Origin: a virus
Strand: one strand, 5' to 3'
IMG/VR virus record: IMGVR_UViG_3300010885_014582
Coordinates: 1 to 64,000 of that record
DNA: 64,000 nucleotides
Below are positions 1-64,000 of this stretch, one piece after another; position 1 is the first letter of the stretch; every line of letters starts with the position of its first letter. The translations under genes and the position numbers were made by a program. Under the pieces are notes generated by a model. It saw only the letters and a list, made by a program, of their open reading frames with translations, had not been told where the DNA came from and made no database searches.

Positions 1-25
1 ACCAGAACTACTGAAAGAGTTCTCT

Positions 26-316
26 GTGGAGATCACAGAGGAGTGGGAAGTAGAAGATGCAGGTGTCGGGTTCTCAGCAATCATCTTTGGAGATAACAAC
101 TCCTCGGTGGCTGTAGAGAACGACGGAAACGGTGGCTGTAACAGGTACCTAACCTTCGACACCCATGGCGAAGACCTCTTAGAACGCTTCTCAGAGGCAT
201 CTAAAAAGGCATACTCAGCAGAAACGCTCGATCCTATGGATATGGCAACCTGCTGGGTCGAACTGCGTGACTTAACAGACGATCGCTTAGTACAAATAAT
301 CAAATCAAAGTTGTGA
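26..316 (+). CDS. hypothetical phage protein (may extend 5' beyond the window)
   Basis: ORF containing VENDGNGGCN; same strand as the next two genes. Confidence 0.5.
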   Translation: MEITEEWEVEDAGVGFSAIIFGDNNSSVAVENDGNGGCNRYLTFDTHGEDLLERFSEASKKAYSAETLDPMDMATCWVELRDLTDDRLVQIIKSKL

Positions 317-398
317 TTGTTAATCCACACCGTTAACTTAAATGGTGTGGAACAATCCACCACAATCCACAAACAAACCAACCAAAGGAGACATACCA

Positions 399-1445
399 AT
401 GTCAAAAGAAACAGACCTAGTTCTCAATAGAGACCAAGTCATCGGGTACACCGATCCCATCTACGGGCGTGGCAACGCATGGCATGACAACCCAACACTG
501 CGTGAAACACTCGGTCTTGAGAACAACCACTACCCACATGCAATCCCAGTAGACGATGTGCTCCGTCGCCTCTTCTTCTGGAATGCCATCGAAGCAGGAA
601 GCGCCATCAAGTTCCCTAACGGTGACGGCACCTCACGCTACATCGATGACCCAACCCGTAAGTCCATTGTTCGCAGTGACGACCCAAGCGTTGTGTTCTC
701 AGTGTTCAAGGCTGGCTACCAAGTACACCAGTACGAAGAATGGCTTCTCAAGAATGTTGCCAACATCATCGATGACTCCGATCTTGCTATCGGTACTGCT
801 GGCTTGCTCCGTCGTGGTGGCAAGGCATATGTGACCATCGAGTTGCCAGAGACAGTGAAGACTCCATCTGGCTTCAACATTCGCCCACACTTGCTGGCTT
901 GCACATCTCATGACGGCACGCTGTCAACCACCTACCAGTTGGTCTCGACCATCGTGGTGTGTGACAACACACTTGCAGGAGCGCTTGGTGAGAACACCCC
1001 AACACACAAAGTGCGTCACTCGAAGCACTCGATCGACAAGATCCAGAGCGTGCGTGATGCCCTTACCTTGGTGCATGAGTACACCGATGAATTAACTATT
1101 GAGTTGGAGCGCCTGTCATTGCAAGTAGTGACTGACAATCAGTTCAAGTTGATCGTCGACCGCTTGGTTCCACCATCCATCGAAGTGGGTGTGCGCCCTC
1201 AGGTTCAGGCTCGTATCAACAACAAGCAGGAACTGGTCAACCACATCTACAAGAACGACCCTCGTGTCTCTCCGTGGACTGGAACAGCACTGGGAGTACT
1301 TCAGGCATGGAACACCTACAACCATTGGTTCGCTGGTACGGACACAAACCGTGCGGAGCGCAACAAGTTGAATGGTGTCCTTGGTAAGACACAAGACAGC
1401 GACCGCCAAGTGTTGGACGCCATCAAGCAAGTGGTGTTTGTCTGA
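399..1445 (+). CDS. DUF932/DUF945-family phage/plasmid protein
   Basis: AWH...GTAGLLRRGGK...LLACTSHDG...VVCDNTL...RHS pattern; AAGGAG RBS before ATG at 399. Confidence 0.8.
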   Translation: MSKETDLVLNRDQVIGYTDPIYGRGNAWHDNPTLRETLGLENNHYPHAIPVDDVLRRLFFWNAIEAGSAIKFPNGDGTSRYIDDPTRKSIVRSDDPSVVFSVFKAGYQVHQYEEWLLKNVANIIDDSDLAIGTAGLLRRGGKAYVTIELPETVKTPSGFNIRPHLLACTSHDGTLSTTYQLVSTIVVCDNTLAGALGENTPTHKVRHSKHSIDKIQSVRDALTLVHEYTDELTIELERLSLQVVTDNQFKLIVDRLVPPSIEVGVRPQVQARINNKQELVNHIYKNDPRVSPWTGTALGVLQAWNTYNHWFAGTDTNRAERNKLNGVLGKTQDSDRQVLDAIKQVVFV

Positions 1446-1798
1446 TGACTAGAAGTGGTGTGATGGGGGAGGAGGACAACTCCCCCATCGACCACAACCT
1501 TGAGAGGCTCCCATACCTACTGAATGAGGACAACGGTAGATGGAGGGATAAGGCAAAGTGCAAAGGTCAACCTGAGTTACTGCCACTGTTCTTCACTGAG
1601 TACCCTGCAACCATCTTGTACAAGCGAGTAGACATGGTCGCTGAGGCGAAAGTTTACTGTGACCAGTGTTCAGTGCGTAAGGAATGCTTTGCTTTTGCCA
1701 AGTCCAATAACATCCAGCATGGTGTCTGGGGTGGCATTGACTTCTTCACTTCCACCAATGGAACGATCAAGCATGTGATACCCGACTCCATTGATTAA
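1445..1798 (+). CDS. whiB: WhiB-family Fe-S transcription factor
   Basis: WRDKAKC...FF...AKVYCDQCSVRKEC...HGVWGG. Confidence 0.9.
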   Translation: MTRSGVMGEEDNSPIDHNLERLPYLLNEDNGRWRDKAKCKGQPELLPLFFTEYPATILYKRVDMVAEAKVYCDQCSVRKECFAFAKSNNIQHGVWGGIDFFTSTNGTIKHVIPDSID

Positions 1799-1800
1799 AG

Positions 1801-1838
1801 AAGAAGCCCCCTACCTATTCGGTGGGGGGCTTTTCTTT
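1801..1838. terminator. probable bidirectional intrinsic terminator between convergent units
   Basis: AAGCCCCCTACC-TATTC-GGTGGGGGGCTT hairpin followed by TTCTTT; A-rich on the other side. Confidence 0.75.
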
Positions 1839-1970
1839 GTCCTCGATGAGAGGCATTGTGCGGTTCTTGTTGGCATGCCGTGGGCATGTATGTGTAGGTA
1901 GTTGCACTAACTCAACACCAACTTCGATCGACTGACGACAGTCAGGGCATTGATACTTCTTGCTCTTCAT
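1815..1970 (-). CDS. small zinc-ribbon-like protein (51 aa, not in ORF track)
   Basis: hand translation MKSKKYQCPDCRQSIEV...HTCPRH... Confidence 0.5.
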   Translation of the reverse strand: MKSKKYQCPDCRQSIEVGVELVQLPTHTCPRHANKNRTMPLIEDKEKPPTE

Positions 1971-2175
1971 CTGGTAGTACCTTCCATGGTCTCCACTGCG
2001 TTAGAAACTCTATGATATCTGATTTGTCCCATAATGGTGTCGACGCAAGAACAGCAACTGGTTCTGGAAAGTCCACCATCTTGCGTAGTGAATGAATCCG
2101 TTGCTTGCTCACACTGAGTACCTGTGCTACTTCAGAGGTGCCCAGAATGTCTGAGATGCGTATTGAATCGCTCAT
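1942..2175 (-). CDS. AlpA/excisionase-like HTH DNA-binding protein
   Basis: ILGTSEVAQVLSVSKQRIHSLR...FPEPVA...PLW. Confidence 0.75.
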   Translation of the reverse strand: MSDSIRISDILGTSEVAQVLSVSKQRIHSLRKMVDFPEPVAVLASTPLWDKSDIIEFLTQWRPWKVLPDEEQEVSMP

Positions 2176-2771
2176 GGCTTAGGTCGTGTCTTCATGTACT
2201 CAATCATACCAACCTCTGTGAAGCGCACATGATTAGGTCGGCGTGTCTTCCAGTTCACACAATTCTTTCCCCAGTTACTTGAACTGCGCCATCCGATAGC
2301 GGGGCGGAAGAACGGGCGGTTGTTCAACTTGTCGTCAAGTGTTCTAAACACATTCTTGGTTTGGAATCCAAAGAACGCTAAACGATTAGCAACAATGATT
2401 TGCTCTTCTTTGGTTGCTCCCTTAGGTGATCGTGAGAACTCTCTGCCTCCAAAGCCTTCCCACGCTGATTGCGCCATACCAAGTCCACCTGCGTAGTAAC
2501 CACTGTTCTTCCAGTCGTGGTTGGTCTCACACCATGAGACTGCTTCCCAGAATTTAATGGAGCCACCTTTGTGTGACCGCAACTGTGCGACAAGTTCAGG
2601 GTGCATCGTGTTGATTGTCATCACATGCACATTGTGCTTTACAGCAGGGCTAACTACTGGTGCATCCGTTGGTGTAACCATTACCTCCTTTGGTGCGTTA
2701 TTTGGTTCGTTGATTAAACCAATGGCGGACAATGAAAGTGTGGCGATTAAACCAAGGCGTGCTAACAGCAA
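2172..2771 (-). CDS. secreted resuscitation-promoting-factor (Rpf)-like lytic transglycosylase
   Basis: WEAVSWCET...W...GYYAGGLG...W..FGG...ATKEEQIIVANRL matches the Rpf domain with catalytic Glu; hydrophobic N-terminus; GAGGAG RBS 6 nt before TTG at 2771. Confidence 0.85.
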   Translation of the reverse strand: MLLARLGLIATLSLSAIGLINEPNNAPKEVMVTPTDAPVVSPAVKHNVHVMTINTMHPELVAQLRSHKGGSIKFWEAVSWCETNHDWKNSGYYAGGLGMAQSAWEGFGGREFSRSPKGATKEEQIIVANRLAFFGFQTKNVFRTLDDKLNNRPFFRPAIGWRSSSNWGKNCVNWKTRRPNHVRFTEVGMIEYMKTRPKP

Positions 2772-2790
2772 AGAATGCTCCTCTGTAGGC

Positions 2791-2871
2791 GGATATAACA
2801 AGAGACCCACACCAAGAGAGCACTAGGTGCTCAGGGGTAAAGCCTTGGTATGGGTCTCTGTATCCAGTCTA
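2791..2871 (-). promoter_or_regulatory. promoter (-10 TAGACT) and structured 5' leader of the Rpf-like gene
   Basis: 16-bp stem 2801-2816/2844-2859 enclosing a 6-bp hairpin 2818-2832. Confidence 0.6.
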
Positions 2872-2878
2872 TAGGGGA

Positions 2879-3283
2879 TCAGTAGAGAAGATCAAACATC
2901 ACAGTTGATATATCTCCTACTTCTTCATTCATGTACGGGATACTCGACATATTCAGATTTACATTCAGCAATTGATCTTTGTGTGCTGTGGCGCATAAAT
3001 CACATAAGCACCCTTGTCGGTACCTAATCCATGATCCATGGGACTTCAGCAGTGATTGTTTGTTGCTGGTGACTCCCTGACGATCCTTAGGAGTTAGACC
3101 GCCCCACATGCCCCACTTCTCGTCTATACCGTCCTTGAGGCACCTCTCCCACACTGGGCAGGTCTTACAGACCTCCCTAGCGACTGAGTAATACTGCTCA
3201 GGAGCGTCTGCATCGATTGGTGGGAACCAAAAGACATTGTTTCGTTTAAGGCAAAGAGCCTGCCTACGCCATTCTGAATACAT
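2879..3283 (-). CDS. whiB: WhiB-family protein with extra C-terminal Cys/His motif
   Basis: WRRQALC...AREVCKTCPVWERC...WGMWGGLT; C-terminal HGSWIRYRQGCLCDLC; start reassigned to ATG 3283. Confidence 0.88.
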   Translation of the reverse strand: MYSEWRRQALCLKRNNVFWFPPIDADAPEQYYSVAREVCKTCPVWERCLKDGIDEKWGMWGGLTPKDRQGVTSNKQSLLKSHGSWIRYRQGCLCDLCATAHKDQLLNVNLNMSSIPYMNEEVGDISTVMFDLLY

Positions 3284-3344
3284 ACATTCTCCAAATAGAA
3301 AGTGAGGTTGTGTTATGACACACGCCCCAGATAAGGTTGCCACT

Positions 3345-3734
3345 ATGGCAATCAACACCAAGACCGACCGCTCTGCGGAGGTCACCCAGTCCCTGTCCAC
3401 CCTTGTCGACGAGCGTCTTCGCTTGAAGGCGGAACTTGACGAACTTACCGATCGTCTTAAAGCGTTCGATGAAGTTGTCATCGCATGCTTCCAGTCGGGA
3501 GGCATTACCAAGGTCGAGACCGACAATGGAAAACTGAGCCTTGTTCAGTCCAACACTGTCCAATGGAACGATGAAGTCTTGAAAGGTCTCATCACTACAG
3601 CACAGTGGAACCGCATCACGGTTCGCAAGATTGACAAGGTTCGACTTGAAGCCGAACTGGTGGTTGGTCGAATTGACGCTGATGAGGTCGAAGTAGCGAA
3701 GTCGGTTAAACAATCTAAACCGTTCCTTCGCTGA
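3345..3734 (+). CDS. hypothetical coiled-coil protein (Gam/gp157-like architecture)
   Basis: N-terminal coiled coil followed by beta-like segment; TAAGGT-N7-ATG leaderless start. Confidence 0.5.
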   Translation: MAINTKTDRSAEVTQSLSTLVDERLRLKAELDELTDRLKAFDEVVIACFQSGGITKVETDNGKLSLVQSNTVQWNDEVLKGLITTAQWNRITVRKIDKVRLEAELVVGRIDADEVEVAKSVKQSKPFLR

Positions 3735-3736
3735 TC

Positions 3737-3937
3737 TCATAGGTCAGTCATATGGCTTTCGTAATCGGTCTCCTGCACCTTCATAATGTGGAGGTGTCGG
3801 GAGACTGTTGCGTTGGCGCTGTCAAGCGCATCAAGTACCAGAGCAATGCTCTCGGTTAAACGATTCTTTAATAGTTCAATCTCTGCCTGAAGTTTTTGAT
3901 TCTCTGCTTCAAGTTCTTTGATGGTGACCCTAGCCAT
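3737..3937 (-). CDS. small coiled-coil hypothetical protein
   Basis: heptad pattern; overlaps upstream gene. Confidence 0.55.
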   Translation of the reverse strand: MARVTIKELEAENQKLQAEIELLKNRLTESIALVLDALDSANATVSRHLHIMKVQETDYESHMTDL

Positions 3938-4235
3938 TCTGGCGCTCTACGCAATCCCAACCACAGGCTGTGTAACCAGCAAGGTCTGCCCAATGGTCAC
4001 GCTTGTTGGGAGACCATGACATGCGAGCGATCTTGAGAAGGCTCATAAGGATCGCTACATCATGTGCTTGAAGGTTAAGACCATCTCTTGCAGTGATCGT
4101 GCGAGCAAGATATGTCTGCCACAACGACGCTGTGGTGCTGAAGTCATCCAGTGGGTCTCCGTAGTCGTTGTTCCTGTCCCCATTAATAAGTTCAATTGCT
4201 TCTTCTAGGATGTCTGTTCTGAAGTTATCAGCCAT
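3930..4235 (-). CDS. DUF6378-like phage protein
   Basis: ILEEA..LINGDR..DYGDP...F...A.LW..YL...DVA.LM.LLKIAR...D.W.DLAGY. Confidence 0.75.
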   Translation of the reverse strand: MADNFRTDILEEAIELINGDRNNDYGDPLDDFSTTASLWQTYLARTITARDGLNLQAHDVAILMSLLKIARMSWSPNKRDHWADLAGYTACGWDCVERQNG

Positions 4236-4833
4236 TGTTCAACTCCATCATGCTGTACTTGGTCTCATTGTTGTAGTAATGGTTGTGCACCCTGATGACC
4301 TCAGCAAACTCTGGAAGAGCCTGTACTCGTCGTCCCAGATAACCTCTGTTCCAATGCTGTGTGTACATGTAAGCGTGCACGCCGTAGTTCTTGTACTCGG
4401 CGTACTGCTCGTAGTGGTCATCGATTGAGGCGCACTCATCCAGTGAGATGGCTGTGATGATCTCTGCTTTCTGACCACTGAAGTGAAGCGTGTCAGGGAT
4501 GAGGCGATAGCGCTCCAACCATTTGACAGTCTGACCATACGCTGATGGTGACCTGTGCGTGATGACATGTATACGCAACCCTTGGTCACGGAGAGCCTGC
4601 CAGCCAACCATGGTCTTTGGTATTGGTGCTTCGTCGTTAAAGATCTCACGCTCGTAGGTCAACTTGTCCAGAGTGTCATAGAACTCGTCGGCGGTCATTC
4701 CCCACTCAGCAAAGAACTCCCAATTGGTTGGGGTCGAGAACTGTTTGTTGTAGTACTCCGAGAAGTGCTTAGTTACGACAGATGAAAAGTCAAACAAGAC
4801 TCCATCAATGTCTACTGCTACATCGGTAATCAT
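4228..4833 (-). CDS. HAD-superfamily 5'(3')-deoxyribonucleotidase-like protein
   Basis: motif I VAVDIDGVL, motif II VITHR, motif IV IDD. Confidence 0.8.
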   Translation of the reverse strand: MITDVAVDIDGVLFDFSSVVTKHFSEYYNKQFSTPTNWEFFAEWGMTADEFYDTLDKLTYEREIFNDEAPIPKTMVGWQALRDQGLRIHVITHRSPSAYGQTVKWLERYRLIPDTLHFSGQKAEIITAISLDECASIDDHYEQYAEYKNYGVHAYMYTQHWNRGYLGRRVQALPEFAEVIRVHNHYYNNETKYSMMELNNG

Positions 4834-5063
4834 TTGTTGAGAGCCTCTACTATTTGTTGTGCTTCCCATTGGGTGACGCATTCACAGACAAAGTCGTAGT
4901 TCAAAGAACCAAGGCGGTGTGATCGAGCAACAATGTAGTTGTCAGAGGAGATCTGGACAATGGCGTAGTCAACCTCTACTGGTGCTGGTGGCACATATCC
5001 TTTTTTACTAATGTTCTTGCTGAGGGCACGATTGTATGCGCCTTCCATCTCTTGATGATCCAT
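4830..5063 (-). CDS. hypothetical protein
   Basis: ORF with AGGAG upstream; coupled to next gene. Confidence 0.55.
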   Translation of the reverse strand: MDHQEMEGAYNRALSKNISKKGYVPPAPVEVDYAIVQISSDNYIVARSHRLGSLNYDFVCECVTQWEAQQIVEALNK

Positions 5064-5113
5064 CTAGTGCTCCTTCGATTAACGGCTGATTCTAGCCGTA
5101 TAAAGGATACCTG

Positions 5114-6553
5114 TCAACTACCCTCTTCAGACAAATCAATTATGTCTGCGTACATGGCGTTAGCACCGTTCTGGTCGAGACCACCATTGGGCAACATGCG
5201 TGCCTGCTCACCAGCCTTCGAACCAAACAACCGAGACAACACGCCACTGGAACCACGGGCTTCAACCTCGAAGCGGACTAGGTCACGGTTGTCGTTGATG
5301 TTCTTGAAGCGCTCTACCAGACTGAACAAGCGATCGATCTCACCAGACAGTGACGAGTCAAGACCCTGTCCTTCAAGTTCTTCAGCAAACCTAGCGAACA
5401 TCACACGACCTACTTGCATCTCTACAAGAGCACGCATTGCGGACTGAAGTTGATCCTTTGTGCGGATCTCAATCGGCAGAGAAAACGCACAGTCAGAATT
5501 TTCTTCAAATTGCGGACAACGGCTTGCCAAGTAACAATGATTGCACTGCCGTAAAGGGTTAGCGTTATAGCGCAAAACAGGCACTTGTTCGGGGTCAATT
5601 TCAATAGATTCCCCTTGTGCATCAACGGTTTGCGTGCCCATAGAGGTTATGTTCTCGATACCCATAATTGGTAGCAATGTTTTTTCATTGGCGTGCCGCC
5701 TCTTGGGGGGGTCAGTAACAATGTTTGGTACCCTCGGTGCCACACTTGGGGCATTATCGTTACCCCCTGGAATCATTATGATTGAGTTGTCATTATCGAG
5801 TGTGAACTCTTCCTCGTCATCGACATTCATAAGGTCATAGCCCCCAAAATTCTTGGTCTCCCATGCTCTCCACGATTGGATAGCAAGGTGTGCAACGGCG
5901 TTAACTTCGTCGTTGATGACAGCATCGTAGTCGACACCAAGGCGCTGTATATCTGCCCTGTGTCTCTTACGAACGCTGTCCTTTTGTTGTGCTGGGTATC
6001 TGTGTAGGGCGTGACCATCCCATACCTGTGTCTCTCCGTAACGGACAGCACTAGACCATGAAACTACAACTACTGCTTCCCAACCAACACGCTCGATGAC
6101 ATCTGGCTTGGATGTAAGACCAATGAGGTTAGTTCCCCAGCGCATAGCAATCTGCCCAATACGAGCAATGTTGCGACCTGTGATGGCTCGGTCACTAATG
6201 GCTACTCGACCGTACTTCTGGCACAGCCATGTCAAGCGCTCTAGGTCATCAGCGTCATTCCAGATGGGGACATACTTGTCTCCCATCCATGTACCGTCGT
6301 AGTCTGGTCTACCAATCACATAAGTTAAACTATCAATGTGCTCACGCACAAAAGAGTCGTACCGAGATAGGTCTTCATCGTTCTCTGAGACATACAGGAT
6401 GATCTCATTACCTTGGTACACAGCCGACAGGTCAATGACCTTGCGCTTGGGTACTGCGTAGTGAGTCAGGTTTATAGCAAAGCGTGTAACTCCTGCGCTA
6501 AGTAGCAACGAGCGGTAAGAACCTTTCTCGGCTCCACCAAAATATACTTTCAA
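5114..6553 (-). CDS. hypothetical protein: possible degenerate TGT-like barrel plus Cys4 cluster
   Basis: MKVYFGG start, SWSSAVRYG segment, C-terminal CNHCYLASRCP...C. Confidence 0.5.
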   Translation of the reverse strand: MKVYFGGAEKGSYRSLLLSAGVTRFAINLTHYAVPKRKVIDLSAVYQGNEIILYVSENDEDLSRYDSFVREHIDSLTYVIGRPDYDGTWMGDKYVPIWNDADDLERLTWLCQKYGRVAISDRAITGRNIARIGQIAMRWGTNLIGLTSKPDVIERVGWEAVVVVSWSSAVRYGETQVWDGHALHRYPAQQKDSVRKRHRADIQRLGVDYDAVINDEVNAVAHLAIQSWRAWETKNFGGYDLMNVDDEEEFTLDNDNSIIMIPGGNDNAPSVAPRVPNIVTDPPKRRHANEKTLLPIMGIENITSMGTQTVDAQGESIEIDPEQVPVLRYNANPLRQCNHCYLASRCPQFEENSDCAFSLPIEIRTKDQLQSAMRALVEMQVGRVMFARFAEELEGQGLDSSLSGEIDRLFSLVERFKNINDNRDLVRFEVEARGSSGVLSRLFGSKAGEQARMLPNGGLDQNGANAMYADIIDLSEEGS

Positions 6554-6732
6554 TCTGTTTCCTGTTTCTTCACATGTGGTCTGATCTTCGCTAAGGAAGA
6601 GTCCAAGTAGTCCAAAGCCTGTGAGCCATCTTCTACAGGTAAGTCTTTCTCTTGTATTGCTTTTCGCAAAAGAGATTGAGCAACAATTATTGCTATACGA
6701 ACCTGATTAATAAATGGCGAACGGCTTGGCAT
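6550..6732 (-). CDS. hypothetical protein
   Basis: ORF fills the gap, RBS present. Confidence 0.5.
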   Translation of the reverse strand: MPSRSPFINQVRIAIIVAQSLLRKAIQEKDLPVEDGSQALDYLDSSLAKIRPHVKKQETD

Positions 6733-6739
6733 GACATAC

Positions 6740-7012
6740 TCATTCCTCTGAAGATTGATTCCTCATATTGTAGGGCTTTCTCCATACTGATGGAGAGTGA
6801 GCCTCTTCTATCTCAAGTCGATGTTCTTCGTCTTCATACAAACGGATGATGTGCATGCAAGGAGGCTCACCATTGGCTTCTTCCTCGATCCATTCATTTT
6901 CCGACATGGGCAACCCATCATGTACATAACAAATAGGAGGTCCACACCATCCTTGTTCTAATCCAATTTCCAACCATGTATCAAAGTCAATGTCATTCAT
7001 AGGGTCAATCAT
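6740..7012 (-). CDS. hypothetical protein
   Basis: FDTWLEIGLEQGWCGPPIC..HDG.P; start reassigned to 7012 to avoid a long overlap. Confidence 0.55.
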   Translation of the reverse strand: MIDPMNDIDFDTWLEIGLEQGWCGPPICYVHDGLPMSENEWIEEEANGEPPCMHIIRLYEDEEHRLEIEEAHSPSVWRKPYNMRNQSSEE

Positions 7013-7481
7013 GCCAGCCTCGTTCTGCTTTTGCAAGCGCTTGGGAGTCAATTTCTTTGGAGAGTTCGTCCCATCCTCTGATTGTCTTGGATTCAACCCA
7101 TTCTGGTCGTCCAATTCTTGGTACGGAGACAAGGAGGGATGCAATTCCTTCATGAAGGGTTTTAGCAATGGTGGTTGGATCGTTGTCAACGAACCAGTCA
7201 ACTCGTCCGTATCCTGCTTGGATACTACGAACACGCTCCAGTTTGGCATCGGCAGATGTTTCATCAGTTAAATCAATCGATCCTGCTCTGTAGCCTTCAC
7301 GCTTGAGCCACTCCATAAGTATAGGTGTTTTGTCGGGCTTGATTCCTGTAGCAAGAACGCAGATGCGACCCTGATACTGCGAGAACAACATGTTCCATAG
7401 TTTTCTTCCTTCGTTAAGTGGTTGTCTTGCACCAAGTTCTTCTCCCTCTAATGCAAGTACATCAAAAGTGATGACTATCAC
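7005..7481 (-). CDS. HAD-fold-like protein, apparently lacking the DxD motif
   Basis: VITFDVL start; WFVDND near C-terminus. Confidence 0.45.
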   Translation of the reverse strand: MIVITFDVLALEGEELGARQPLNEGRKLWNMLFSQYQGRICVLATGIKPDKTPILMEWLKREGYRAGSIDLTDETSADAKLERVRSIQAGYGRVDWFVDNDPTTIAKTLHEGIASLLVSVPRIGRPEWVESKTIRGWDELSKEIDSQALAKAERGWHD

Positions 7482-7945
7482 TTCTTATACAATCCCATTG
7501 CAATGCGCTCTTGCTCTGCAACCCACGATCCAACAGGGCAATACATACAGAGATATTGGCGCTTATCTGGTGCGACACCAATCTTGCGACCAATAGTTTT
7601 TCCTTCGGAGCACCAATCAATGCAACCACCCTTAGGGCGGTCATGCTTGTTGTAGCACTTCAACGCATCGACTTTTAACTCATCTCGGAAGTCACGAATG
7701 TACACATCCATCTCTCCCAACTCATTCTTGAGAAGTGTTTCCATGTCCAGTTTTTCAGCAGTTTCTGGATCGGTACGGAAAATAGATGCACGACAGTTAT
7801 CAGGATCAGGCACCTGTGCATTGTGTCGATTGCAAAGTTCAATTAACTCTTGATCGTATTCTGGAGGTCCGTCATAGGGACGAAGTTTCCACATGACGCC
7901 ATGCGTCTTGCAGACGAGAAGGCGGTCGTAACCAGTTTCAGCCAT
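7478..7945 (-). CDS. Cys-rich hypothetical protein
   Basis: several Cys/His pairs (CKTH, CNRH, CYNKH, CMYC); AGGAG RBS. Confidence 0.6.
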   Translation of the reverse strand: MAETGYDRLLVCKTHGVMWKLRPYDGPPEYDQELIELCNRHNAQVPDPDNCRASIFRTDPETAEKLDMETLLKNELGEMDVYIRDFRDELKVDALKCYNKHDRPKGGCIDWCSEGKTIGRKIGVAPDKRQYLCMYCPVGSWVAEQERIAMGLYKK

Positions 7946-8002
7946 TTTGTACTCCTAATAAGTTTGGATAGTCGTAAAGACTACACCAAAATTAAGAGGT
8001 GA

Positions 8003-8218
8003 TTACATCGATGAAGAATTGTCTGCAATGATAGATGCGTCGTTGTGAACACGGTGTGCTAACTCTCGTGCTCGTGCTGGTGCACCAATGCCACGAAAAG
8101 TTCCCATGTGGGAGTTCTCACGAAACACAGAAGACTTCATACCGCTTGCTTCATGGTCAATTTTAATGTTCTTGTCGGGGTGTCCGTAGGACTCCAACCA
8201 AGGGTACATGTTTGCCAT
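8003..8218 (-). CDS. small hypothetical protein (array member)
   Basis: TAATG-coupled ORF. Confidence 0.55.
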   Translation of the reverse strand: MANMYPWLESYGHPDKNIKIDHEASGMKSSVFRENSHMGTFRGIGAPARARELAHRVHNDASIIADNSSSM

Positions 8219-8424
8219 TACAGCCCAGAGTCTGCCAGTGGGTGGCGGTCAGTGAAACTGTAAACCTCACCAGTTGGGAACTGAGACTTAGTTACTTGCT
8301 GGCGCAAGGTTGCTGAAGTTGGGTCAACCTCTCCACCACGATCTGGTGTGAGGGACTTGAACTTACCGTCTGTAGCGCCGAGGCGCATATCTCGGTTCAT
8401 TGAGCGGGAATCATTAACTGCCAT
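8218..8424 (-). CDS. small hypothetical protein (array member)
   Basis: ORF; contains VTKSQF. Confidence 0.6.
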   Translation of the reverse strand: MAVNDSRSMNRDMRLGATDGKFKSLTPDRGGEVDPTSATLRQQVTKSQFPTGEVYSFTDRHPLADSGL

Positions 8425-8443
8425 AGTACTTCTATTTTATCAG

Positions 8444-8743
8444 TTAGTTGGTTTGACTGCTGTATGTGTCCCCATTGGGGTTGCCATTTTTTTCGTAACT
8501 GGCTTGAGATGTAACAAAGGCATGACGCCGTGCTTCATTCTGGGCGTTTGCTCCTGAAAAATGACCAACCATTTTTTGACCCTCAAAAACTTGAGATATA
8601 AAACCATTTTCGTGATGACGAATCATAATATCTTGTTGTGGGTGTCCCCAGCGCTGGTTCTGCCATGGGCTTCTTGGCGTTGGTGTTGGATCTCTATGGG
8701 TGTCTCCATTTCCCCAAAGACCGTTTTTCTTATTTTTTCTCAT
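8444..8743 (-). CDS. small hypothetical protein (array member)
   Basis: ORF abutting upstream stop. Confidence 0.55.
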   Translation of the reverse strand: MRKNKKNGLWGNGDTHRDPTPTPRSPWQNQRWGHPQQDIMIRHHENGFISQVFEGQKMVGHFSGANAQNEARRHAFVTSQASYEKNGNPNGDTYSSQTN

Positions 8744-9010
8744 TTAGTTCTCCCAAACTTCACGGTGTTTTCTTTGTGCAAATGATTCAGTTGGATCGCC
8801 ATAACTTGACTTCTCTGATGGCTTTGCATCCCACAGTGCTTTGCGCTGGCGCTGTTCTTCTGTCCAGATAGGTGCTGTACTTACTGTAGTAGAGGTGCCC
8901 CACAGAGTGCGACGAGCGTTGCGGTCATGTGCACGGCTCCTCGGAGGAGATGTGATGGGTGCTGTGCCTGTGCTACCAGCACGAAGAATTGGGTCTTTCA
9001 TGGTTACCAT
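8744..9010 (-). CDS. small hypothetical protein (array member)
   Basis: ORF tiles the array. Confidence 0.5.
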   Translation of the reverse strand: MVTMKDPILRAGSTGTAPITSPPRSRAHDRNARRTLWGTSTTVSTAPIWTEEQRQRKALWDAKPSEKSSYGDPTESFAQRKHREVWEN

Positions 9011-9375
9011 GAACCCCGTCGTTCGTCAGGGTCAACTTCTCCACGAGAACTGCGTCCCATAGTGCGACTAGTTGACGGTGAGGTAATAGATGGAGATGCA
9101 CCACTTGATGCACCACCTCTGTTTTGCCATTTATCTGTAAAGTATCCAGCAGCAAGGCGAGCATTACGGGTGCTCAGTGCTTCTCCTGGCTTCATCATAC
9201 GGCTGTCTTTTGTGTCAACATATGCGCCTGGATCACCATAATCACGAGATGTGCCAGCATTAATGCTGGGAAGGTCAAACCCTTTAGGTGTGAACGATGG
9301 TGGATCTTTCCACAGTGTGGGTTGAACACCCAGTGTTTGCGGAGTTCCGATTCCTTGTTGGTATCTCATACCCAT
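9004..9375 (-). CDS. small hypothetical protein (array member)
   Basis: ORF tiles the array. Confidence 0.55.
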   Translation of the reverse strand: MGMRYQQGIGTPQTLGVQPTLWKDPPSFTPKGFDLPSINAGTSRDYGDPGAYVDTKDSRMMKPGEALSTRNARLAAGYFTDKWQNRGGASSGASPSITSPSTSRTMGRSSRGEVDPDERRGSW

Positions 9376-9674
9376 AATCCTTGCATTGAATAGCGACTTG
9401 ATGATTCACTGTTTGCGTCCATAAATCCATCACGGAACATAACTGGCGCACCAGATTGCCATGAACGGAATGTTGGAAAGTTGCGATCGAGAGTAAGGCA
9501 ATCAGACACGCTCATTGCTTGCTTTTGAATACCACGGGTCTGTGGGAACAACCCTTGTGGCACTACAGGGCGAATCTTTCGTATCTCCTCAGGCGTGGAA
9601 ATAGCAGACATGAGTGCTTGATCAACAAGCATCTCTTGCCTACTTTGCCATGGCTTATTGGGATACTGAGGCAT
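9366..9674 (-). CDS. small hypothetical protein (array member)
   Basis: ORF tiles the array. Confidence 0.6.
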   Translation of the reverse strand: MPQYPNKPWQSRQEMLVDQALMSAISTPEEIRKIRPVVPQGLFPQTRGIQKQAMSVSDCLTLDRNFPTFRSWQSGAPVMFRDGFMDANSESSSRYSMQGLWV

Positions 9675-9677
9675 TAT

Positions 9678-9887
9678 TTAACAACCTGAACGGGCTTTGT
9701 GAAATGGTGGAACACCAAATGTACGCTTTGGTTCAGATGCTTCTTCGTCTAGTTCTGATACATGACTAGCAATTTCAGAAGCATCAACGCCTCCCCATGC
9801 TGCTTTTTGTACAGCAATGTGATTAGCCATAATTGCTTCACGGTCAACACGACCAGCACCATTAGGACGGTGTACTCCACGGGGCAT
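9678..9887 (-). CDS. small protein with N-terminal RPNGAGRVDR motif
   Basis: MPRGVHRPNGAGRVDRE. Confidence 0.75.
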   Translation of the reverse strand: MPRGVHRPNGAGRVDREAIMANHIAVQKAAWGGVDASEIASHVSELDEEASEPKRTFGVPPFHKARSGC

Positions 9888-9890
9888 TAT

Positions 9891-10109
9891 TTATCCCTCT
9901 TCATTATTTTGTGGGACAGAAGGTGTATTGAAATACTCTTCAAGACGACCTTGCGCTTCTTGATGGTCGGCTCGTTGTGCCATGCGATGGTTGTGCACAT
10001 CAATACGGGCTTTGGTTAACGAAGAACTGAACAGTGGGTAACGCATTGGTTTAAATGAGTCACGGTCTACACGACCTGCACCATTAGGGCGATTTTTTCC
10101 ACGAGGCAT
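9891..10109 (-). CDS. small protein with N-terminal RPNGAGRVDR motif
   Basis: MPRGKNRPNGAGRVDRD. Confidence 0.75.
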   Translation of the reverse strand: MPRGKNRPNGAGRVDRDSFKPMRYPLFSSSLTKARIDVHNHRMAQRADHQEAQGRLEEYFNTPSVPQNNEEG

Positions 10110-10111
10110 GA

Positions 10112-10318
10112 TTATTTCTTCTTCTTCTTTGGGCGGGGGATACCTTGGGCTGGTGCCTCATCGGTGTCCTGTGAGTGGGTTACAGAAGGGTCTGCCTTCT
10201 TTGGTTGCATAGACGGGTGGTTCTGTCGAGGATCAAAGTTGACTCGGTAAACATTGCCTTCACGACTAACTTGTCGTCTTGGGCTTTGAGAAGTATCTTT
10301 ACCATCATTATTAGGCAT
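10112..10318 (-). CDS. small basic hypothetical protein (array member)
   Basis: GKDTSQSPRRQVSR; Lys-rich C-terminus. Confidence 0.6.
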   Translation of the reverse strand: MPNNDGKDTSQSPRRQVSREGNVYRVNFDPRQNHPSMQPKKADPSVTHSQDTDEAPAQGIPRPKKKKK

Positions 10319-10321
10319 TAC

Positions 10322-10543
10322 TTAGTAAGCACCTTTGGGATTTAGTTTGGCAGACTCAGGAAAATGAGCGTCTAATCCGCCGTCCATGTCATCCATAAGT
10401 TCTGGATTTTCTTTTTCATGCTTTTCGTAAGCCGTCATAGGTCGTGAATCCTGTGGATTCATTGTTTTTTTACTATAATTACCACCAAATGAAGCACGGT
10501 CAACACGACCAGCACCATTAGGACGGTGTTCTCCACGAGCCAT
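10322..10543 (-). CDS. small protein with N-terminal RPNGAGRVDR motif
   Basis: MARGEHRPNGAGRVDRA. Confidence 0.75.
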   Translation of the reverse strand: MARGEHRPNGAGRVDRASFGGNYSKKTMNPQDSRPMTAYEKHEKENPELMDDMDGGLDAHFPESAKLNPKGAY

Positions 10544-10722
10544 TATTTGTCTCCTTCATTGCGACTGTCTGGTCGATTATTTCCAAGTGCTTCATCCAAG
10601 TCAGGTAAGAACTTTTCTGGGTGTTGTTCATACATGTTTGGGAACTTACGATTTGCCGATGCAAGAAGATAGGCATCCCAATTTTCCCAAATTGGTTTAA
10701 ACTGATTGTTATTAAGAGTCAT
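10543..10722 (-). CDS. small protein (59 aa, not in ORF track)
   Basis: hand translation MTLNNNQFKPIWENW...; TAATG overlaps on both sides. Confidence 0.65.
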   Translation of the reverse strand: MTLNNNQFKPIWENWDAYLLASANRKFPNMYEQHPEKFLPDLDEALGNNRPDSRNEGDK

Positions 10723-10997
10723 TAGTTTTCGCCTCTTACACGGCGGTCTTGAACATCTTCAGCGATTCTAAAATATTGACTGTTTTGGAGTGCAGCGCCT
10801 TGACCAGATTCTCCTCCTACATACCTTTTACGGTTAGCAGGACCATATGCTTCGTCGTAGTCTGATTCTTCAGGGTTGTAGTTAACCCCACGAAGACCTT
10901 CATTGCGCTGTGCAAGCATCTCTTGTTGTGCGATCATTGCATTACGGGTGTTGAGGTATGGGTCAGCGATGTGCTGTCCCCTGTGGTTGTGTGCCAT
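10722..10997 (-). CDS. small protein with MAHxHR-IADPYL motif
   Basis: MAHNHRGQHIADPYLNTRNA; internal GESGQG. Confidence 0.7.
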   Translation of the reverse strand: MAHNHRGQHIADPYLNTRNAMIAQQEMLAQRNEGLRGVNYNPEESDYDEAYGPANRKRYVGGESGQGAALQNSQYFRIAEDVQDRRVRGEN

Positions 10998-11344
10998 TAC
11001 TGACCTTCTCTTCCTTTACGCACTGAAAACCCATGACCAGATTCACCAAATGCAAGTTTTGTGCGGTCAATAGGTGCATTAGTATCTGGCATAAGATCAG
11101 CATCAGTTGTGGTGTGTTGGTCTAGATAATCGTCGTATTCTTCTTGCATATTGCTACGACCTTGAAGACCTGGTGATTCAGATGAATTCATACCATAGAG
11201 ATTGCGAATAGTTCCTACATCAGTGCCTTGACGAGCCAACTGTGATATGTCAGCAATACGGGAGTAGTCAAGCCCTTGAATTCCTGCATTACGCTGTGTG
11301 AGGTATGGGTCTGCAATTGGGTTCATGCGGTGATCGTGTGCCAT
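10997..11344 (-). CDS. small protein with MAHxHR-IADPYL motif
   Basis: MAHDHRMNPIADPYLTQRNA; internal GESGHG. Confidence 0.7.
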   Translation of the reverse strand: MAHDHRMNPIADPYLTQRNAGIQGLDYSRIADISQLARQGTDVGTIRNLYGMNSSESPGLQGRSNMQEEYDDYLDQHTTTDADLMPDTNAPIDRTKLAFGESGHGFSVRKGREGQ

Positions 11345-11709
11345 TAGTAGGCTCCTGTCTTACTTAATTTTTTTGCCATTGGGGGCGATTTTGGAGATGG
11401 TTTTGGTTTACGAGGAACAGTCGTTCCTCCAGCAGGACCACGGAAGTCTCCTTCTCCGTCGTCCCCATTTTTTTTCGGCTGTTTAGGCTCTTTCTTCATG
11501 TAAGGCTTAACTACTGAGTTAGTTGATTCCTCATTGCCCCATTTTTTTGAAGGTGTCTTCTTATACTCAGAAGGGTTATTGTCCCATTCTTGCCAAGGAT
11601 GGTTGATTAACTGCTTATCAGAGTTTGGAATTGAAACTTTAAAACCCTTGCCATGTCTATCAGGCGAGAAAGGTGCCCTATATTCATTTGGATCAAAGCG
11701 AGAAGCCAT
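11344..11709 (-). CDS. Lys/Pro-rich hypothetical protein (array member)
   Basis: ORF with TAAAAT-N6-ATG leaderless start. Confidence 0.6.
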   Translation of the reverse strand: MASRFDPNEYRAPFSPDRHGKGFKVSIPNSDKQLINHPWQEWDNNPSEYKKTPSKKWGNEESTNSVVKPYMKKEPKQPKKNGDDGEGDFRGPAGGTTVPRKPKPSPKSPPMAKKLSKTGAY

Positions 11710-11727
11710 ATGAATATTTTAGACTAT

Positions 11728-12225
11728 TTAGCGCCAGCGTGGAGCGAGTGATTTCAACTGAGAACGGCGCTCAGGGCTAATCTGTGTTGCCTGATTAGGC
11801 TCGTCACCTCGTGGAATACCACGGGGACCTACTTTTCCGTCGTTTGTCAGACGGACAGGTTCAGCACCAACAGGAGAGAACCGCAAACCTTGTGCTTCTC
11901 TCTGTAGTCCTGTGTACATATTGAACTCTTCAGGCCAAAAGTAGTCAGTTGTATTGATTCTTTCACCTTTGTGAACACCACGGCTGTACTGGCGTGCGTT
12001 CATACGGCTTAGGGTGCCTAGAACTTTGTCTTGACGGCGGTTGGCGTCCATGGTGCCGAGGTATCCGTCTGGATACTGTGAATCTACCGCTGTGCGAAAA
12101 CCTGAAAGTTGTGCGTCTTTTCCGTTACGGAAGACAGGACTTGGTCCCATTGTGACAGCAGTGCCAACTCCAGGCGCTTGGGCTGGGCTGTTCCATGATG
12201 TAAATGTTGGTGTCTGCTGACTCAT
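11728..12225 (-). CDS. hypothetical protein (array member)
   Basis: YPDGYLGT...RGVHKGERI; PTF/PVFR near N-terminus. Confidence 0.65.
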   Translation of the reverse strand: MSQQTPTFTSWNSPAQAPGVGTAVTMGPSPVFRNGKDAQLSGFRTAVDSQYPDGYLGTMDANRRQDKVLGTLSRMNARQYSRGVHKGERINTTDYFWPEEFNMYTGLQREAQGLRFSPVGAEPVRLTNDGKVGPRGIPRGDEPNQATQISPERRSQLKSLAPRWR

Positions 12226-12374
12226 CCCCACATACCTCCTGCTGACATAGATGGTCCAAGAACCCCACCGCCACCGCCTATGGTGGAAACAGGGCGTGCA
12301 GAACGAGCAATTGCTTTCTTACGCTCATACCTTTGGAGGGTGCGTGATCTAGATCGTGGGTTCTTATTTACCAT
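12222..12374 (-). CDS. small basic protein (50 aa, not in ORF track)
   Basis: hand translation MVNKNPRSRSRTLQRYERKK...; ATGA overlap with next gene. Confidence 0.5.
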   Translation of the reverse strand: MVNKNPRSRSRTLQRYERKKAIARSARPVSTIGGGGGVLGPSMSAGGMWG

Positions 12375-12642
12375 TTTGATTATATGAAGAAGTGATGTCT
12401 TCCGAAGAGTCGTCAGGATTGAACTTATTAAGTGTTCCGCCCTGATAGGTGCCAGAGGTACCGTTAAAGGTCCCCCAGTGCGCTCCTGAGGGGCTTACAA
12501 GGTGTTCTGCGCCTGTGTTGTCCCTATGGACTGTAGCGCCCTGTGAGATGGCGCTGGAGGCTGTTTTAGCCCACTCGTTTCGTGAGGAACCAGTGGACTG
12601 ACCTTGTTGACGAAACTGACGCTGTCCTCGAAAGGTAGGCAT
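12364..12642 (-). CDS. small protein with MPTFxGxxxFR motif
   Basis: MPTFRGQRQFR. Confidence 0.7.
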   Translation of the reverse strand: MPTFRGQRQFRQQGQSTGSSRNEWAKTASSAISQGATVHRDNTGAEHLVSPSGAHWGTFNGTSGTYQGGTLNKFNPDDSSEDITSSYNQNGK

Positions 12643-13034
12643 TAGTACTCTTCACCTTTGTATTCAATCTCAGATGGTGTCCCAAGGTGACCATGCTCCA
12701 TGAAACGGGCTACAGCGGTAGTTGGGTCCATGCCATGGTCTTGAATAAACGCTCCGACATGCTTATTGTACTTTTTTCCTCTAGTGCCAAAAGCACCTGC
12801 AACGATCTGCTCTGCATGCTTTGCAGTTGAGTAGTCATGACCAGCCAAACGACCACGGATGGCTGATTCTGGGCTTACTAGTTCCTGCCAAGCCTTTTGC
12901 TGGCGACGAGAGGCACGGCGGGAAAGACCTGTGCGCTCGTATGGATCAGGGGCATCGCCAAAAGAACCAACAGGGCGTCGGTCAATGCCATCTGCGCCTG
13001 TTTCTAAGGGTGTTACATAGGAGTCAGGATCCAT
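12642..13034 (-). CDS. hypothetical protein (array member)
   Basis: start reassigned to TAATG-coupled ATG 13034 (MDPDSY). Confidence 0.6.
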   Translation of the reverse strand: MDPDSYVTPLETGADGIDRRPVGSFGDAPDPYERTGLSRRASRRQQKAWQELVSPESAIRGRLAGHDYSTAKHAEQIVAGAFGTRGKKYNKHVGAFIQDHGMDPTTAVARFMEHGHLGTPSEIEYKGEEY

Positions 13035-13204
13035 TAGGAATCTCTTTCGTCGTATTTCTGGTGGCAATTAAGGCACATTGGGTCACCTGAGTAACTCTTT
13101 TCTGTGGCTTCTTCGTTGCACCCTGCACCTGTGCATTTTTCACTACTGCGAGAGGTACCTGTTCCCTGTCGACGGAATACTGGCTTTCCTTGAAAAGTTG
13201 GCAT
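13034..13204 (-). CDS. small protein with MPTFxGxxxFR motif and Cys4 finger (56 aa, not in ORF track)
   Basis: hand translation MPTFQGKPVFRRQGTGTSRSSEKCTGAGC...MCLNCH. Confidence 0.7.
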   Translation of the reverse strand: MPTFQGKPVFRRQGTGTSRSSEKCTGAGCNEEATEKSYSGDPMCLNCHQKYDERDS

Positions 13205-13392
13205 TACCAACCTTCTCTTTGAGATTTGCGTCGCATAATATCTTCAAATTCATTGTCCAAAGGACTCCCAATAGGGTGACCACTTTCCCCAATGCGTTCT
13301 TTCTTGGGAGTTCCATCATGTGGGTTGTCGCCACGACCTGCGTTAGCGCCATTAGCGCCACGAAATACTGCATTACCGTTAAATGTTGGCAT
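13204..13392 (-). CDS. small protein with MPTFxGxxxFR motif
   Basis: MPTFNGNAVFR; internal GESGH. Confidence 0.7.
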   Translation of the reverse strand: MPTFNGNAVFRGANGANAGRGDNPHDGTPKKERIGESGHPIGSPLDNEFEDIMRRKSQREGW

Positions 13393-13441
13393 AAAAATCC
13401 TTTATTTATATAATATCTCAGAAACAGTACTCGTGTGAGTA

Positions 13442-13792
13442 CTAAGTCCAGCGAGCCATATCGTTGTCAAGTTGTGCATCATATGCTTGGTTTGCTGGTT
13501 CAGGAGAAGGGAATTGTGCACTACTAATGCCATGTCCTCCGCTTTCACCAGATCGCATAACCTGACTTGTCGCATAACTTCTTGCCATAGATGCCATGGC
13601 ACTTCTGGCTCCCATTCCTGCGCCAGCAGTTGCGGCTCCAGCGCCAGCGGCTTCAGCGCCAGCGGCTCCAGCAGTTGCGGCTCCAGCAGTTGCGGCTCCA
13701 GCAGTTGCGGCTCCAGCAGTTGCGGCTCCAGCGCCAGCGGCTTCAGCGCCAGCGGCTAAACCCAATGCGGCTAGTATTGCTGGTAAAGGCAT
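13442..13792 (-). CDS. Ala/Gly-repeat low-complexity protein
   Basis: AGAAT/AGAEA repeats; AGGAG RBS; GESGGHG and ISSAQF motifs. Confidence 0.65.
   Translation of the reverse strand: MPLPAILAALGLAAGAEAAGAGAATAGAATAGAATAGAATAGAAGAEAAGAGAATAGAGMGARSAMASMARSYATSQVMRSGESGGHGISSAQFPSPEPANQAYDAQLDNDMARWT
13620..13757. repeat. 15-bp/21-bp coding tandem repeat (GCGGCTCCAGCAGTT units)
   Basis: directly visible tandem copies. Confidence 0.9.
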
Positions 13793-13800
13793 AAGTCTCC

Positions 13801-14091
13801 TTATTTAATCACTGGTTTAAATGATATCGCAGAAATGGTATCTCCATTTTCACCTTTGATGTCATCAAATCCAATGATGAAAGTAAGGTCAATCCCTCTT
13901 GGTGCTACGAAACCACGGGAAATAGCGGCGGCTTTAGCCGCTTGGTTAACTGCTGATGCTCCAATAGCACGCATTTTAGGCAATTGCCCTGCGTTAATGG
14001 CACGAGCCAAAATGGATCCGACGGATTGAGGGTTACTAGAACCCGACACCTTCAAGACATCGTCAATAGTTGTGTTCAATTCTTGTGACAC
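13801..14091 (-). CDS. spoVS: stage V sporulation protein S family protein
   Basis: VLKVS..SNP.SV...RAIGASAVNQAAKA.AISRGFVAPRGIDL...F.DI...ISAI.F. Confidence 0.9.
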   Translation of the reverse strand: MSQELNTTIDDVLKVSGSSNPQSVGSILARAINAGQLPKMRAIGASAVNQAAKAAAISRGFVAPRGIDLTFIIGFDDIKGENGDTISAISFKPVIK

Positions 14092-14123
14092 AGTTGTACT
14101 CCTTGTTATAAGTTGTACCTATT

Positions 14124-14489
14124 CTAGTTGAATCCAGCGTCCTCTAGTAGTTGAACCAAATCATCTAACCGAAGTACAGCGTAAGACTCACCTAACGCTT
14201 TTTCTCCCTTACCAGCACGCTTGACCACCAAGACGGGTAAACCATTACCTAAACGACCTGCTTGTTCGACTGTGTCATTAAGCCATTGACTCAGTTGGAA
14301 GGCTTTCTGGTTCTTGCACTGCACCGCCACTTTACGCATGTCTGTCCTACGGGCAATACCATTGACATCACCCGTGTCGTTACCACCTGAAAGAGCAGGT
14401 CGGTGGGCATGGATAAAGCCTTTATTAATTAAATAGTCTCTTACAAGTACCTCAAAGGATGTTCCTTTGGCTTTGGCTTTGTTACTCAT
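14124..14489 (-). CDS. Holliday junction resolvase (PD-(D/E)XK)
   Basis: KAKGTSFE..VRDYL...DTGDV...VQCKN. Confidence 0.75.
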   Translation of the reverse strand: MSNKAKAKGTSFEVLVRDYLINKGFIHAHRPALSGGNDTGDVNGIARRTDMRKVAVQCKNQKAFQLSQWLNDTVEQAGRLGNGLPVLVVKRAGKGEKALGESYAVLRLDDLVQLLEDAGFN

Positions 14490-14917
14490 ATCAACAATCC
14501 TTTTCTGTCTTTGCTCCATTGGTTTACGCACTGCACACAACGCCTCCAACCCTTCTTATCAATGTGTGTATTTTCTTCATCAAAAGGGTGACCATTTTTG
14601 CAATGAGTTTTATTGGTATGCCAATTTCTGCCTTTTGCTATCATATCTGCCGTATTCAGAGCATTCGTTCCTGCCATAAGGTGCCTTGGATTTACACATG
14701 ATGGTTCGTCACATACATGCATTACAACTGGCGGATAGAAACCGTTAGCAAGAAAGAATGAGTAACGGTGTGCGCCAATCTTTTTATCCCTAACCCTAAA
14801 CTTGCCGTAACCATGGTAAAGATGACCCCGCCAAAGCCAGCACTCTTCATGGGAACCAATATCCACTTTGGTCCAGAATCTTTCAGTTGTTTTGTTTGCA
14901 ACATATCTCTTAGCCAC
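14486..14917 (-). CDS. HNH homing endonuclease
   Basis: RFWTKV...CWLW...GYG...AHRYSF...VMHVCD.PSCVNPRHL...N; C-terminal THCKNGH...CVQC. Confidence 0.9.
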   Translation of the reverse strand: MAKRYVANKTTERFWTKVDIGSHEECWLWRGHLYHGYGKFRVRDKKIGAHRYSFFLANGFYPPVVMHVCDEPSCVNPRHLMAGTNALNTADMIAKGRNWHTNKTHCKNGHPFDEENTHIDKKGWRRCVQCVNQWSKDRKGLLI

Positions 14918-15287
14918 GGGCTAACTCCCTTGATAAGCGCTCTACCTCAGTGTACAACTCATGCACCTTGGCTTTAAGCGCATCCCGCTCTGTTAAGGCT
15001 TGCACTAACTTTTCATTTAAAGATGATGCGGCGCATTCATCTACACATACTAAATTAACCATTGTTTTTATTTGTCCTTAAACATTTGTCCAGTAAATAC
15101 ACCGCAGACAAAAACCGCAGTAACCATGATTACGAGAGTAAAAAACTCAGCCATAGAACGACCTTACCTTTTCTTTTAATTGTTCGTTTTCTTTTTCTAA
15201 TTCTTGACAGCGCTCAATCCAGAATTTAATAACTCTGCGTTGTTCCACAATTTGATCACTGACTGGTAAATCGGGCATGTGGTTCAT
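14910..15287 (-). CDS. three very small ORFs (14910-15062, 15068-15154, 15147-15287)
   Basis: hand translation: 50-aa coiled coil, 28-aa single-TM peptide, 46-aa coiled coil; together they tile the gap. Confidence 0.45.
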
Positions 15288-15547
15288 TTCATGTCCCCTT
15301 TGTATGTTTTGGCAGTGCTCTGAAGATAGCCAGTACCCATTTTAGTAATTACCCAACCTGTAGGTACTTTTTTAACTAAGTTGTACTTTTCAAGCATTGC
15401 CATAGATTCTTTAGTACGAGAAATACTCCTGAATTTATTTGGAAACATTGCGTAAACATCTTCAGCAGTAACTGGCTTGTTCTTCATGACAGCGTATTTA
15501 AGTGCACAGTGGGTAGACCCACCATTAAGGATTCGTGGTGTGCTCAT
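15284..15547 (-). CDS. winged-HTH-like hypothetical protein
   Basis: LEKYNLVKK...WVITKMG wing pattern. Confidence 0.5.
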   Translation of the reverse strand: MSTPRILNGGSTHCALKYAVMKNKPVTAEDVYAMFPNKFRSISRTKESMAMLEKYNLVKKVPTGWVITKMGTGYLQSTAKTYKGDMK

Positions 15548-16030
15548 GGCAAGTACCGAGCCTGACGACGCTCTTGTGGGGCAAGACCAATACGGCGACT
15601 CAACTCACGGCTTAGTACTTGAGCACCACGCTCACACCGTTCAAATACAGATTCAACCAGTTTGCGGTATGCACGGCACTCCGAATAAACATTCTGTGCC
15701 TCAACGACCTCTGGGTTGATGTCCCTATGAGCCTTGGCAAGTGTGACAGTGTCACCCTTTTCCTTGACGCCCCATTGACTGATAAGGACCATTGACTCAG
15801 TCAAGCGCAAATCGTTTGCGGCTCGTTCTTCTGCGATCTCTGCTTGTACATAATCAGACTTAGCGTAGGAAACCCACGACATAAACTGGTTGTACAGCGA
15901 CATCAAGTCACTATCTGATAACTCGTCTAACAGGTTGGGAACTACTGGAATCTCCGTCACTGGCTTGTCTGGAAGATCGAACTTCTTTTGAAACCTCGCT
16001 ACTACTGGATCCACTGGGCGGTTGCTCATC
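15544..16030 (-). CDS. helical hypothetical protein (possible UvsY-like mediator)
   Basis: coiled-coil sequence ending LSRELSRR, located in the recombination cluster. Confidence 0.45.
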
Positions 16031-16810
16031 ACTACTCTTGTCACTCCAACACTCCTTTTTGAATGGACAACTTTTACACACACGATTCTCTGGGGAAACC
16101 CATGATGGTCGATCTGGTGGGATACCTGATTCTATCGCCCTTACAACAGAATGACACGCACCAAGTATGGGATCAACAATTTCTGGTTGATAGGAAATAG
16201 AGAATTCTTTTACAGCCTGCGTTGCTTTCCATTCGTACAAGATGACTGCTTGATCAATGCCAAGACAGTACATGTACAACTGTGTTTGACGCACATGTGA
16301 ATCAAACGGAAACTTAATGCGGTTCCACAACTCATCAAGAGTAATTTCTTTTTTACCGTAAGGTGCAAACAGTCCGTAATCTTCCATACGAACAGTTCCT
16401 ACGCCAACACTTTTGATCTCAAGTACTGCACGACCTTGTTTGTCATTGATGATGCCATCAGCATGACCAATGATGCGGTGCTCTTCATTAAAGATGGGTG
16501 CTTCAATAGACTCCATCAATCCTGCTTCAGTAAGCCAACCTTGCCACTTACCATGAATAAGATGTCCTTCAGCAAAGATATTTAATCGTTGAAGAGTGAA
16601 AGACTCTGGCGCTTCTTCACGACCATTGATGCGGTACCAAGATGACCGAGGGCACCAATCCTTCTTACATATCTCAGAAGGGTGCAAATGTAGTTTGTCA
16701 CGCTCAGTGCTGGTCTTAGAGTTGTTCTCTAGTAGAAGTCTCTCAACAGGCGCTAGGAGTCTGTGGGGGCTATTGATAAGCCTCTTCATGTCTGCTGGGT
16801 TAATAGCCAT
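15911..16810 (-). CDS. Cas4/RecB-like PD-(D/E)XK exonuclease with Fe-S cysteines
   Basis: HPSEIC..WCPR...GHADG...LEIKS...QTQLYM...CKSCPFKKEC. Confidence 0.85.
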   Translation of the reverse strand: MAINPADMKRLINSPHRLLAPVERLLLENNSKTSTERDKLHLHPSEICKKDWCPRSSWYRINGREEAPESFTLQRLNIFAEGHLIHGKWQGWLTEAGLMESIEAPIFNEEHRIIGHADGIINDKQGRAVLEIKSVGVGTVRMEDYGLFAPYGKKEITLDELWNRIKFPFDSHVRQTQLYMYCLGIDQAVILYEWKATQAVKEFSISYQPEIVDPILGACHSVVRAIESGIPPDRPSWVSPENRVCKSCPFKKECWSDKSSDEQPPSGSSSSEVSKEVRSSRQASDGDSSSSQPVRRVIR

Positions 16811-17136
16811 TACTCGCCAACCATTTCTACAAAATCATCTTCTACAAGAACTACATACCGACGACCAGCAAGGTCAAACTGCAACACGGGTGTGCGGTCT
16901 TCTGTGATGGCTCGCTCAATTAATTCACGAAGGTCAACTTCTTTTAAGGTGATTGACTTCTTGTTGATAGTCAGTTTGTTTTCAAATAGAAACTCTGTTG
17001 AACGAACATCATTCTTCCGCAACCAACCACTACCAGAACCTGCATTGCGACTACCCTTGTAGGTGTTGGCTGTGCGCTGTTCCTGTTTCTTGGATTGCTT
17101 CATGATACTGCGCTTTTCATCAGCGCCAAAGGTCAT
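16810..17136 (-). CDS. PD-(D/E)XK nuclease/resolvase-like protein
   Basis: QEQR.A...GSGSG..RKNDV...FENK. Confidence 0.65.
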   Translation of the reverse strand: MTFGADEKRSIMKQSKKQEQRTANTYKGSRNAGSGSGWLRKNDVRSTEFLFENKLTINKKSITLKEVDLRELIERAITEDRTPVLQFDLAGRRYVVLVEDDFVEMVGE

Positions 17137-18152
17137 GATTCAATACCGTACTTAGCGAATACTTCTCCTCGAAGTTTTGCTTGGAGACCAAGGTCTTCAC
17201 GGACACCATCAAGGACTTTGTCTTTGCCTTGCCACTTCTGTCCGTCATACGAATAGAAGGCACCAGCACGCTCGATAAGACCAGAGGCAATACCAATGTT
17301 GACCATGTCCTTGACAACATCAAAAGATCCAAATGAATAGTTCTCGGAGTCAGCAAAGTAGAAGTCAATTACTGCACTCTGCTGTGGACGATGTGTCTTG
17401 TTCTTAATGGTGCGACCCTTAATGGTCTGACCTACGGTCTCGTCCTTTTCTTTGAGCCACTCATCACGCTTAACTTCTACACGGCAGAAGTAATGGAAGT
17501 TCTTTGCCTTGCCACCTGGAGTTGTACGGTTGTCTCCCCACATGACACCAATCTTCTCACGCCACTGGTTAATGATAAGACCAGTACAACCACGGTCTTC
17601 ATTAACAAGAGAGCGCTTCTGAGACTTAGACGACTTACGAAAGAACTTGCCAGTAAGACGGGCACCAAGACCTACAGTGAACTCTTCCATCATCTTTTCT
17701 GCCTCTGCGTCTGGAACAAGAGCAGGCAATGAGTCAATAACAATCATGTCTACTGCACGGTTATCCAACGCACGGATAGCAAGGTCATACACCTGCTCCA
17801 TGATGTTGTTCTCAACAATCCAAAGACGGTCAAGATCTACACCAATTGATTGTGCATACTGAGGGACAAAGTCTTCAGCCGCAATCCACATAGCGCAAAA
17901 GTCTGGGTCAAGTGCTTGGTTAGCCGCAATGGTCTTGTATGCCATAGCAGTCTTACCTGAGGACTCTTCTCCAATGATTTCACTCCACTGGTTTACAGGC
18001 CAACCTCCGCCAAGCATGAGGTCATAGGACAGTACACCTGTAGTGATGCGTGGGATTAACTCACGAACATCAGATCCTTTTACAATCGTTCCTACACCGT
18101 TCTTCTTATTGATAGATGCAATTATTGATTGTAATGATTCGTAGTCTGACAT
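17133..18152 (-). CDS. recA: RecA recombinase
   Basis: ITTG.LSYD.MLGGG.P, Walker A GEESSGKT, Walker B IVIDS, INQWR.KIG, TPGG. Confidence 0.95.
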   Translation of the reverse strand: MSDYESLQSIIASINKKNGVGTIVKGSDVRELIPRITTGVLSYDLMLGGGWPVNQWSEIIGEESSGKTAMAYKTIAANQALDPDFCAMWIAAEDFVPQYAQSIGVDLDRLWIVENNIMEQVYDLAIRALDNRAVDMIVIDSLPALVPDAEAEKMMEEFTVGLGARLTGKFFRKSSKSQKRSLVNEDRGCTGLIINQWREKIGVMWGDNRTTPGGKAKNFHYFCRVEVKRDEWLKEKDETVGQTIKGRTIKNKTHRPQQSAVIDFYFADSENYSFGSFDVVKDMVNIGIASGLIERAGAFYSYDGQKWQGKDKVLDGVREDLGLQAKLRGEVFAKYGIES

Positions 18153-18153
18153 T

Positions 18154-18537
18154 TTATCCTCTTGGTGTTGCTTGATCGTACATGCCGTTCCAACCACACT
18201 CGTAACAACGAGGGGCTGGTGAATGACCGTTGATCATAGAATTAGAACCTCGACCTGTTCGTGAAAATACATAAATACTTCCGCAGTCGGGGCAGGTCAT
18301 GTTACCTTCTTTACGCATGGCTTCACCACCTTTCCATAGACGAAGTGCTTCACCCATAGTCAAGTTTTCAGTAGGTGCCCGATTAGGGTCAAGAACATCT
18401 TGCCGTTCAGCCTGCATAGGTGATGACATAGGGACAGACGCTGGAATGTGCACAGGTGCAGACAACGGAGGAGTTTGGTAAGTCCGTTGTGGTGTAGGTT
18501 GTTGACCACCAAGTTTTTTTGTCCACCAATCAGTCAT
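18154..18537 (-). CDS. zinc-ribbon hypothetical protein
   Basis: CPDCGS...RCYECG. Confidence 0.6.
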   Translation of the reverse strand: MTDWWTKKLGGQQPTPQRTYQTPPLSAPVHIPASVPMSSPMQAERQDVLDPNRAPTENLTMGEALRLWKGGEAMRKEGNMTCPDCGSIYVFSRTGRGSNSMINGHSPAPRCYECGWNGMYDQATPRG

Positions 18538-18880
18538 CGTACATTCCATCCTCTTCTTCCATAACCAATATTATTTTTTCAGAATCTAGCAATTTGTTAA
18601 TAAGTGAAACACCATGCGATACCAGTATTCTGTGAAAACTATCTTCGTCGTCTGTTTCGATCTCGCCCATGTCGTGCAGTTCACAGAACCAATCAGACGC
18701 TTCAAGTACTTCTTCTAGAAGTCCCATAGTAGTCATTAATGCCCACCGAGCAATAATTTCGTAAGTCTCTGCTTCCCTGACTTCTTCTGAGGGTGTTGAG
18801 AACCCAACAGTGTCAGCAAACTCTTGACCAAGTGCTGGAGACAGCATGAGGTAGTACATCCGCTTGTCAACTGCACTCAC
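18530..18880 (-). CDS. acidic hypothetical protein
   Basis: ORF coupled to polA (GTGA overlap). Confidence 0.55.
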   Translation of the reverse strand: MSAVDKRMYYLMLSPALGQEFADTVGFSTPSEEVREAETYEIIARWALMTTMGLLEEVLEASDWFCELHDMGEIETDDEDSFHRILVSHGVSLINKLLDSEKIILVMEEEDGMYDD

Positions 18881-20922
18881 TTGGCGTCTGCCCAACTATA
18901 TGCAGAGTCACAGGAAACCAAAAGGGGTACACCATCCATAACCCTGTTGTGCCCCATGGCATCCATGAATCGGGGCTTGAGTTCCTCTAAAATATCTTCA
19001 GGCACGGATACCACCAGTTCGTCATGTACTTGAACCAAAAGCGTAGCACCAGTTCCTTTCAGTAATTCTGCTATATCAACCATCGCTTGCTTACAGATAT
19101 CAGCGGCTGATCCTTGTACAACAGCGTTGACAGCCTGTCGTTCAGCACGAGATCGGGTGTACTCATCTGATGAACTGAGGTCTGCTAAACGGCGACGGCG
19201 ACCAGCAATGGTTGACACATACCCCTTGTTACGCCCTGTCTCAACAACTTGACGCTTCCATTCGGTAAGACCAGAGAACTGTTTGTAGTACTGGTCAATC
19301 ATTGCTCTAGCGTCATCAACTGAAATACCTGTGGTGTTTGCCAGTTTGTGCGGTCCACCACCATAAGCCGTAAGGAAGTTAACACCCTTACCGATCTGTC
19401 GCTCTTCATTAGTAACTTCATCTGCTGGCTTTTTAAACAGAAGAGCAGCAGCACCTGTATGAATGTCAATGTTGTTACTAAAGATCTTTAACATTTGTTT
19501 ATCTTGTGAGAACATCGCCATAACACGCAACTCAATCTGGTCGTAGTCCGCTACAAGAAGTTGGTGCCCCTCTGGAGCAACAAACAAACTTCTAATACTG
19601 GATGACCGTGGGATGTTCTGGAGGTTAGGGTTGCTAGATGACAAGCGCCCTGTAGCAGTACGGTGCAAGTGAAACGAGGGGTGAAGTTTGTGGTGGTTCA
19701 ACTTAGGTATCAATCCATCTACATAAGTGGATTTAAGTTTCTGCATTTCTGAGTACTGAAGAAGTAGCGGTATTACTGGATGCTCGTGCTTTAACTTCTG
19801 TAGGGACTCTTCATCTACCGACGGTGAACCTTTGGCAGTCTTCTTGACTGGCTTTAATGCCAGACCACCCTCACGCTTCTTGTTAAACAAAAGCGCCTGC
19901 TTATGAGGGTTTGAGTCAGGGTTGAAACCTACAAAGGCGTGCTCACTAATAGCCAGGATGATCTCACGAAGTTTTGAATCTAATTCTTTACCGAGAGACT
20001 TGAGTGCACGACTGTCTACCAAGATGCCATTGTCTTCCATCTCCATAAGTACACGCAAGACTTCGGAGTCTAGGAGAAATGCCGAGTGAAGGTCTTTGCG
20101 GAACCCAATGCCACGCCACAAGTGTGTGTAAAGCATCCAAGTCCAGCGAGCGTCAAGGTGTACATACCTGACTGCTTTATCAAAGGGTACTTGCTCGATG
20201 ATGGCACCAAGTTTTCCCTCACGACCATGGGAGTTAGTTTTGTAGTTGTACTTAACTACTTGCTCCATGGAGTAACTCATGAGGTTTTCATCAATGATGT
20301 GTTGCATCAAGATGGTGTCATAGAACGGACCATACGGCAATTCCCCGTAGTACTTACCAATGGAGCGAGCATCAAACTTAACATTGTGCCCGATCTTGAT
20401 CAGGTCACTAAAAAATATGGGGCGCAATGCCTCTAAGACATCAGTTCTATTTAATTGTTCTGGTGGGTCGGCATACACAGCAGGAATTACATACTTGTAC
20501 TTTGCCATGGACTCTTCACCGCTCTTGAGAAGTTTGCGGTAACCCTCTGGAGGAATGGTCGTGCCATCGCCAACTTCTTCTGGTATCAAAGTGATACCAA
20601 CACGATGACCCATGGGTATAGCCCACGAATGACCAGCAGTGGCTAATGAGATCCAAAAGACCTCATTGCGCTTAGGGTCTAATGCCAGACTCCCACGATA
20701 CCTAACCTCGATTGTTTCACGAGCCTTGCGGGCAATTTCTGGACTGGGGTTCTTCAGTTTCGATAGGTGTGTCTTCCACTCACTATCTATGAACTCAATA
20801 AGGTCAGGGTGTCGCTCCAAATTCCCACGGGTCTCCACATCGAAGACAAAAGACCCGTGGGCTTGGATAATACTTACGGCTTCCCGTATCTCATCAAGCG
20901 TTGTAACAACGCTGTAAGACAT
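18877..20922 (-). CDS. polA: family A DNA polymerase with 3'-5' exonuclease
   Basis: DVET, GHNVKFD, TATGRLSSSNPNLQNIP, DYDQIELR, KGVNF...YG, NAVVQGSAAD, QVHDEL. Confidence 0.95.
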   Translation of the reverse strand: MSYSVVTTLDEIREAVSIIQAHGSFVFDVETRGNLERHPDLIEFIDSEWKTHLSKLKNPSPEIARKARETIEVRYRGSLALDPKRNEVFWISLATAGHSWAIPMGHRVGITLIPEEVGDGTTIPPEGYRKLLKSGEESMAKYKYVIPAVYADPPEQLNRTDVLEALRPIFFSDLIKIGHNVKFDARSIGKYYGELPYGPFYDTILMQHIIDENLMSYSMEQVVKYNYKTNSHGREGKLGAIIEQVPFDKAVRYVHLDARWTWMLYTHLWRGIGFRKDLHSAFLLDSEVLRVLMEMEDNGILVDSRALKSLGKELDSKLREIILAISEHAFVGFNPDSNPHKQALLFNKKREGGLALKPVKKTAKGSPSVDEESLQKLKHEHPVIPLLLQYSEMQKLKSTYVDGLIPKLNHHKLHPSFHLHRTATGRLSSSNPNLQNIPRSSSIRSLFVAPEGHQLLVADYDQIELRVMAMFSQDKQMLKIFSNNIDIHTGAAALLFKKPADEVTNEERQIGKGVNFLTAYGGGPHKLANTTGISVDDARAMIDQYYKQFSGLTEWKRQVVETGRNKGYVSTIAGRRRRLADLSSSDEYTRSRAERQAVNAVVQGSAADICKQAMVDIAELLKGTGATLLVQVHDELVVSVPEDILEELKPRFMDAMGHNRVMDGVPLLVSCDSAYSWADAK

Positions 20923-21647
20923 CAGTTAGCGTCGGTCTGAACTTCAAGCGCTACTTCCACCAATGTCTTGCGAGATGGTGTACGGATGATGTCATCTGTG
21001 TAAGCGGTACCAGAGAAATGCTTGAGAGCATCTGCTGTTAGTGCTTCAAGGTTCCAATCGTTCAAGTCACCTTCACGAACCATCTGGTGGTTTGTTGAAG
21101 TGGTGGCTCCCTTACCACTACGAGACACTGTCCAGTAATGCTTAGACAACGGACCCATTGCTGGGTGATCGTTGAAGTTTTTAAGAGAGTCAATGACTCG
21201 TGCGCCTACTTCGTAAGAGCGGTTAACTGGTTCTTCATTAGGTGTCAAAAGAATGACATTGAAGTTGAAACGCCATGATGGACGGTTGCCTGCATCACAG
21301 AGTGGGCAAGTTACGCCTGCCTCTGCATCAGAGATGCATGTGAATGACATCTGACCTTTGCGCTCAATCCAGTGCTGGCGGTAGCGAGCATATGGCTGAT
21401 CCTCAATGAACTTAATGATCTGAATTTCGTCAGTCACTTTAAGACGCTTTGCAAATTCATCGCTACCACTGCTTGTGCGGTCGGAACTACCCCAACCACT
21501 ACGCACTACTTTGCGTGCTACTGGTGCTTCTTCTGCATCGTCGTTGTTTGGTCGTGCTGTGCGTGTTAGCCCAGTCGGTGCCGTTGCCTTTGTAGGTTCC
21601 GTGAACTCTTGTTCATCGTCCTCAAAGTCGCTATCCCATCGTCCCAT
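20922..21647 (-). CDS. single-stranded DNA-binding protein (gp32-like)
   Basis: RQHW...TC...CPLC...FNV...SRSGKG; acidic N-terminus; next to polA. Confidence 0.65.
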   Translation of the reverse strand: MGRWDSDFEDDEQEFTEPTKATAPTGLTRTARPNNDDAEEAPVARKVVRSGWGSSDRTSSGSDEFAKRLKVTDEIQIIKFIEDQPYARYRQHWIERKGQMSFTCISDAEAGVTCPLCDAGNRPSWRFNFNVILLTPNEEPVNRSYEVGARVIDSLKNFNDHPAMGPLSKHYWTVSRSGKGATTSTNHQMVREGDLNDWNLEALTADALKHFSGTAYTDDIIRTPSRKTLVEVALEVQTDAN

Positions 21648-21663
21648 AATTTGCTCTCCTATT

Positions 21664-22113
21664 TTATTTTGGCCAGTTAGCCTGTATGTGTGTGATGAAT
21701 GATACCCACTTGCTGGTGATTTGCCAACTTTTATTGCGGATACCAAGTAACTCGTTTAACTCAAGTGCCTGTAATACAACTTCGACTTGTTCACGAGAAT
21801 ATAGACGATACCCTTTTTGTTCAGCATTCACTACTTCCGCACCAGATGCTTTTGATGTTCTATAAGTTGGGGCAGGTATCCATCCCTTCCTTTCCCATTT
21901 ACGCACTGTTGGTGTTTTGCGCCCAACAATTTGAGCCAATGCGCCGATGGTATATAGATCAGTTGTTACACCCTTGATGGTTGCTACCCGTTTTGGCACG
22001 CCTATAAAAGGATCCTCATAGTGTTTTTCTGGAACACTGTCAGGTCTGTTTTTAGGTTTAGTTTTGCCTGGGTAGTTTGGAAGTTCTCCAAATACATCAA
22101 GGATGTCTTTCAT
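21664..22113 (-). CDS. MerR-type HTH DNA-binding protein
   Basis: YTIGALAQIVGRKTPTVRKWERKGWIP...RLYS. Confidence 0.8.
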   Translation of the reverse strand: MKDILDVFGELPNYPGKTKPKNRPDSVPEKHYEDPFIGVPKRVATIKGVTTDLYTIGALAQIVGRKTPTVRKWERKGWIPAPTYRTSKASGAEVVNAEQKGYRLYSREQVEVVLQALELNELLGIRNKSWQITSKWVSFITHIQANWPK

Positions 22114-22520
22114 GCTTTAAAAGCCCATGTTTCTTTTTCAATGTAAAACGCTTGGATAGTGTCTTCCAACTCTTTGTTGTTCCACGCCAACCCAAGTAGT
22201 TGATCTTCATCTAGGACTTCAATCACTTGTTTTACTTGATCCCAATGACCATTAGCAATAGCCCACTGCTTTGCAGAGTCAATGTCAAGGCTTCGAGAAA
22301 TACGACGCTCACGCTTTAATGACAAGTTTCCAACATTCAACCAAAGGTGTCCTTTGTCGTCAGTGGCACCAAACTCCTCGACAGCGTCAGAGAGTTCTTT
22401 TTTCATGCCGTTGGCACGCTTCTCGATATCAGCAATAGCGTCCTTGGTGCGTTTGTACTCTTCTGCAAGGCGCTCTAGATAACTAAAGTCTGGACCTTCT
22501 TCTCTTTGTACAACTCTCAT
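22110..22520 (-). CDS. hypothetical coiled-coil protein
   Basis: architecture resembles 3345-3734. Confidence 0.55.
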   Translation of the reverse strand: MRVVQREEGPDFSYLERLAEEYKRTKDAIADIEKRANGMKKELSDAVEEFGATDDKGHLWLNVGNLSLKRERRISRSLDIDSAKQWAIANGHWDQVKQVIEVLDEDQLLGLAWNNKELEDTIQAFYIEKETWAFKA

Positions 22521-22912
22521 CTTTTTATTATCCTCACTTTGCCAATGGTGGCTAAACCTTCTGTTGTAATACGACATTCTTGCTGAAGTTTTCCAGCCGT
22601 GCCTCGACGCTTAATACCTGTCCACTCAATGAGACCTAGTTTTCTCAACTTGTTACATTTTGTCCAATACTCTGTGTGACGGTCATCAACAATCCCACAC
22701 TCAATAGCCACTTCTTCATCAGTCATTGGTTTGATTGCGTACACCTCTAGCATACTGGTGTATAACCCAGTCCTATCTACCAACTTACTGTAAGACAATC
22801 TGGAAGTTTCTTGAGTAGTTACATTTTTCTTTTTACGAAGTTTTTCTTTAAGAATCATATTTTCTTTTTGAAGTTCTGCAACAAGGTTTTGTAACTCTGA
22901 ATTAGTAGACAC
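22517..22912 (-). CDS. winged-HTH hypothetical protein
   Basis: MTDEEVA...LRKLGLIE.TG..R...ITTEG. Confidence 0.55.
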   Translation of the reverse strand: MSTNSELQNLVAELQKENMILKEKLRKKKNVTTQETSRLSYSKLVDRTGLYTSMLEVYAIKPMTDEEVAIECGIVDDRHTEYWTKCNKLRKLGLIEWTGIKRRGTAGKLQQECRITTEGLATIGKVRIIKR

Positions 22913-24456
22913 TAGACCTCTGTGTTTTTCAGAAAGTCGGACAGGGTGCCCAACGAGAGTTCAAACTTACCTTGGTTGTCATAGTTTCCATCAAGGAATG
23001 CAGAGTTAATTCCACGCTTCTGCATGAGCATCTCATACTGTCGTTCTTCAATAGATCCCTTCATTACGAATGCTGTAATTGTGACATGGGGGTGTGTCGA
23101 GGATAAACGGATTATTCGGGCTTCTCTTTGGTCCAGTTTTCCAGCCGACCAAGGGAGATCGAAAGAGATAAGGTAATTGGCCTGTGGTAAGTCCACCCCG
23201 TAACCTCCCGCATCAGAGGATAAAAAGAGCCGAACGCCATCCTCGGTTGCGAACTTTTGCTTTGCAGTGTCTCTCGCACTTGCGTCCATTCCACCCATGA
23301 AGAGTACGCTCTGCGTAAATCCCTGAGTTGCTTCCTGGATAATCCGTAGGTTCTTTTTAAAGAACGAGAATAGAACCACTTTGTTATTTGGGTCTTCATC
23401 TAATACATCCTTAATATAATTAATGACGGCATCTAATTTGGGTGCCTTACTACTCGTGGAGAGCCATCCTGCTCTGACAATTTGTGAAGCGTATTGACTA
23501 CCTGTTGTCGTTTGCGAAGGATCATCAAATGCTTTCGCAGATTCCACAACCAGATTAGGATTGTCACAGAGCATACGCAATACAGTAAGCCGAGCCATGA
23601 TTTGACCTTGTGCATCATTTCCTCCTGCACCGTTGTAATGCGACCACAAGTCAAAGCCTTGACCATGACTAGTGATTGCTTTATTAATTTCATTTAATAA
23701 GTCTTTGCTTATTTTCTCATATGCTGAGGCACCTGCACTGTCAAACACCACAGGGATTACTTGTGTGATTACATTAGGCAATTGATCAGCAATATCTTCT
23801 CTAGTCTTCCTTACCATTACTTCAGATAAAGAATCATTTAAAGAATTTAAATTGCGGTACCGAATTGGTGCACCGTAGTGATTGCGGACAATAAAGGTTC
23901 TATCGAAGACATCAAACCGTCCTAGAACATTTGCATCTACAAACTCCATTATTGAAAATAACTCTTCTGGTCTGTTCTCAATAGGTTGACCTGTCAAAGC
24001 AAAGCGGTACTGAAACTTCTTACCCAACTTCTTGAGCATCTTTGAACGCTTGGCACGGGGTGACTTGATGATGGTTGCCTCGTCAATGACAATGGCATTT
24101 GCTTTTAGAGAAGTTAAATAAGATTGGTCATTAAGCAAAGTCTCTGGGTTAACAATGACATAACGACAACGAAGAGCAGTGCGCCAAATAATTTCCCGTT
24201 GCTTTGGGGAACCATCAATCACGCAAGCGGTTGAGTTAGTAAACTTCTTTATTTCACGAAGCCATTGGTACTTGAGACTGCTTGGAACAACAATGAGGAC
24301 TTTGTCCAGTTCTCCCATAGCAAACAATTCTTCTAATGCAGAAATGGTGGTTACAGTCTTACCAGCACCCATAACCATGGCGAGAAGCATCTGCCCCTTG
24401 TCAACCATCCGTTGGCTGGCTTCTTCTTGAAATGGGTAAAGAGTTCCTAGAAACAT
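22912..24456 (-). CDS. SNF2-family helicase
   Basis: MGAGKT, DEAT, LTGQPIEN, GGYGVDL, QREARI. Confidence 0.9.
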   Translation of the reverse strand: MFLGTLYPFQEEASQRMVDKGQMLLAMVMGAGKTVTTISALEELFAMGELDKVLIVVPSSLKYQWLREIKKFTNSTACVIDGSPKQREIIWRTALRCRYVIVNPETLLNDQSYLTSLKANAIVIDEATIIKSPRAKRSKMLKKLGKKFQYRFALTGQPIENRPEELFSIMEFVDANVLGRFDVFDRTFIVRNHYGAPIRYRNLNSLNDSLSEVMVRKTREDIADQLPNVITQVIPVVFDSAGASAYEKISKDLLNEINKAITSHGQGFDLWSHYNGAGGNDAQGQIMARLTVLRMLCDNPNLVVESAKAFDDPSQTTTGSQYASQIVRAGWLSTSSKAPKLDAVINYIKDVLDEDPNNKVVLFSFFKKNLRIIQEATQGFTQSVLFMGGMDASARDTAKQKFATEDGVRLFLSSDAGGYGVDLPQANYLISFDLPWSAGKLDQREARIIRLSSTHPHVTITAFVMKGSIEERQYEMLMQKRGINSAFLDGNYDNQGKFELSLGTLSDFLKNTEV

Positions 24457-25346
24457 TAGATCCACCAAGGGATGACTGATGCGTTAACTACGGCTTCTTC
24501 AATCTCTGTGTCGGTCATGTCACCAATGTCCTTGGCTTTTGTATGTGAGTACTTGAGCCAGAACATCCCACCTTTTAGCAGGGGCATGTCTTTAAATATT
24601 TTCTTTGCGCTGGCAATCCCTGCCTCGTCGTTGTCCATAGCAATAATGATCTTGTCAGCAACACCATAGGCGGTCTGTAATTGTTTCTTAGTCACCTGTG
24701 CACCAAAAGTAGCAAGGCATTGGATACCTGCAAAGGATGAAGCAAAGCGAACAACATCAAGAGGTGACTCAACAAGTATTGCTGTCTGTGAGTTAAAACG
24801 CTCAATGCCAAACAGGGTGTCACCTTTTCGAACTCCTGTTGGATGGTTATAGGTAAACCCTGAACCCTTTTCTTGCCACCCCATCAACTCACCATCTGGA
24901 GAAACCATTGGGATGATCCATGACTTGTTGCTCTCATTCCACCTAAGACCATGTATTCGTGCGGCGTCAGTAGTGATCCCTCGGCTGTCTAAGCGACCTT
25001 TAGGCACCTCTTGGTAGTGTAGGTACATCTGGTGGTCAACATCTGGTCTGCGCTCTTCCTTAGGGACAAGAAGTCGTTCAACATTATTGTTCATGATCAT
25101 TTCTGTTACTGCAAAATCTTCTTTGCCAGTAAGTTCCATAATCAATTGTGGAAGTGTCCCTCGTGCACCGCAGGCGTAACAAATCCATAAACCTGTCTCA
25201 GCATTCATAGACCATGAAGGTGAGTTGTCTTCTTTGCCAGTCCGTGCCAAGTGCACTGGACAACGACCAGATATTTCTTGACCAGAGCGACGAATGTCAA
25301 CTCCAATAGACATCAAAAGATCTGTTATGTCAGTAGTACCAGCCAT
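24456..25346 (-). CDS. DNA primase (zinc finger + TOPRIM)
   Basis: CPVH...CYACG; LVESPLD; MDNDEAG; KDIGD. Confidence 0.9.
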   Translation of the reverse strand: MAGTTDITDLLMSIGVDIRRSGQEISGRCPVHLARTGKEDNSPSWSMNAETGLWICYACGARGTLPQLIMELTGKEDFAVTEMIMNNNVERLLVPKEERRPDVDHQMYLHYQEVPKGRLDSRGITTDAARIHGLRWNESNKSWIIPMVSPDGELMGWQEKGSGFTYNHPTGVRKGDTLFGIERFNSQTAILVESPLDVVRFASSFAGIQCLATFGAQVTKKQLQTAYGVADKIIIAMDNDEAGIASAKKIFKDMPLLKGGMFWLKYSHTKAKDIGDMTDTEIEEAVVNASVIPWWI

Positions 25347-26586
25347 CAGTCCCATCCCTGCTCTCCTCCCCAACTTCGGTGAAGTCCATTGTGTCCCAAT
25401 CCCACTTAATTCGAATCTCACCCTTAGGTGCTGTTCGTGCTAGTACAACACGGACAATCGCTTGGTTGTCAATATCTGGGTCTGACTCCACACCCAAGAT
25501 TAGGTCAGAGTCTTGTGCGAAAGATGATGTGTAACCAATCGAGTCAGCAGAAATCTGTCGTGACTTCTTGTTACCAAGTTTCCATGACAGTACCTGTGTT
25601 GTACCGATCAAGGGAACATCAAACTTCTGTGCCAAACGCTTTAGTGATCGAGTGATGTTAGTGAGTGCTTGTGGGCTTCCCTTAGGCTCACCGTTCTCAT
25701 CGTCCATGAGGTACACACCGTCGACGATTACTAAACCTGGACGATACTGCTGTATCTTTCCAGCGATGGCGCTAACAGTTGTAAGAGATGATGCATCTTC
25801 TGTCATGATGAATGGGTGCATGTTCTTGCGGACTTTAATAGCCTTCTCGATGCGCTCAAGTTCTTGCATACTTAAATCACCACGCATGATTCGTGTGTGT
25901 GATACGCCAGCAACAATTGCGTCGTAACGAGCCTCTTGCTCTTCAATACTCATTTCAAAAGAAACATACATTGGAGTGATGCCGTGGTTGTGAGCCGCAT
26001 TAGCCATGATGAGTGTCATCAATGACTTACCCTTCTTTGCTTCACCAACAAAGGTAATAAGTTGCTGTGGTCGGAACCCTGCGGTGATTCTATCCAACCC
26101 ACTAAAGCCAGATGGAATACCACGCAATGAGTTTGGTGTGTCACGCATGATCCTGTAACGCTCAATACGCTTTTCCCATGTTTGGATAATGTCAACATCA
26201 CGAAGGTGTGCAACTTCTAGTGCTGCTTTTTGCAATCCTTCAGAAAGAATCTTTGCGGCTTCATCAGTGTTCTGATTATTCAGTGATGGTGTAGCCGCAG
26301 TAACAGCAAGCACAAGGTGCTTGTGTTTGTAAGCCATGTACAACTCATCAATGAGTCGTGGGAATGGCTCTGCTTCAGCATTAAGTAGTTGTAAGTCTGC
26401 AAACTCTTGTTTGATAACACGAGGTGTCGGTACTGCGCTGTACTCACGCCAGTAGGAGAGTATCCATAAGAAGACATTCCCTAACTCAGAGTTGAAGTGG
26501 TCTGCCCTAACACCTGCTTCAATGACTTCACCAACGCTGGCTGTTTGGATTATCTTGCTTAATAGAAGATGCTCACTACTCGCCAT
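25330..26586 (-). CDS. dnaB: DnaB-like replicative helicase
   Basis: GIPSGF..LD..T.G, GEAKKGKS, SFEMS, IVDG, LKRLA, QDSD. Confidence 0.92.
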   Translation of the reverse strand: MASSEHLLLSKIIQTASVGEVIEAGVRADHFNSELGNVFLWILSYWREYSAVPTPRVIKQEFADLQLLNAEAEPFPRLIDELYMAYKHKHLVLAVTAATPSLNNQNTDEAAKILSEGLQKAALEVAHLRDVDIIQTWEKRIERYRIMRDTPNSLRGIPSGFSGLDRITAGFRPQQLITFVGEAKKGKSLMTLIMANAAHNHGITPMYVSFEMSIEEQEARYDAIVAGVSHTRIMRGDLSMQELERIEKAIKVRKNMHPFIMTEDASSLTTVSAIAGKIQQYRPGLVIVDGVYLMDDENGEPKGSPQALTNITRSLKRLAQKFDVPLIGTTQVLSWKLGNKKSRQISADSIGYTSSFAQDSDLILGVESDPDIDNQAIVRVVLARTAPKGEIRIKWDWDTMDFTEVGEESRDGTDGWYY

Positions 26587-27026
26587 TATGGTGTCCATGC
26601 TTTGTCAGGGCTAACAACCGTGGATCTAATTCCAAGAGTGAGAGCAGTTTCTTCGTCCGAAGTGTAGATGATACGGACTGCTCGTTGGAAACGCAAATCA
26701 TATTCAAGTAATTCTGGAGATTCATAAAAGTACACAGGGCAATTAATGCCTTTGCGAACTAACCATCTGTCAATTGCGTCAACAGCATCAGCATCTGTAA
26801 AAGTGTAAATATCTGTACCAAGACCAAGACGGTTAACAGAGTCAGATAATGCTCTCAATGGCATATCGTTTGGTTCCCACAAACGAAAGACTGCGTCCCA
26901 GTTATTGCGACGGCGTTGAATAGTTTCAAGTATTGCTTTAGCACCTTCTGGTGGTGTTGCAAGTAACCCGTCAAAGACAACGCCTTGTGCAATTGCAGCA
27001 TATTCTGAGATGTCGTTACCCAGCAT
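26586..27026 (-). CDS. HAD-fold-like hypothetical protein
   Basis: VVFDGLL; coupled to the replication genes. Confidence 0.45.
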   Translation of the reverse strand: MLGNDISEYAAIAQGVVFDGLLATPPEGAKAILETIQRRRNNWDAVFRLWEPNDMPLRALSDSVNRLGLGTDIYTFTDADAVDAIDRWLVRKGINCPVYFYESPELLEYDLRFQRAVRIIYTSDEETALTLGIRSTVVSPDKAWTP

Positions 27027-27669
27027 TCTCTTCGATCCATTGACCAATGCGGTAGTCAGTTCCTTTTAATGGCGCAACATAACAGCATGACTGAACTATT
27101 GATGCAACACTGGCACTGTACATCTGTTCAAGAGAAGCAGGTTTCAAAGTAGATGTGATGATGGTCGTCAACTTCTCATGGTAACGACTCTCAAGCAACG
27201 AGATGATTGTCCGTTTCGTAAAGTCGGTAGGGCGCTCTGAACCAAGAGAGTCAATTACAACAATGTCAAAAGTCTCTTGTAAATACTTCATGGTGTTTGG
27301 GTCTTCGTAACCTTCAGGGAGTTCATCACCAAACTTGATCTCGTTATAAGCCATCTGGATGTACTTGTCAGCAGTTATGAACATCCCTGACAAGTTGTGC
27401 GTGTACACCGCACGCTTTAACAACGCTTGTGCAAGGTGTGTTTTTCCTGAACCTGTTGCTCCGACAATGTATAGACCTTGACCATCTTCAACATACTGTT
27501 CAACAGACGCCAACCACTTGTTTGACAACTTCACAGTCTCAGCATTAGCAGATGTTGTCTTGTAGTTATCCAAGTTGTCCTGACGAAACCGCTTTGGAAT
27601 CTTGGTGTTGGTTACACGCTCTTCTGGAGAGCGGTTACGCCAATACTTCTGGCTACGAAGTTCACTCAT
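27016..27669 (-). CDS. DnaC/IstB-like AAA+ helicase loader
   Basis: IPKRF, GATGSGKTHLA, VVIDSLGSE, RY...TIITS. Confidence 0.85.
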   Translation of the reverse strand: MSELRSQKYWRNRSPEERVTNTKIPKRFRQDNLDNYKTTSANAETVKLSNKWLASVEQYVEDGQGLYIVGATGSGKTHLAQALLKRAVYTHNLSGMFITADKYIQMAYNEIKFGDELPEGYEDPNTMKYLQETFDIVVIDSLGSERPTDFTKRTIISLLESRYHEKLTTIITSTLKPASLEQMYSASVASIVQSCCYVAPLKGTDYRIGQWIEENAG

Positions 27670-28082
27670 TAGATCCTCTTGTCTGGTTGCAAGTCATCAT
27701 ATGTGTCAGGCTCCTTCAAGTTGTTCGCCGTCACAGCAGAGGCGAGAGAGTCGAGGTTAGCAAGGAAGGCACGCCATGGTGTCACTCCCTCTGGAAGTGG
27801 TCTGTTGGTGAGACCTGAAACAAACAACCGCATCATTGCTCTGATTGTTTCGGGAGTGTGTCCAGCATCCCGAACCTTCTTTAGACCAGAAAGCATTGCA
27901 GGTGCATTTACTGGAGAGTTAAGTTTACCCCATGAATCGGTGGGGAGCATTTCAGAAAAGAAAATGACCAGACCCATCAAGGAATCTTTTCGGGGGATCT
28001 TCCTAGCCCCGACGGTGTCGCTAGACACTTCTGGGTCTGATCCCAATGACCGCCCCCAATCATCTTGCTGTCGTGGTTTCAT
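27669..28082 (-). CDS. hypothetical protein (replication operon)
   Basis: ORF coupled between initiator and loader. Confidence 0.55.
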   Translation of the reverse strand: MKPRQQDDWGRSLGSDPEVSSDTVGARKIPRKDSLMGLVIFFSEMLPTDSWGKLNSPVNAPAMLSGLKKVRDAGHTPETIRAMMRLFVSGLTNRPLPEGVTPWRAFLANLDSLASAVTANNLKEPDTYDDLQPDKRI

Positions 28083-28591
28083 GACATCATCCGAGCATCA
28101 ACTTGAATATCCTCATACCCCTCGGTCGGTCTCTTGTTATGGGAACTCTTATTACTATTCTTGTTATTAGTTCTTATTTGGGTGACACTGGTGACACTAG
28201 GGGTAGTGTCATGGGTGACACCACTAGTGGTGACATGGGTGTCACTACCTAGTGTCATGGGTGACACTACCTCTGACTCCTCAGCCCTCAATGCTTCGGG
28301 GTTATTGAAGTTGATAATAAAGCGATTAGTTAAATTATGTCCGTTGTTACCACGGCGTCGGCGGATCAAGACACCTGTGGATTCGAGCCGAGAAATTGCC
28401 CTCATGACCGTCCTGCGATCACACCCGACCTGTTCAGCGATGTACTTATAGGAGGTTGTGGTGCTCTGGGTCTCTGGCTTCATGTAGACCAGCAACTCCA
28501 GTAGGACGGCTTTGGCAACTGAATCCCCATTGAGATAAGGGAGAACCCATCGAGGAAAGGCGAGGAAAGCGCCTCCGAACTTTGTTGACAT
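28079..28591 (-). CDS. HTH replication initiator (lambda O-like organisation)
   Basis: SYKYIAEQVGCDRRTVMRAISRLESTGVL HTH; internal DNA repeats; upstream of DnaC-like gene. Confidence 0.75.
   Translation of the reverse strand: MSTKFGGAFLAFPRWVLPYLNGDSVAKAVLLELLVYMKPETQSTTTSYKYIAEQVGCDRRTVMRAISRLESTGVLIRRRRGNNGHNLTNRFIINFNNPEALRAEESEVVSPMTLGSDTHVTTSGVTHDTTPSVTSVTQIRTNNKNSNKSSHNKRPTEGYEDIQVDARMMS
28148..28271. repeat. iteron-like repeats plus AT-rich tract (candidate origin)
   Basis: GGTGACA(C/T) x5 and GTGWCA-TGGG-TGWCAC palindromes; AT-rich 28148-28180. Confidence 0.7.
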
Positions 28592-28684
28592 ATCTTGCTC
28601 CGTGTGTTGGTTGGCTGGGCTTAGAGGATACACTATAAATTCGATACTTGGCAGGTTAAATTTCCTAGTGTTGGTTGCTTAGAT

Positions 28685-28712
28685 TAGTGCTGGGGGGAAA
28701 CCTCCAGCATTA
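28685..28712. promoter_or_regulatory. GNRA-capped hairpin in the divergent intergenic region
   Basis: TAGTGCTGGGGG-GAAA-CCTCCAGCATTA. Confidence 0.45.
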
Positions 28713-28737
28713 GTCGTTTATGGGCTACAATATTTGG

Positions 28738-28899
28738 ATGGCTAGTAAAAAAGTATGGGACACTCCAGACCCTTCCAAAAAAGACAAGAAGTTAACCCCA
28801 GACAAGAAGTCTGAAGCAAAGGCTCGTGCTAAAAAATCGGGACGCCCTTATCCAAATCTTGTGGACAACATGGCTGTGTCCAAAAAAGGAAAGAAGTAA
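28738..28899 (+). CDS. small basic protein (53 aa, not in ORF track)
   Basis: MASKKVWDTPDP...AKARAKKSGRPYPNLVDNM; TACAAT-N6-ATG. Confidence 0.7.
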   Translation: MASKKVWDTPDPSKKDKKLTPDKKSEAKARAKKSGRPYPNLVDNMAVSKKGKK

Positions 28900-28901
28900 T
28901 T

Positions 28902-29003
28902 ATGTGTGCAAAATGCGGTTGCGGATGCAAAGCAGGGAAACCAGACAAAGGTTGCAAGTGCCCTTGTGCTACTTGTAAGAACGCTCGTACAAAGAAGAAA
29001 TAA
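28902..29003 (+). CDS. metallothionein-like Cys-rich peptide (33 aa, not in ORF track)
   Basis: MCAKCGCGCKAGKPDKGCKCPCATCKNARTKKK, 8 Cys; TAATG-coupled to next gene. Confidence 0.65.
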   Translation: MCAKCGCGCKAGKPDKGCKCPCATCKNARTKKK

Positions 29004-29227
29004 TGAACATTAAAGATAAGTTGATGGTATACATCACTTTAGGCATTTTAGGGTTTATTGGTCTAGTTGTTATTGGCGAATATGCTTCAATGCTTGCACA
29101 GCAGGCTTCTACTGGTGAAAAGTTTGCAACCAACTCAGATGCTATTGCTTTAGTACAAAATGCACTGGTTGGCCTTATTGGTATTATTGGTGGTTACTTT
29201 GCTGGCAGAAGTAAAGGTGATGATTAA
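29003..29227 (+). CDS. small two-TM membrane protein
   Basis: two hydrophobic segments. Confidence 0.65.
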   Translation: MNIKDKLMVYITLGILGFIGLVVIGEYASMLAQQASTGEKFATNSDAIALVQNALVGLIGIIGGYFAGRSKGDD

Positions 29228-29493
29228 TGGCTTCTAAGAAAGACCCACGCTTAGAGCGTGCAGGTGTCTCAGGTTTTAACAAACCAAAAGCAACACCTGA
29301 CCATCCAACGAAGTCTCATATTGTTGTTGCCAAAGAAGGTGACCATATTAAAACTATTCGATTTGGTCAACAAGGTGTACAGGGATCACCTGATGGCTCT
29401 GCACGCAATGAGGCATTCAAGGCTCGGCATGCAAAGAATATTGCTAAAGGCAAAATGAGCGCCGCTTACTGGGCAAACAAGGAGAAGTGGTGA
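29227..29493 (+). CDS. small basic phage protein
   Basis: KPK.TP.HPTKSH.VVAK...IRFGQQG...FKARH...SAAYWA...W. Confidence 0.7.
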   Translation: MASKKDPRLERAGVSGFNKPKATPDHPTKSHIVVAKEGDHIKTIRFGQQGVQGSPDGSARNEAFKARHAKNIAKGKMSAAYWANKEKW

Positions 29494-29924
29494 GTGCACT
29501 AACTAATGATTTAAAGACACTGTTATCTGATTCGGTAACAATGTACTTTGTTGCCCACGGGTATCATTGGAATGTGGAAGGTCCTGACTTTAGTCAGTAT
29601 CACGAGTTGTTTGCTACTATCTACGAAGATGTTTATTCCAGCATTGACCCTATTGCTGAAGACCTTCGCAAACTAGATGAATATGCACCCTTCACCCTAA
29701 GTAAGTTTATTGAACTCAGGACGGTTGAAAGTGTCGAAGTGGCACCTAACCCCAAAGCAATGGCAAAAGCCCTGCTAAAGGTCAATGAGGGTGTCCTCGT
29801 GACAATCGGCAAGGCTTTTGCGTCGGCTACTAAAGCCAATGAACAGGGTATTGCTAACTTCTTGGCAGAGCGAGATGACATGCACAAGAAGTGGCATTGG
29901 CAGTTAACTGCCTCAACTAAGTAA
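29487..29924 (+). CDS. dps: Dps (mini-ferritin, DNA protection during starvation)
   Basis: HGYHWNVEGPDF..YHELF..IYE...DPIAE...H.K..WQL ferroxidase pattern. Confidence 0.92.
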   Translation: MVSALTNDLKTLLSDSVTMYFVAHGYHWNVEGPDFSQYHELFATIYEDVYSSIDPIAEDLRKLDEYAPFTLSKFIELRTVESVEVAPNPKAMAKALLKVNEGVLVTIGKAFASATKANEQGIANFLAERDDMHKKWHWQLTASTK

Positions 29925-30632
29925 TTTCTTAATATCCTTTAGAGGAACCTGGACGGTCATGTATGAACCGTTCTCCATATAGACAACCATTGCCTGTGGC
30001 TCTTGTGGGACATGTACATCTACCGCAATTACTGGAACATCAGCATTAAAGATTGCATCTACGATCTCTTGCTTTGTCTTACCAACATTCTCAACACCTA
30101 GTGCCTTGGCTTGACGGCGAAGAACACCAATGTTCATGTTCATCAATTCTTCTCTGGTAAACACAAGTTCAGAAGTTTCTGGCTCAACCTCGACCTCGAC
30201 AGGTTCCACCACAGTTGTAGCCTCATCACCAATAACAATTGGTGTAAGTGCCATTGTCAAGTCTTTGATAGTGCACCCACCATCATGTGCCATGATCGCC
30301 ATCTTGTTTGATGACTCTTCATTCTTCTCATCCCATAGGAGGAGGATCACATCAGACTCTTGAATGACAGTAAGAGTTGGGTCATCAGAAACAGTAATGC
30401 TTAGGGCGCAATCAAGTAGAGGCTTAGGTGCGTTATCATCGATACGATGGATGGCAATAAAGGGTGACTCATTGTCAACAATGTAATCATAAACATCTCC
30501 AACGGATCCCTGTGGTGCACGGCGAGCATGTACTACAAATACTGCTTCTGCATCACTTTCAATAATGTCTGCTAGTCCATCTCGTACCAATTTGGTATTA
30601 GCAGATCCACTGCCAATAATTCCATACTTCAT
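29913..30632 (-). CDS. hypothetical protein with Rossmann-like N-terminus and Rho-N/HeH-like C-terminus
   Basis: KYGIIGSG; ELMNMNIGVLRRQAKALGV...KQEIVDAI. Confidence 0.55.
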   Translation of the reverse strand: MKYGIIGSGSANTKLVRDGLADIIESDAEAVFVVHARRAPQGSVGDVYDYIVDNESPFIAIHRIDDNAPKPLLDCALSITVSDDPTLTVIQESDVILLLWDEKNEESSNKMAIMAHDGGCTIKDLTMALTPIVIGDEATTVVEPVEVEVEPETSELVFTREELMNMNIGVLRRQAKALGVENVGKTKQEIVDAIFNADVPVIAVDVHVPQEPQAMVVYMENGSYMTVQVPLKDIKKLLS

Positions 30633-30645
30633 ATTGTGCTCCTAT

Positions 30646-30900
30646 TTATTTGTAAGTTTTGCGAGCCGCTAAGTCCCCATGGAGAGTAATCACCCTCAAG
30701 ATACCGTGGCATGCACTAGCGATTGTAGCAACCACTAATCCAGATACCCACTTGTCTGGGAGGTTTATGATGAAAGATATTCCGTAGCCAAGGACAACAC
30801 CTGTCAGGATCTTTACCCAGGGCATTGCTTCCTTTGGGGTCATTGTGTTAAGAAACTGCATCAACTTGTATACGGCTAGTCCACTTATTAAATAGTTCAC
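30646..30900 (-). CDS. small membrane protein (possible holin)
   Basis: 2-3 hydrophobic segments with basic C-terminus. Confidence 0.45.
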   Translation of the reverse strand: MNYLISGLAVYKLMQFLNTMTPKEAMPWVKILTGVVLGYGISFIINLPDKWVSGLVVATIASACHGILRVITLHGDLAARKTYK

Positions 30901-32687
30901 TCAAGTACTTCCCAATTGATTACATAGTTGACTGTATCGACTAAAGTAACAGGTATTACATAGTTTTTAACTATATCTTCTGTAACTTTTCGAGCACGGT
31001 GGTAATCAAGAGTGTAATAGGAAAAGTCTGTATTTATAGAACTCACTGCGTTTTGTCCCCAGTGGTAGTCATAGAGACCATCACCAGACACGCCTGCTCG
31101 TGGGATAAACCCACCCATTGGCTCGCTTCCAGAGAAGAACACACCACTAGAGTTTTTATACTCAATCATTGGTTTAGTGAAGGTTACAGTCTTTGTTCCA
31201 GTAGCAGGATGAGCAACGCTTAGTACGAATACTCCTACAACATTAGTGGGGGTAACAGCCACACTATTTGGTGTACTAGCAGATATTTTTCTGTTGTTAC
31301 CTGTTGCGTCAAGGTAACTCTCTGGTGTTCCTGATAGACCACCAGTTATCCAGTCATCAAAAAGAACTGGTGATGCTGTAGAACTATTTGCTAGTCCTTC
31401 AAAAGTTAACATTGCTGTTTTTGCCATAAACCTGACATTAAAAACATCAGATGAAAGGGCTGAACCATAATAAGTTAAATCATTATTGTAAAGAAACGAC
31501 CCTCTACTGTAAATGTATATAACGCTATTACCAGTTCCAGCAGCAAGTGTTACTGTCAGTACTCCATCAGTAATGTTAATTATATTGTTAGCAGCAAGAC
31601 CTGAACTTGGTTGTACTGATGCAACACCCCAACCATACTCACGACCACCCTCATTTAACGCAGCAAAGTTTCTACGAACAATACCTGTGGTGTCTGTTGT
31701 GGTAGCACTTTGTGAAAAGAAAGGATCACTAAAAAGGTTTACACGCATGGGGTGAACATTAAATTGAATTGGAGATACACCAGTGTTGGTAGTTACGGAG
31801 CAGCCAGACATTGCAGAGATATACGCTTTGATGCTGTTTGTTGTACCCTTGGTTCGACGCAGGTATCCAATGTTGTTTAGTATTGAGCGAAGTTTTGCAG
31901 TACCTAAGGCATCTCTGTTGAACTCAACACCTGCCTGTTTGGCTAAAGCATCAATAGCAGAACTGTGTACAACTTCTGGGTCGTTTATACGCATGGTGTC
32001 ATAGATAGTTGTTCGCACACGATCTAACTCCCAACCAAATAACTCTACAAAGCGATATAGAGGGCCAGTAGTAAAGGCGTAGTCCTCAGTAGCAAGCATG
32101 TAATTATCATCTAGTTGACGGTAGTACTCAGGTATATGGTTCCACAACTCTTCAGTAGACCCAAAGTTAATAGGAGTTTGTACAGATATGTCTGCTAAAT
32201 TCTCATAATAAGAATCATTAGTATTGTTTTTAAACTTTACAAACAAAGAATAGTATGACCAAGATCCTTCAGCAATGTATGGTCGAGATGTACCAGCAAT
32301 GTCAATGTATTCTTCATAGTAGGTACCTTCTCCCGCAATGATACGGACAACCTCAAAACCATCAGCAGGTGTTATAGGTTCACCATCTCCAGATCCTCTA
32401 ATCAAAAGTTCTACTGGTTCAAATGCTGATGTGGTAACAGTACTGGTTAATGCTGTATCTAAACGCCATTTAAGTTCAACTTCTCCCCTTTTATAAATAT
32501 TGGCAGAGAACGATGAAGTTAAATAAGATTGCGGGACTGGTTCAAAATAACCATCAGAGCGAAGTGCACTGTCAAATAATGCAGTACCACTACCTGCTGG
32601 GGTAGTGGAGTCTTGTACTAAATTTGTACGGCGAAGAGCCGAACCATTATTATCGTCTTTACGGATCTTAAATGAGACTAAAGCCAT
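30897..32687 (-). CDS. baseplate wedge/tail protein (P2 gpI-like domain)
   Basis: LWNHIPEYY...LYRFVELFGWELD...YLRRTKGT; follows the J-like gene. Confidence 0.7.
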   Translation of the reverse strand: MALVSFKIRKDDNNGSALRRTNLVQDSTTPAGSGTALFDSALRSDGYFEPVPQSYLTSSFSANIYKRGEVELKWRLDTALTSTVTTSAFEPVELLIRGSGDGEPITPADGFEVVRIIAGEGTYYEEYIDIAGTSRPYIAEGSWSYYSLFVKFKNNTNDSYYENLADISVQTPINFGSTEELWNHIPEYYRQLDDNYMLATEDYAFTTGPLYRFVELFGWELDRVRTTIYDTMRINDPEVVHSSAIDALAKQAGVEFNRDALGTAKLRSILNNIGYLRRTKGTTNSIKAYISAMSGCSVTTNTGVSPIQFNVHPMRVNLFSDPFFSQSATTTDTTGIVRRNFAALNEGGREYGWGVASVQPSSGLAANNIINITDGVLTVTLAAGTGNSVIYIYSRGSFLYNNDLTYYGSALSSDVFNVRFMAKTAMLTFEGLANSSTASPVLFDDWITGGLSGTPESYLDATGNNRKISASTPNSVAVTPTNVVGVFVLSVAHPATGTKTVTFTKPMIEYKNSSGVFFSGSEPMGGFIPRAGVSGDGLYDYHWGQNAVSSINTDFSYYTLDYHRARKVTEDIVKNYVIPVTLVDTVNYVINWEVLE

Positions 32688-34255
32688 TAGTTGCTACCAG
32701 TCAATCCACCAACCATGTCAAAGTTAACAGCAATACGACTACTAATTTTGTCAGTAAAACATGGGAGTTGTGTTGCACTAACAGTCACATTGTTTACTGT
32801 ACTTACAGTTGCTGGTGTTGAATCGTATGTTGTACTCAAGTTTGTAAGTATCACATAGTCAACTCCAGTGACAGATAGTGCTGCTCGGTACACTTCTCCA
32901 ACAGTGAATATCTGTCCAAAAGACACATTATCAAAGGACAGCAAATCTCTAATTGCTTTGTCAACACCTGCTTGTACATAACTTTGTACATAATTAGTTT
33001 TTACATAAACTTGAATACCAACATAAATAGGTGTGCACTCAATGTACCGATCGACGCTTCCATGGTTAGCAGGGTTTACGACTGAAGCAGTTACACCCAA
33101 CATTGACCTGGTTGAGAAGTACAACTCAATAGATTCTGTAGTATTCGCTGGTATTTCGATGATTACTTTGGTTGTACCAGAAGTAATTGGTTCAGGTGGG
33201 TAACTACTTTGATAGGGAACTGGGTAGATAGTAACGGTTGGAGATGAGTATGTTGCTGTTGCTTTACTTACTGAGGGAATCTGTAAAGTTAAATCTTTAT
33301 AGTCTTGTAATGAAACGGCTCGGTCTTGTGTTCGATATAGCCGAGACACATTGGATTTGATTGAACTAATTGATTCAGCATCAGCACCACCACTGGTTGC
33401 TCCAGACGACACAACACTTATATAAGTGGACTGTGGTGAAGATGATACAAGTTTAATACCATTAGTTTGAAGGTTTCCATCGGATCCAGCAGTACTGCGG
33501 TAAGAGGCTGTAATAGTTGCATTAGTAGTTGGCACTGTTCCGTTAAACCCATTACCAAATATGATTTGTGTGTATCCGTCAGAAGTACTTTTGGCAGTAA
33601 AAACTTTATCTAAATAGTTAGCAGATGACAATTGTGCGACATAAGTGTACTCAACTGCTGAAGGCACACCACTAACAAGTGGTCCTTCGTAGACAAGAAT
33701 GCTAATGCTGTTAATGTCAACATTTGTTTTTAACAAAGAAAACTTTTGGTTAGTAAAACCAGCACTGGTACCAATTAGTTCATTAAAAACTAATGAACCT
33801 TGAATGACAGAACCAGTTGCTTGTGTGGTAGTCACTAAATCTAAGGCAGGTAAATCATTAGCAAGGTAGAAATCATATTCGTTTCCATCAGCATCATAAC
33901 CTTTGAAGGTAGTAAATTGTGGCACTGTGTAGGTTGTGGCACCAGCAGGTACTGAGTTTAATTTAACAGTTACTTGCCCACGAGATGCACGAGGTGATGC
34001 GGGGGCATAGTCCATTAAGTTAGCAATTGCTAAAACTGAATCACGCTGTGTTGCAGTTTCTAAGAAAGTTTCTCCAGCAGCACGGTCAACATAAAAGTGA
34101 AGGACATCACCCATGTACGCCCAAAGATCAACAAACATGTTTCCAAATTCGGAGGCGTCAGTGCCATCCCATTCTGGAATAGTCTTAGCGGCACGATTGA
34201 TTAAATCTTGCCTGATTGATAAAAAATCTCTACTGGTGTAGTCAAATGTAGCCAT
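32687..34255 (-). CDS. baseplate wedge subunit (gpJ/T4 gp6-like)
   Basis: DYTSRDF...AYMGD.L.FY.DR...GGADAES...RAVSLQDY. Confidence 0.88.
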   Translation of the reverse strand: MATFDYTSRDFLSIRQDLINRAAKTIPEWDGTDASEFGNMFVDLWAYMGDVLHFYVDRAAGETFLETATQRDSVLAIANLMDYAPASPRASRGQVTVKLNSVPAGATTYTVPQFTTFKGYDADGNEYDFYLANDLPALDLVTTTQATGSVIQGSLVFNELIGTSAGFTNQKFSLLKTNVDINSISILVYEGPLVSGVPSAVEYTYVAQLSSANYLDKVFTAKSTSDGYTQIIFGNGFNGTVPTTNATITASYRSTAGSDGNLQTNGIKLVSSSPQSTYISVVSSGATSGGADAESISSIKSNVSRLYRTQDRAVSLQDYKDLTLQIPSVSKATATYSSPTVTIYPVPYQSSYPPEPITSGTTKVIIEIPANTTESIELYFSTRSMLGVTASVVNPANHGSVDRYIECTPIYVGIQVYVKTNYVQSYVQAGVDKAIRDLLSFDNVSFGQIFTVGEVYRAALSVTGVDYVILTNLSTTYDSTPATVSTVNNVTVSATQLPCFTDKISSRIAVNFDMVGGLTGSN

Positions 34256-34257
34256 AA

Positions 34258-34662
34258 TTAAAAAGTGCTCTCTTCAGTTAAAATAGTATTAGAGTCGACA
34301 ACCGCTGTGTACACAGAAGTACCCATACCTGGAACAGCGTACACTACAGAAACAGATAATGTGGAATCACCACTACTTCTTGTTGTGTTACCTTCTGAAA
34401 TCCTAATATCTTTAATAGTAGCAATACTTACATTATCGTTAATAGCCGCAAGTGCGTCCACTCGATAATCTGCAAAAACTAAAGGATCTAATGGTTCAAA
34501 CAACAGCCCACTGATACCAGCACCATATCCTGGGCGCATAACTCTTTCGGACCCTCTGGTAGCCAGCACATCTGCAATTCGTTGTTTGGCGATTACTCCA
34601 GTATCGGTAGTGTCAGGTACCTTACCACTCTCAAAACGGAAAGGTATATTAATTGATTTCAT
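34258..34662 (-). CDS. baseplate wedge gp25/GPW-like protein
   Basis: VLAT..SERVMRPGYG.G...LFEP. Confidence 0.85.
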   Translation of the reverse strand: MKSINIPFRFESGKVPDTTDTGVIAKQRIADVLATRGSERVMRPGYGAGISGLLFEPLDPLVFADYRVDALAAINDNVSIATIKDIRISEGNTTRSSGDSTLSVSVVYAVPGMGTSVYTAVVDSNTILTEESTF

Positions 34663-34685
34663 AGGTTACCATTCTACATTGGTAT

Positions 34686-35846
34686 TTAAGAATAGACATA
34701 AATCATCTCATTTCTTGTCATCCAACGATTTCCTTTAAGTACTGGCTCAGTTAAATTAGGCATAGGTGCACTGATCACTGTGCTATCAACTGTCCCTGTG
34801 TCATTTGAGTCTTTAGCCAAAGTAAGGTACGACATTGCTGTACCACGGGATATTTCGTGCCTAACTGCTTGGACAATCCATAACCCATCTAAACCTGAGT
34901 TGTATTTGTCAATTTTTACAACCATGCCAGGTTGGATAATAGGGTCTCCTACAATGTCTACATGAGCAATATAGGGTAAGTTGTGCCTACTGCGTCCTTT
35001 TAGGGATGCTTCTAGCATTTCTACTGAATGGGCATTACCAGAAATTTCATCTTTAAATATAGATTGAACTGTCTGACCATAGCCAGTAGACTCATTATTA
35101 GATTTGGTAATAATTTGGTTACCAACTAATGCATGCATGGTCCCAGAAGTTTTTGCTGACAATGGGGTAATGGCTCCAATTACACCATGAAACTTAATTA
35201 CTTGACCAGGTGCTGACGATAATCTTCCACTGTTACCAGACATTGCATATAAAGGTATTGATCCTGTACGACTAAAGGATGCAAATGGATCCCAGATATC
35301 AATGTGTACCCCACGCATAATTACTTGGTAACCAAGGTAATTAGCAGCATGTACAAGTAATTCCCAATCGGACATTTCAGACTGTACTAATCTTGGAAAG
35401 ACATACCTATCATTTGGAACAGCCAATGTTAATGCATATTCGTTTGCAAGGGCTGTTGCAATTTGTGGCAAAGTCTTGTTTTCCCATGATCGTGATTTGC
35501 GACTCCGCATTGGGTATGACGAACCTAAACAATATATTCTTGTAATTTGGAATGGGCTGTTATCAATAAGACCATTTTTATTTACTGACTCTGGTTCTAG
35601 GTAAGTAATGTACCCAACAAAACCATACATACGGATCTGACCAACACTTACTTTTATTGATATAGGTACATCAATAAAATCAGTTAAACTTTGTGGGGGT
35701 ATTCCACCAACTTCTAAAATTGCAAGGTTGTGCATATTTTCTTGTAGTTCAATGTTGACACGCTTAACAGAAGCATAGTCAAGGTACATACCATTAACTA
35801 TTACTTCAAATTTAATATCAAGGGGAGATGCACCAGAAGTAATCAT
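34686..35846 (-). CDS. baseplate hub (gpD/VgrG-like)
   Basis: QSEMSDWELL...A...GY; GDP.IQPGMVV.I...G.W.V..VRH. Confidence 0.75.
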   Translation of the reverse strand: MITSGASPLDIKFEVIVNGMYLDYASVKRVNIELQENMHNLAILEVGGIPPQSLTDFIDVPISIKVSVGQIRMYGFVGYITYLEPESVNKNGLIDNSPFQITRIYCLGSSYPMRSRKSRSWENKTLPQIATALANEYALTLAVPNDRYVFPRLVQSEMSDWELLVHAANYLGYQVIMRGVHIDIWDPFASFSRTGSIPLYAMSGNSGRLSSAPGQVIKFHGVIGAITPLSAKTSGTMHALVGNQIITKSNNESTGYGQTVQSIFKDEISGNAHSVEMLEASLKGRSRHNLPYIAHVDIVGDPIIQPGMVVKIDKYNSGLDGLWIVQAVRHEISRGTAMSYLTLAKDSNDTGTVDSTVISAPMPNLTEPVLKGNRWMTRNEMIYVYS

Positions 35847-36097
35847 CGTGGAATACGGATATTTGTTCCGACAGGGATGTAATCAGGAAAAGGGACCTGT
35901 GGATTAATGTCTGCAATTTTCCAATAGAATAGAGGTGAACCTAAGTATCGAGCAGACAAATTTGTAAAAGTGTCACCAAATCTAGCATAATGAGATATAT
36001 AACTTGGAAGTACCATTTGTTTACGCACAGATACAATTACAATGTTTCCATTTCGTTCTTCTGCGGTAGTTGAGTATCGAGAAAGTGCTTCTATCAT
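35843..36097 (-). CDS. tail protein X/LysM-like baseplate protein
   Basis: GDT...LSARYLG....WKIADINP.......GT.IRIP. Confidence 0.8.
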   Translation of the reverse strand: MIEALSRYSTTAEERNGNIVIVSVRKQMVLPSYISHYARFGDTFTNLSARYLGSPLFYWKIADINPQVPFPDYIPVGTNIRIPR

Positions 36098-36112
36098 TTT
36101 TGTTATTTCTTA

Positions 36113-37732
36113 CTACTTAGGAGGAGGAGGAGCAGGGTTTTGGTTTGCAATTAATTGGGGATAGGTTACTGTTCCCGTAAACGGTTGAGCATTTAGTTTT
36201 TCTTCACTATAAAATAGTGGGGCACTCACTGACACACCTGTGTCCCCACTTCCTGCAAGTTCAACTGAATATCTAAAAGAAAGATAATTTTTTCTAAAGG
36301 AAGACACTTTGTATTCTTTTAATAAAATGTTTACAAAATCAGAAGATTCTAAACCTCTTTCAGCAGCATCAGTTATTTTTTCTAATGGTATGTCATTAGA
36401 TCCTTTATAAGTTAACGAAATGGCACTTGCTTTGTATTCCTCATCTGTTGGCGCAGTGTTTAAAGTAGTATCCGATCCTCTAACTACAGAATTTAAATTA
36501 AATTTATATTCAAGATTGACCCGAACTTTGACATCTTTAATTTCTTTTTTTTCTATTGCTTTTGCAAATTCGGTAGTTCTGTTGGCATCAATAGATGCAG
36601 AAAACCCTTCACCACTCTCAAAACGAAAAGTATCAAAGTCTGTTCTGTAAAAGTTTACAGTAGTCAATGCTTTTTTTAATTTATTTATAACTTCTTCATC
36701 TTTAGTTATCTGCGTTGATGTGTCTTTTGCAGTATTTACTAAGTTGTCATACAAAAATGTATTCTTTTTTGCAAACCCAATATAAAGGGCGTACATATTG
36801 ATGTCTACTGTGCATTGTGTAGGTACCATGGTTTGACTAAATTTAGTAAAGTTTACAGAAACATTTGTTGCAATTCCTTCAACCATAAATAAAGTTGAGA
36901 ACATCACACGAAAAGGTTGTGGGTTTAGGAAAGCAGAGTTACCAAGGTTTACTCTAAACTTTTCTGAAAGTGCATCAGGAGAAGTTTCAAGTTTTTTAAG
37001 TTTTCCAAAGACTTCACCTGCTTTTTGATCTTTTTTAGATAAATCTTTTAATGCTTCTTTTTCTGCGTCCATCTGTTGTGTCAAAAAGTCTGACTGTCTT
37101 TGAGCCAGCGCCTTGATCATGTCAGATGATATTCCTTGACCAGTAATTGTGTCTAAGACAAAAATATCTGCAAGAACACCTACTTGAGAAACTAATGCTG
37201 CTGATCCATTAGGCAACATTATTGCATCATTTTCTGTTTGTTTAGTTCCTTTATTAACTTCAGATTCCCGATTAAACATCAAACTAAACCCAAATGTTGA
37301 AACACCTGGAACTGCTTGCATGAGTTGTTCAGGGCTTTGTAACAAAGGAAGCATTGCTCCAGGTGTCTGTGACACATCTCTTCGAATAGCCTGTGGGTTA
37401 AATTGAAAGAATAACCTACGATTTGGTGTCGTCATATCACCACCAACAATATTACCCAGATTGACATGGGGGTCAGTAATTAAACTTCTCATGTAACCAC
37501 GCTGTATTTCTTGTGAAGTTTTATTGTTAGTACCATCTACATAATGTGTTTTATTTGAGGGCCAATCAAATGACGGGTTATCTGCGTCGGTATGCGTTAG
37601 ATCAGATGGTTCAGTATCTAATATTCCAAAAAACTGATTAGTTGCATATCCTACATTTCCAGATAGTATTTTCCTTTTTTGAGTGCTTGGCGAAGGGGAT
37701 TCTTTACCAGTTGTATCATCGTAAATAGCCAT
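36113..37732 (-). CDS. tube initiator/baseplate protein
   Basis: FQFNP...F.LMFNR...V.F...VEG...VNFTKF...VP; follows tape measure. Confidence 0.6.
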   Translation of the reverse strand: MAIYDDTTGKESPSPSTQKRKILSGNVGYATNQFFGILDTEPSDLTHTDADNPSFDWPSNKTHYVDGTNNKTSQEIQRGYMRSLITDPHVNLGNIVGGDMTTPNRRLFFQFNPQAIRRDVSQTPGAMLPLLQSPEQLMQAVPGVSTFGFSLMFNRESEVNKGTKQTENDAIMLPNGSAALVSQVGVLADIFVLDTITGQGISSDMIKALAQRQSDFLTQQMDAEKEALKDLSKKDQKAGEVFGKLKKLETSPDALSEKFRVNLGNSAFLNPQPFRVMFSTLFMVEGIATNVSVNFTKFSQTMVPTQCTVDINMYALYIGFAKKNTFLYDNLVNTAKDTSTQITKDEEVINKLKKALTTVNFYRTDFDTFRFESGEGFSASIDANRTTEFAKAIEKKEIKDVKVRVNLEYKFNLNSVVRGSDTTLNTAPTDEEYKASAISLTYKGSNDIPLEKITDAAERGLESSDFVNILLKEYKVSSFRKNYLSFRYSVELAGSGDTGVSVSAPLFYSEEKLNAQPFTGTVTYPQLIANQNPAPPPPK

Positions 37733-40101
37733 TATGAAGTCCTCATCATTTTCAGTTTAACTTCCTGTTCAAGTAGGGATCCAACTTCCCGTGCAATTCG
37801 GCGCAAATCAGTTGACATATCTTGCGATCCATTTAAATAAATATTTGGAGAGATAGTAATAGTACTTCCTGCTGCTTGCCCTGATTGAGAAGATCCTTGT
37901 GCAGGAGCAGGTTGTTGCGGTGCCATACTTTGTGACAAACTTGGTCGGTAGTCAATAGGGTCACCAGAACTATTAGTTCCTTTTCCTCGTACAACAGCAC
38001 TAGCACCAAGACTTAAAGAAGATATTTTGTCGGTGTTTCCAACAATAGAACCTTCAGATTTAAGTCCACCTTTTTCAATGTATGACTTGATTGATCCAGC
38101 AGCCCCACCTACCGCAGAAGTCAATGGTGCCATACTTACTTTACTAGTAGATATGCTTGTCTTTGAAAATACATTTAATTTCTTAACTGAACTTTTACTG
38201 ACACCCGAAGAACTTCCACTCTTACTTACCGAGTTTCCACCACCATACATAGAACCCATTGTTCCCGCTGGTTGAAGATGGAATGGTTCATCGCTTTGAG
38301 CACCTGCTTGTGTTCCACCATGTGCTAACCCATATTTTGCGGCATTTGCTCTAAGCCAGTTGTCATCACCAACAACATCAGCCGCTAGACCACGCTGGTG
38401 CATAGATTGACCTGGAGGAGCCATAGGATAATCTTTAGTGTTTTTCATTTCCCAAACAACGCCATTCCAAATACGACCTGTTTCACTTTTTTCAGATTGT
38501 GGTTTATCTGTTGGATAATAGCGTTGTCTAAATGACTGCTCTTGTTGTGCTTCACTTCTAACTGCATCACCAATCTTTAATGATGAGTTTGCCTCAAGAA
38601 CTCTTCGAAGAGGTATAGCAAGTCTTGGATCTAATGTTGCTAATTTATCTTCGTTGTTTTTGCTTAACTTTTTGACATTTTGCTCTGCTCCAGCAGGTCC
38701 TGCATCTGCTGTAGATCCCTTAGTTGGCGCTGTTGTGGTTGTTGACACACTTTTTTGTTTGCTGTCGACCGCATCTCCACCAGGTCCCCCACCTGCGGCT
38801 AACCCTGCTAAGTCAAACGCAGTTACTGCTGCGTTCTTTCCAAAGTTAATTCCTGTTCCAACGCCATACTTTAGGGCTTCAGTTACAGGGTGACCTTTAG
38901 CGCTTATATACATACCAATAACTGATTGCATTGCATCTTCTAATTTTGCAAACATTTGAGTTGTTGTGCGAAGGTTTCTTTCAAATTGAGCAAAACTATC
39001 TGTTTGACGACCATAAAACCGTTCTTCACGCTTGAGTCTTTCACCAGTAGTCTTTTCATGTTGAACAGCGTAGGTTCCTTCAATACCAGTTACTTCTCTG
39101 TCCTCTTGGACCGAGGGGTCATACATAACATTTTTGCCGCTCTTTTTTTGAAAAGAGTTATTTTGCATGGCATATTGAATAACTAGGTCTTGCATATCCT
39201 GTGGTACACCCATTGCATCCAAACGCTGGCGGGTGTTAGACCCTTGTTGAAGGGCGCCCTTTAGCGCATCAGGGTTAGTCAATCCAGTACGACGAACAAT
39301 ATCTTGGATGGATTGCATACCTGAGCGTTGCTTTCCCCCAATGCCATACATGCCAGTTCCACCCATCATAAACATTTTGTTTGCTACATCTGGAGAACCC
39401 ATAGTGGATAGCATCTTTGTGATGTCTCCAGAACCATAAGAGAATCCTGATACAGCACGGAGAGACTCTACGGTGGAAGCATTTTTTTCAGCAGATAATC
39501 CTGTGCTTGCCTGCATTCCTAAAAGATCATTGATAGCAGTACCACCACCAAGAAGGTAGTGGCTAGTAAGTGGCATACGCAATTGGTTACGGACTTGTCT
39601 ATTTGACATTCCATACATTTGTTGTAGTTGTACAGACATTCGGTCGGCTTGCAAAGAGTACTGAGCACCACGCTCCACACGGGCACCTATTGCCGACATG
39701 GCGTCACCTATTGGTTTCATGCCAGCGTTAATGGTGTTCATGACATTGTTGCCAATAGTTCCGCCACCGCCTCCGCCACCGCCTCCAGGTATAGGGGGGG
39801 TTCCTCCGCCTCCACCACCGCCAACAGAAGGTATTGCAGATAGTGATGAGGACATAGAAGCAGCAACTGAGGTGTTACCAGCACCACTAGTCGTACCACT
39901 AGTGGTCATTCCTCGTCCACCACTACTCATTGCCCTAGCAGCACCAGATGCAGCGGTCCTTAATTTTTCATAAGCACCAGTAATTTTGGTAATACCAGCA
40001 ACTACTTTGTCTACGGCACGGTCATCAAGACCTAAAGTAGTACGCCCACCAACGCTGGCTTTCATAACACCTGCGTGATCAATTGGGGTTTCTTCGGGCA
40101 T
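37732..40101 (-). CDS. tape measure protein with peptidase M15-type domain
   Basis: position after chaperone; R...Q, SMHQRGLAAD, EPFHLQ. Confidence 0.8.
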   Translation of the reverse strand: MPEETPIDHAGVMKASVGGRTTLGLDDRAVDKVVAGITKITGAYEKLRTAASGAARAMSSGGRGMTTSGTTSGAGNTSVAASMSSSLSAIPSVGGGGGGGTPPIPGGGGGGGGGTIGNNVMNTINAGMKPIGDAMSAIGARVERGAQYSLQADRMSVQLQQMYGMSNRQVRNQLRMPLTSHYLLGGGTAINDLLGMQASTGLSAEKNASTVESLRAVSGFSYGSGDITKMLSTMGSPDVANKMFMMGGTGMYGIGGKQRSGMQSIQDIVRRTGLTNPDALKGALQQGSNTRQRLDAMGVPQDMQDLVIQYAMQNNSFQKKSGKNVMYDPSVQEDREVTGIEGTYAVQHEKTTGERLKREERFYGRQTDSFAQFERNLRTTTQMFAKLEDAMQSVIGMYISAKGHPVTEALKYGVGTGINFGKNAAVTAFDLAGLAAGGGPGGDAVDSKQKSVSTTTTAPTKGSTADAGPAGAEQNVKKLSKNNEDKLATLDPRLAIPLRRVLEANSSLKIGDAVRSEAQQEQSFRQRYYPTDKPQSEKSETGRIWNGVVWEMKNTKDYPMAPPGQSMHQRGLAADVVGDDNWLRANAAKYGLAHGGTQAGAQSDEPFHLQPAGTMGSMYGGGNSVSKSGSSSGVSKSSVKKLNVFSKTSISTSKVSMAPLTSAVGGAAGSIKSYIEKGGLKSEGSIVGNTDKISSLSLGASAVVRGKGTNSSGDPIDYRPSLSQSMAPQQPAPAQGSSQSGQAAGSTITISPNIYLNGSQDMSTDLRRIAREVGSLLEQEVKLKMMRTS

Positions 40102-40111
40102 GTTTTAATTC

Positions 40112-40258
40112 CTAATTATTGCGCCATTTTGCCATACCGAACCAGTAGGCACGCTGACGCACGGACATTGATTTAAGGTCGCTAAGACCAAAACCTCTGT
40201 ACGAAGAGGCAATCTTTTCATATTCCCAATATATAAGTTTCAGATTAACTGAATAAAA
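40112..40258 (-). CDS. frameshift-accessed C-terminal extension of tail assembly chaperone
   Basis: open +1 frame LIYWEYEKIASSYRGFGLSDLKSMSVRQRAYW with no good start codon. Confidence 0.6.
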   Translation of the reverse strand, partial: FYSVNLKLIYWEYEKIASSYRGFGLSDLKSMSVRQRAYWFGMAKWRNN

Positions 40259-41045
40259 GTGAGACCCAATCGAGAACCACTGTTAAATTTTCTTCACAGT
40301 GGGCACATTGAGTCTCCACCTCCCCCATACGGGGACCTGGTTGTACCGAGGTGATTTTCTTTAAGATCTTTTTACGATCCGCTACATTTAGTTTCTTTGA
40401 CCAAGATTCACGAGATGAAGGTGTTCCCTCATCTGATTGTAAACACCGAGCAATAATAAAAGTATTTTGCTCGGCTACAGTCTTACCCTTTTTTGATGCG
40501 TAAAGACTGTCTCCAGTTGTTGGCAAGTTAAACGATAAAGTGTTTCCATCTTTTAGTTTGACAAGTATTGGTTGACTTAGGTCATCCTCAACTTTTTCCA
40601 TTTTAAAATCTTCGTCTAAGTCAATTGCGACATCGTTGCTTCCCCCGCAACTGCCACAACTTAATTGTACTTCACGGGTTTTACCATAGGTAGCCCGTAC
40701 AATTGCTAAAAATAAAACATCTCTATCACCAATAATTAAATTATCAATGATGTCTTTGTTCTTATTTACTTCTTGTGAACCAATAGACACGACTGCTCGT
40801 TGTAGTAAGTGGGCAAGGTATTCACCATAGGTAACACCTTCCTTTGAATCAAAAGTAGCAAGGGCTTCTTCATCTTCTCCTGTCAACTCTCTCACAACGG
40901 CTGTAGTTTGCCATTCCCCAGATTCTGTGTTGAACAACCCCCGTAGTAACTGAATATCAGTTACTGGAGGGGAGTCAATATATGGTGCTGGGTCTGTAAT
41001 AGCAGTATTGGCGCTTTGTGCAAGCGAAGACAAGTTATCTGACAT
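40245..41045 (-). CDS. tail assembly chaperone/baseplate hub assembly protein
   Basis: VRELTGEDEE...GDRD.L...I...TYG...CGSC...CAHC; between tube and tape measure. Confidence 0.7.
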   Translation of the reverse strand: MSDNLSSLAQSANTAITDPAPYIDSPPVTDIQLLRGLFNTESGEWQTTAVVRELTGEDEEALATFDSKEGVTYGEYLAHLLQRAVVSIGSQEVNKNKDIIDNLIIGDRDVLFLAIVRATYGKTREVQLSCGSCGGSNDVAIDLDEDFKMEKVEDDLSQPILVKLKDGNTLSFNLPTTGDSLYASKKGKTVAEQNTFIIARCLQSDEGTPSSRESWSKKLNVADRKKILKKITSVQPGPRMGEVETQCAHCEENLTVVLDWVSLLFS

Positions 41046-41067
41046 TTAGTATTCCTTTATTAAAGTG

Positions 41068-41679
41068 TTACCAGTTAAGGCTGTAGTTAGTAGCATCTGC
41101 TTGATTGAATGCTAACACAAATCCTTCGTGGTGGACTGTAAGTTCCTGTACCAGGATTCCACTGTCACCAGCACTTAAACCACCAAGACTGAATACTCCA
41201 GGCCAGCAGTTGAACAACTTCATCATGAGGCGCTTGTTACCAGGGGTTGGTTCAATAGCAATACCATCTCCACCTGAATAGGTGTAGTTATTGCTAGTGG
41301 TTGGATGATCATAGACAGTTACTGTGATGTCACAGCGGTAATCTTGAGCAGCGCCAGTTCCCTTACTTCCGTTAGGTACTCCACCTTCCCATGAATGGAT
41401 GAATTGTTGCCACTTCCAAAGTTCATTGCCATCAGCAAAGACTCCACGAACAAATGATACGGCGCTAAAGTCTGACAGACCAACCATTTTATGAGTGTGG
41501 GTGTTCATTCCACCTTCACGATAGGCAAGCATGTCATTAGTAACACTAAGACCACTCATTGTTGTAAATCCAAGTTTGGCTAACTTGGGGGAAAGTGATG
41601 CTAATGCACTATTAGTTGGTTCGATTTCTACTTGAAACTTAAAGTTACGAAGTGGATCGGTGCGTTGTGCTCTTGACAT
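41068..41679 (-). CDS. tail tube protein (T4 gp19-like)
   Basis: DPLRNFKF.V...GF...SGL...YREGG...RG...W...CWP...E.L.V.HEG. Confidence 0.9.
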   Translation of the reverse strand: MSRAQRTDPLRNFKFQVEIEPTNSALASLSPKLAKLGFTTMSGLSVTNDMLAYREGGMNTHTHKMVGLSDFSAVSFVRGVFADGNELWKWQQFIHSWEGGVPNGSKGTGAAQDYRCDITVTVYDHPTTSNNYTYSGGDGIAIEPTPGNKRLMMKLFNCWPGVFSLGGLSAGDSGILVQELTVHHEGFVLAFNQADATNYSLNW

Positions 41680-41688
41680 TTTTACTCC

Positions 41689-43272
41689 TTAAACCGTTTC
41701 TACGGTGGTGTTGGATCCGCCAGAGAACTGGCTGATATTAATAACAATAAATTCAGCAGGTGCTTGTAAAGCCACACCTACCTCGACATGAAGTTCACCA
41801 TTTTGTATTGCATAGTCAGGGTTGTTTGTAGAGTTACAAATTACATAGAAAGATTCAAGTGAATTGCGTCCTTTAAGTGCCCCAGCAGACCACAGGTCTG
41901 AGAGGAACCGTGAGATACGACTGTTCAATTGTGACCATGTACGCTCACCGTTTGGTTCAAACAAAGCAGATTGAGCAATTTCTTCAACATTTGCTTTTAC
42001 AAAGTTGAGTGTACGGCGGACAGGAACATACTTTGTAATGTCTGTTTTTTTAAGTGTGCGGGAACCATTAATGATTACCCCACCACCAGGAATGTTTTTC
42101 ATGGTGTTGACATGGGCATCATACAAAAGACCAGTTTCAGCATTAGTGAAGTTTACTGCAAGACCATAGGTCCCACGAACATCATAAGCATATCCAGCAG
42201 GCGCTTTTCCAACGGAACGATCTGCTTCCACACGGGTGTACAAACCAGCAACTGCTCCACCTGGGTAGGTGTTTCGCAATGTTGCAGAACCAGCACGGGC
42301 TGGGTCTGGCATTTGGAGCATTGGATAATACACTGCACCATAGGATGACTTGCTGTAGTTACTGGTCACACCAGTGATTCCTGCGGTAAGTGTCTGAGTT
42401 GGGTCTGCATCAATGATTACAAAAGCATTTCCACGGGATTCAGCGTAGGTAAGTGCGTAGTTTACTCGTGTAGAAGTTGTCTGTCCTACAAGGTTGACCA
42501 AGATTGAACCATTAACATAGTTAAGGGAATCTACAGCAGCATTCCAGTCAGCATCTACGACAGCACCATTAGTTCCCGCAGTGACTCCTAGAGTGTATGT
42601 CGCAGCAGTAATGGTGTAAACCACGCCAGCAACAAGTGTGGCATCTACTTCATAAACATCTACAAAAGTTGAATAAGAGTTAACAATTGTAGTGATGTAT
42701 TGTGGGGAGTCTGGATCAAGTGATACTTCAGTCCAGCGCTCTACTTCAGCGCCATTAAACAAAACAGCAAGGTTGAAAGTAAGGGGGGTACCTGTGCCAC
42801 CAAGGCTTTCAGCAACACCATTACGCAATCCAGCAGTGATAATTACTTTAAGACCAACTTCTGTTGTAGTAGAAGTTGCAGCAGCGTAGTTTGCCCAAGT
42901 ACCAACATTTTTTGCTTGTACTCTGAACAATGTTGTATTAGCACCACCAGCGATGGTTCCTGTAATTGATCCAGATTTTGCTTTGAGAGCAGCGGCACCA
43001 CCAGTAGTAGTGGAGTGTGTAACACGGGTTACATAAGCCGTGCGACCACCGTTGGAGAAGAAGTGATAAACGGCGTAGCCGAGATCAGATGAGTTAGTGA
43101 GATCACCATAGAGTGTCTTATACTGACCCCAAGAGTCAATACGAGTTGGTAGTACAGGACCACGGGCGGCTGTACCGAGGAACGCTGTGGGCGTTACTTC
43201 AGTTCCAGTTTGCGTGACTGTAGAGAATGGGCCTTCGGTGATATATACACCTGGGCGGGAGTATGTTGCCAT
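41689..43272 (-). CDS. contractile tail sheath protein
   Basis: RPGVYITE, GPV, YYP, KAPAG, YVPVRR, FEPN...W, PAEFIVI. Confidence 0.95.
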   Translation of the reverse strand: MATYSRPGVYITEGPFSTVTQTGTEVTPTAFLGTAARGPVLPTRIDSWGQYKTLYGDLTNSSDLGYAVYHFFSNGGRTAYVTRVTHSTTTGGAAALKAKSGSITGTIAGGANTTLFRVQAKNVGTWANYAAATSTTTEVGLKVIITAGLRNGVAESLGGTGTPLTFNLAVLFNGAEVERWTEVSLDPDSPQYITTIVNSYSTFVDVYEVDATLVAGVVYTITAATYTLGVTAGTNGAVVDADWNAAVDSLNYVNGSILVNLVGQTTSTRVNYALTYAESRGNAFVIIDADPTQTLTAGITGVTSNYSKSSYGAVYYPMLQMPDPARAGSATLRNTYPGGAVAGLYTRVEADRSVGKAPAGYAYDVRGTYGLAVNFTNAETGLLYDAHVNTMKNIPGGGVIINGSRTLKKTDITKYVPVRRTLNFVKANVEEIAQSALFEPNGERTWSQLNSRISRFLSDLWSAGALKGRNSLESFYVICNSTNNPDYAIQNGELHVEVGVALQAPAEFIVINISQFSGGSNTTVETV

Positions 43273-43298
43273 TTTTGCTCCTTAGCAATAGACGGGGG

Positions 43299-43979
43299 TT
43301 ACGGGGTACTTGTGAGTGCTTCGATTGTTGGGATAATGCTGGTGACTTGGTGTAGGCCATACATGTCTGCTGATGGTATCTCAGCAGTCATTTGAAGAGT
43401 ATAAATCTTGCGAAAAATACGCTTACGGTATCCAGACTCAGAGTCTAGAAGGTCCGCCGTTGTCCAATCTAAAAGATCAAGACGACGAGTTGTGCCATCC
43501 TCTGGGATATCAATGTACCCTTTTCGGAATGGAACAATTGTACTCAACATTTGACTGCTAAGTTGGCGATCGTGTAGGGCGCTACGAGTAAATGTAGAAA
43601 CTTGATACAAAAGGTCTACTGGGACAAACTCTTTGCTAGTAATGAACTCAATGGTTGTAGTACCAGTAATAGTGTTCATGTTTGAAATGCGGCTAGGCCA
43701 GTATTGCAATTCATTGGGTCTTCCAATAAACCTACTTCGTTGAGGTATTCCGACCTTGGCGTAAGTCAAATCTACTTCTGAATGCTGACGGTTCTTGGCG
43801 TGAACTAAGTCAATCATCTCAATAGTCAAGAAAGGGTAAGACCGCTCAGTCTCTGCTTCTGGGTAGCGATAAAAAACTTGCACTGGACGAGAGCCATTGC
43901 GGTCATCCGAGACAGACAATGTGGCAAACCGTGCTTTAAGGGCAGCATCTTCAGCAAGAAGGAATCCAGGATTAGGCAT
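43299..43979 (-). CDS. tail terminator/neck protein
   Basis: position just before sheath; YP...YPF.TI...PVDL.YQV. Confidence 0.6.
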   Translation of the reverse strand: MPNPGFLLAEDAALKARFATLSVSDDRNGSRPVQVFYRYPEAETERSYPFLTIEMIDLVHAKNRQHSEVDLTYAKVGIPQRSRFIGRPNELQYWPSRISNMNTITGTTTIEFITSKEFVPVDLLYQVSTFTRSALHDRQLSSQMLSTIVPFRKGYIDIPEDGTTRRLDLLDWTTADLLDSESGYRKRIFRKIYTLQMTAEIPSADMYGLHQVTSIIPTIEALTSTP

Positions 43980-44379
43980 TGTTCCCCGACAGTTTCTTAG
44001 AAAGTAAGGAAGTTAATTCTTTTTTGAGATCTTGACCACGCTTGAAAGCCGTAGACCGAAGAAGCCCAGTAGCAACAACTTGTTGAGTTGGATCACCATA
44101 CTCAAGCATGGTTACTTCATTTGTGGGGGTATTTACGCTGTATTCAACATGACCATCGACTAGACCAACCTTAGCCTGGTCTGACAGGTGCGCCCAGTCT
44201 GGGTGGTTTGACATGTTACTAGCAAGGTGTGATTGCTCGTTTTCAAGAAGTTCTTTAACGGAGGCAATTACGGCTTTTGGATAAGCCTCTAGGAGATCCT
44301 CAAAGAACCAAGAAGTTGGGAACTCTCCACGGATAATGCTATTAGAGTTCGTGGATGTATGCAATTGTGCAGAAGTCAT
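43972..44379 (-). CDS. putative neck protein
   Basis: LEYGD motif and position. Confidence 0.5.
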   Translation of the reverse strand: MTSAQLHTSTNSNSIIRGEFPTSWFFEDLLEAYPKAVIASVKELLENEQSHLASNMSNHPDWAHLSDQAKVGLVDGHVEYSVNTPTNEVTMLEYGDPTQQVVATGLLRSTAFKRGQDLKKELTSLLSKKLSGNNA

Positions 44380-44443
44380 TACTTCTCCCACGAGACTCTA
44401 GGCGTTGTAAATCTTGGCGCTCACCGAGATTACTTCCAGTTTA

Positions 44444-44980
44444 TCAGAGTTGAGGTAGGGTAGAAGGCCAAGGAAGATTCTGGGATGAGGTGGCAGTCGG
44501 ACCCACATCAAAAGGCATTTCCTGATTGATGTATACCTCAATACCTTCAACGACGAGAATGACATCATCAGATGCTCGTCCTCTGACACGGTAAGAAGTT
44601 ACTGAAAAATAACGACCATCATAGAAGAACATATCGTTAAGGTGACCACGGTACTCATAGGGGGTAGTAACCCCAGCATCCCTAAAGTCCTGGATGGACG
44701 CCACGAAGTTAGTTAATTGGACAGCCTGACGACCTTCAGGGATGGCACGCTTCTGATCTTCAGCCTCGGTAATCATCAGGACTGGTACTACCACTCCCTT
44801 TTTGTACTTGCGACCACCAGTTCCAGGCACACCCTCGTCGTAGACATCATCGTAGACAGATGCCGTTGTGGTGTTTGTACCCAGCGGTGTGAACTCAAAC
44901 CATACAATAGACTCACCGTAGGCTTGCTGGTACCTACGGTAGTGCTTCCTAATGCTGGCTAATTCTCTCCGAATTTCCAT
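44444..44980 (-). CDS. putative head closure protein
   Basis: DDVYDEG...D.FFYDGR.F.V; position. Confidence 0.55.
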   Translation of the reverse strand: MEIRRELASIRKHYRRYQQAYGESIVWFEFTPLGTNTTTASVYDDVYDEGVPGTGGRKYKKGVVVPVLMITEAEDQKRAIPEGRQAVQLTNFVASIQDFRDAGVTTPYEYRGHLNDMFFYDGRYFSVTSYRVRGRASDDVILVVEGIEVYINQEMPFDVGPTATSSQNLPWPSTLPQL

Positions 44981-45798
44981 TAAAAGTAAGATTCACTAGT
45001 GTATGCAGTTGGAGGAACCCCTTCGATGAATACATCCTCCCGCAATGGTTCGTCTTGTTCTTCAATAAGGATATGACCTTCTGTGTCTTCTTTGAAAATG
45101 CGCTCCAGAGGACCGTACTCGCCAAGTTCTTTACCCACATACAGTGGTACATAGCGGTTAGTTGTGCGTGAGATACGGCGAAGGCTGAACTGCTCGATAC
45201 GCTCAGGACCAATGTTGAGGTTATTGGCGTGTTTGCGGTACTCAACTTCCCATGCTTGGACAAGGCTTTGGAGCATACGGAAACGCTGAGAACCAGGGAT
45301 GTGAATGGACTCAGAAGTCATTACATCGATGTCACGGGCATATTCTGTCATAAGTGACTGTAGTGCCTCTACAAGCGCTCCCAGACCCACTACATCCAAT
45401 ACTGCGGCGCTTGCCTGCTCTAGAGGAATCTTAATAGTTGGTTTGTGGAAGTTAATTGAACGCTCTGCGTAAAACTCAAGATCTTGGGGAAGAATCCACT
45501 CATAGTAATAACCTTCAACCATGATGGTTGTATTAGAAGGTGGGGTTCCTGCAAGGCGCATAATACCATTACGGTTATCGATGCTGTATTGAGAAGTAGT
45601 GAGTTGTGTAACAACACCCGAAGTTACCGTCGCAACCCACAAAGTCGTTGAGTCAATGTTTACTTGACCCAGTTCATAGGTGCGACCGATGGTATCAAAA
45701 GAGACCTGAAAGAACTTAGGAAAGTCACGAAGATAGTTTCGGGCTAACTGGACAGTGTGTTCCAGAACGGTTAGACCACTACTAGTTGTTCCAGCCAT
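44980..45798 (-). CDS. putative head-tail adaptor
   Basis: position; DIDV.T.E...IP.SQRF. Confidence 0.55.
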   Translation of the reverse strand: MAGTTSSGLTVLEHTVQLARNYLRDFPKFFQVSFDTIGRTYELGQVNIDSTTLWVATVTSGVVTQLTTSQYSIDNRNGIMRLAGTPPSNTTIMVEGYYYEWILPQDLEFYAERSINFHKPTIKIPLEQASAAVLDVVGLGALVEALQSLMTEYARDIDVMTSESIHIPGSQRFRMLQSLVQAWEVEYRKHANNLNIGPERIEQFSLRRISRTTNRYVPLYVGKELGEYGPLERIFKEDTEGHILIEEQDEPLREDVFIEGVPPTAYTSESYF

Positions 45799-45950
45799 TA
45801 TTGATCTCCTGAACTTACACCTGGGATGGTGTCTAGGGACGCTTGGTTAATCTGAGGCTGTTGCTCACGGTGCCTATGAGACATCACGGTACGCACACGG
45901 GTGATGTCTGCGACAGTCCCTGTTGGTGTAGGGATGGGGCGCTCATCCAT
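45798..45950 (-). CDS. small protein (50 aa, not in ORF track)
   Basis: hand translation MDERPIPTPTGTV...; TAATG-coupled on both sides. Confidence 0.5.
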   Translation of the reverse strand: MDERPIPTPTGTVADITRVRTVMSHRHREQQPQINQASLDTIPGVSSGDQ

Positions 45951-47467
45951 TATGGAGCCTCTAGGGCTTCAACTTTTGCGGAAAGTTCCTGGACTGCTTG
46001 TACAAGGATAGAAATAACATCGTTTGTTTTCCACATTTGTGGAACAATTTCTCCATCTGTAATACCAAACTCAATGAGTTGTGGTTGTACTTCTAAGATT
46101 TCATCAACAATAAAACCATGACTAATACTGTTTTCGTATTGATCTTTTTCAATTACTCCGTCAGATTCTTGAGGGATTGCTTTAAAGGTACGGGGAGTTA
46201 AAGAATTGATGATATTTAAACCATCAGTAAAAGAGTTAATTTGTTCTTTGTATTTACGAAGTGAGGTAACGGTTGCAACTTCTCCACCTGCAAGAACACG
46301 CATGTTAGCAGCGGCTGTTGTAGTACGGGTACCACCAAATATAAATGTTCCAATAGATAATGTTCCAGAAACAGCCCACCAACCAGAACCACTGCTCCAA
46401 CCAATGTATGGTCCACCAAGCGGGTCCACATTGACAATTGCAGAAAGATAACCTGCTGTAGAAGCACTTCCTGCGCTACCAGCACTACCAGCACTGCCAG
46501 TAATGTTAATGCTATAAGTACCACCATCATTATAGGCAATGGCTGGTTTACCACTAACATTTGCCCAACTGACTGCATTAGCAGCAGCAGCAGTGCCAGA
46601 AATATTGATGTTGTAAGTTCCACCGTCATTGAAAACATTTCCAATAGCAGGCTTACCACTAACATTTGCCCAAGTTACTGCGTTGGCGCTATCAGCCACA
46701 CCAGCAGTTGCGGCTTTACCAGTTGTGCTCTGATTCCAAGTAGGGACAGTTCCAGTTAAACCTGAGTAAGGGACGCTACTAGCAGATGAGGCGTTGCCTA
46801 CAAAACCACCGTTTGCGGTGATAGTGCCCGTTGTAGAGATGTTGCTGTTGGCTGTCCAGTAAGAAAGGTTGTACCAAGTACTACCTACTTTTACTGAGAA
46901 TGGTGAGGCAGTGGTGCTGTTAGGTGTCCATGCAGTATTGACATAGGTGTCACCTGCTGAACCACGGTTAGAAGAAACTGTGTCTGTAAGTGTGCGAGCA
47001 GTACTGGAGCGAACAAAAATGCGCTTATCAGTAATTGCTTGTGCAACAGGTATACCACTATCAACACGCCATACAGCGGCTAGTACAACATCAGTTGAAT
47101 CAATGTTTACATCATTGGTACCAGTACCAGATGAAGGGAATCGTGGGTTAGTACTTCCAGCGGCTGGTCGTACTGCAAAGCAAGTAATTGAACCGCTTGA
47201 TAATCGAGCATGAATGATGTCAAAGAAAGCAGGAGATGTATATGGGGTTAATAAAACCGTGCCACCTGCGTATGGGTAATAAGCCCCATTGATAAGTACT
47301 TCACCAGCAGAGACTGTGACAGTCTGTGTAGCAGATCCTGGTGCAACGACCAGTCCACTGACAACACCACTTTTTTGATTTCCAAGAATCTGGAAGTCTA
47401 GGGAGTCTGGCTCTGCCTGATTTTGATTGAATGAATCAGGCGTATTTGGAATTGTAAAGCCAGACAT
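45950..47467 (-). CDS. fibre protein with C-terminal S74 intramolecular chaperone
   Basis: WANVSGKP repeats; TSLRKYK...GFIVDE...LVQAVQELSAKVEALE. Confidence 0.8.
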   Translation of the reverse strand: MSGFTIPNTPDSFNQNQAEPDSLDFQILGNQKSGVVSGLVVAPGSATQTVTVSAGEVLINGAYYPYAGGTVLLTPYTSPAFFDIIHARLSSGSITCFAVRPAAGSTNPRFPSSGTGTNDVNIDSTDVVLAAVWRVDSGIPVAQAITDKRIFVRSSTARTLTDTVSSNRGSAGDTYVNTAWTPNSTTASPFSVKVGSTWYNLSYWTANSNISTTGTITANGGFVGNASSASSVPYSGLTGTVPTWNQSTTGKAATAGVADSANAVTWANVSGKPAIGNVFNDGGTYNINISGTAAAANAVSWANVSGKPAIAYNDGGTYSINITGSAGSAGSAGSASTAGYLSAIVNVDPLGGPYIGWSSGSGWWAVSGTLSIGTFIFGGTRTTTAAANMRVLAGGEVATVTSLRKYKEQINSFTDGLNIINSLTPRTFKAIPQESDGVIEKDQYENSISHGFIVDEILEVQPQLIEFGITDGEIVPQMWKTNDVISILVQAVQELSAKVEALEAP

Positions 47468-47474
47468 TTATTCC

Positions 47475-47744
47475 TTAGAGAGTGTCGTAGATGTTCCCGT
47501 GGTTTTTAAGGTGGTCATACAAACCTGCGGGAAGTGTATAAGTTGTCCCATCCTCAAAGTCAAAAGTTTCTTGACCCCAGTACATCTTCCATGTGCCTTT
47601 AACTCGGCCTTTTTTGGTATCAGGTGCGCCAGGAGAAACGACAGTAGTACTTTCAGGTACTGATGTCTCCACTACTTCAGTAGTGGTCTCTTCTGGTTCT
47701 GAGAAGATATCTGTGGTTGTAACATTTGTGCGTTTCGTAGCCAT
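47475..47744 (-). CDS. small head-associated hypothetical protein
   Basis: directly downstream of capsid gene; AAGGAG RBS. Confidence 0.6.
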   Translation of the reverse strand: MATKRTNVTTTDIFSEPEETTTEVVETSVPESTTVVSPGAPDTKKGRVKGTWKMYWGQETFDFEDGTTYTLPAGLYDHLKNHGNIYDTL

Positions 47745-47775
47745 GGCTACTCCTTTTGGTAGTGGTTAAAAATTT

Positions 47776-47826
47776 AACTTAAAAAGTGGGGTACTAGGCT
47801 TGCGCCATTCCCCCACTTTAAGTTGA
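47776..47826 (-). terminator. intrinsic terminator after the major capsid gene
   Basis: AAAGTGGGG...GGC-GCAA-GCC...CCCCACTTTTT on the minus strand. Confidence 0.7.
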
Positions 47827-47835
47827 CCTAGTGGA

Positions 47836-48915
47836 TTAGGCAGTTGGTACTGCGCCACCGAGTGTGTTGATGATAACACGAGATTCGTGTGTGATGACAC
47901 CGAAGCCCCAGATTGCGTACCATGACAAGCCGTGCTCACGACCGAAGTCGATTACACCACCATCACGGAGTTCAACTGGAAGGGCAATTGCTTGTCCGAA
48001 TGCGTTGTCACCGATCATGATTGAAGAGAACGAGTTCGAAAGAACTGCGTCACGGGTACTTGTTGCTGGGTTGGAGTCAACCAAACCAAGACCAGACTTA
48101 ACCTGGGTGGTTTCAATGAAGACCACATCGTACAAACGACCAATTTCACCGAGCATGAAGTTACCTGGAGCGGCATACTTTGTTACTTCGATGAATTCTG
48201 GCCAGTCACGAAGCGCACGGCTCTGTGAAGGGTGTACGAAACATACATAGGTATCGCCAAGGCGAGGGATGTTCTGGTTAGCCAAGATCTCAACTGCGTC
48301 CTTGACGGTTGCAGGTGACATGTAGCCAGGTGCGCCTGAGTTACCAGCGGCTGCGTACTCGTAAGGAGCACGAGGACCACGGGTAGAAGGAGCGGTGCGT
48401 CCGAAGACTACTGACGGTGCAACGGCAGAGCCGCCACCGAAAGGAACACCTGATGCGTACAGCGTGTTACGAGCCTGGATGTCCATGGACTGAGCCATGT
48501 GACGACCAAGAAGGCGTGAAGACGAAGCCATAACATCATCGAAAGAAGCGTTGAGGAGGAGTTCGGTAACCGAAACTGCCTTACCTTGTTCTTTAACAGT
48601 GATCTGGATCTGACTTGCTGAAAGTGCTGAAGGCTCCATACGGGTACCTTCTGTCAATTCTGCACCTGTTGACTCGTCCGTTGCAAGGTTGTTGTAACGC
48701 ATGAAGTTAATGGTGAGACCTGGCATGACGCCCAGTTCCGTCTTCTTGACGGCAAACTGTTCAAAGCGAAGCACTGGCATCGCCTGGAAAAGAATTTCTT
48801 TCGACCAGATAGTCTGGATCGCTGGGCTGAGAGCGGTGCCGCCAACGGTATAGCCAGTTGCGCTTGTCGCACCTGCCGTTGTTACTGCGCCACCTACGGG
48901 ACCTGGAAGGGCCAT
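47836..48915 (-). CDS. major capsid protein (N4-gp56 family-like)
   Basis: F.QFA.K...G.TI.F.RY..L...LTEG...HP....L...GEIG....V.F.ET...DFGR...WY. Confidence 0.9.
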   Translation of the reverse strand: MALPGPVGGAVTTAGATSATGYTVGGTALSPAIQTIWSKEILFQAMPVLRFEQFAVKKTELGVMPGLTINFMRYNNLATDESTGAELTEGTRMEPSALSASQIQITVKEQGKAVSVTELLLNASFDDVMASSSRLLGRHMAQSMDIQARNTLYASGVPFGGGSAVAPSVVFGRTAPSTRGPRAPYEYAAAGNSGAPGYMSPATVKDAVEILANQNIPRLGDTYVCFVHPSQSRALRDWPEFIEVTKYAAPGNFMLGEIGRLYDVVFIETTQVKSGLGLVDSNPATSTRDAVLSNSFSSIMIGDNAFGQAIALPVELRDGGVIDFGREHGLSWYAIWGFGVITHESRVIINTLGGAVPTA

Positions 48916-48949
48916 GGGTTTATCCTCCGTGGATAGGGGTTGTTATGTT

Positions 48950-49753
48950 TTAGAAACGGCCTCTAGGAGACCGTGCGTTCAGGAGCCTATCCCGCATTTT
49001 TGAGTACTGATCCATCGACATATTGCGGATATCATCCGCACTTAACTGTTGGTATTCCGTTTGAGTTTCCATTGGCCCAACAGGAGGCGCCGTTACGGGT
49101 GCCCCCCTCAAGCGACCTTGCTGTTGCTGAGTCGCTTGCTGGATTGATTCAATAATAGCAGATGAACGCTCACGCAGTACAGCAATTGATTGTTCGATCT
49201 CATCCTCGCTGTTTCCTGACACAAGATCGATCAATTCTGGGATGATTGATTCTTGTTCTGCTTGCAGACGAGTATTGCGATAATGGGTCAAAGCCTGCAT
49301 CTGGCGCTCTTTATCGAGCAATGCTTCTTGGGCTTGGCGTTGTGCTTCAATGGTTTCAAGGCGTGCTTGCCACTCTTGCTCAACGGTATTGATGCGCTGA
49401 TTGAATTCATCTTCCTGTTTAAGGAGAAGTTCTTTAGCGCTGAGTTCGTCGATTTCACGCTGACGCAGAATTTCCGATTCTTTTTTAGAAAGGGCTTCTG
49501 CTTGCTTGCGGGCTTCTTCTCGCTCCTTGGCAATAAGTGACATCTGCTCTTCCATGTTTTTCACACGGACATCTGCCTCTTCAAGACGCTTGTACATCTT
49601 GTCTTTTTCCTGCTTACGGATACCTTCTACCTCATCTTCAGAGAAGAGTTTGGCGTTTGTACTTTTCATTGCGTCTTCAACAAATTGCTCCACTTGTGGA
49701 GAATCCATTGGGACAGAAATAATGTCCCCTTCGGGGACGGTGTTCTTGGACAT
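48950..49753 (-). CDS. capsid scaffolding protein
   Basis: long coiled coil ending DIRNMSMDQY..MR.RL; between portal and capsid. Confidence 0.75.
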   Translation of the reverse strand: MSKNTVPEGDIISVPMDSPQVEQFVEDAMKSTNAKLFSEDEVEGIRKQEKDKMYKRLEEADVRVKNMEEQMSLIAKEREEARKQAEALSKKESEILRQREIDELSAKELLLKQEDEFNQRINTVEQEWQARLETIEAQRQAQEALLDKERQMQALTHYRNTRLQAEQESIIPELIDLVSGNSEDEIEQSIAVLRERSSAIIESIQQATQQQQGRLRGAPVTAPPVGPMETQTEYQQLSADDIRNMSMDQYSKMRDRLLNARSPRGRF

Positions 49754-49806
49754 TAATTACCTACTTACTTTGTTAGTTTTGCTTTTTAGGGCTTGAATTG
49801 TTTGAC

Positions 49807-51501
49807 TTATGATTCTTCGTCAGGCACACGACGCTGGGCGAACCGTGCTCCGTATGCCTTTGCTACAAGTTGATTTACCATCTGCTCTTCTTGTGGAGTG
49901 ACCACTGCACCAGGCATTGGTCCACCACTATCAGGAGAGCCTCCTGTGGAAGATACATTAGCACCTCCAGCAGAAGCCATTTCTGGACCATCAGATCCAG
50001 GAATCATTCCAGTAGCCAGCATTACTGCTTGGCTGATCTGGGCACGGAGCATATCAAGTGCTCCTTGATCGACTGCGTCGTCTTGCAGTTCCTCAAAAAT
50101 TTCGTCCATCTTCTCGTTCGGGAATTCTTCTCCAAGAAGGCGCAAAGCACCACGCTTGGATTCCAAACCAAGAGCCATCTTGGCTTGAACCTCATTGAGT
50201 TTGATGAGTTGGTCGACAGGGAGTGGCTCAGGCCAGTGAACCATTGTCTTGTAAGTAAGGGGGTCAGCAGGGTCTAGTGCCGTTGCTTGATCACGCTCAG
50301 GCATCGCTGCTTTACTTGGATCATATTGAAGCATCTGTGGTTCAAACACAGCAGCAGTACGAATGATAATTTCATTTATACGCTCAAGACCTTTAGTAAA
50401 GTGAACCTTTTTCATCATGAAACGGTTCATCATTGGCTGATACTGAATTGCCAAAGCAACACCAGAGGTGTTAGATACAGGTTGGAATTGACCAAGAGCG
50501 GTCTCAGGTACACCAGTCATCTCATGCATAGAACGCTTAATGAAAGTGATGTATTCAAGAGCGCCAGCCATGTTTCCACTGGACTCAAGGTTGAATACGC
50601 TGGCGTCCTTAGGAAGACCTGCCCAAACTTTCTTAGGTCCACGCTCCAATTGAGAAGCCTTAGCGCCAGTAATAATAGTTACAGGAGCGGCGTGGTAGTT
50701 GATGATGTCAGAAACTTCAACCATCTTCTCATTGAGTTCACGGTTAAGTGGGATGATATCCCAGATGTCTGACTGACCCCATGGAGAAGAAGAGATAGAG
50801 GTGTTGGGGATATGCACAACAGGGATAGTTCCCAAAGCGTTGTCGTATTGATCAATTAGTTCGTCATTGATGAATTGTTGAATCATGTCATCAGAAAGAA
50901 TTTCGGTAAAGGTGTAAACCTGACGAGTTCCTTCAGGAGATGTACCCCAGAAACGGTATTTAAGTTTAAAGCGAAGCAATCGGTCACGGTCATGTGGGTG
51001 ATACTCAGGGAAGCAATGTGCTGGGTTCAACGGGATAACACGGATACGACCTTCAACAGGGATACCAACGCTGTCTACATATGGTTCTTCATATGCAATC
51101 TTTACAAAACAGTCACCAGTAACGGATGCTAGTTGACCCATTTCCCAAAGGACATAATGCTTGTTGTTATGGTTTTCCCATACTTGCGCCAGCAAATGAG
51201 GGATGATGGCTGAGTTTTGTTCTGGGCAACGAAATTGAACACCTTTACCAAAGCAAAAGTTGGTGATGTAGTCAGACATCGTGCGGACATAGTTAAGGTA
51301 GAACTGGGACTCACCCATTTCACGACGGTATGACCAGTGGTGACCAAGGTACCAAGCCCATGCGGCTGAGTAACGGTTTAAGCGAGGTCCATGTACTTCA
51401 AACTCTTCGTCTGCTAATTCCACCAAACCAAGTGGGGAGATAGCAACAGTGAGGTCACTCGATGCTGCTCTATAAGATGGTGACCAGAAGTCCATTGCCA
51501 T
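49807..51501 (-). CDS. portal protein (SPP1 gp6-like)
   Basis: NY...GD, IPVVHIPN...WG.SD, GVP..ALG...SGVAL. Confidence 0.88.
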   Translation of the reverse strand: MAMDFWSPSYRAASSDLTVAISPLGLVELADEEFEVHGPRLNRYSAAWAWYLGHHWSYRREMGESQFYLNYVRTMSDYITNFCFGKGVQFRCPEQNSAIIPHLLAQVWENHNNKHYVLWEMGQLASVTGDCFVKIAYEEPYVDSVGIPVEGRIRVIPLNPAHCFPEYHPHDRDRLLRFKLKYRFWGTSPEGTRQVYTFTEILSDDMIQQFINDELIDQYDNALGTIPVVHIPNTSISSSPWGQSDIWDIIPLNRELNEKMVEVSDIINYHAAPVTIITGAKASQLERGPKKVWAGLPKDASVFNLESSGNMAGALEYITFIKRSMHEMTGVPETALGQFQPVSNTSGVALAIQYQPMMNRFMMKKVHFTKGLERINEIIIRTAAVFEPQMLQYDPSKAAMPERDQATALDPADPLTYKTMVHWPEPLPVDQLIKLNEVQAKMALGLESKRGALRLLGEEFPNEKMDEIFEELQDDAVDQGALDMLRAQISQAVMLATGMIPGSDGPEMASAGGANVSSTGGSPDSGGPMPGAVVTPQEEQMVNQLVAKAYGARFAQRRVPDEES

Positions 51502-51514
51502 GAGTTAGACCTTA

Positions 51515-52183
51515 CTACTTTTTTGTGGTTGGTGGAGGCTGTAATTGACTACCAGCACCAGTAAAGATGAATGTTCCTTGACCCGCTGGAACTACTGCTT
51601 TTTTACGACCACGACCACGGGAGAATCTTTGTGTTTCTGTTGTAGCACCAGTAACTACTTCTGTACCGACAGGTGCTTCTGAAGTAGTGTATCGCTCTGC
51701 TTCACCTGGGTCTAACTCAACATTTCCACCAGCCCTTTTTAAAACATCAGGATGTGTGGGGTTATATTCTGTAGTAAATGTTTCAATATTGTAGATACCC
51801 ATTTGGTTTCCACCAACAGCGGAAGTTCGTGCTAAGCGATTACTGCGTGGGGTGTCTTTAAATACACGAGAAACATCTTGAAAGATGTGAGGCTTACCTG
51901 ATTCGTCAGTATCCGCCCACATACCGAGTGCACGGTTAGGACGACCCGTTAGTTTTGCGTGATTTTCTGGTGTATGCATATAACGCATTACATCAGTAAC
52001 ACCAAAGTCATCTGTTGGCACACGCTCTTCATGACCAGGTAGAGATACAGAAGTACCAGAAGTTGGTGATTTTCCAGAAGCAAAGGTGGTTGATCCACCA
52101 TTTGCAAGAGTGTCAGCAACTAATTTATGTGGGTCAATTCCTGGGTATAGAAATTCACCATTATCAAATGTCTTTTCTGACAT
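51515..52183 (-). CDS. hypothetical protein
   Basis: GG.T...G.W.D...DVS...NQ.GIY pattern. Confidence 0.55.
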   Translation of the reverse strand: MSEKTFDNGEFLYPGIDPHKLVADTLANGGSTTFASGKSPTSGTSVSLPGHEERVPTDDFGVTDVMRYMHTPENHAKLTGRPNRALGMWADTDESGKPHIFQDVSRVFKDTPRSNRLARTSAVGGNQMGIYNIETFTTEYNPTHPDVLKRAGGNVELDPGEAERYTTSEAPVGTEVVTGATTETQRFSRGRGRKKAVVPAGQGTFIFTGAGSQLQPPPTTKK

Positions 52184-52491
52184 CAGGCACCAGCCTTAGG
52201 AGCCGCCTTCTTAGCAGGAGCCGCCTTCTTAGCAGGGGCTTTTTTCTTTGCTACTGCAACAGTCAATTCTTCAACAACTTCAGGAAGTTCTACGGAAGCC
52301 TTGGCTAGGAAGTTAGCAGTTCCCTTGTCACCAACGAGGGTGCTGGCATAAGCAAGACCTGTAATAACGAGTGGCATAATTGCAGCCTGTGCGCCTGGAT
52401 CAATATTTGCCTTAGCAAGGAAATAAGAGAGTGCGCCGACAGCGGCACCCTTGAGAGTCTGGTCTGCGACCTGTTGGTTCTTTGTAGCCAT
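52183..52491 (-). CDS. membrane protein with histone-like KKAAP tail (holin-like)
   Basis: two hydrophobic segments; KKKAPAKKAAPAKKAAPK. Confidence 0.55.
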   Translation of the reverse strand: MATKNQQVADQTLKGAAVGALSYFLAKANIDPGAQAAIMPLVITGLAYASTLVGDKGTANFLAKASVELPEVVEELTVAVAKKKAPAKKAAPAKKAAPKAGA

Positions 52492-52524
52492 GAATGCTCC
52501 TAGTAGAAGTGACACTCAATGATA

Positions 52525-53139
52525 CTATTTTTTAGAATCTCGTTCTTGCATAAAGGATTGGAAGGGTGCTCCCGTGTATGGATCAAACTTACTAGCCACG
52601 GTAATTGCCTTATTTGCAACGGTTTTAGCCTGCTGTGGTGTCAACTGTTTACCTACCGCAAGGGTGTGTAAAGCGCCCAAAGCGTAAGAGGAACCTGTAC
52701 CTACAGCGTAAATACCATTGCTATCGCTAGTCCAAGAGTAGTCACCCTCAAGAATATAGATAGTCCCATGGACAACTACAATGATGGTTGACCCTTGTTC
52801 AGCAATATGTTCTTTGTCATCTTTTGCTGAGGAATAACCCTGCTCGTCAAAACAAGACCTAAGAGAAGGTATGAACTGACGGGTAATGAACTGATCAAGT
52901 TTCTTACCAAGAGTATTGGCAGGTGGTATTGGTGGAACAAACACATGCTGAAGGATGTTGATTGCTCGAACATCTCCAGCAGCGCCCATGATGTACTTAC
53001 CATTAGCGGCAATCTTGGATGTTCCAGCCCCAAGGGTAGTTACCTGATATGCCGACCCTGAGTCGTCAAATGAGGCAATACGACTATCTGTGCAAAGTAC
53101 CGCATAGTTGTCACCTTGGATACCCACAATAGTTGTCAT
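52525..53139 (-). CDS. HslV/proteasome-beta-like Ntn threonine protease
   Basis: start at 53139 gives M-TTIVG; DSR, SKI, GAAG, AVGTGS..ALGAL, DPYTG. Confidence 0.85.
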   Translation of the reverse strand: MTTIVGIQGDNYAVLCTDSRIASFDDSGSAYQVTTLGAGTSKIAANGKYIMGAAGDVRAINILQHVFVPPIPPANTLGKKLDQFITRQFIPSLRSCFDEQGYSSAKDDKEHIAEQGSTIIVVVHGTIYILEGDYSWTSDSNGIYAVGTGSSYALGALHTLAVGKQLTPQQAKTVANKAITVASKFDPYTGAPFQSFMQERDSKK

Positions 53140-54287
53140 TAGGCGGTGTATTCCTTGTTGTGGTACATCGCCCAACCATCTCGGATGGGGATCATCTCAA
53201 GGTTGAATTCGGCATCACCATCTTTGTAGTTGACTACACAGAGACCCTGTTGCCAGTTCTCAGTGATTGTCATCGGGCGACCGTCAAGGTCGATACCACC
53301 TTTAGTAGATGGTACAGCGCCATCAACACGAGCAAGGCAACCAGCAGAAGCCGCAAGGATGGTCTTACGACCGTCATAGTCTTCACGGGTTACTTCTGCC
53401 CACTCACGGCGGTGGATGTGTCCATAGAGCACTGAGGTCTTTTCATTAGCCAAATACATGTGTGCTGTAGAGCCGTTGCTTTTAACACGAGTACCATGGA
53501 TAACTTTCAACTTCTGATTAATCCAATAGTAACCAGCAGGGTAGCCAGGAACATATTGAATATTGAAATCATTAAAACGACAGAGGAACGGAACCGAAAG
53601 TACGGGCCAGTTGTCTGGTGTGTCTCCACGCCTCAAACCAAAAGAAGCCTTTGCATTATCTAATGTGTAGTTAACAAGACGCTCTTCATGGTTTCCAGCA
53701 AGCCAAACAATTTCAGCGTCAGGAGCAGCAGCACGAATACGAGCCATAAGAATTGTTGCGTAGTCAATTGATTTTTGAGTTGTCAATGCATAGGCAGGAC
53801 TAAGTCGGTATTTACCAAACTCAGCAAAGTCCAAGTTGTCACCATGCATGACTACTTTTTCAGGCTTTAAATCCTTGATCATTGCAACGCAGATGTCGAT
53901 AGCCCGCTCATCATGGATACCTTCAAGTTCACCTAATGCATTACGAAAGTAGCCGATCTGCATGTCAGGTAGGACTACTGCTGTATTCCACTCTGTTTTC
54001 TTTGGTGTTTTAGTTACATTGTTTGTTGGCAATTTAACAGCAGGACCTTGGTTAACAGGATCCCATTCAGGACCTTCTGCCCACTTTGGTGAGAACTGAA
54101 TAGCCGCAAGGTCGTGAATTTGTGCTTCACCATCTTGGTCTTTAGTTAGTGATTGATAAAGAGATACACGCTTTACTGAACCAATTTCGTCAATGTCAAT
54201 CTTCTGACGATCAAGAATCTCAAGAAGTTTTCCAAGAGCCTTAGCGTTGTTTGCTGGTTTGTCTAGATCATTCGCCAAGTTGCTCAC
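53139..54287 (-). CDS. calcineurin-like metallophosphoesterase
   Basis: PDMQ, GDNLD, GNHE, HG, GHIHR. Confidence 0.85.
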   Translation of the reverse strand: MSNLANDLDKPANNAKALGKLLEILDRQKIDIDEIGSVKRVSLYQSLTKDQDGEAQIHDLAAIQFSPKWAEGPEWDPVNQGPAVKLPTNNVTKTPKKTEWNTAVVLPDMQIGYFRNALGELEGIHDERAIDICVAMIKDLKPEKVVMHGDNLDFAEFGKYRLSPAYALTTQKSIDYATILMARIRAAAPDAEIVWLAGNHEERLVNYTLDNAKASFGLRRGDTPDNWPVLSVPFLCRFNDFNIQYVPGYPAGYYWINQKLKVIHGTRVKSNGSTAHMYLANEKTSVLYGHIHRREWAEVTREDYDGRKTILAASAGCLARVDGAVPSTKGGIDLDGRPMTITENWQQGLCVVNYKDGDAEFNLEMIPIRDGWAMYHNKEYTA

Positions 54288-54561
54288 AAGGACACTCCCC
54301 ATTTATATGTCGTTGGATTGTACTGATGCTTACTGAATGTCCATGCTTACGCAAATTCTGTGTAAGCCAAGAAGCGCTGTAAGTCTTTGAACGACCTTGT
54401 CCTCTGTCTGCTTTGATTAAAGCAATTGCTCTGTTAAGAGCCTCAATGTCTTTTGTTTCCATGTCTGACATGATGACGGACAACTTGCAATGAACTTGGT
54501 TAGCGTTCAAGCGAGGTTCCATCAAATCGTCATACAAAGACCTACTGGTCTTATCTGCCAT
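54268..54561 (-). CDS. HTH-like protein
   Basis: SASWLTQNLRKHGHSVSISTIQRH.NGEC.C. Confidence 0.6.
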   Translation of the reverse strand: MADKTSRSLYDDLMEPRLNANQVHCKLSVIMSDMETKDIEALNRAIALIKADRGQGRSKTYSASWLTQNLRKHGHSVSISTIQRHINGECPCEQLGE

Positions 54562-54646
54562 TTTGACTCCCTAGGATATCTATGCAGAGTTCTATTCAAG
54601 AACTCACTGTGCATCGTATCACGAACTAATGCACGATGCTAAGACT

Positions 54647-54844
54647 TTACTTCTTCAGGTGCCAATCAACATGGTCGTCAAGTCTTTCAGCGACATGGTT
54701 AACGCTGTCTTGAACTTTATCCAAGCGTTGCATTACTTGACCGTGGTCAAGCGAGTTAGCCTTCTTCATTGATTTAAACTCTTTAATTGAAAAACCAAAG
54801 GTAGTAATTACTGCAACAATAATGGTGGCGATTGCGGGATCCAT
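54647..54844 (-). CDS. single-TM coiled-coil protein (lysis-associated type)
   Basis: N-terminal TM; RLDDHVDWH C-terminus. Confidence 0.55.
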   Translation of the reverse strand: MDPAIATIIVAVITTFGFSIKEFKSMKKANSLDHGQVMQRLDKVQDSVNHVAERLDDHVDWHLKK

Positions 54845-54846
54845 AA

Positions 54847-55557
54847 TTAATCTGTAATACCATGGATATTACGCCATCTAACCCAGTTGATTGCTTGAGT
54901 TTGCCCAGGGTTTAAACCTTCTAAACCAGAAACGGTATTTAGTCGGTTGGTTGCAGCCATGTGAGCATCTACAAAAGTGCTGTAACGACCAATTGCGCCA
55001 AGTCTTCGATCACGACCACCCCAACGCTCGTTGATTGTTGCGTCATGAGCATGTCGATCAATAGTTACCGCAGAACTGTCAGAGGGGTCATTTATATTTC
55101 TAAAAAAATGACCAGTCTTTACCTTCATAGGAAGTAGTTCTTCGGGATCTCGTCCTTCACGAATTTCATTTGCACGCCTAATAGTGTCTTGAGTAATGAA
55201 TCCGTGGGTGGTTCCAGTACGACCAATTTCTCTAGCCATTCGAACATTCTCACCCCAAGAGTTTTGAGGACTTGTTATTGCCAAGATTCCTGCACCCTTG
55301 CGGATGTCACCATTACCTACTTCATGTGCAATTTCTTGAGCCTTGGGATACCACATTTTCCCTGATTCAATCTCATCATCTGAAGCGGTTAGTACACCAT
55401 GTTCAATGTTTCTTGTCATGGTTGCAAATTGTTGTGGATGTAAGTTTTTTCCTCTAACACCAATAACATCACCACCTTTTGCAGGAAGTACTCGTCGTGG
55501 TGTGTAACTTAGACCTTTGTCATCTGGGACAATTAGCCCACTCTCAGTCATAGCCAT
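54847..55557 (-). CDS. phage protein with possible glycosylase-like fold
   Basis: G..WY...A..SPQ.SW..N...KT..F..NI...VTIDRHA...QAI.W. Confidence 0.6.
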   Translation of the reverse strand: MAMTESGLIVPDDKGLSYTPRRVLPAKGGDVIGVRGKNLHPQQFATMTRNIEHGVLTASDDEIESGKMWYPKAQEIAHEVGNGDIRKGAGILAITSPQNSWGENVRMAREIGRTGTTHGFITQDTIRRANEIREGRDPEELLPMKVKTGHFFRNINDPSDSSAVTIDRHAHDATINERWGGRDRRLGAIGRYSTFVDAHMAATNRLNTVSGLEGLNPGQTQAINWVRWRNIHGITD

Positions 55558-56027
55558 CAGTACTGACCGCCAGAATCAGTATTCTCTTTGTTTACTTTAC
55601 GGTATGAAGAGGTTCCACGCTGACGCTGACGGCTTGAGTCTGTAGGGCGAGAAGGACGACGGACACCCTCTTGCTTCTTATCAATGTCACTACCTTGTGA
55701 CTTAAATAGGTCAAGAGGATCAGTGTAAGGGGTACCAGTTCCAGCCATATGGCGCTCGACATCAATACCACCACGAGGACCCATTGGCGTTGGTACAAAC
55801 GGACTTGGATAGTCAGTGCCGTAATCTTGGCGTTGGTAGAACTGCTCGCTCAGAAATTCTTTTTTGCGAGTACGCAAAGCAGGAGAAAAGTTATATGGAA
55901 CCATTGATCCTGCGTATACAGGAGCAATTGGCATGCTTTCAGTTGTGGTTGGGCCGCTACTGTCCTGTGCGGGAGCGCTGGCTTCACCTGCGCCTTCTGC
56001 ACCGTCTGCGCCTTCTGCGCCTTCCAT
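55557..56027 (-). CDS. low-complexity hypothetical protein
   Basis: EGA repeats at N-terminus; FLSEQF. Confidence 0.55.
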   Translation of the reverse strand: MEGAEGADGAEGAGEASAPAQDSSGPTTTESMPIAPVYAGSMVPYNFSPALRTRKKEFLSEQFYQRQDYGTDYPSPFVPTPMGPRGGIDVERHMAGTGTPYTDPLDLFKSQGSDIDKKQEGVRRPSRPTDSSRQRQRGTSSYRKVNKENTDSGGQY

Positions 56028-56032
56028 GAGTA

Positions 56033-56434
56033 CTAGTCGTTAACGACTGTTGGGTTTGGACGGTTCATGTGTCCACCCGTGTTGTACTCATACTCGAAAT
56101 ATGGCATTGAGTCACCAGCGACTGAACCCTGTACGAACTCTGAAAGAACCGTAGGAGCCTCAATCCAAGCAGCAGCGCCAACATGGGCACGCTCTTGCAT
56201 TGTCTGTTCTGCATGCTTGTAGAACATCTCTGGGTTGTTATGGTTCATGCGACCACGAGCAGGTGCGGTATCAAGATACGCTCCCTGAGCGAAGTCATTA
56301 GGAACATCGGTGTCTGTGGCGACACCCTCTTCAAAACGAAGAGGTCCTTTGTTACCTGGAATGCTTGGAGCGAAACTGCGCTCAAATACATTTGGCGCCT
56401 TTTCTGCGAACTGTGGGCTTGGTGCTACTGACAC
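56033..56434 (-). CDS. hypothetical protein
   Basis: GPLRFEEGVATDTDVP...ERAHVG.AAWIEAP; strong GGAGGAG RBS. Confidence 0.65.
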   Translation of the reverse strand: MSVAPSPQFAEKAPNVFERSFAPSIPGNKGPLRFEEGVATDTDVPNDFAQGAYLDTAPARGRMNHNNPEMFYKHAEQTMQERAHVGAAAWIEAPTVLSEFVQGSVAGDSMPYFEYEYNTGGHMNRPNPTVVND

Positions 56435-56495
56435 TATTTACTCCTCCATAAAGGGGTATTGACTTATTTACAAGAATATCATTTTTAAGAGGGTG

Positions 56496-58058
56496 TTATC
56501 TGAAAAACGGGCTAGTTGAGGCTTGAACCTGTGGCATCGTATCCATAACTGTCAAAGCACAAGCAATAGCAAGGCTGTCAGGATAGTCGTCAAAAGCACC
56601 ACGCTCATTGGGAGCAGCCGCTAAAAGGTACGGTCCTTTATAGATTTTTTCAAGGTCAGACATTTGTTGGTTAAAGCGCTTCCATGTGCGGGTACGCCTA
56701 GCCTTAGAATGTCCTGGAAGAATTAACTGATCTCTCTGAATTAATTCGGTTAAATGCACCCAGCGCTCGTTCTGAGCCTTTGAATCCGATGAGATGGGCA
56801 ATACCTCAATATCAGGCAGTAGAAGCGCCAGACGCTCTGCTACAGCGCCTCCGACGCCCTGTGAGTCCACTCCCACCCTTAGGAGGTCGTAATGTCGCAG
56901 GAAATCAATAATATGGAAATATTGTGCTTCCCATTCCTCATTGTTAATCTCAAGCCAGTTGAGGACACGGTGTTCATAGAAACCAAATGGGTCTGGATGA
57001 TCCCAGTCAACCCATACAACGGTAACTACTGTGGAGTCATTTGAGCGAGCCACATCGATTCCTGCCACACAGGGTGTACGCCACCATTCTTTAACCAAAG
57101 GCATGGACTGGTCGTACAGACGATCCATACGCTCTTCAGTAACGAACATTCCTTTTTCAAGAATGAACTTATTGCAGTACGACATCTGGAACTCGTCCGA
57201 GTCTTCCCCGATGCGTAACTTCTCTTTAGAGATAAACTTTGAGTAGTTGTCGTTGTACTTTGAGGCAACCCTATGGTCGTACTCAAAGTGAGCCTCACGG
57301 AAACGCTTTCCACCGTTAGCGGAACGACGCTTGTTGTACTGAATCATACGGTAGAAATAGGATTTCTGACGGTTAGCAGTTCCTGTAAGAGCAATCGATC
57401 CGTTGTTGAACGCCAGCATGGGTTTGATTGACTTAGCGATCATGGTCTCATCGGCTTCCTGAGCCTCATCGATAAGGACGAAGTGGTAAGTCTTAGACTC
57501 AATCTTTGCCTTAGGGTTACATGTCTGCATACGGCAGAGTGATCCAGCATGCTTCAAAGTGATTAGGCGACCACGACCACGGGTACCACCACCTGTTGCC
57601 TTGTCATCAATCTCAGGGTCAAGAAGGAACTGCATAGCGTGGTCACTAGTTAGTTTTGTGACAATACGACTAAATACAGTTTCTGCCTGCTCTTCGGTAG
57701 GAGCAAACACGCCTACCCAAAAACCTCTGTCAAACTTCTCTAACCATGTCGGATAGATGGGTGCCAACTTAGGAAGGATGACCATCATGCCAGCCATAAC
57801 TGCTGAAAGAACTTCTGACTTACCTGACTGACGGGTAGCGACCACAGTCAACTCATCACCATCTCCCAGAACTACAGATTCAATAATGCGGTAGGCAATA
57901 GGTATCTGGTAGGGAAAGAACTCAATATCACAGAACTCTTCTGTAAAGATTATAATTCGTTTTACTAGTTGGTCAATAAATTCCGCAGAAGTTTCGTCCA
58001 GTTCTTCGGGGTCACCAAAGTCTTCCAGTGGTTCGACTAGGTCTTCCTGCTCGATCAT
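56496..58058 (-). CDS. terminase large subunit
   Basis: RQSGKS, IDEAQ, LTGT, GID.A...DSTV, DDYPDS. Confidence 0.92.
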   Translation of the reverse strand: MIEQEDLVEPLEDFGDPEELDETSAEFIDQLVKRIIIFTEEFCDIEFFPYQIPIAYRIIESVVLGDGDELTVVATRQSGKSEVLSAVMAGMMVILPKLAPIYPTWLEKFDRGFWVGVFAPTEEQAETVFSRIVTKLTSDHAMQFLLDPEIDDKATGGGTRGRGRLITLKHAGSLCRMQTCNPKAKIESKTYHFVLIDEAQEADETMIAKSIKPMLAFNNGSIALTGTANRQKSYFYRMIQYNKRRSANGGKRFREAHFEYDHRVASKYNDNYSKFISKEKLRIGEDSDEFQMSYCNKFILEKGMFVTEERMDRLYDQSMPLVKEWWRTPCVAGIDVARSNDSTVVTVVWVDWDHPDPFGFYEHRVLNWLEINNEEWEAQYFHIIDFLRHYDLLRVGVDSQGVGGAVAERLALLLPDIEVLPISSDSKAQNERWVHLTELIQRDQLILPGHSKARRTRTWKRFNQQMSDLEKIYKGPYLLAAAPNERGAFDDYPDSLAIACALTVMDTMPQVQASTSPFFR

Positions 58059-58303
58059 GTGACGATGCGGCTCCGTTGTTCATCCCATAAGTCTTTTACA
58101 AGATTCATGATTGTAGTAAATTCGTCTGGGTCACCTTTGTGGAAAGCCCATTTGTCGTAAGCCGCACCTAGTTCCATCAAGCATGAATTAAGCCAACCAC
58201 GAAGTTGGATATCATCCATGTTCTTGATTCGGTCAGGCCGTGGTCGTTCTGGTTGTTTTGCTTCTTTTCTGAATATCATTCCAATTCCCAATTTCTTTGG
58301 CAC
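58055..58303 (-). CDS. hypothetical protein
   Basis: ORF coupled to terminase; start uncertain. Confidence 0.5.
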   Translation of the reverse strand: MPKKLGIGMIFRKEAKQPERPRPDRIKNMDDIQLRGWLNSCLMELGAAYDKWAFHKGDPDEFTTIMNLVKDLWDEQRSRIVT

Positions 58304-58694
58304 TGATGTCTAGGTACTTACCTTGAATGGCAGAGAGCGTACCTGCTGTATCATCAAGATTTTGCTTATGGCATAAACCAATCTGGATACTGCGCTTAAA
58401 TACAGCAACATAGATTCCTGCGCCTTTTCTCCATGGAGCGCTCAACTCATGCATAGTACCAAACCCAGCAGACAACTGGCGAGGGTCATGTCGGGTAATC
58501 CAATACACAGGACCAATACCTTGGACGATGTCTGTAGTTCCCCTAAACACTAAATATGCGTAAGTAAGAAAAGGAATAATAAATGAGGGGTGTAGAACCA
58601 CCGTCATGTACAGATATACCAACATAAAAACTAAGGGTGCATACCCCAGTATGTGTTGTGCCTTCTTATAGATCGTCCGTGTTTGCTGTGTCAT
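58233..58694 (-). CDS. membrane-associated hypothetical protein
   Basis: hydrophobic N-terminal half. Confidence 0.5.
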   Translation of the reverse strand: MTQQTRTIYKKAQHILGYAPLVFMLVYLYMTVVLHPSFIIPFLTYAYLVFRGTTDIVQGIGPVYWITRHDPRQLSAGFGTMHELSAPWRKGAGIYVAVFKRSIQIGLCHKQNLDDTAGTLSAIQGKYLDISAKEIGNWNDIQKRSKTTRTTTA

Positions 58695-59247
58695 CTCGTG
58701 AACCTATTCTGCTGTATTTGTAGTTGTTAAGGAATTGATTAATAAATCTGCCCTTAGACTCACTGTTTGCAAAGTTGTTGTAAACGCTTTCTGGAACATG
58801 TGAGTATTTATAGATGTCATTAGCATGACTTCCATTAAGGTGTGGTTGAAATCTAACATACACAGTACCCAATGTGTTTGTCCTTGTAGCCACTCCTGCT
58901 TTTTCAATCAGGTATGTGCGGTCAGGAGAGTGCGGAACAAACTTGTGTGACCTAACCCGTGTACTGCTACCAGGACCTCTTCCATAGTTATCCTTTGGAG
59001 GCTTTGCATCGATGACTTCCTGTGTGGCGTAATCAATGGGTATCCCACTATTCTCACCAATTGTGTCGGGGGTTTTTCGTGCACCCCAAGGTTGACCAAA
59101 CATGTTGAATTCAGAAAGTTCATTTCCTTGTTCAGAGGAAGGTGCTTCTGTAGGGATCTGACGCATATTCCTGTTGGTGTTAATGCGACCTTCTTCAGCA
59201 AGTATGTCATTAAGTGACTTGCCCAGTCTTCTTTTTGGTGTTGCCAT
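58666..59247 (-). CDS. KTSC-domain protein
   Basis: SSTR...V.F...Y.Y..VP..VY..F....SKGRFIN..L. Confidence 0.75.
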   Translation of the reverse strand: MATPKRRLGKSLNDILAEEGRINTNRNMRQIPTEAPSSEQGNELSEFNMFGQPWGARKTPDTIGENSGIPIDYATQEVIDAKPPKDNYGRGPGSSTRVRSHKFVPHSPDRTYLIEKAGVATRTNTLGTVYVRFQPHLNGSHANDIYKYSHVPESVYNNFANSESKGRFINQFLNNYKYSRIGSRDDTANTDDL

Positions 59248-59774
59248 TATTCAGGCTTAGGAAGTGCCCGCCACGCTGCTTCAAACTTTGCGGCGTCTTT
59301 TGCCATCTCTGGAGAAAGTTCTAAATGCAACCAAAAACCGCCGAATGAACCAGCATTATCGGACTCACTAAAAATCTTCACCCCTTGTAAATTTTCGCCT
59401 CTTGAACAGCGGAAGCCTCTTCCATAACCTTTGTTTTTGTCTTTAGGATTTGCGTCAAAGGCGTAGTCGTGAATTTCTTCAATTCCTAATTCTTTTGTGT
59501 ACTTGATAAACCAGTCCCACATGGCAACGCCAACCTTGCGGTCGTCATACCCAATATCGACCGCAGCCCCAGTGGAATGGACTGAAAGCCATTTTTCCAT
59601 GCCAGGGTCGCCAATCTTCTTACCCTCGGTATGAGAGTTCCTCATCAATCTGGCGGAATAAATCCCCAGGTTCTTAGTTTTCCATCTGGCCGCACAAAGC
59701 GCAGCGAGTTTTTCTGTGCCAGGCTGTGCCTTTTTTCCGTCAAAACTGGGGTAATAAGAATATTTTCTGGGCAT
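59247..59774 (-). CDS. peptidase M15-like endolysin/cell-wall hydrolase
   Basis: R...SVHSTGAAVDI...WLHLE zinc-peptidase pattern. Confidence 0.7.
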   Translation of the reverse strand: MPRKYSYYPSFDGKKAQPGTEKLAALCAARWKTKNLGIYSARLMRNSHTEGKKIGDPGMEKWLSVHSTGAAVDIGYDDRKVGVAMWDWFIKYTKELGIEEIHDYAFDANPKDKNKGYGRGFRCSRGENLQGVKIFSESDNAGSFGGFWLHLELSPEMAKDAAKFEAAWRALPKPE

Positions 59775-59782
59775 AATGTTCC

Positions 59783-60907
59783 TTAGGGATTAGTTAACTC
59801 TTCTATTTTAGCCTCTAATTCAGACACTTTCTGGGACAGTTCCTGTATGGATTTTACTGCCAAGGCTATTATGGCATGGTGTTTCCACATTTGTGGTTCC
59901 GTGCCATTTTCTCCCTCTTCATGGTGAATAAGGTCTGGATTAACTTCTTGTATTTCTTCGACAATAAAACCATATTGGCGTTGGGTTCTTCTACAAAATA
60001 CTTCATATGGCTCATCCATTGAAGTGTGTTCTTCTTTGAAGATAAAGGTTCGTGGTCGTAAATTGTTAATTATACTTAAACCATTATTTAAGTCTTCTAT
60101 TTGCTCTTTATGGTCACGCAACGAAGACACTGCATTGAAACGGATTCCATAGGCAGGGGAACCAGTAACAGATAGCCTTACTAAAGCATTAAGAGAAGAT
60201 GAAGATGGCGGGTTGTAAATAAATTCATTTAGGCTCAATGTCCCGTTGCTTGTTACATTATTGAAAGTGACATTGCTTGTAGTGTCAAGTGCTTGGTTAG
60301 CACCTGGACCTGCGGGACCTGAAGGTCCAGATGGACCTGCACCGCCGTTTGTACCATTTGTACCATTTGTACCATTTGTACCAGCCACACCACTGACACC
60401 TTGTGCACCTTGTGCACCTGATGGACCTGCTACACCTTGTGGACCTGATGGACCTGATGGACCTGATGGACCTTGAGGTCCTGATGGACCTGCTACACCT
60501 TGAGGTCCAGTAGGACCTGATGGTCCACCAGGTGTTCCACTGACTCCTGAGACACCTTGAGGTCCAGTTGCACCTGTAGGACCTGAAGGACCACTTGGAC
60601 CTTGGATACCTTGAGGACCAGAAGGTCCGCTTGGACCTGAAGGACCAGAAACAGTCGATGGTGTACCGCTAACTCCCTGAGGACCACTGGGTCCTGAGGG
60701 GCCAGACGGTCCAGGAACAGTAGAACCTGGACCTGTTGGTCCTGCGGGTCCTGATGAATAGGCAAGCGCTGTCCATGCACTAGCACCATTGCCTACTTTA
60801 AATTTACCTGTGTCAGTTTCCGAACCTAGTTCACCAGCAGCAAGAGTTGGGTTTGCAGCAGTCCATTGAGCGGCTGTTCCCCTACGAAGTTGTATTTTAA
60901 TAGGCAC
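59783..60907 (-). CDS. collagen-like fibre protein with S74 chaperone
   Basis: [28 protein letters not shown]-terminal module; Gly-X-Y repeats; SSLRDHK...YGFIVEE. Confidence 0.85.
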
Positions 60908-61224
60908 TACACACCACCTGCGTTAATCTCATCGATCCCAACATATGAAGAATCAGGGAATCCCCCATCCATATTAGACGAAGAACTAGCGGCTGGTTCT
61001 ATTTGAACCCAAAACACATTAGTCAAGTTAGCATCATCCGATGTAACCACGATCTGCTCACCAATATCTGGGACAGCCCATGGGTCTCTACGCCCAATAT
61101 ATGAGATAGATACTTCGGAGTTAGCCCCCAGCAATGATGGAATCTTTACACGGATTTCACCAGTGGCGGTACTGGAATAAGTAACTAGCGCCCTGTGGAC
61201 AGGGGGTGTGTTTGAACTGTGCAT
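60907..61224 (-). CDS. baseplate spike OB-fold-like protein (gpV/gp5 N-terminal type)
   Basis: RALV...[10 protein letters not shown]...VP.IGEQ.VV. Confidence 0.55.
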
Positions 61225-61365
61225 TTACTCTTCTGTGTCAGGCGTTTCGCCCATTGGGGTTGCTTGCATACGCTGTAATGCTGCCTTGTAAGCGATATTT
61301 TCCAAGGTAAGGCGCTTTACTTCGTCAAGTAGTCCGTTGATGAGGTCATCAGTTTGTAATTCCAT
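61225..61365 (-). CDS. small coiled-coil protein (46 aa, not in ORF track)
   Basis: hand translation MELQTDDLINGLLDEVKRLTLENIAYKAAL. Confidence 0.5.
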   Translation of the reverse strand: MELQTDDLINGLLDEVKRLTLENIAYKAALQRMQATPMGETPDTEE

Positions 61366-62434
61366 TTAAGGTTCCTTCTTTGATTTCATAGAATCCTTTG
61401 CCCCAGAGAGACAAAAGACGGTTGAAGTATCTATCATACAGCAAAGCGTTGGCATCTAGCCCAAAGCGGTTAACTGCGTACTCTCTAATGGCTTTGCGGT
61501 CAAGGCTTGGTGCCTTTTCAGCAGCCTCAATAAATTCCTGCAATGTCCGACAACGGAAGCCACTAACTCCTTGAACTACATTCTCAGGGAAAGCACCCCA
61601 GTCTGTGGTAATTACAGGAGTGCCACATGCCATGGCTTCAGCCACAACTAACCCAAATGGCTCGGTGTAGATGGTGGGGGCAAATGAGGCTATTGCGCCA
61701 CCCATTAGTTTGGCTCGTTCTTCTGTACCCACGACTCCTACATATTCTCCGTAGTCGGGAACTGTTCCTTGTCCAGCAATGATCAACCGCTTACCAAGGT
61801 GCCTACAAACATCTACTGCCACCTGGTAGCCCTTACGGTCAATCAATCGACCCATGAAAAGGTAGTAATCATCGGGAGTCTCTCTAAAGGGGAAATCCTT
61901 GATGTCAACATGACCTGGGATTACATCGTCAAAAAACTGACCATCCACATCGTGGGGGTTATTAGTTGCTGCTCCATAACAGACATGCATCCATGCGTAT
62001 GACTCAAACACCTTGTACTTGGCAAAGGTTCCACCGTAACCAACTTCGAACTCTACGGTCATGTGGTTAGGAAAGGCATCAGCAATTACTTTGTGTGCCC
62101 TTCCTCCAATAACGCAAATAAAGTCTTTGGGCTGGATCCTTTTGCCTATTTCCTCGATTGCAGTGTTGTTGAACTTTACCCAATGAGGCAGAGCGTAGTC
62201 AAAGGAGGCAAGGGAATAGTGTTTGCCCTCTAGGGAGTCAAGGCGCTCCTGCTCGGAAATGCACATGATGTTCTCATCACAAGGCGCATCAGTAAATTCC
62301 CCACCATAAAGAAAAACCTCATGGTTGAGAGATTTCATCATAATTGCAAATTTACGAACATTCTCAGTAAAAGCGCAAGCCGTGAAATCTAGGGTCGTAT
62401 TAGCGTGGGGTAAACCAACTACATGAAATCTCAT
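61349..62434 (-). CDS. GT-B glycosyltransferase (GT4-like)
   Basis: FMGRL...KG...EPFGLVVAEAMACGTPVI. Confidence 0.9.
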   Translation of the reverse strand: MRFHVVGLPHANTTLDFTACAFTENVRKFAIMMKSLNHEVFLYGGEFTDAPCDENIMCISEQERLDSLEGKHYSLASFDYALPHWVKFNNTAIEEIGKRIQPKDFICVIGGRAHKVIADAFPNHMTVEFEVGYGGTFAKYKVFESYAWMHVCYGAATNNPHDVDGQFFDDVIPGHVDIKDFPFRETPDDYYLFMGRLIDRKGYQVAVDVCRHLGKRLIIAGQGTVPDYGEYVGVVGTEERAKLMGGAIASFAPTIYTEPFGLVVAEAMACGTPVITTDWGAFPENVVQGVSGFRCRTLQEFIEAAEKAPSLDRKAIREYAVNRFGLDANALLYDRYFNRLLSLWGKGFYEIKEGTLNGITN

Positions 62435-62446
62435 GCTGGAATACTA

Positions 62447-63457
62447 TCAGGAACCTTTAAGTGTGTCTACTTCTAGTTTAAGGTCTGCTACCTGAGAAGA
62501 CAGTTCTTTTACGGCTGATACAAGCAATGAAATAACATCGTTTGTTTTCCACATGATTGCTTTACGAGAGCCATCTGTGTCGGGGATATAATGAAGAAGG
62601 TCGGCTGATACTTCTTCTATTTCTTGGACTATAAAACCGTGTTCTGTGTAGTCACGGTGTAATCCTTTTTCAAACTCTGGGTCATCAGGTGCATCGTTCC
62701 ATTTGAATGTGCGTGGTCGCAATTGATTAACTATTTCTAAACCATTGTCAAAATCAGCAATGTCATTTTTTAGTTCTCTGCGTGAACTGCTTACTCTCAC
62801 AGCACCATTTGATACCCTTATTAAAGAAGTACCAGAGCCAGTAGTGGAAGAGTATGAACCAATCAAAGAAATTTCTGCGTTAGTAGCATAAATTATTGGT
62901 GTATCAATACCACTTTGAATCTGCCATAGACCAGCATTGCGCAAAATGTTAGACCCTTCATCTGAAAGGCTTGTTGCTGTGTACGAGGTTGAACCAGCAG
63001 GACCTTGAATACCTTGTGGACCTTGAGCACCTGTTCCACCAGCAGCACCTTGTGGACCTTGTGCACCAGTGCCACCCGTGCTTCCTGCTACACCTTGAGG
63101 TCCTGATGGACCTGATGGACCTGCTACACCCTGTGCACCTTGAGGTCCACTAGGACCTGCTACACCCTGAGGTCCAGTTGCGCCCGTAGTACCTTGAGGT
63201 CCCGTTGCACCTACAGCACCATTGGTCCCTGGCACACCACTCACACCTTGTGGTCCAGATGGTCCAGCAACACTAGAAGGGGTACCACTCACACCTTGTG
63301 GTCCTGTAGCCCCTGCTGGACCACTAGGACCTGTTGCCCCTGTGACACCTAGAGAGTTGACATTGAGCGCCCACTTACCATCTGTAAATGTCCAAGTTTT
63401 GCCGCTTACTGTGTAGTTATCACCAGGCGCAGGGGAGTTTGGGAAATCAATAGCCAT
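62447..63457 (-). CDS. collagen-like fibre protein with S74 chaperone
   Basis: MAIDFPNSP..G..Y....KTW...G.W module; Gly-X-Y repeats; SSRRELK...HGFIVQE. Confidence 0.85.
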   Translation of the reverse strand: MAIDFPNSPAPGDNYTVSGKTWTFTDGKWALNVNSLGVTGATGPSGPAGATGPQGVSGTPSSVAGPSGPQGVSGVPGTNGAVGATGPQGTTGATGPQGVAGPSGPQGAQGVAGPSGPSGPQGVAGSTGGTGAQGPQGAAGGTGAQGPQGIQGPAGSTSYTATSLSDEGSNILRNAGLWQIQSGIDTPIIYATNAEISLIGSYSSTTGSGTSLIRVSNGAVRVSSSRRELKNDIADFDNGLEIVNQLRPRTFKWNDAPDDPEFEKGLHRDYTEHGFIVQEIEEVSADLLHYIPDTDGSRKAIMWKTNDVISLLVSAVKELSSQVADLKLEVDTLKGS

Positions 63458-63491
63458 AAGTAACCAGTTTACCGTATAGGGCTATAGTCGG

Positions 63492-63776
63492 TCAGAGCCA
63501 CCAAAAGTGTTTAATGATTGAGAGACTAGCCAAGATCACCCACGCCACATTGAAAAGGATGATTGTGGGAAGGGTCTTTTCGGTCGATGACCAAATCAGG
63601 GCAATGCTTGAAGCGATGGCAAAGATATAAACCCACCACCATTGGTAACCAAGAAGCAGTCCAGGAAAGATAATGGCAATCTTGGTAGAAAAACCCCATG
63701 CTTCCACGATGTTTGGTTTAGTCCAATATCCTTTGTGGGACATTGTCTTTGTTGCTTGAATTACTTTTTTTAACAT
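63492..63776 (-). CDS. small multi-TM membrane protein
   Basis: about three hydrophobic segments; start may be 63743. Confidence 0.6.
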   Translation of the reverse strand: MLKKVIQATKTMSHKGYWTKPNIVEAWGFSTKIAIIFPGLLLGYQWWWVYIFAIASSIALIWSSTEKTLPTIILFNVAWVILASLSIIKHFWWL

Positions 63777-64000
63777 TAGTTATATGCTATATAAGACAAT
63801 AATGCTTTTCTTGCTGCATACATTTCAGGGCGACTTAAATCTTCTGATTGCCAAATATTTGGAAATTCAACTATACTCAGTGCTTCTTTAGGGGTCGCTA
63901 TCAAGTCGTTAATTGATAAAAGTGCGCAATATTTGTATACATCTTTTTCAATAGATACTCGTTCTGTTTCCAGTATGTCTGAATCAATATTTACAGTTCT
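63776..64000 (-). CDS. 3' end of a gene extending beyond the window
   Basis: open frame RTVNIDSDILETER...LLSYIAYN* with TAATG overlap. Confidence 0.5.
   Translation of the reverse strand, partial: RTVNIDSDILETERVSIEKDVYKYCALLSINDLIATPKEALSIVEFPNIWQSEDLSRPEMYAARKALLSYIAYN

Follow-up and report, generated by a model that had tools for sequence, protein, structure and literature searches.

The capsid-targeting sequence (CTS) of phage T4 is the peptide MKTYQEFIAE. Encapsulins use cargo-loading peptides, short terminal peptides that send unrelated cargo to the inside face of an HK97-fold shell, and RiPP precursors contain a short core peptide, in which Cys, Ser or Thr usually abound. In the T4 internal proteins a short conserved N-terminal peptide is the sole common feature of highly diverse small proteins, and the T-even internal-protein locus is hypervariable, with whole-gene cassettes that differ between close relatives (PMC3012670). 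Here we describe an array of small genes in a 94-kb uncultured actinobacterial phage from a lake, which is located at positions 8003-13792 of the window (the whole stretch of 64,000 nucleotides analyzed).

Tiling of this interval with open reading frames bore out the original prediction of about 21 short, packed genes: it is filled by 21 closely coupled genes on the minus strand, coding for proteins of 50-165 amino acids (aa). The frequent TAATG coupling was likewise found, with one base shared at 8 junctions; ATGA is present at one, 7-11 nt overlaps at three and 0-3 nt spacings at five, and the remaining three junctions have longer gaps of 18, 19 and 49 nt. Start codons were moved to coupled ATGs in three genes (11728-12225, 12642-13034 and 13034-13204). 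Orthologues of the array genes are present in up to 66 related loci, and thus the genes are real. None of the 21 matched Pfam, PHROGs or PADLOC, and no known domain was matched by the body sequences. According to the Uversky charge-hydropathy criterion 17 of the 21 proteins are disordered, compared to 24% of the remaining genes of the genome, and order-promoting residues make up 18% versus 30% in the other genes, which upholds the disorder that had been predicted. The array proteins are high in G, A, S, R and P with a Cys content of 0.3%, and their bodies are hydrophilic. Approximately 6 kb per genome are real, conserved, disordered coding DNA that is unmatched in all domain libraries searched.

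Nine of the 21 genes carry one of three N-terminal tags, termed PRG, AH and PTF (four, two and three genes). The three classes had been proposed from inspection and were recovered by all-against-all BLASTP, and a profile match raised PRG to four genes. The PRG consensus is M-[AP]-[RK]-G-x-D-T-x-x-H-P-N-R-x-V-x-R, of which the window form is an RPNGAGRVDR variant. Proteins of this subtype are encoded at 9678-9887 (69 aa), 9891-10109 (72 aa) and 10322-10543 (73 aa; tag approximately codons 1-17, 10493-10543) and match each other with E values of 4e-8 to 6e-8. The fourth gene (10112-10318, 68 aa) is near the lineage consensus and was recognized by a PRG profile built across the lineage (E 1.2e-6); its body contains the motif APAQGIPRP, which is also found in proteins with other tags. 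The AH consensus is M-x-x-[DN]-H-R-[GM]-x-P-[VI]-G, in the window MAHxHR..IADPYL..RNA, and the class consists of 10722-10997 (91 aa, internal GESGQG, profile E 3.2e-9) and 10997-11344 (115 aa, internal GESGHG, tag approximately codons 1-19 at 11288-11344, profile E 1.4e-9), which match each other with E 5e-7. The PTF consensus is M-P-T-F-x-G-x-x-V-F-R. It is carried by 12364-12642 (92 aa, profile E 2.2e-7, orthologues in 10 loci), 13034-13204 (56 aa, its ATG TAATG-coupled at 13204, body with two Cys pairs, Cx4C and CxxC) and 13204-13392 (62 aa, tag approximately codons 1-11 at 13360-13392, profile E 5.5e-9); in BLASTP the three pairs gave E values of 5e-5, 1e-3 and a weaker 0.05.

The information content falls past position 17 in PRG, approximately 19 in AH and 11 in PTF. 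All classes contain an invariant or near-invariant Arg, are rich in Pro, Gly, Arg and His, look extended, and are located at the N-terminus or within approximately 10 residues of it. The tags are hydrophilic and lack the hydrophobic core after a basic N-terminus of a Sec or Tat signal; the only hydrophobic N-terminus in the array belongs to an untagged protein of 116 aa with Ala/Gly/Thr repeats and an internal GESG (13442-13792). The bodies, which had been described as unrelated, are largely so, except that the AH pair has GESGxG in common and that 8003-8218 and 8444-8743 are paralogues (38% identity over 50 aa). GESG occurs in four window proteins (0.07 expected), and APAxGIPRP is another short motif common to several bodies.

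The array is built of cassettes with fast turnover around three fixed core genes, and about a third of the cassettes bear one of the three tags. Core gene C (11728-12225, 165 aa) is present in 52 of 52 arrays, has a bipartite PTF...PVFR near its N-terminus and was modeled by AlphaFold2 with a pLDDT of 53. Core gene c (9366-9674, 102 aa), found in 52 of 52 arrays as well, contains PTFRSW..PVMFR internally at residues 67-81, and core gene k (8218-8424, 68 aa) is present in 51 of 52. The upstream border is formed by a SpoVS-like gene (13801-14091, minus strand; Pfam PF04232 1.4e-19, PDB 2EH1 4.7e-11), which anchors the array in 80 related loci. At the downstream border a Cys/His-rich protein of 155 aa is encoded on the same strand (7478-7945); it is found in 52 loci with 51-100% identity, and it matched neither Pfam nor PHROGs nor, with its AlphaFold2 model (pLDDT 62), any fold. 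Untagged cassettes elsewhere in the array code for proteins of 130 aa (12642-13034, orthologues in 9 loci), 50 aa (12222-12374, pI 12, from a family of small basic 45-50-aa proteins preceding C in many arrays) and 121 aa (11344-11709, basic). The 59-aa protein encoded at 10543-10722 starts with MTLNNNQF, which resembles a Q-F tag found elsewhere in the genome. Three untagged variable genes (9004-9375, 8744-9010 and 8444-8743) follow c, and an untagged protein of 71 aa is encoded at 8003-8218.

Close relatives differ by whole-gene cassettes, with breakpoints at gene ends or within the first tag codons. The closest relative (L002) lacks 13442-13792 and 13204-13392, with a breakpoint at 13204, and has other PRG cassettes at 9891-10109, with a breakpoint at 10093 within the tag. 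In relatives 28 nt stand in place of 8444-8743, and one skips 8003-8218 exactly. Such breakpoints would be expected if the tags were DNA-level recombination linkers for cassette shuffling, comparable to the sequences at module boundaries in mosaic phage genomes. This proposal and that of RiPP-like precursors with leader peptides, which matches the array formally in that a conserved leader is followed by variable sequence, are together very improbable. The conserved Arg, Gly and Val positions of the tags are encoded by 3-5 synonymous codons, and all differences between the window's three PRG copies in the conserved RPNGAGRVDR core are synonymous. Selection therefore acts on the peptide and not on the DNA; the codons vary while the residues stay, so the DNA sequence is not the conserved thing and recombination at the tags is a by-product. 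The RiPP analogy, part of the original prediction, gained no support: there is no RiPP-type modifying enzyme or RRE within approximately 6 kb on either side, and the supposed cores are hydrophilic, nearly Cys-free (0.3%) stretches of 40-150 aa with no repeated core pattern.

To compare tags and bodies, 52 syntenic arrays from related IMG/VR contigs were used. PRG was found on 84 unique proteins from 37 body families, AH on 45 from 23 and PTF on 22 from 12. Between body families the identity within the tag is 47% (PRG), 34% (AH) and 47% (PTF), and in a segment of equal length after the tag it is 7, 7 and 11%. In addition, one body family bears PRG, PTF (70% identity over 114 aa) or an AH-like tag (42%) in different phages, and a second body, 94% identical, is AH-tagged in one phage and PRG-tagged in another. 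An ordinary paralogous family was rejected, since whole-length homology fails past the tag and one and the same body can bear different tags. A related proposal is that one or a few small ancestral genes were duplicated in tandem and their disordered bodies drifted past recognition, with the N-terminus constrained by initiation or coupling and no common reader. Disordered sequence diverges fast, and same-tag genes adjoin in fixed slots (PTF before C, AH after C, PRG right before c), as this would predict. We consider it quite unlikely, however, because drift cannot produce the same body with different tags, and because only strong purifying selection on a shared function would keep the tags 34-47% identical over 12-37 body families. 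Furthermore, synonymous change is free and the ribosome-binding regions upstream are not conserved, which places the constraint above the level of RNA or initiation. Taken together, these data show that the tags are selected as peptides and were moved among bodies by recombination and in-frame fusion.

The PRG tag is restricted to this phage lineage. A PRG profile search of 1.84 billion proteins yielded 115 clusters (50% identity), in which all proteins are 50-151 aa long and of which 112 have the match starting at residue 1. The strict PRG pattern was found in 26 stretches in IMG/VR and in none of 185,579 cellular genomes, and thus this form of the tag copies no host signal. Of five additional contigs that were checked, four have the major capsid protein in common (65-81% identity), and the other one is a fragment of 27 kb. 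A PRG protein query found no match among 50,697 deposited phages, and the lineage has no known cultured member. The nearest cultured relatives are Streptomyces phages, which together with two WhiB genes and an Rpf-like gene confirms the guess that this is an actinophage. The island core (SpoVS, C and k) is present in Streptomyces phage GiJojo, where C and k correspond to gp168 and gp171, and the core is therefore older than the tags.

Portability, peptide selection, tag swaps, cassette breakpoints and the confinement of PRG to the lineage make the tag-plus-variable-cargo architecture well supported. It had been predicted with several tag classes, and the sharp boundary, the many bodies and the cassette exchange agree with this, on a larger scale than first seen. 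The array is a clean natural case in which a short peptide is constant and the remainder of the protein is replaced.

What the tags are for can be proposed from comparison with described systems; head loading with injection, or marking of substrates for a phage protease or modifier, had been suggested originally. The tags may serve in addressing or docking and be recognized by a partner specific to this phage lineage. Tentatively, the single role that we favor is to direct proteins into the procapsid, as the T4 CTS does; this is a real possibility, though short of probable. The mini-proteins would be recruited into the assembling head and exit with the DNA at infection, and small size and disorder might let the cargo pass the tail channel. 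A wider version, which we regard as rather doubtful, is a multi-address system in which PRG, AH, PTF and the Q-F tag, the latter on enzymes elsewhere in the genome, would be interchangeable and would bring enzymes and a quickly reshuffled set of disordered mini-proteins into the capsid, to be injected together with the DNA. The reader would then be a head component, and the system would correspond in actinophages to the T4 CTS, with several tag classes and with cargo that need not unfold to pass the tail. If address labels is what the tags are, they would show how an abundant group of lake phages delivers or organizes many host-directed proteins that change fast, and provide an 11-19-residue handle with which foreign proteins could be loaded, a use already made of the T4 sequence. 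With more than 100 PRG-tag clusters, the partner is directly searchable with synthetic peptides.

Several findings speak against loading into the head. One phage has three or four tag classes versus one in T4, and the tags, extended-looking and Pro/Gly-rich, are unlike the T4 sequence. Neither a recognizable cleavage motif in the tagged proteins nor a classical prohead protease (gp21-type) was found. The array has no evident promoter of its own and lies within a block for replication, recombination and DNA modification, flanked by SpoVS-like, PDDEXK, HNH, Cas4-like, resolvase and RecA genes at one end and by DpdA-like, nucleotidase and WhiB genes at the other; the remaining neighbors have no match. 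These surroundings point to the main rival of head loading, docking to a cytoplasmic partner: the tags would be short linear motifs that tether changing disordered proteins to one hub, either a host protein or an island product (SpoVS-like, C, c, k or the 155-aa Cys-rich protein), in an assembly or condensate forming during replication, with no role in the virion. The bipartite PTF...VFR motif has five matches, all in the array (0.055 expected), namely the three PTF tags and core genes C and c. It is split in C and internal in c (from residue 67), and the core of an extended PRG variant is shifted 9 residues in. The motifs thus do not strictly depend on a free N-terminus, and a general docking motif fits equally. 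The further motifs common to bodies (GESG, APAxGIPRP) and the greater age of the island core also favor docking. On the other hand, PRG and AH are found in the first 25 residues in every case, which an ordinary linear motif need not be, and if the tag does the work, 4-10 copies per phage on different bodies are redundant. Altogether, docking is a somewhat doubtful alternative.

A third proposal starts from an HslV/proteasome-like gene at 52525-53175, the only peptidase near the head genes. The tags might mark substrates of a phage or host enzyme. They could be degrons for a protease such as this one, which might need no unfoldase to degrade disordered proteins and could thereby set the timing of their action; alternatively, they might be targets of phage ADP-ribosyltransferases or acetyltransferases. 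An Arg is invariant or nearly so in all tag classes. The HslV-like gene was seen in three of five related contigs in one look, and the matches in those Streptomyces relatives that were searched did not include it, as the strict PRG-type query, too, was without a match in deposited phages. Such substrate marks are unlikely, though. The link between tag and enzyme is co-occurrence in one lineage, a degron leaves the diversity and retention of the bodies unexplained, and the gene lies between the terminase and portal genes, which makes a role in the head equally likely.

Compared with known systems, the array resembles RiPP precursors in formal architecture, with several precursors in a row, but its "cores" are far longer and not Cys/Ser/Thr-rich, and no modifying or leader-recognition gene is nearby. 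Disordered bodies and motif mosaics (PTF..VFR, GESG, GIPRP) are shared with viral disordered proteins whose short linear motifs dock on cellular hubs; unlike ordinary motifs of this kind, PRG and AH are N-terminal only and strict PRG has no cellular counterpart. The capsid protein of the phage belongs to the HK97-fold class (Pfam capsid families), as encapsulin shells do, whereas encapsulin peptides are mostly C-terminal with another consensus and no encapsulin-type shell gene takes part here. The T4 system differs in its single tag class and gp21 protease, and in the compact IPI* versus mostly disordered cargo here; the host here is actinobacterial, and inspection of the three consensus peptides, which are Pro/Gly/Arg/His-rich, revealed no likeness to the T4 CTS. 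The architecture nevertheless resembles that of the T4 CTS on IPI-III and Alt, a short conserved N-terminal peptide on otherwise unrelated small proteins, and like the T-even internal-protein locus the array is hypervariable, with cassettes that differ between close relatives.

The array consists of 21 minus-strand ORFs that tile positions 8003-13792 with nearly no spacing. Eight gene junctions are TAATG and one is ATGA, three are overlaps of 7-11 nt, five genes lie 0-3 nt apart and three longer gaps measure 18-49 nt. A tiling gene caller recovered all 21, with three starts moved to coupled ATGs. Since orthologues exist in related contigs (66 loci for 11728-12225, 58 for 9366-9674 and 52 for 8218-8424), the array genes are real. 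None of the 21 proteins has a domain match in PHROGs, Pfam or PADLOC, and a megablast search with the array gave no match in deposited phages. Gly, Ala, Ser, Arg and Pro abound in these proteins, whereas Leu, Ile, Val and Cys are scarce; according to charge and hydropathy, 17 of the 21 fall on the disordered side, compared with 24% of the genome's other genes. An all-against-all comparison of the array proteins showed that three N-terminal classes are significant: PRG (M-[AP]-[RK]-G...), AH (MAHxHR..IADPYL..RNA) and PTF (MPTFxGxxVFR). The gene at 10112-10318 is a fourth PRG member, so that nine of the 21 genes are tagged. The original prediction of about 21 short, tightly packed, often TAATG-coupled ORFs, coding for disordered proteins with three repeated N-terminal classes, thus holds for all of these features. 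A longest-ORF caller would choose a 76-aa ORF in another frame (13143-13373, -) over two of the PTF genes; homologues and tags favour the PTF frame.

The phage record (94,013 bp; the window covers its first 64 kb) is complete according to CheckV and has a GC content of approximately 45%. Between 82.8 kb and 1.8 kb, nearly all genes are located on the minus strand. In the direction of transcription, the genes listed start with the terminase (56496-58058, -), followed by an HslV/proteasome-like peptidase gene (52525-53175, -; Pfam PF00227, 2.6e-8; phrog_1040, 7e-27), the portal (49807-51501), a putative scaffold (48950-49753), the capsid protein (47836-48915), tail genes, and replication and recombination genes (DnaB-like, SNF2, PolA, RecA, resolvase, Cas4-like, PDDEXK). 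A SpoVS-like gene (13801-14091, -) directly precedes the array (13792-8003, -), which is followed by a conserved gene for a 155-aa Cys-rich protein (7478-7945, -) and then by genes for a DpdA-like tRNA-guanine transglycosylase (5114-6553, -; phrog_887, 1.9e-33), a nucleotidase, WhiB and an Rpf-like protein. The DpdA-like gene points to a possible 7-deazaguanine modification of the phage DNA; Streptomyces phage GiJojo also has such a transglycosylase. The HslV-like gene is placed between terminase and portal genes; the matches from BRock-like Streptomyces phages did not include it, and its nearest deposited match is in the metagenome-assembled Actinomycetia phage DSL-LC01 (45% identity). An AlphaFold2 model of the 155-aa protein had a pLDDT of 62, and its best Foldseek match in the PDB (E 0.14) was not usable. 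The host is an actinobacterium, because the genome carries two WhiB genes and an Rpf-like transglycosylase, its closest cultured relatives by capsid protein are the Streptomyces phages BRock, GiJojo and Alone3 (58-60% identity), and the stretch is covered best by DNA sequencing runs from freshwater or lake metagenomes. In a scan for promoters and terminators, promoter-like sites were fewer than in shuffled sequence, so that it yielded no operon boundaries. Contigs of 90-99% relatives that span the array and flanking sequence are present in three metatranscriptome libraries; as long contigs of even depth that may be carried-over DNA, they do not demonstrate transcription.

An IMG/VR search with the SpoVS-like protein identified 80 related loci. 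An interval of 3.4-8.6 kb lies between the SpoVS-like and 155-aa genes in 52 of these loci, each with 10-21 small genes, altogether 747 genes coding for 511 unique proteins. Core genes C (11728-12225) and c (9366-9674) are present in all 52 arrays and k (8218-8424) in 51, always in the order C, c, k; all other array content varies. Each core gene has a single N-terminus and a single body, in contrast to the tagged genes. The AlphaFold2 model of C (pLDDT 53) was too poor for a structure search, and an ESM Atlas search with C gave no usable match. GiJojo has the same order, with SpoVS, a few small genes and then homologues of C (gp168) and k (gp171); the core of the island thus predates the lake lineage. 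The GiJojo genes annotated as peptidase and hydrolase downstream of its island were considered as counterparts of the border genes, but they are not homologues of those in the window. Next to SpoVS, GiJojo encodes a small disordered protein (gp166, 8453-8692 of locus L108) with RPDPYLSRNA at residues 14-23, resembling the IADPYL..RNA part of the AH tag; part of this tag may likewise be older than the lake lineage.

Tags were clustered on the first 18 residues with a threshold from a shuffled null, and bodies separately on residues 26 to the end (BLASTP E 1e-3). The PRG tag, of which the RPNGAGRVDR form in the window is a subtype, is found on 84 unique proteins from 37 body families, the AH tag on 45 from 23 and the PTF tag on 22 from 12. 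When each body family is represented once, the information content stays high through position 17 (PRG), approximately 19 (AH) and 11 (PTF), and then drops to background. Mean identity between families is 47, 34 and 47% within the PRG, AH and PTF tags and 7, 7 and 11% in the equally long segment that follows. The tags are portable peptide modules; that the array reflects plain paralogy is quite improbable. The only matches of the three tag profiles in the entire 94-kb genome are to array genes, at their N-termini. Among the 5-residue words found in the largest numbers of body families, most come from tags, and every occurrence of these tag-derived words is within the first 25 residues. The idea of an ATCUN-type metal site in the AH tag was rejected, as His at position 3 varies across the class.

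Synonymous codon use at conserved tag residues is broad; CGT, CGC, CGA, CGG and AGA, for instance, all encode the near-invariant Arg at position 13 of PRG. The three PRG copies of the original prediction differ only synonymously in the RPNGAGRVDR core, and their likeness ends directly after the tag. Selection therefore acts on the peptide and not on DNA or RNA. That the tags are DNA linkers or RiPP leaders is highly unlikely.

The original prediction had named full-length conservation of homologues without tag/body modularity as evidence against it; we found the same bodies with different tags. One body family of approximately 110 residues carries a PRG tag in locus L037, PTF in L059 (at 70% identity over 114 residues) and, in L025, an AH-like tag (42%). 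Another body, 94% identical over 109 residues, has the AH tag in L054 and the PRG tag in L055, where an in-frame deletion fused it with the beginning of the adjacent PRG gene. Two further body families carry both PRG and AH. Compared with its closest relative, L002, the window loses homology at 13787/13204, 10093/9676 and 8745/8425, with different cassettes in between; the L002 breakpoints are located at gene ends or in the first five codons of a tag. Whole genes are likewise skipped in contigs of 90-95% relatives from public runs. Tag-level recombination is therefore one way in which the library is reshuffled, as a consequence of tag conservation and not as its cause.

A bipartite motif, PTF(x)SW ... 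PV(M)FR, is present in both C (residues 6-33) and c (residues 67-81), and the PTF tag is its compact form. The genome contains five matches to the bipartite PTF...VFR, all within the array, compared with 0.055 expected from shuffling; in c the motif is internal and forms the most conserved block. Other short motifs were observed as well. GESG(H/Q/G)G is common to 13442-13792, 13204-13392, 10997-11344 and 10722-10997, which are unrelated beyond their tags; it is absent elsewhere in the genome (0.07 expected by chance) and has the versions QESGHG and QGSGHG in relatives. AP(A/P)xGI(P/K)RP is found in 10112-10318 (residue 59), in C (residue 136) and in loci L013, L016 and L039, behind PRG, AH-like and degenerate tags, with two copies in one L016 protein; in several database relatives it is followed by a C-terminal CxxC...CxxC zinc-ribbon-like end. 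The N-terminus of 10543-10722 (-), MTLNNNQF, is similar to the (N/H)-L-(S/N)-x-x-Q-F tag of this genome's late-region proteins (for instance 56033-56434 and, beyond the window, 76654-77100 and 78420-78980), a type present in only two of the 511 array proteins.

Searched against 1.84 billion proteins (E up to 1e-3), a profile of 46 PRG-tagged proteins, which had no Pfam match, identified 115 clusters at 50% identity. Their lengths are all 50-151 aa, and 112 start at residue 1; the others are two probable mis-called starts and an extended variant with nine residues before the core. A homologue search with the PRG alignment returned nine hypothetical proteins. A strict back-translated DNA pattern found 26 stretches in IMG/VR and none in 185,579 cellular genomes, and PRG had no match in 50,697 deposited phages. 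Five extra contigs were checked, four of which share the capsid protein at 65-81% identity. The PRG tag is thus confined to one uncultured phage lineage, its strict form having no counterpart in the cellular genomes searched. The HslV-like gene is present in three of the five contigs; that the tags mark proteins for this peptidase or for a phage modifier is unlikely.

Among the functional readings we rank loading into the head first, tentatively, because the targeting sequences of T-even phages, the only well-studied case of this kind, have matching features, the lineage restriction suggests a phage-encoded reader of the tags, and the cargo would suit the tail channel. The internal proteins of T-even phages form a very varied group with the targeting sequence as their only common feature (PMC3012670). 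Here, the tags would direct small, hydrophilic, disordered cargo into the head, from where it could easily pass through the tail channel. Several observations speak against head loading, however: the phage uses three to four classes of tag, no cleavage motif was recognised, a scan of the head-region genes found no classical prohead protease, the array is located among DNA-metabolism genes, PTF...VFR is also present in C and, internally, in c, and the extended PRG variant shows that a free N-terminus is not strictly required. They agree nearly as well with a motif that docks to a cytoplasmic hub, an alternative only slightly less probable than head loading.

In the literature searched, these tags are not described, and virion proteomics was found for neither the Streptomyces relatives nor DSL-LC01. 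By sequence the array is not a member of the capsid-targeting sequence (CTS) family of T4, whose defining biochemical features are cleavage and packaging. In architecture and evolution, however, it is like the T4 CTS locus, and new here are the three tag classes on disordered cargo, tag swapping proven on one body, the fixed C-c-k scaffold and a PTF motif common to tags and core genes.

Follow-up and report, generated by a model that had tools for sequence, protein, structure and literature searches.

Three tandem minus-strand genes of an uncultured phage share the start M[AP]RGxxRPNGAGRVDR and are followed, past this start, by proteins that are unrelated to one another. The locus raises the question of whether the shared start is kept as DNA or as a peptide and, if as a peptide, what it would do for the proteins behind it. 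The window analyzed here is a stretch of 64,000 nucleotides, the first 64 kb of the 94,013-bp IMG/VR record IMGVR_UViG_3300010885_014582, which is complete according to CheckV. An initial annotation of this DNA had proposed that purifying selection acts on a peptide of roughly 16 aa grafted onto different cargo, and that the shared DNA could also act as a recombination handle. We refer to the conserved start as the leader and to the remainder of each protein as the cargo.

The gene content is that of a contractile-tailed phage, whose minus strand carries a terminase, an SPP1-type portal, the major head protein, sheath and baseplate genes, DnaB, an SNF2 helicase and a family A DNA polymerase. 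Two actinobacterial markers, WhiB and an Rpf-like domain, lie in the window, and Streptomyces phages are the only cultured phages that have a gene of the array around the leaders in common with this one. An actinobacterial host is therefore indicated, and the hosts of this phage group are probably Actinobacteria. Phage DNA of this kind was found again in freshwater and lake metagenomes. The leader genes lie in an array of densely packed small genes that extends from ~8.0 kb up to a PDDEXK nuclease and a SpoVS-like gene at ~14.1 kb, past the replication genes and outside the head module; all genes near the leaders are on the minus strand, and none of the small genes of the array (~8.0 to ~14.1 kb) has a Pfam or PHROG match. 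The features discussed below are as follows.

2172-2810: Rpf-like transglycosylase domain, actinobacterial marker
2879-3526: WhiB, actinobacterial marker
9366..9674, minus strand: 102-aa gene, lower edge of the variable slot, immediately downstream of the leader genes in all relatives examined
9678..9887, minus strand: leader gene 1, 69 aa, leader MPRGVHRPNGAGRVDR at 9840-9887
9891..10109, minus strand: leader gene 2, 72 aa, leader MPRGKNRPNGAGRVDR at 10062-10109
10112..10318, minus strand: leader gene with a degenerate HPNR-class leader, MPNNDGKDTSQSPRRQVSR, at ~10262-10318
10322..10543, minus strand: leader gene 3, 73 aa, leader MARGEHRPNGAGRVDR at 10496-10543
10543..11709, minus strand: other small genes of the variable slot, namely a 59-aa gene, two genes of another N-terminal class, starting MAHxHRxxxIADPYLxxRNA (10722-10997 and 10997-11344), and a 121-aa gene
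11728..12231, minus strand: 165-aa core gene, upper edge of the variable slot, highly conserved, with homologues in Streptomyces phages
12364..13392, minus strand: genes of a second N-terminal class, MPTFxGxxVFR (12364-12642, 13034-13210 and 13204-13392)
13801..14091, minus strand: SpoVS-like gene, head of the small-gene array, retained among the relatives, with the same gene order in Streptomyces phage GiJojo
47836-48915: capsid protein
48950-49753: scaffold
49807-51501: portal, SPP1 type
52525-53175: HslV/proteasome-like Ntn hydrolase near the head genes, likely start MTTIV

A degenerate DNA pattern for RPNGAGRVDR matched exactly three times in the window (9841-9869, 10063-10091 and 10497-10525), always on the minus strand, and gave no match in 100 shuffles. 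The longest identical run, 34 nt, joins copies 1 and 3 (9840-9873 = 10497-10530), as the initial annotation had stated. DNA likeness among the copies sets in within the ribosome-binding region, ~20 nt before the ATG, and fades at about codon 17-19. The shared leader and ribosome-binding-site DNA amounts to 34 identical and ~75 similar bases. Across motif codons 7-16, which hold 8.7 synonymous and 21.3 non-synonymous sites, copy 2 departs from copies 1 and 3 at Arg7 (CGT/CGC), Ala11 (GCT/GCA) and Val14 (GTT/GTA). These are three synonymous and no non-synonymous differences, which bears out the claim that copy 2 differs only silently within the motif. The likeness was also said to stop right after VDR, and it does: over codons 17-32, any two copies have 22-26 non-synonymous differences, and the proteins are unrelated past codon 16-17. 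Under neutrality, three synonymous changes out of three have a probability of ~0.024; the window by itself is therefore suggestive, and it is the relatives that carry the argument.

Two further genes of the array had been connected with the motif. The gene at 10112-10318, described as a looser analogue, is indeed one: it carries a decayed copy of what proved to be the commoner, HPNR-type leader, and its orthologue in the relative L005 starts MAKGKDTSRSPQRQVSR. The RPNGAGRVDR form thus occupies three of the four leaders of this phage. The string NGANAGRGD is present in 13204-13392, as had been noted, but it belongs to the other N-terminal class, MPTFxGxxVFR...GAGRGD. Since the link to the leader amounts to a DNA match of 13/15 nt and five residues, we treated this gene as a member of a separate class.

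Relatives were gathered by means of the conserved downstream gene and by scanning IMG/VR and JGI metagenomes for the leader pattern; this phage group includes contigs of 92-98 kb. In every relative examined, a block of one to five leader genes stands directly upstream of the 102-aa gene and downstream of the 165-aa gene, with varying numbers of other small genes between the 165-aa gene and the leader block. Comparison of cargo content between close relatives revealed that the slot between the 165-aa and 102-aa genes is hypervariable, each relative holding different leader genes there. The 165-aa core protein itself gave an AlphaFold2 model with a mean pLDDT of 46.8, so its fold is not predictable and the model is unusable. 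Streptomyces phage GiJojo has the same frame (a SpoVS-like gene, small genes and a 172-aa core gene) and a small gene bearing DPYLSRNA; leader genes of the MARG type were not found among the ORFs of its matching region. None of 50,697 phage genomes matched an 8-kb stretch in Megablast. When these genomes were searched by tblastn with one leader protein, only chance matches came up and no cultured relative with leader genes was found; this is a weak test, a match of 17 residues being hard for tblastn to find.

The relatives gathered in these ways carry leaders of a much larger family. Its common form is M-[AP]-R-G-x-[DN]-T-x-x-H-P-[NG]-R-x-V-x-R, a net-basic peptide of 16-17 residues, of which the window motif M-[AP]-R-G-x-x-R-P-N-G-A-G-R-V-D-R is a rare variant. 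A gap of one residue brings the two forms into alignment, and the relative L054 has an intermediate form, MPRGRVRQPHEGRVDR. A profile built from 39 leaders and searched against 1.84 billion representative proteins matched at least 164 clusters (50% identity) at E≤1e-3. Among the 150 listed of these 164 clusters, members are 50-163 aa long, and the leader match runs from residue 1 in 147; in the other three it runs from residue 2 or 4, and there the annotated start is Val. All contigs bearing the leader pattern are viral or metagenomic. The DNA pattern was absent from 185,579 prokaryote species, each represented by one genome, which indicates that the leader is a phage invention and not a copied host signal.

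The leader family is previously undescribed, with no Pfam, PHROG or NCBIfam entry, solved structure or paper found. Searches of the leader proteins gave no match in Pfam, PHROG or NCBIfam, and the 39-leader profile, run against all PDB chains at E≤10, gave a single chance match to SecY. When the leader proteins and 20 array genes were searched at a lenient threshold, the sole match was DUF5497 (E 0.1), whose 13.4 bits fall short of the cut-off of 27. Look-alikes in the ESM Atlas all scored ≤0.80, which is chance level, and the motif strings occur in no paper of the library searched. No similar site was found in other proteins of the genome, head proteins included. Mycobacterial ribosomal protein bL37 and the N-termini of bL35/bL28 were considered as kin and dropped, as the PDB profile search and NCBIfam gave them no support. 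Sec and Tat signals have a hydrophobic h-region after a basic n-region, with twin arginines for Tat; neither a hydrophobic stretch nor RR is present in the leader logo.

Selection on the leader was measured on 37 distinct leader DNAs from the relatives. Arg3, Gly4, His10, Arg13, Val15 and Arg17 are invariant, and each of them is encoded by two to five synonymous codons, including AGA versus CGN for Arg. For the eight core codons, pS is 0.61 and pN 0.04 (pN/pS 0.066), so that synonymous change is near-saturated; pN/pS is 0.33 over codons 2-17 and 0.96 over codons 18-33, the value of unrelated sequence. Information content in 148 representative proteins is 3.2 bits at Arg17, less than 1 bit at residues 18-20, where a weak E/D-x-aromatic preference is visible, and ~0.3 bits from residue 21, so the boundary of the leader is sharp. 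Invariant residues with varied codons, together with this boundary, rule out an explanation purely in terms of nucleic acid. Such an explanation would have the repeat kept as a translation-initiation or regulatory RNA element, or left as a recombination scar of cassette duplication. The 34 identical bases and like ribosome-binding region in two copies would suit it, as would the closer likeness of leader DNA within contigs than between them, but core residues have stayed constant at near-saturated synonymous sites and Arg has been retained across AGA/CGN switches. Moreover, a scan of 7-16 kb found no enrichment of promoter-like or terminator-like sites, and no Rfam-type structure was seen besides a trivial 4-bp hairpin, which is due to the GRVDR codons. 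The codon data largely refute this reading, and we give it almost no credence. Taken together, these results strongly support purifying selection on a peptide of ~16 aa, as the initial annotation had proposed, and we have little doubt that the leader is a modular unit selected at the peptide level.

The cargos behind the leader are diverse and short (33-146 aa). With the leader removed, 39 proteins from fetched loci fell into 24 cargo clusters, and 187 pooled leader proteins fell into 106, with 73 singletons. Among the 148 representative proteins, the net charge of the cargo is negative in 89 and positive in 47. The cargos are poor in hydrophobic residues, with a median composition of 20% ILVFMWC and 65% disorder-favouring residues, and no Pfam, NCBIfam or PHROG domains were found in the cargos. 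At least four Cys, arranged as zinc-ribbon-like CxxC pairs, occur in 12/148. In 49 protein pairs among the 187, a local module alone is shared, which indicates that the cargos are mosaics of pieces of 10-40 residues. Recurrent modules include GTYLGNVGxTHMFSAESTGGGETDS and (D/E)xAPAGGI[PK]RP...CxxC...CxxC. In the window, the cargo encoded at 10112-10318 includes the recurrent ...APAQGIPRP module, and the C-terminal module of leader gene 1, ...PPFHKARSGC, occurs also in P0010 behind another leader and another middle part.

Leaders change places on related cargos. The C-terminal module of leader gene 3, MTAYEKHEKENPELM...NPKGAY, follows RPNGAGRVDR in the window, RPSGAGRVDR in P0002 and HPNRKVGR or HPNRGVSR in P0003-P0005 and L005. 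P0002 (RPSGAGRVDR) and P0005 (HPNRKVGR) have a 28-residue linker and this C-terminal module in common and differ in the leader alone, which is a clean leader swap. P0137, with the window-type leader, likewise shares its cargo with P0011, which has the common leader. Exchange also crosses classes: a 125-aa cargo, 68% identical between two relatives, has an MPTHNGNPVFR... head of the MPTF class in L014 and a MARGEHTEHHPNRKVSR head of the HPNR class in L008. Leader gene 2, by comparison, has an orthologue in L004/L010 with its leader class unchanged. With 164 leader-first clusters, 106 cargo clusters among 187 proteins and clean leader swaps, the claim that the leader is grafted onto different cargo is upheld, and full-length paralogy, the alternative named beforehand, is excluded.

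The proposed role of the shared DNA as a recombination handle fared less well. It is plausible on sequence grounds: identical leader and ribosome-binding-site DNA heads unrelated cargos in one genome, leader DNA on unrelated cargos is more alike within contigs (identity 0.79) than between them (0.70), and cassettes change at boundaries. The last point comes from an L005-like relative in RNA-library run X8, possibly through DNA carry-over, which covers most of the array. In this relative, the leader and linker of 10322-10543 are swapped for 105 other bases, and the neighbouring cassette changes exactly at the border of the conserved gene, 9676. Contigs from DNA runs end at the 34-nt repeats, but this is a k-mer effect and has no bearing on recombination. 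The fit is circumstantial. New leader-cargo combinations may arise by recombination in the shared leader and ribosome-binding-site DNA.

We infer that the leader may act as the "signal" that the initial annotation took it for. It may take many different cargos to one common partner, with the cargo as the working part. That the leader is a common docking or address tag comes, in our judgment, just short of an even chance. Its position at or near residue 1, its sharp end at Arg17 and the existence of three interchangeable leader classes favor a tag over a free-standing binding motif, and the interchange of leaders on one cargo fits a tag better than an active module. The likeliest destination would be the assembling prohead, by analogy with the capsid-targeting sequence (CTS) of T4; as the T4 CTS is the only tested phage precedent, we rank the capsid first among the candidate destinations. 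On this reading the cargos would enter the particle, be injected along with the DNA and serve as fast-changing effectors against host defences. The capsid as destination is possible but doubtful, and several observations speak against a capsid tag: no recognised prohead protease was found, no other protein of the genome has a similar site, the array follows the replication genes and is not in the head module, and the cargos are mostly acidic. Among prohead protease families searched for in the genome, S78, ClpP and S49 gave no match over the cut-off (the sole S49 match, at 13.1 bits, was sub-threshold), and Peptidase_S77 gave none either, in a search in which the S77 control likewise matched nothing. 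Complex prediction with the capsid protein, the scaffold and the leader scored 0.00 and gave no answer, which is neutral evidence. Recombination at gene starts, moreover, might also have produced the strict N-terminal position as a side effect. As a whole, the best explanation that we can offer by this analogy is a docking or address tag that depends on its position and has the capsid as likeliest destination, and we hold it tentatively, at somewhat less than even odds.

Other functions have to be weighed against a tag. The leader could itself be active, binding one conserved cytoplasmic host protein or nucleic acid, for instance an actinobacterial defence, transcription or translation component, with nothing packaged and with the acidic disordered tails tuning, masking or adding binding modules. 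Its invariant pattern of Arg, Gly, His and Pro resembles a specific binding peptide; acidic disordered cargos with recurrent modules such as (D/E)xAPAxGIPRP are typical of motif-based hijacking proteins, and the array lies among non-structural genes. A free binding motif, however, could start anywhere, yet in each of the 150 listed clusters this one begins at residue 1 or close to it, and it is odd for a leader that is the effector to be one of three classes found in front of one cargo. The motif also occurs in no host protein in the 185,579 prokaryote genomes, so it does not mimic a host sequence. We consider direct host binding rather unlikely.

Processing offers a different use for the sharp boundary at the invariant Arg17 and the weak E/D-x-aromatic preference after it. 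The leader would be a propeptide or an N-terminal degron, perhaps for the HslV/proteasome-like peptidase of the phage, and would release or time the cargos. That enzyme, HslV-like with its likely start MTTIV, is the only peptidase near the head genes and is kept in four of five relatives, and processing by it is conceivable because disordered proteins require no unfoldase. Cleavage is only putative, however, and nothing in the data links the HslV-like gene to the leader; co-occurrence is uninformative, as the one leader-bearing relative with no peptidase match is a record that is 79% complete. We know of no proteasome-type enzyme that reads such a site, and we judge this function improbable. 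The leader proteins could also be RiPP-like precursors, in which the leader recruits a tailoring enzyme, encoded elsewhere, that modifies the variable part. A conserved leader before a hypervariable remainder follows RiPP logic, and the cargos with at least four Cys (12/148) would suit it, but the cargo lengths of 33-146 aa are far above that of a RiPP core, the array neither contains nor adjoins an enzyme gene, its neighbouring genes having no Pfam or PHROG match, and no known leader-recognition domain was seen. We regard a RiPP-like role as highly improbable.

Should the leader prove to be an address tag, it would bring to two the known cases of a short peptide delivering arbitrary proteins to a phage particle or another common hub, and it would be the first such case in phages of Actinobacteria. 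It would then be a possible handle for protein delivery, as the T4 CTS has been, and its more than 100 cargos would provide, from uncultured freshwater phages, a list of candidate modules for anti-defence or host takeover. In its broadest form, the proposal is that freshwater actinophages may use a 17-residue adaptor, along with at least two interchangeable sister tags, to connect over 100 short disordered effector modules to one hub, which would be the inside of the capsid or else a machinery of phage or host, for example the proteasome-like peptidase. Such a polymorphic disordered-effector system would have no described counterpart beyond the T4 internal proteins, and we put it forward as a possibility on the unlikely side. 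Function aside, the locus displays small disordered phage proteins assembled by shuffling modules of 10-40 residues behind a constant head. Such shuffled-module proteins escape gene callers and domain databases; the 6-kb array has no Pfam, PHROG or NCBIfam match.

The leader set is not a Sec/Tat signal, a set of RiPP precursors or a polymorphic toxin family, as it lacks the defining features of each. Polymorphic toxins, such as the MuF-domain toxins of temperate phages, CdiA and Rhs, join a constant N-terminal trafficking part to swapped C-terminal toxins. The present family resembles them in its constant N-terminus, its exchangeable C-terminal parts and its putative recombination at a sharp junction. 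The constant part here, however, is a peptide of 17 residues, whereas that of the polymorphic toxins is a domain, and neither toxin domains nor immunity genes were found, the neighbours being further leader genes. Prochlorosins are a family of RiPP precursors in which a single leader precedes many different cores. They resemble the present family in their conserved leader, hypervariable remainder and numerous paralogues, but the cargo here is much longer, and no adjacent modifying enzyme or recognition domain was found. Encapsulin cargo-loading peptides, which are usually C-terminal and hydrophobic (GSL-type), dock diverse cargo inside an HK97-fold shell. They share with the leader that they are short and terminal; the leader is N-terminal, and its docking to a capsid is only putative.

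The closest comparison is with the T4 CTS. In the passage of PMC9026906 that cites Mullaney & Black 1996, the first ten residues are enough for foreign proteins to be loaded into the head. The CTS is processed at residues 8 and 10 and removed by the prohead protease, and the internal proteins that bear it (IPI, IPII and IPIII) vary among T4 relatives (PMC9026906). By description, the leader, with 16-17 residues, basic and Arg-rich, differs from the CTS, which has ten and ends in a Glu cleavage site. T4 has the gp21 prohead protease, whereas no recognised prohead protease was found here (with an S77 control that matched nothing). The present phage, with its SPP1-type portal and actinobacterial markers, also differs from T4 in lineage and host group. 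IPII and IPIII of T4 are basic, whereas the cargos described here, known from their genes, are mostly acidic and disordered. Because the peptide is unlike the CTS, a gp21-type protease is absent from the matches and lineage and host differ, the family is not a member of the T4 CTS system. Both nevertheless place a short N-terminal peptide on otherwise unrelated small proteins encoded by several genes per genome, and in both the gene set turns over rapidly between close relatives, with the peptide conserved and the body not. By analogy, the architecture of the leader family would be that of the CTS and the internal proteins of T4.

Besides the HPNR class, the common form (M-[AP]-R-G-x-[DN]-T-x-x-H-P-[NG]-R-x-V-x-R) of the MARG leader, the conserved 16–17 residue N-terminal peptide on small phage proteins, the array carries a second leader class, MP[TS][FHY]xGxxV[FT]R, at the following positions.

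12364–12642, minus strand: second leader class
13034–13210, minus strand: second leader class
13204–13392, minus strand: second leader class
L014 (locus of a related phage) 5705–6133: second leader class

This head, often followed by GAGAGRGD[DN]xH, shares a [GN]-[KR]-x-V-x-R flavour with the HPNR class, and one cargo (the variable remainder of the protein) is found behind it and, in another phage, behind an HPNR-class leader (68% identity, 125 aa). A short motif, (D/E)xAPAxGI[PK]RP, recurs across many unrelated cargos, both in relatives and in the window (10112–10318, minus strand), and the 165-aa core protein (11728–12231, minus strand) contains a similar GPRGIPR within an invariant stretch; these sequences may represent a shared binding motif.

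The array includes two further small genes of note.

12222–12374, minus strand: conserved 50-aa ORF
13442–13792, minus strand: 116-aa protein, hydrophobic N-terminus, tandem repeats

Found in four related loci (L008, L011, L012 and L014), the 50-aa ORF overlaps the 165-aa core gene at that gene's start; it encodes a basic N-terminal half (RSRSRTLQRYERKKAI) and a Gly-rich C-terminal half. The 116-aa protein gene contains about nine tandem repeats of 15 nt, encoding Ala/Gly/Thr pentapeptides (AATAG/AEAAG). Repeat number varies among relatives, the L009 version being 86 aa, and assembly contigs are broken at these repeats. Contigs of 1–4.5 kb from an L005-like relative, recovered from a 2017 freshwater metatranscriptome library (run X8), cover most of the array (window 8000–14000) at 85–95% identity, providing a weak hint of its in-situ transcription, with DNA carry-over possible.

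No recognised prohead protease family was found in the genome. Protease-related and scaffold-like features are as follows.

29081–29191, plus strand: match to Peptidase_S49 below threshold (13.1 bits, E 0.004), within an open frame of 82 aa
48950–49753, minus strand: 267-aa protein gene, with portal and capsid protein genes on either side
52525–53175, minus strand: HslV/proteasome-type Ntn peptidase gene (PHROG 1040, Pfam Proteasome)

The Peptidase_S49 match is probably due to chance. The HslV-type gene, flanked by terminase and portal and found in 4/5 relatives, likely starts at MTTIV, as in HslV; its product could be an unusual protease for head maturation or effector processing. The 267-aa protein, without a PHROG match, is rich in charged residues and resembles a coiled-coil scaffold. 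Four close relatives have nearly the same C-terminal end, ...MRDRLLNARSPRGRF; in a 39%-identical relative only some residues are kept.

The remaining features were compared with Streptomyces phage GiJojo.

10722–10997, minus strand: third N-terminal class, MAHxHRxxxIADPYLxxRNA
10997–11344, minus strand: third N-terminal class
L057 (related locus) 5453–5692: third N-terminal class
13801–14091, minus strand: SpoVS-like gene heading the array (counterpart L057 5036–5317)

The two adjoining genes of the third class differ in their bodies. This head is older than the MARG leader, because its DPYL(S/T/N)RNA core is also present near the start of GiJojo gp166. The SpoVS-like gene, kept in all relatives, is syntenic with GiJojo, where small genes come next, then a core gene of 172 aa, a gene homologous to the 68-aa GATDGKFK...DRGGEVD gene, and then an HNH gene.
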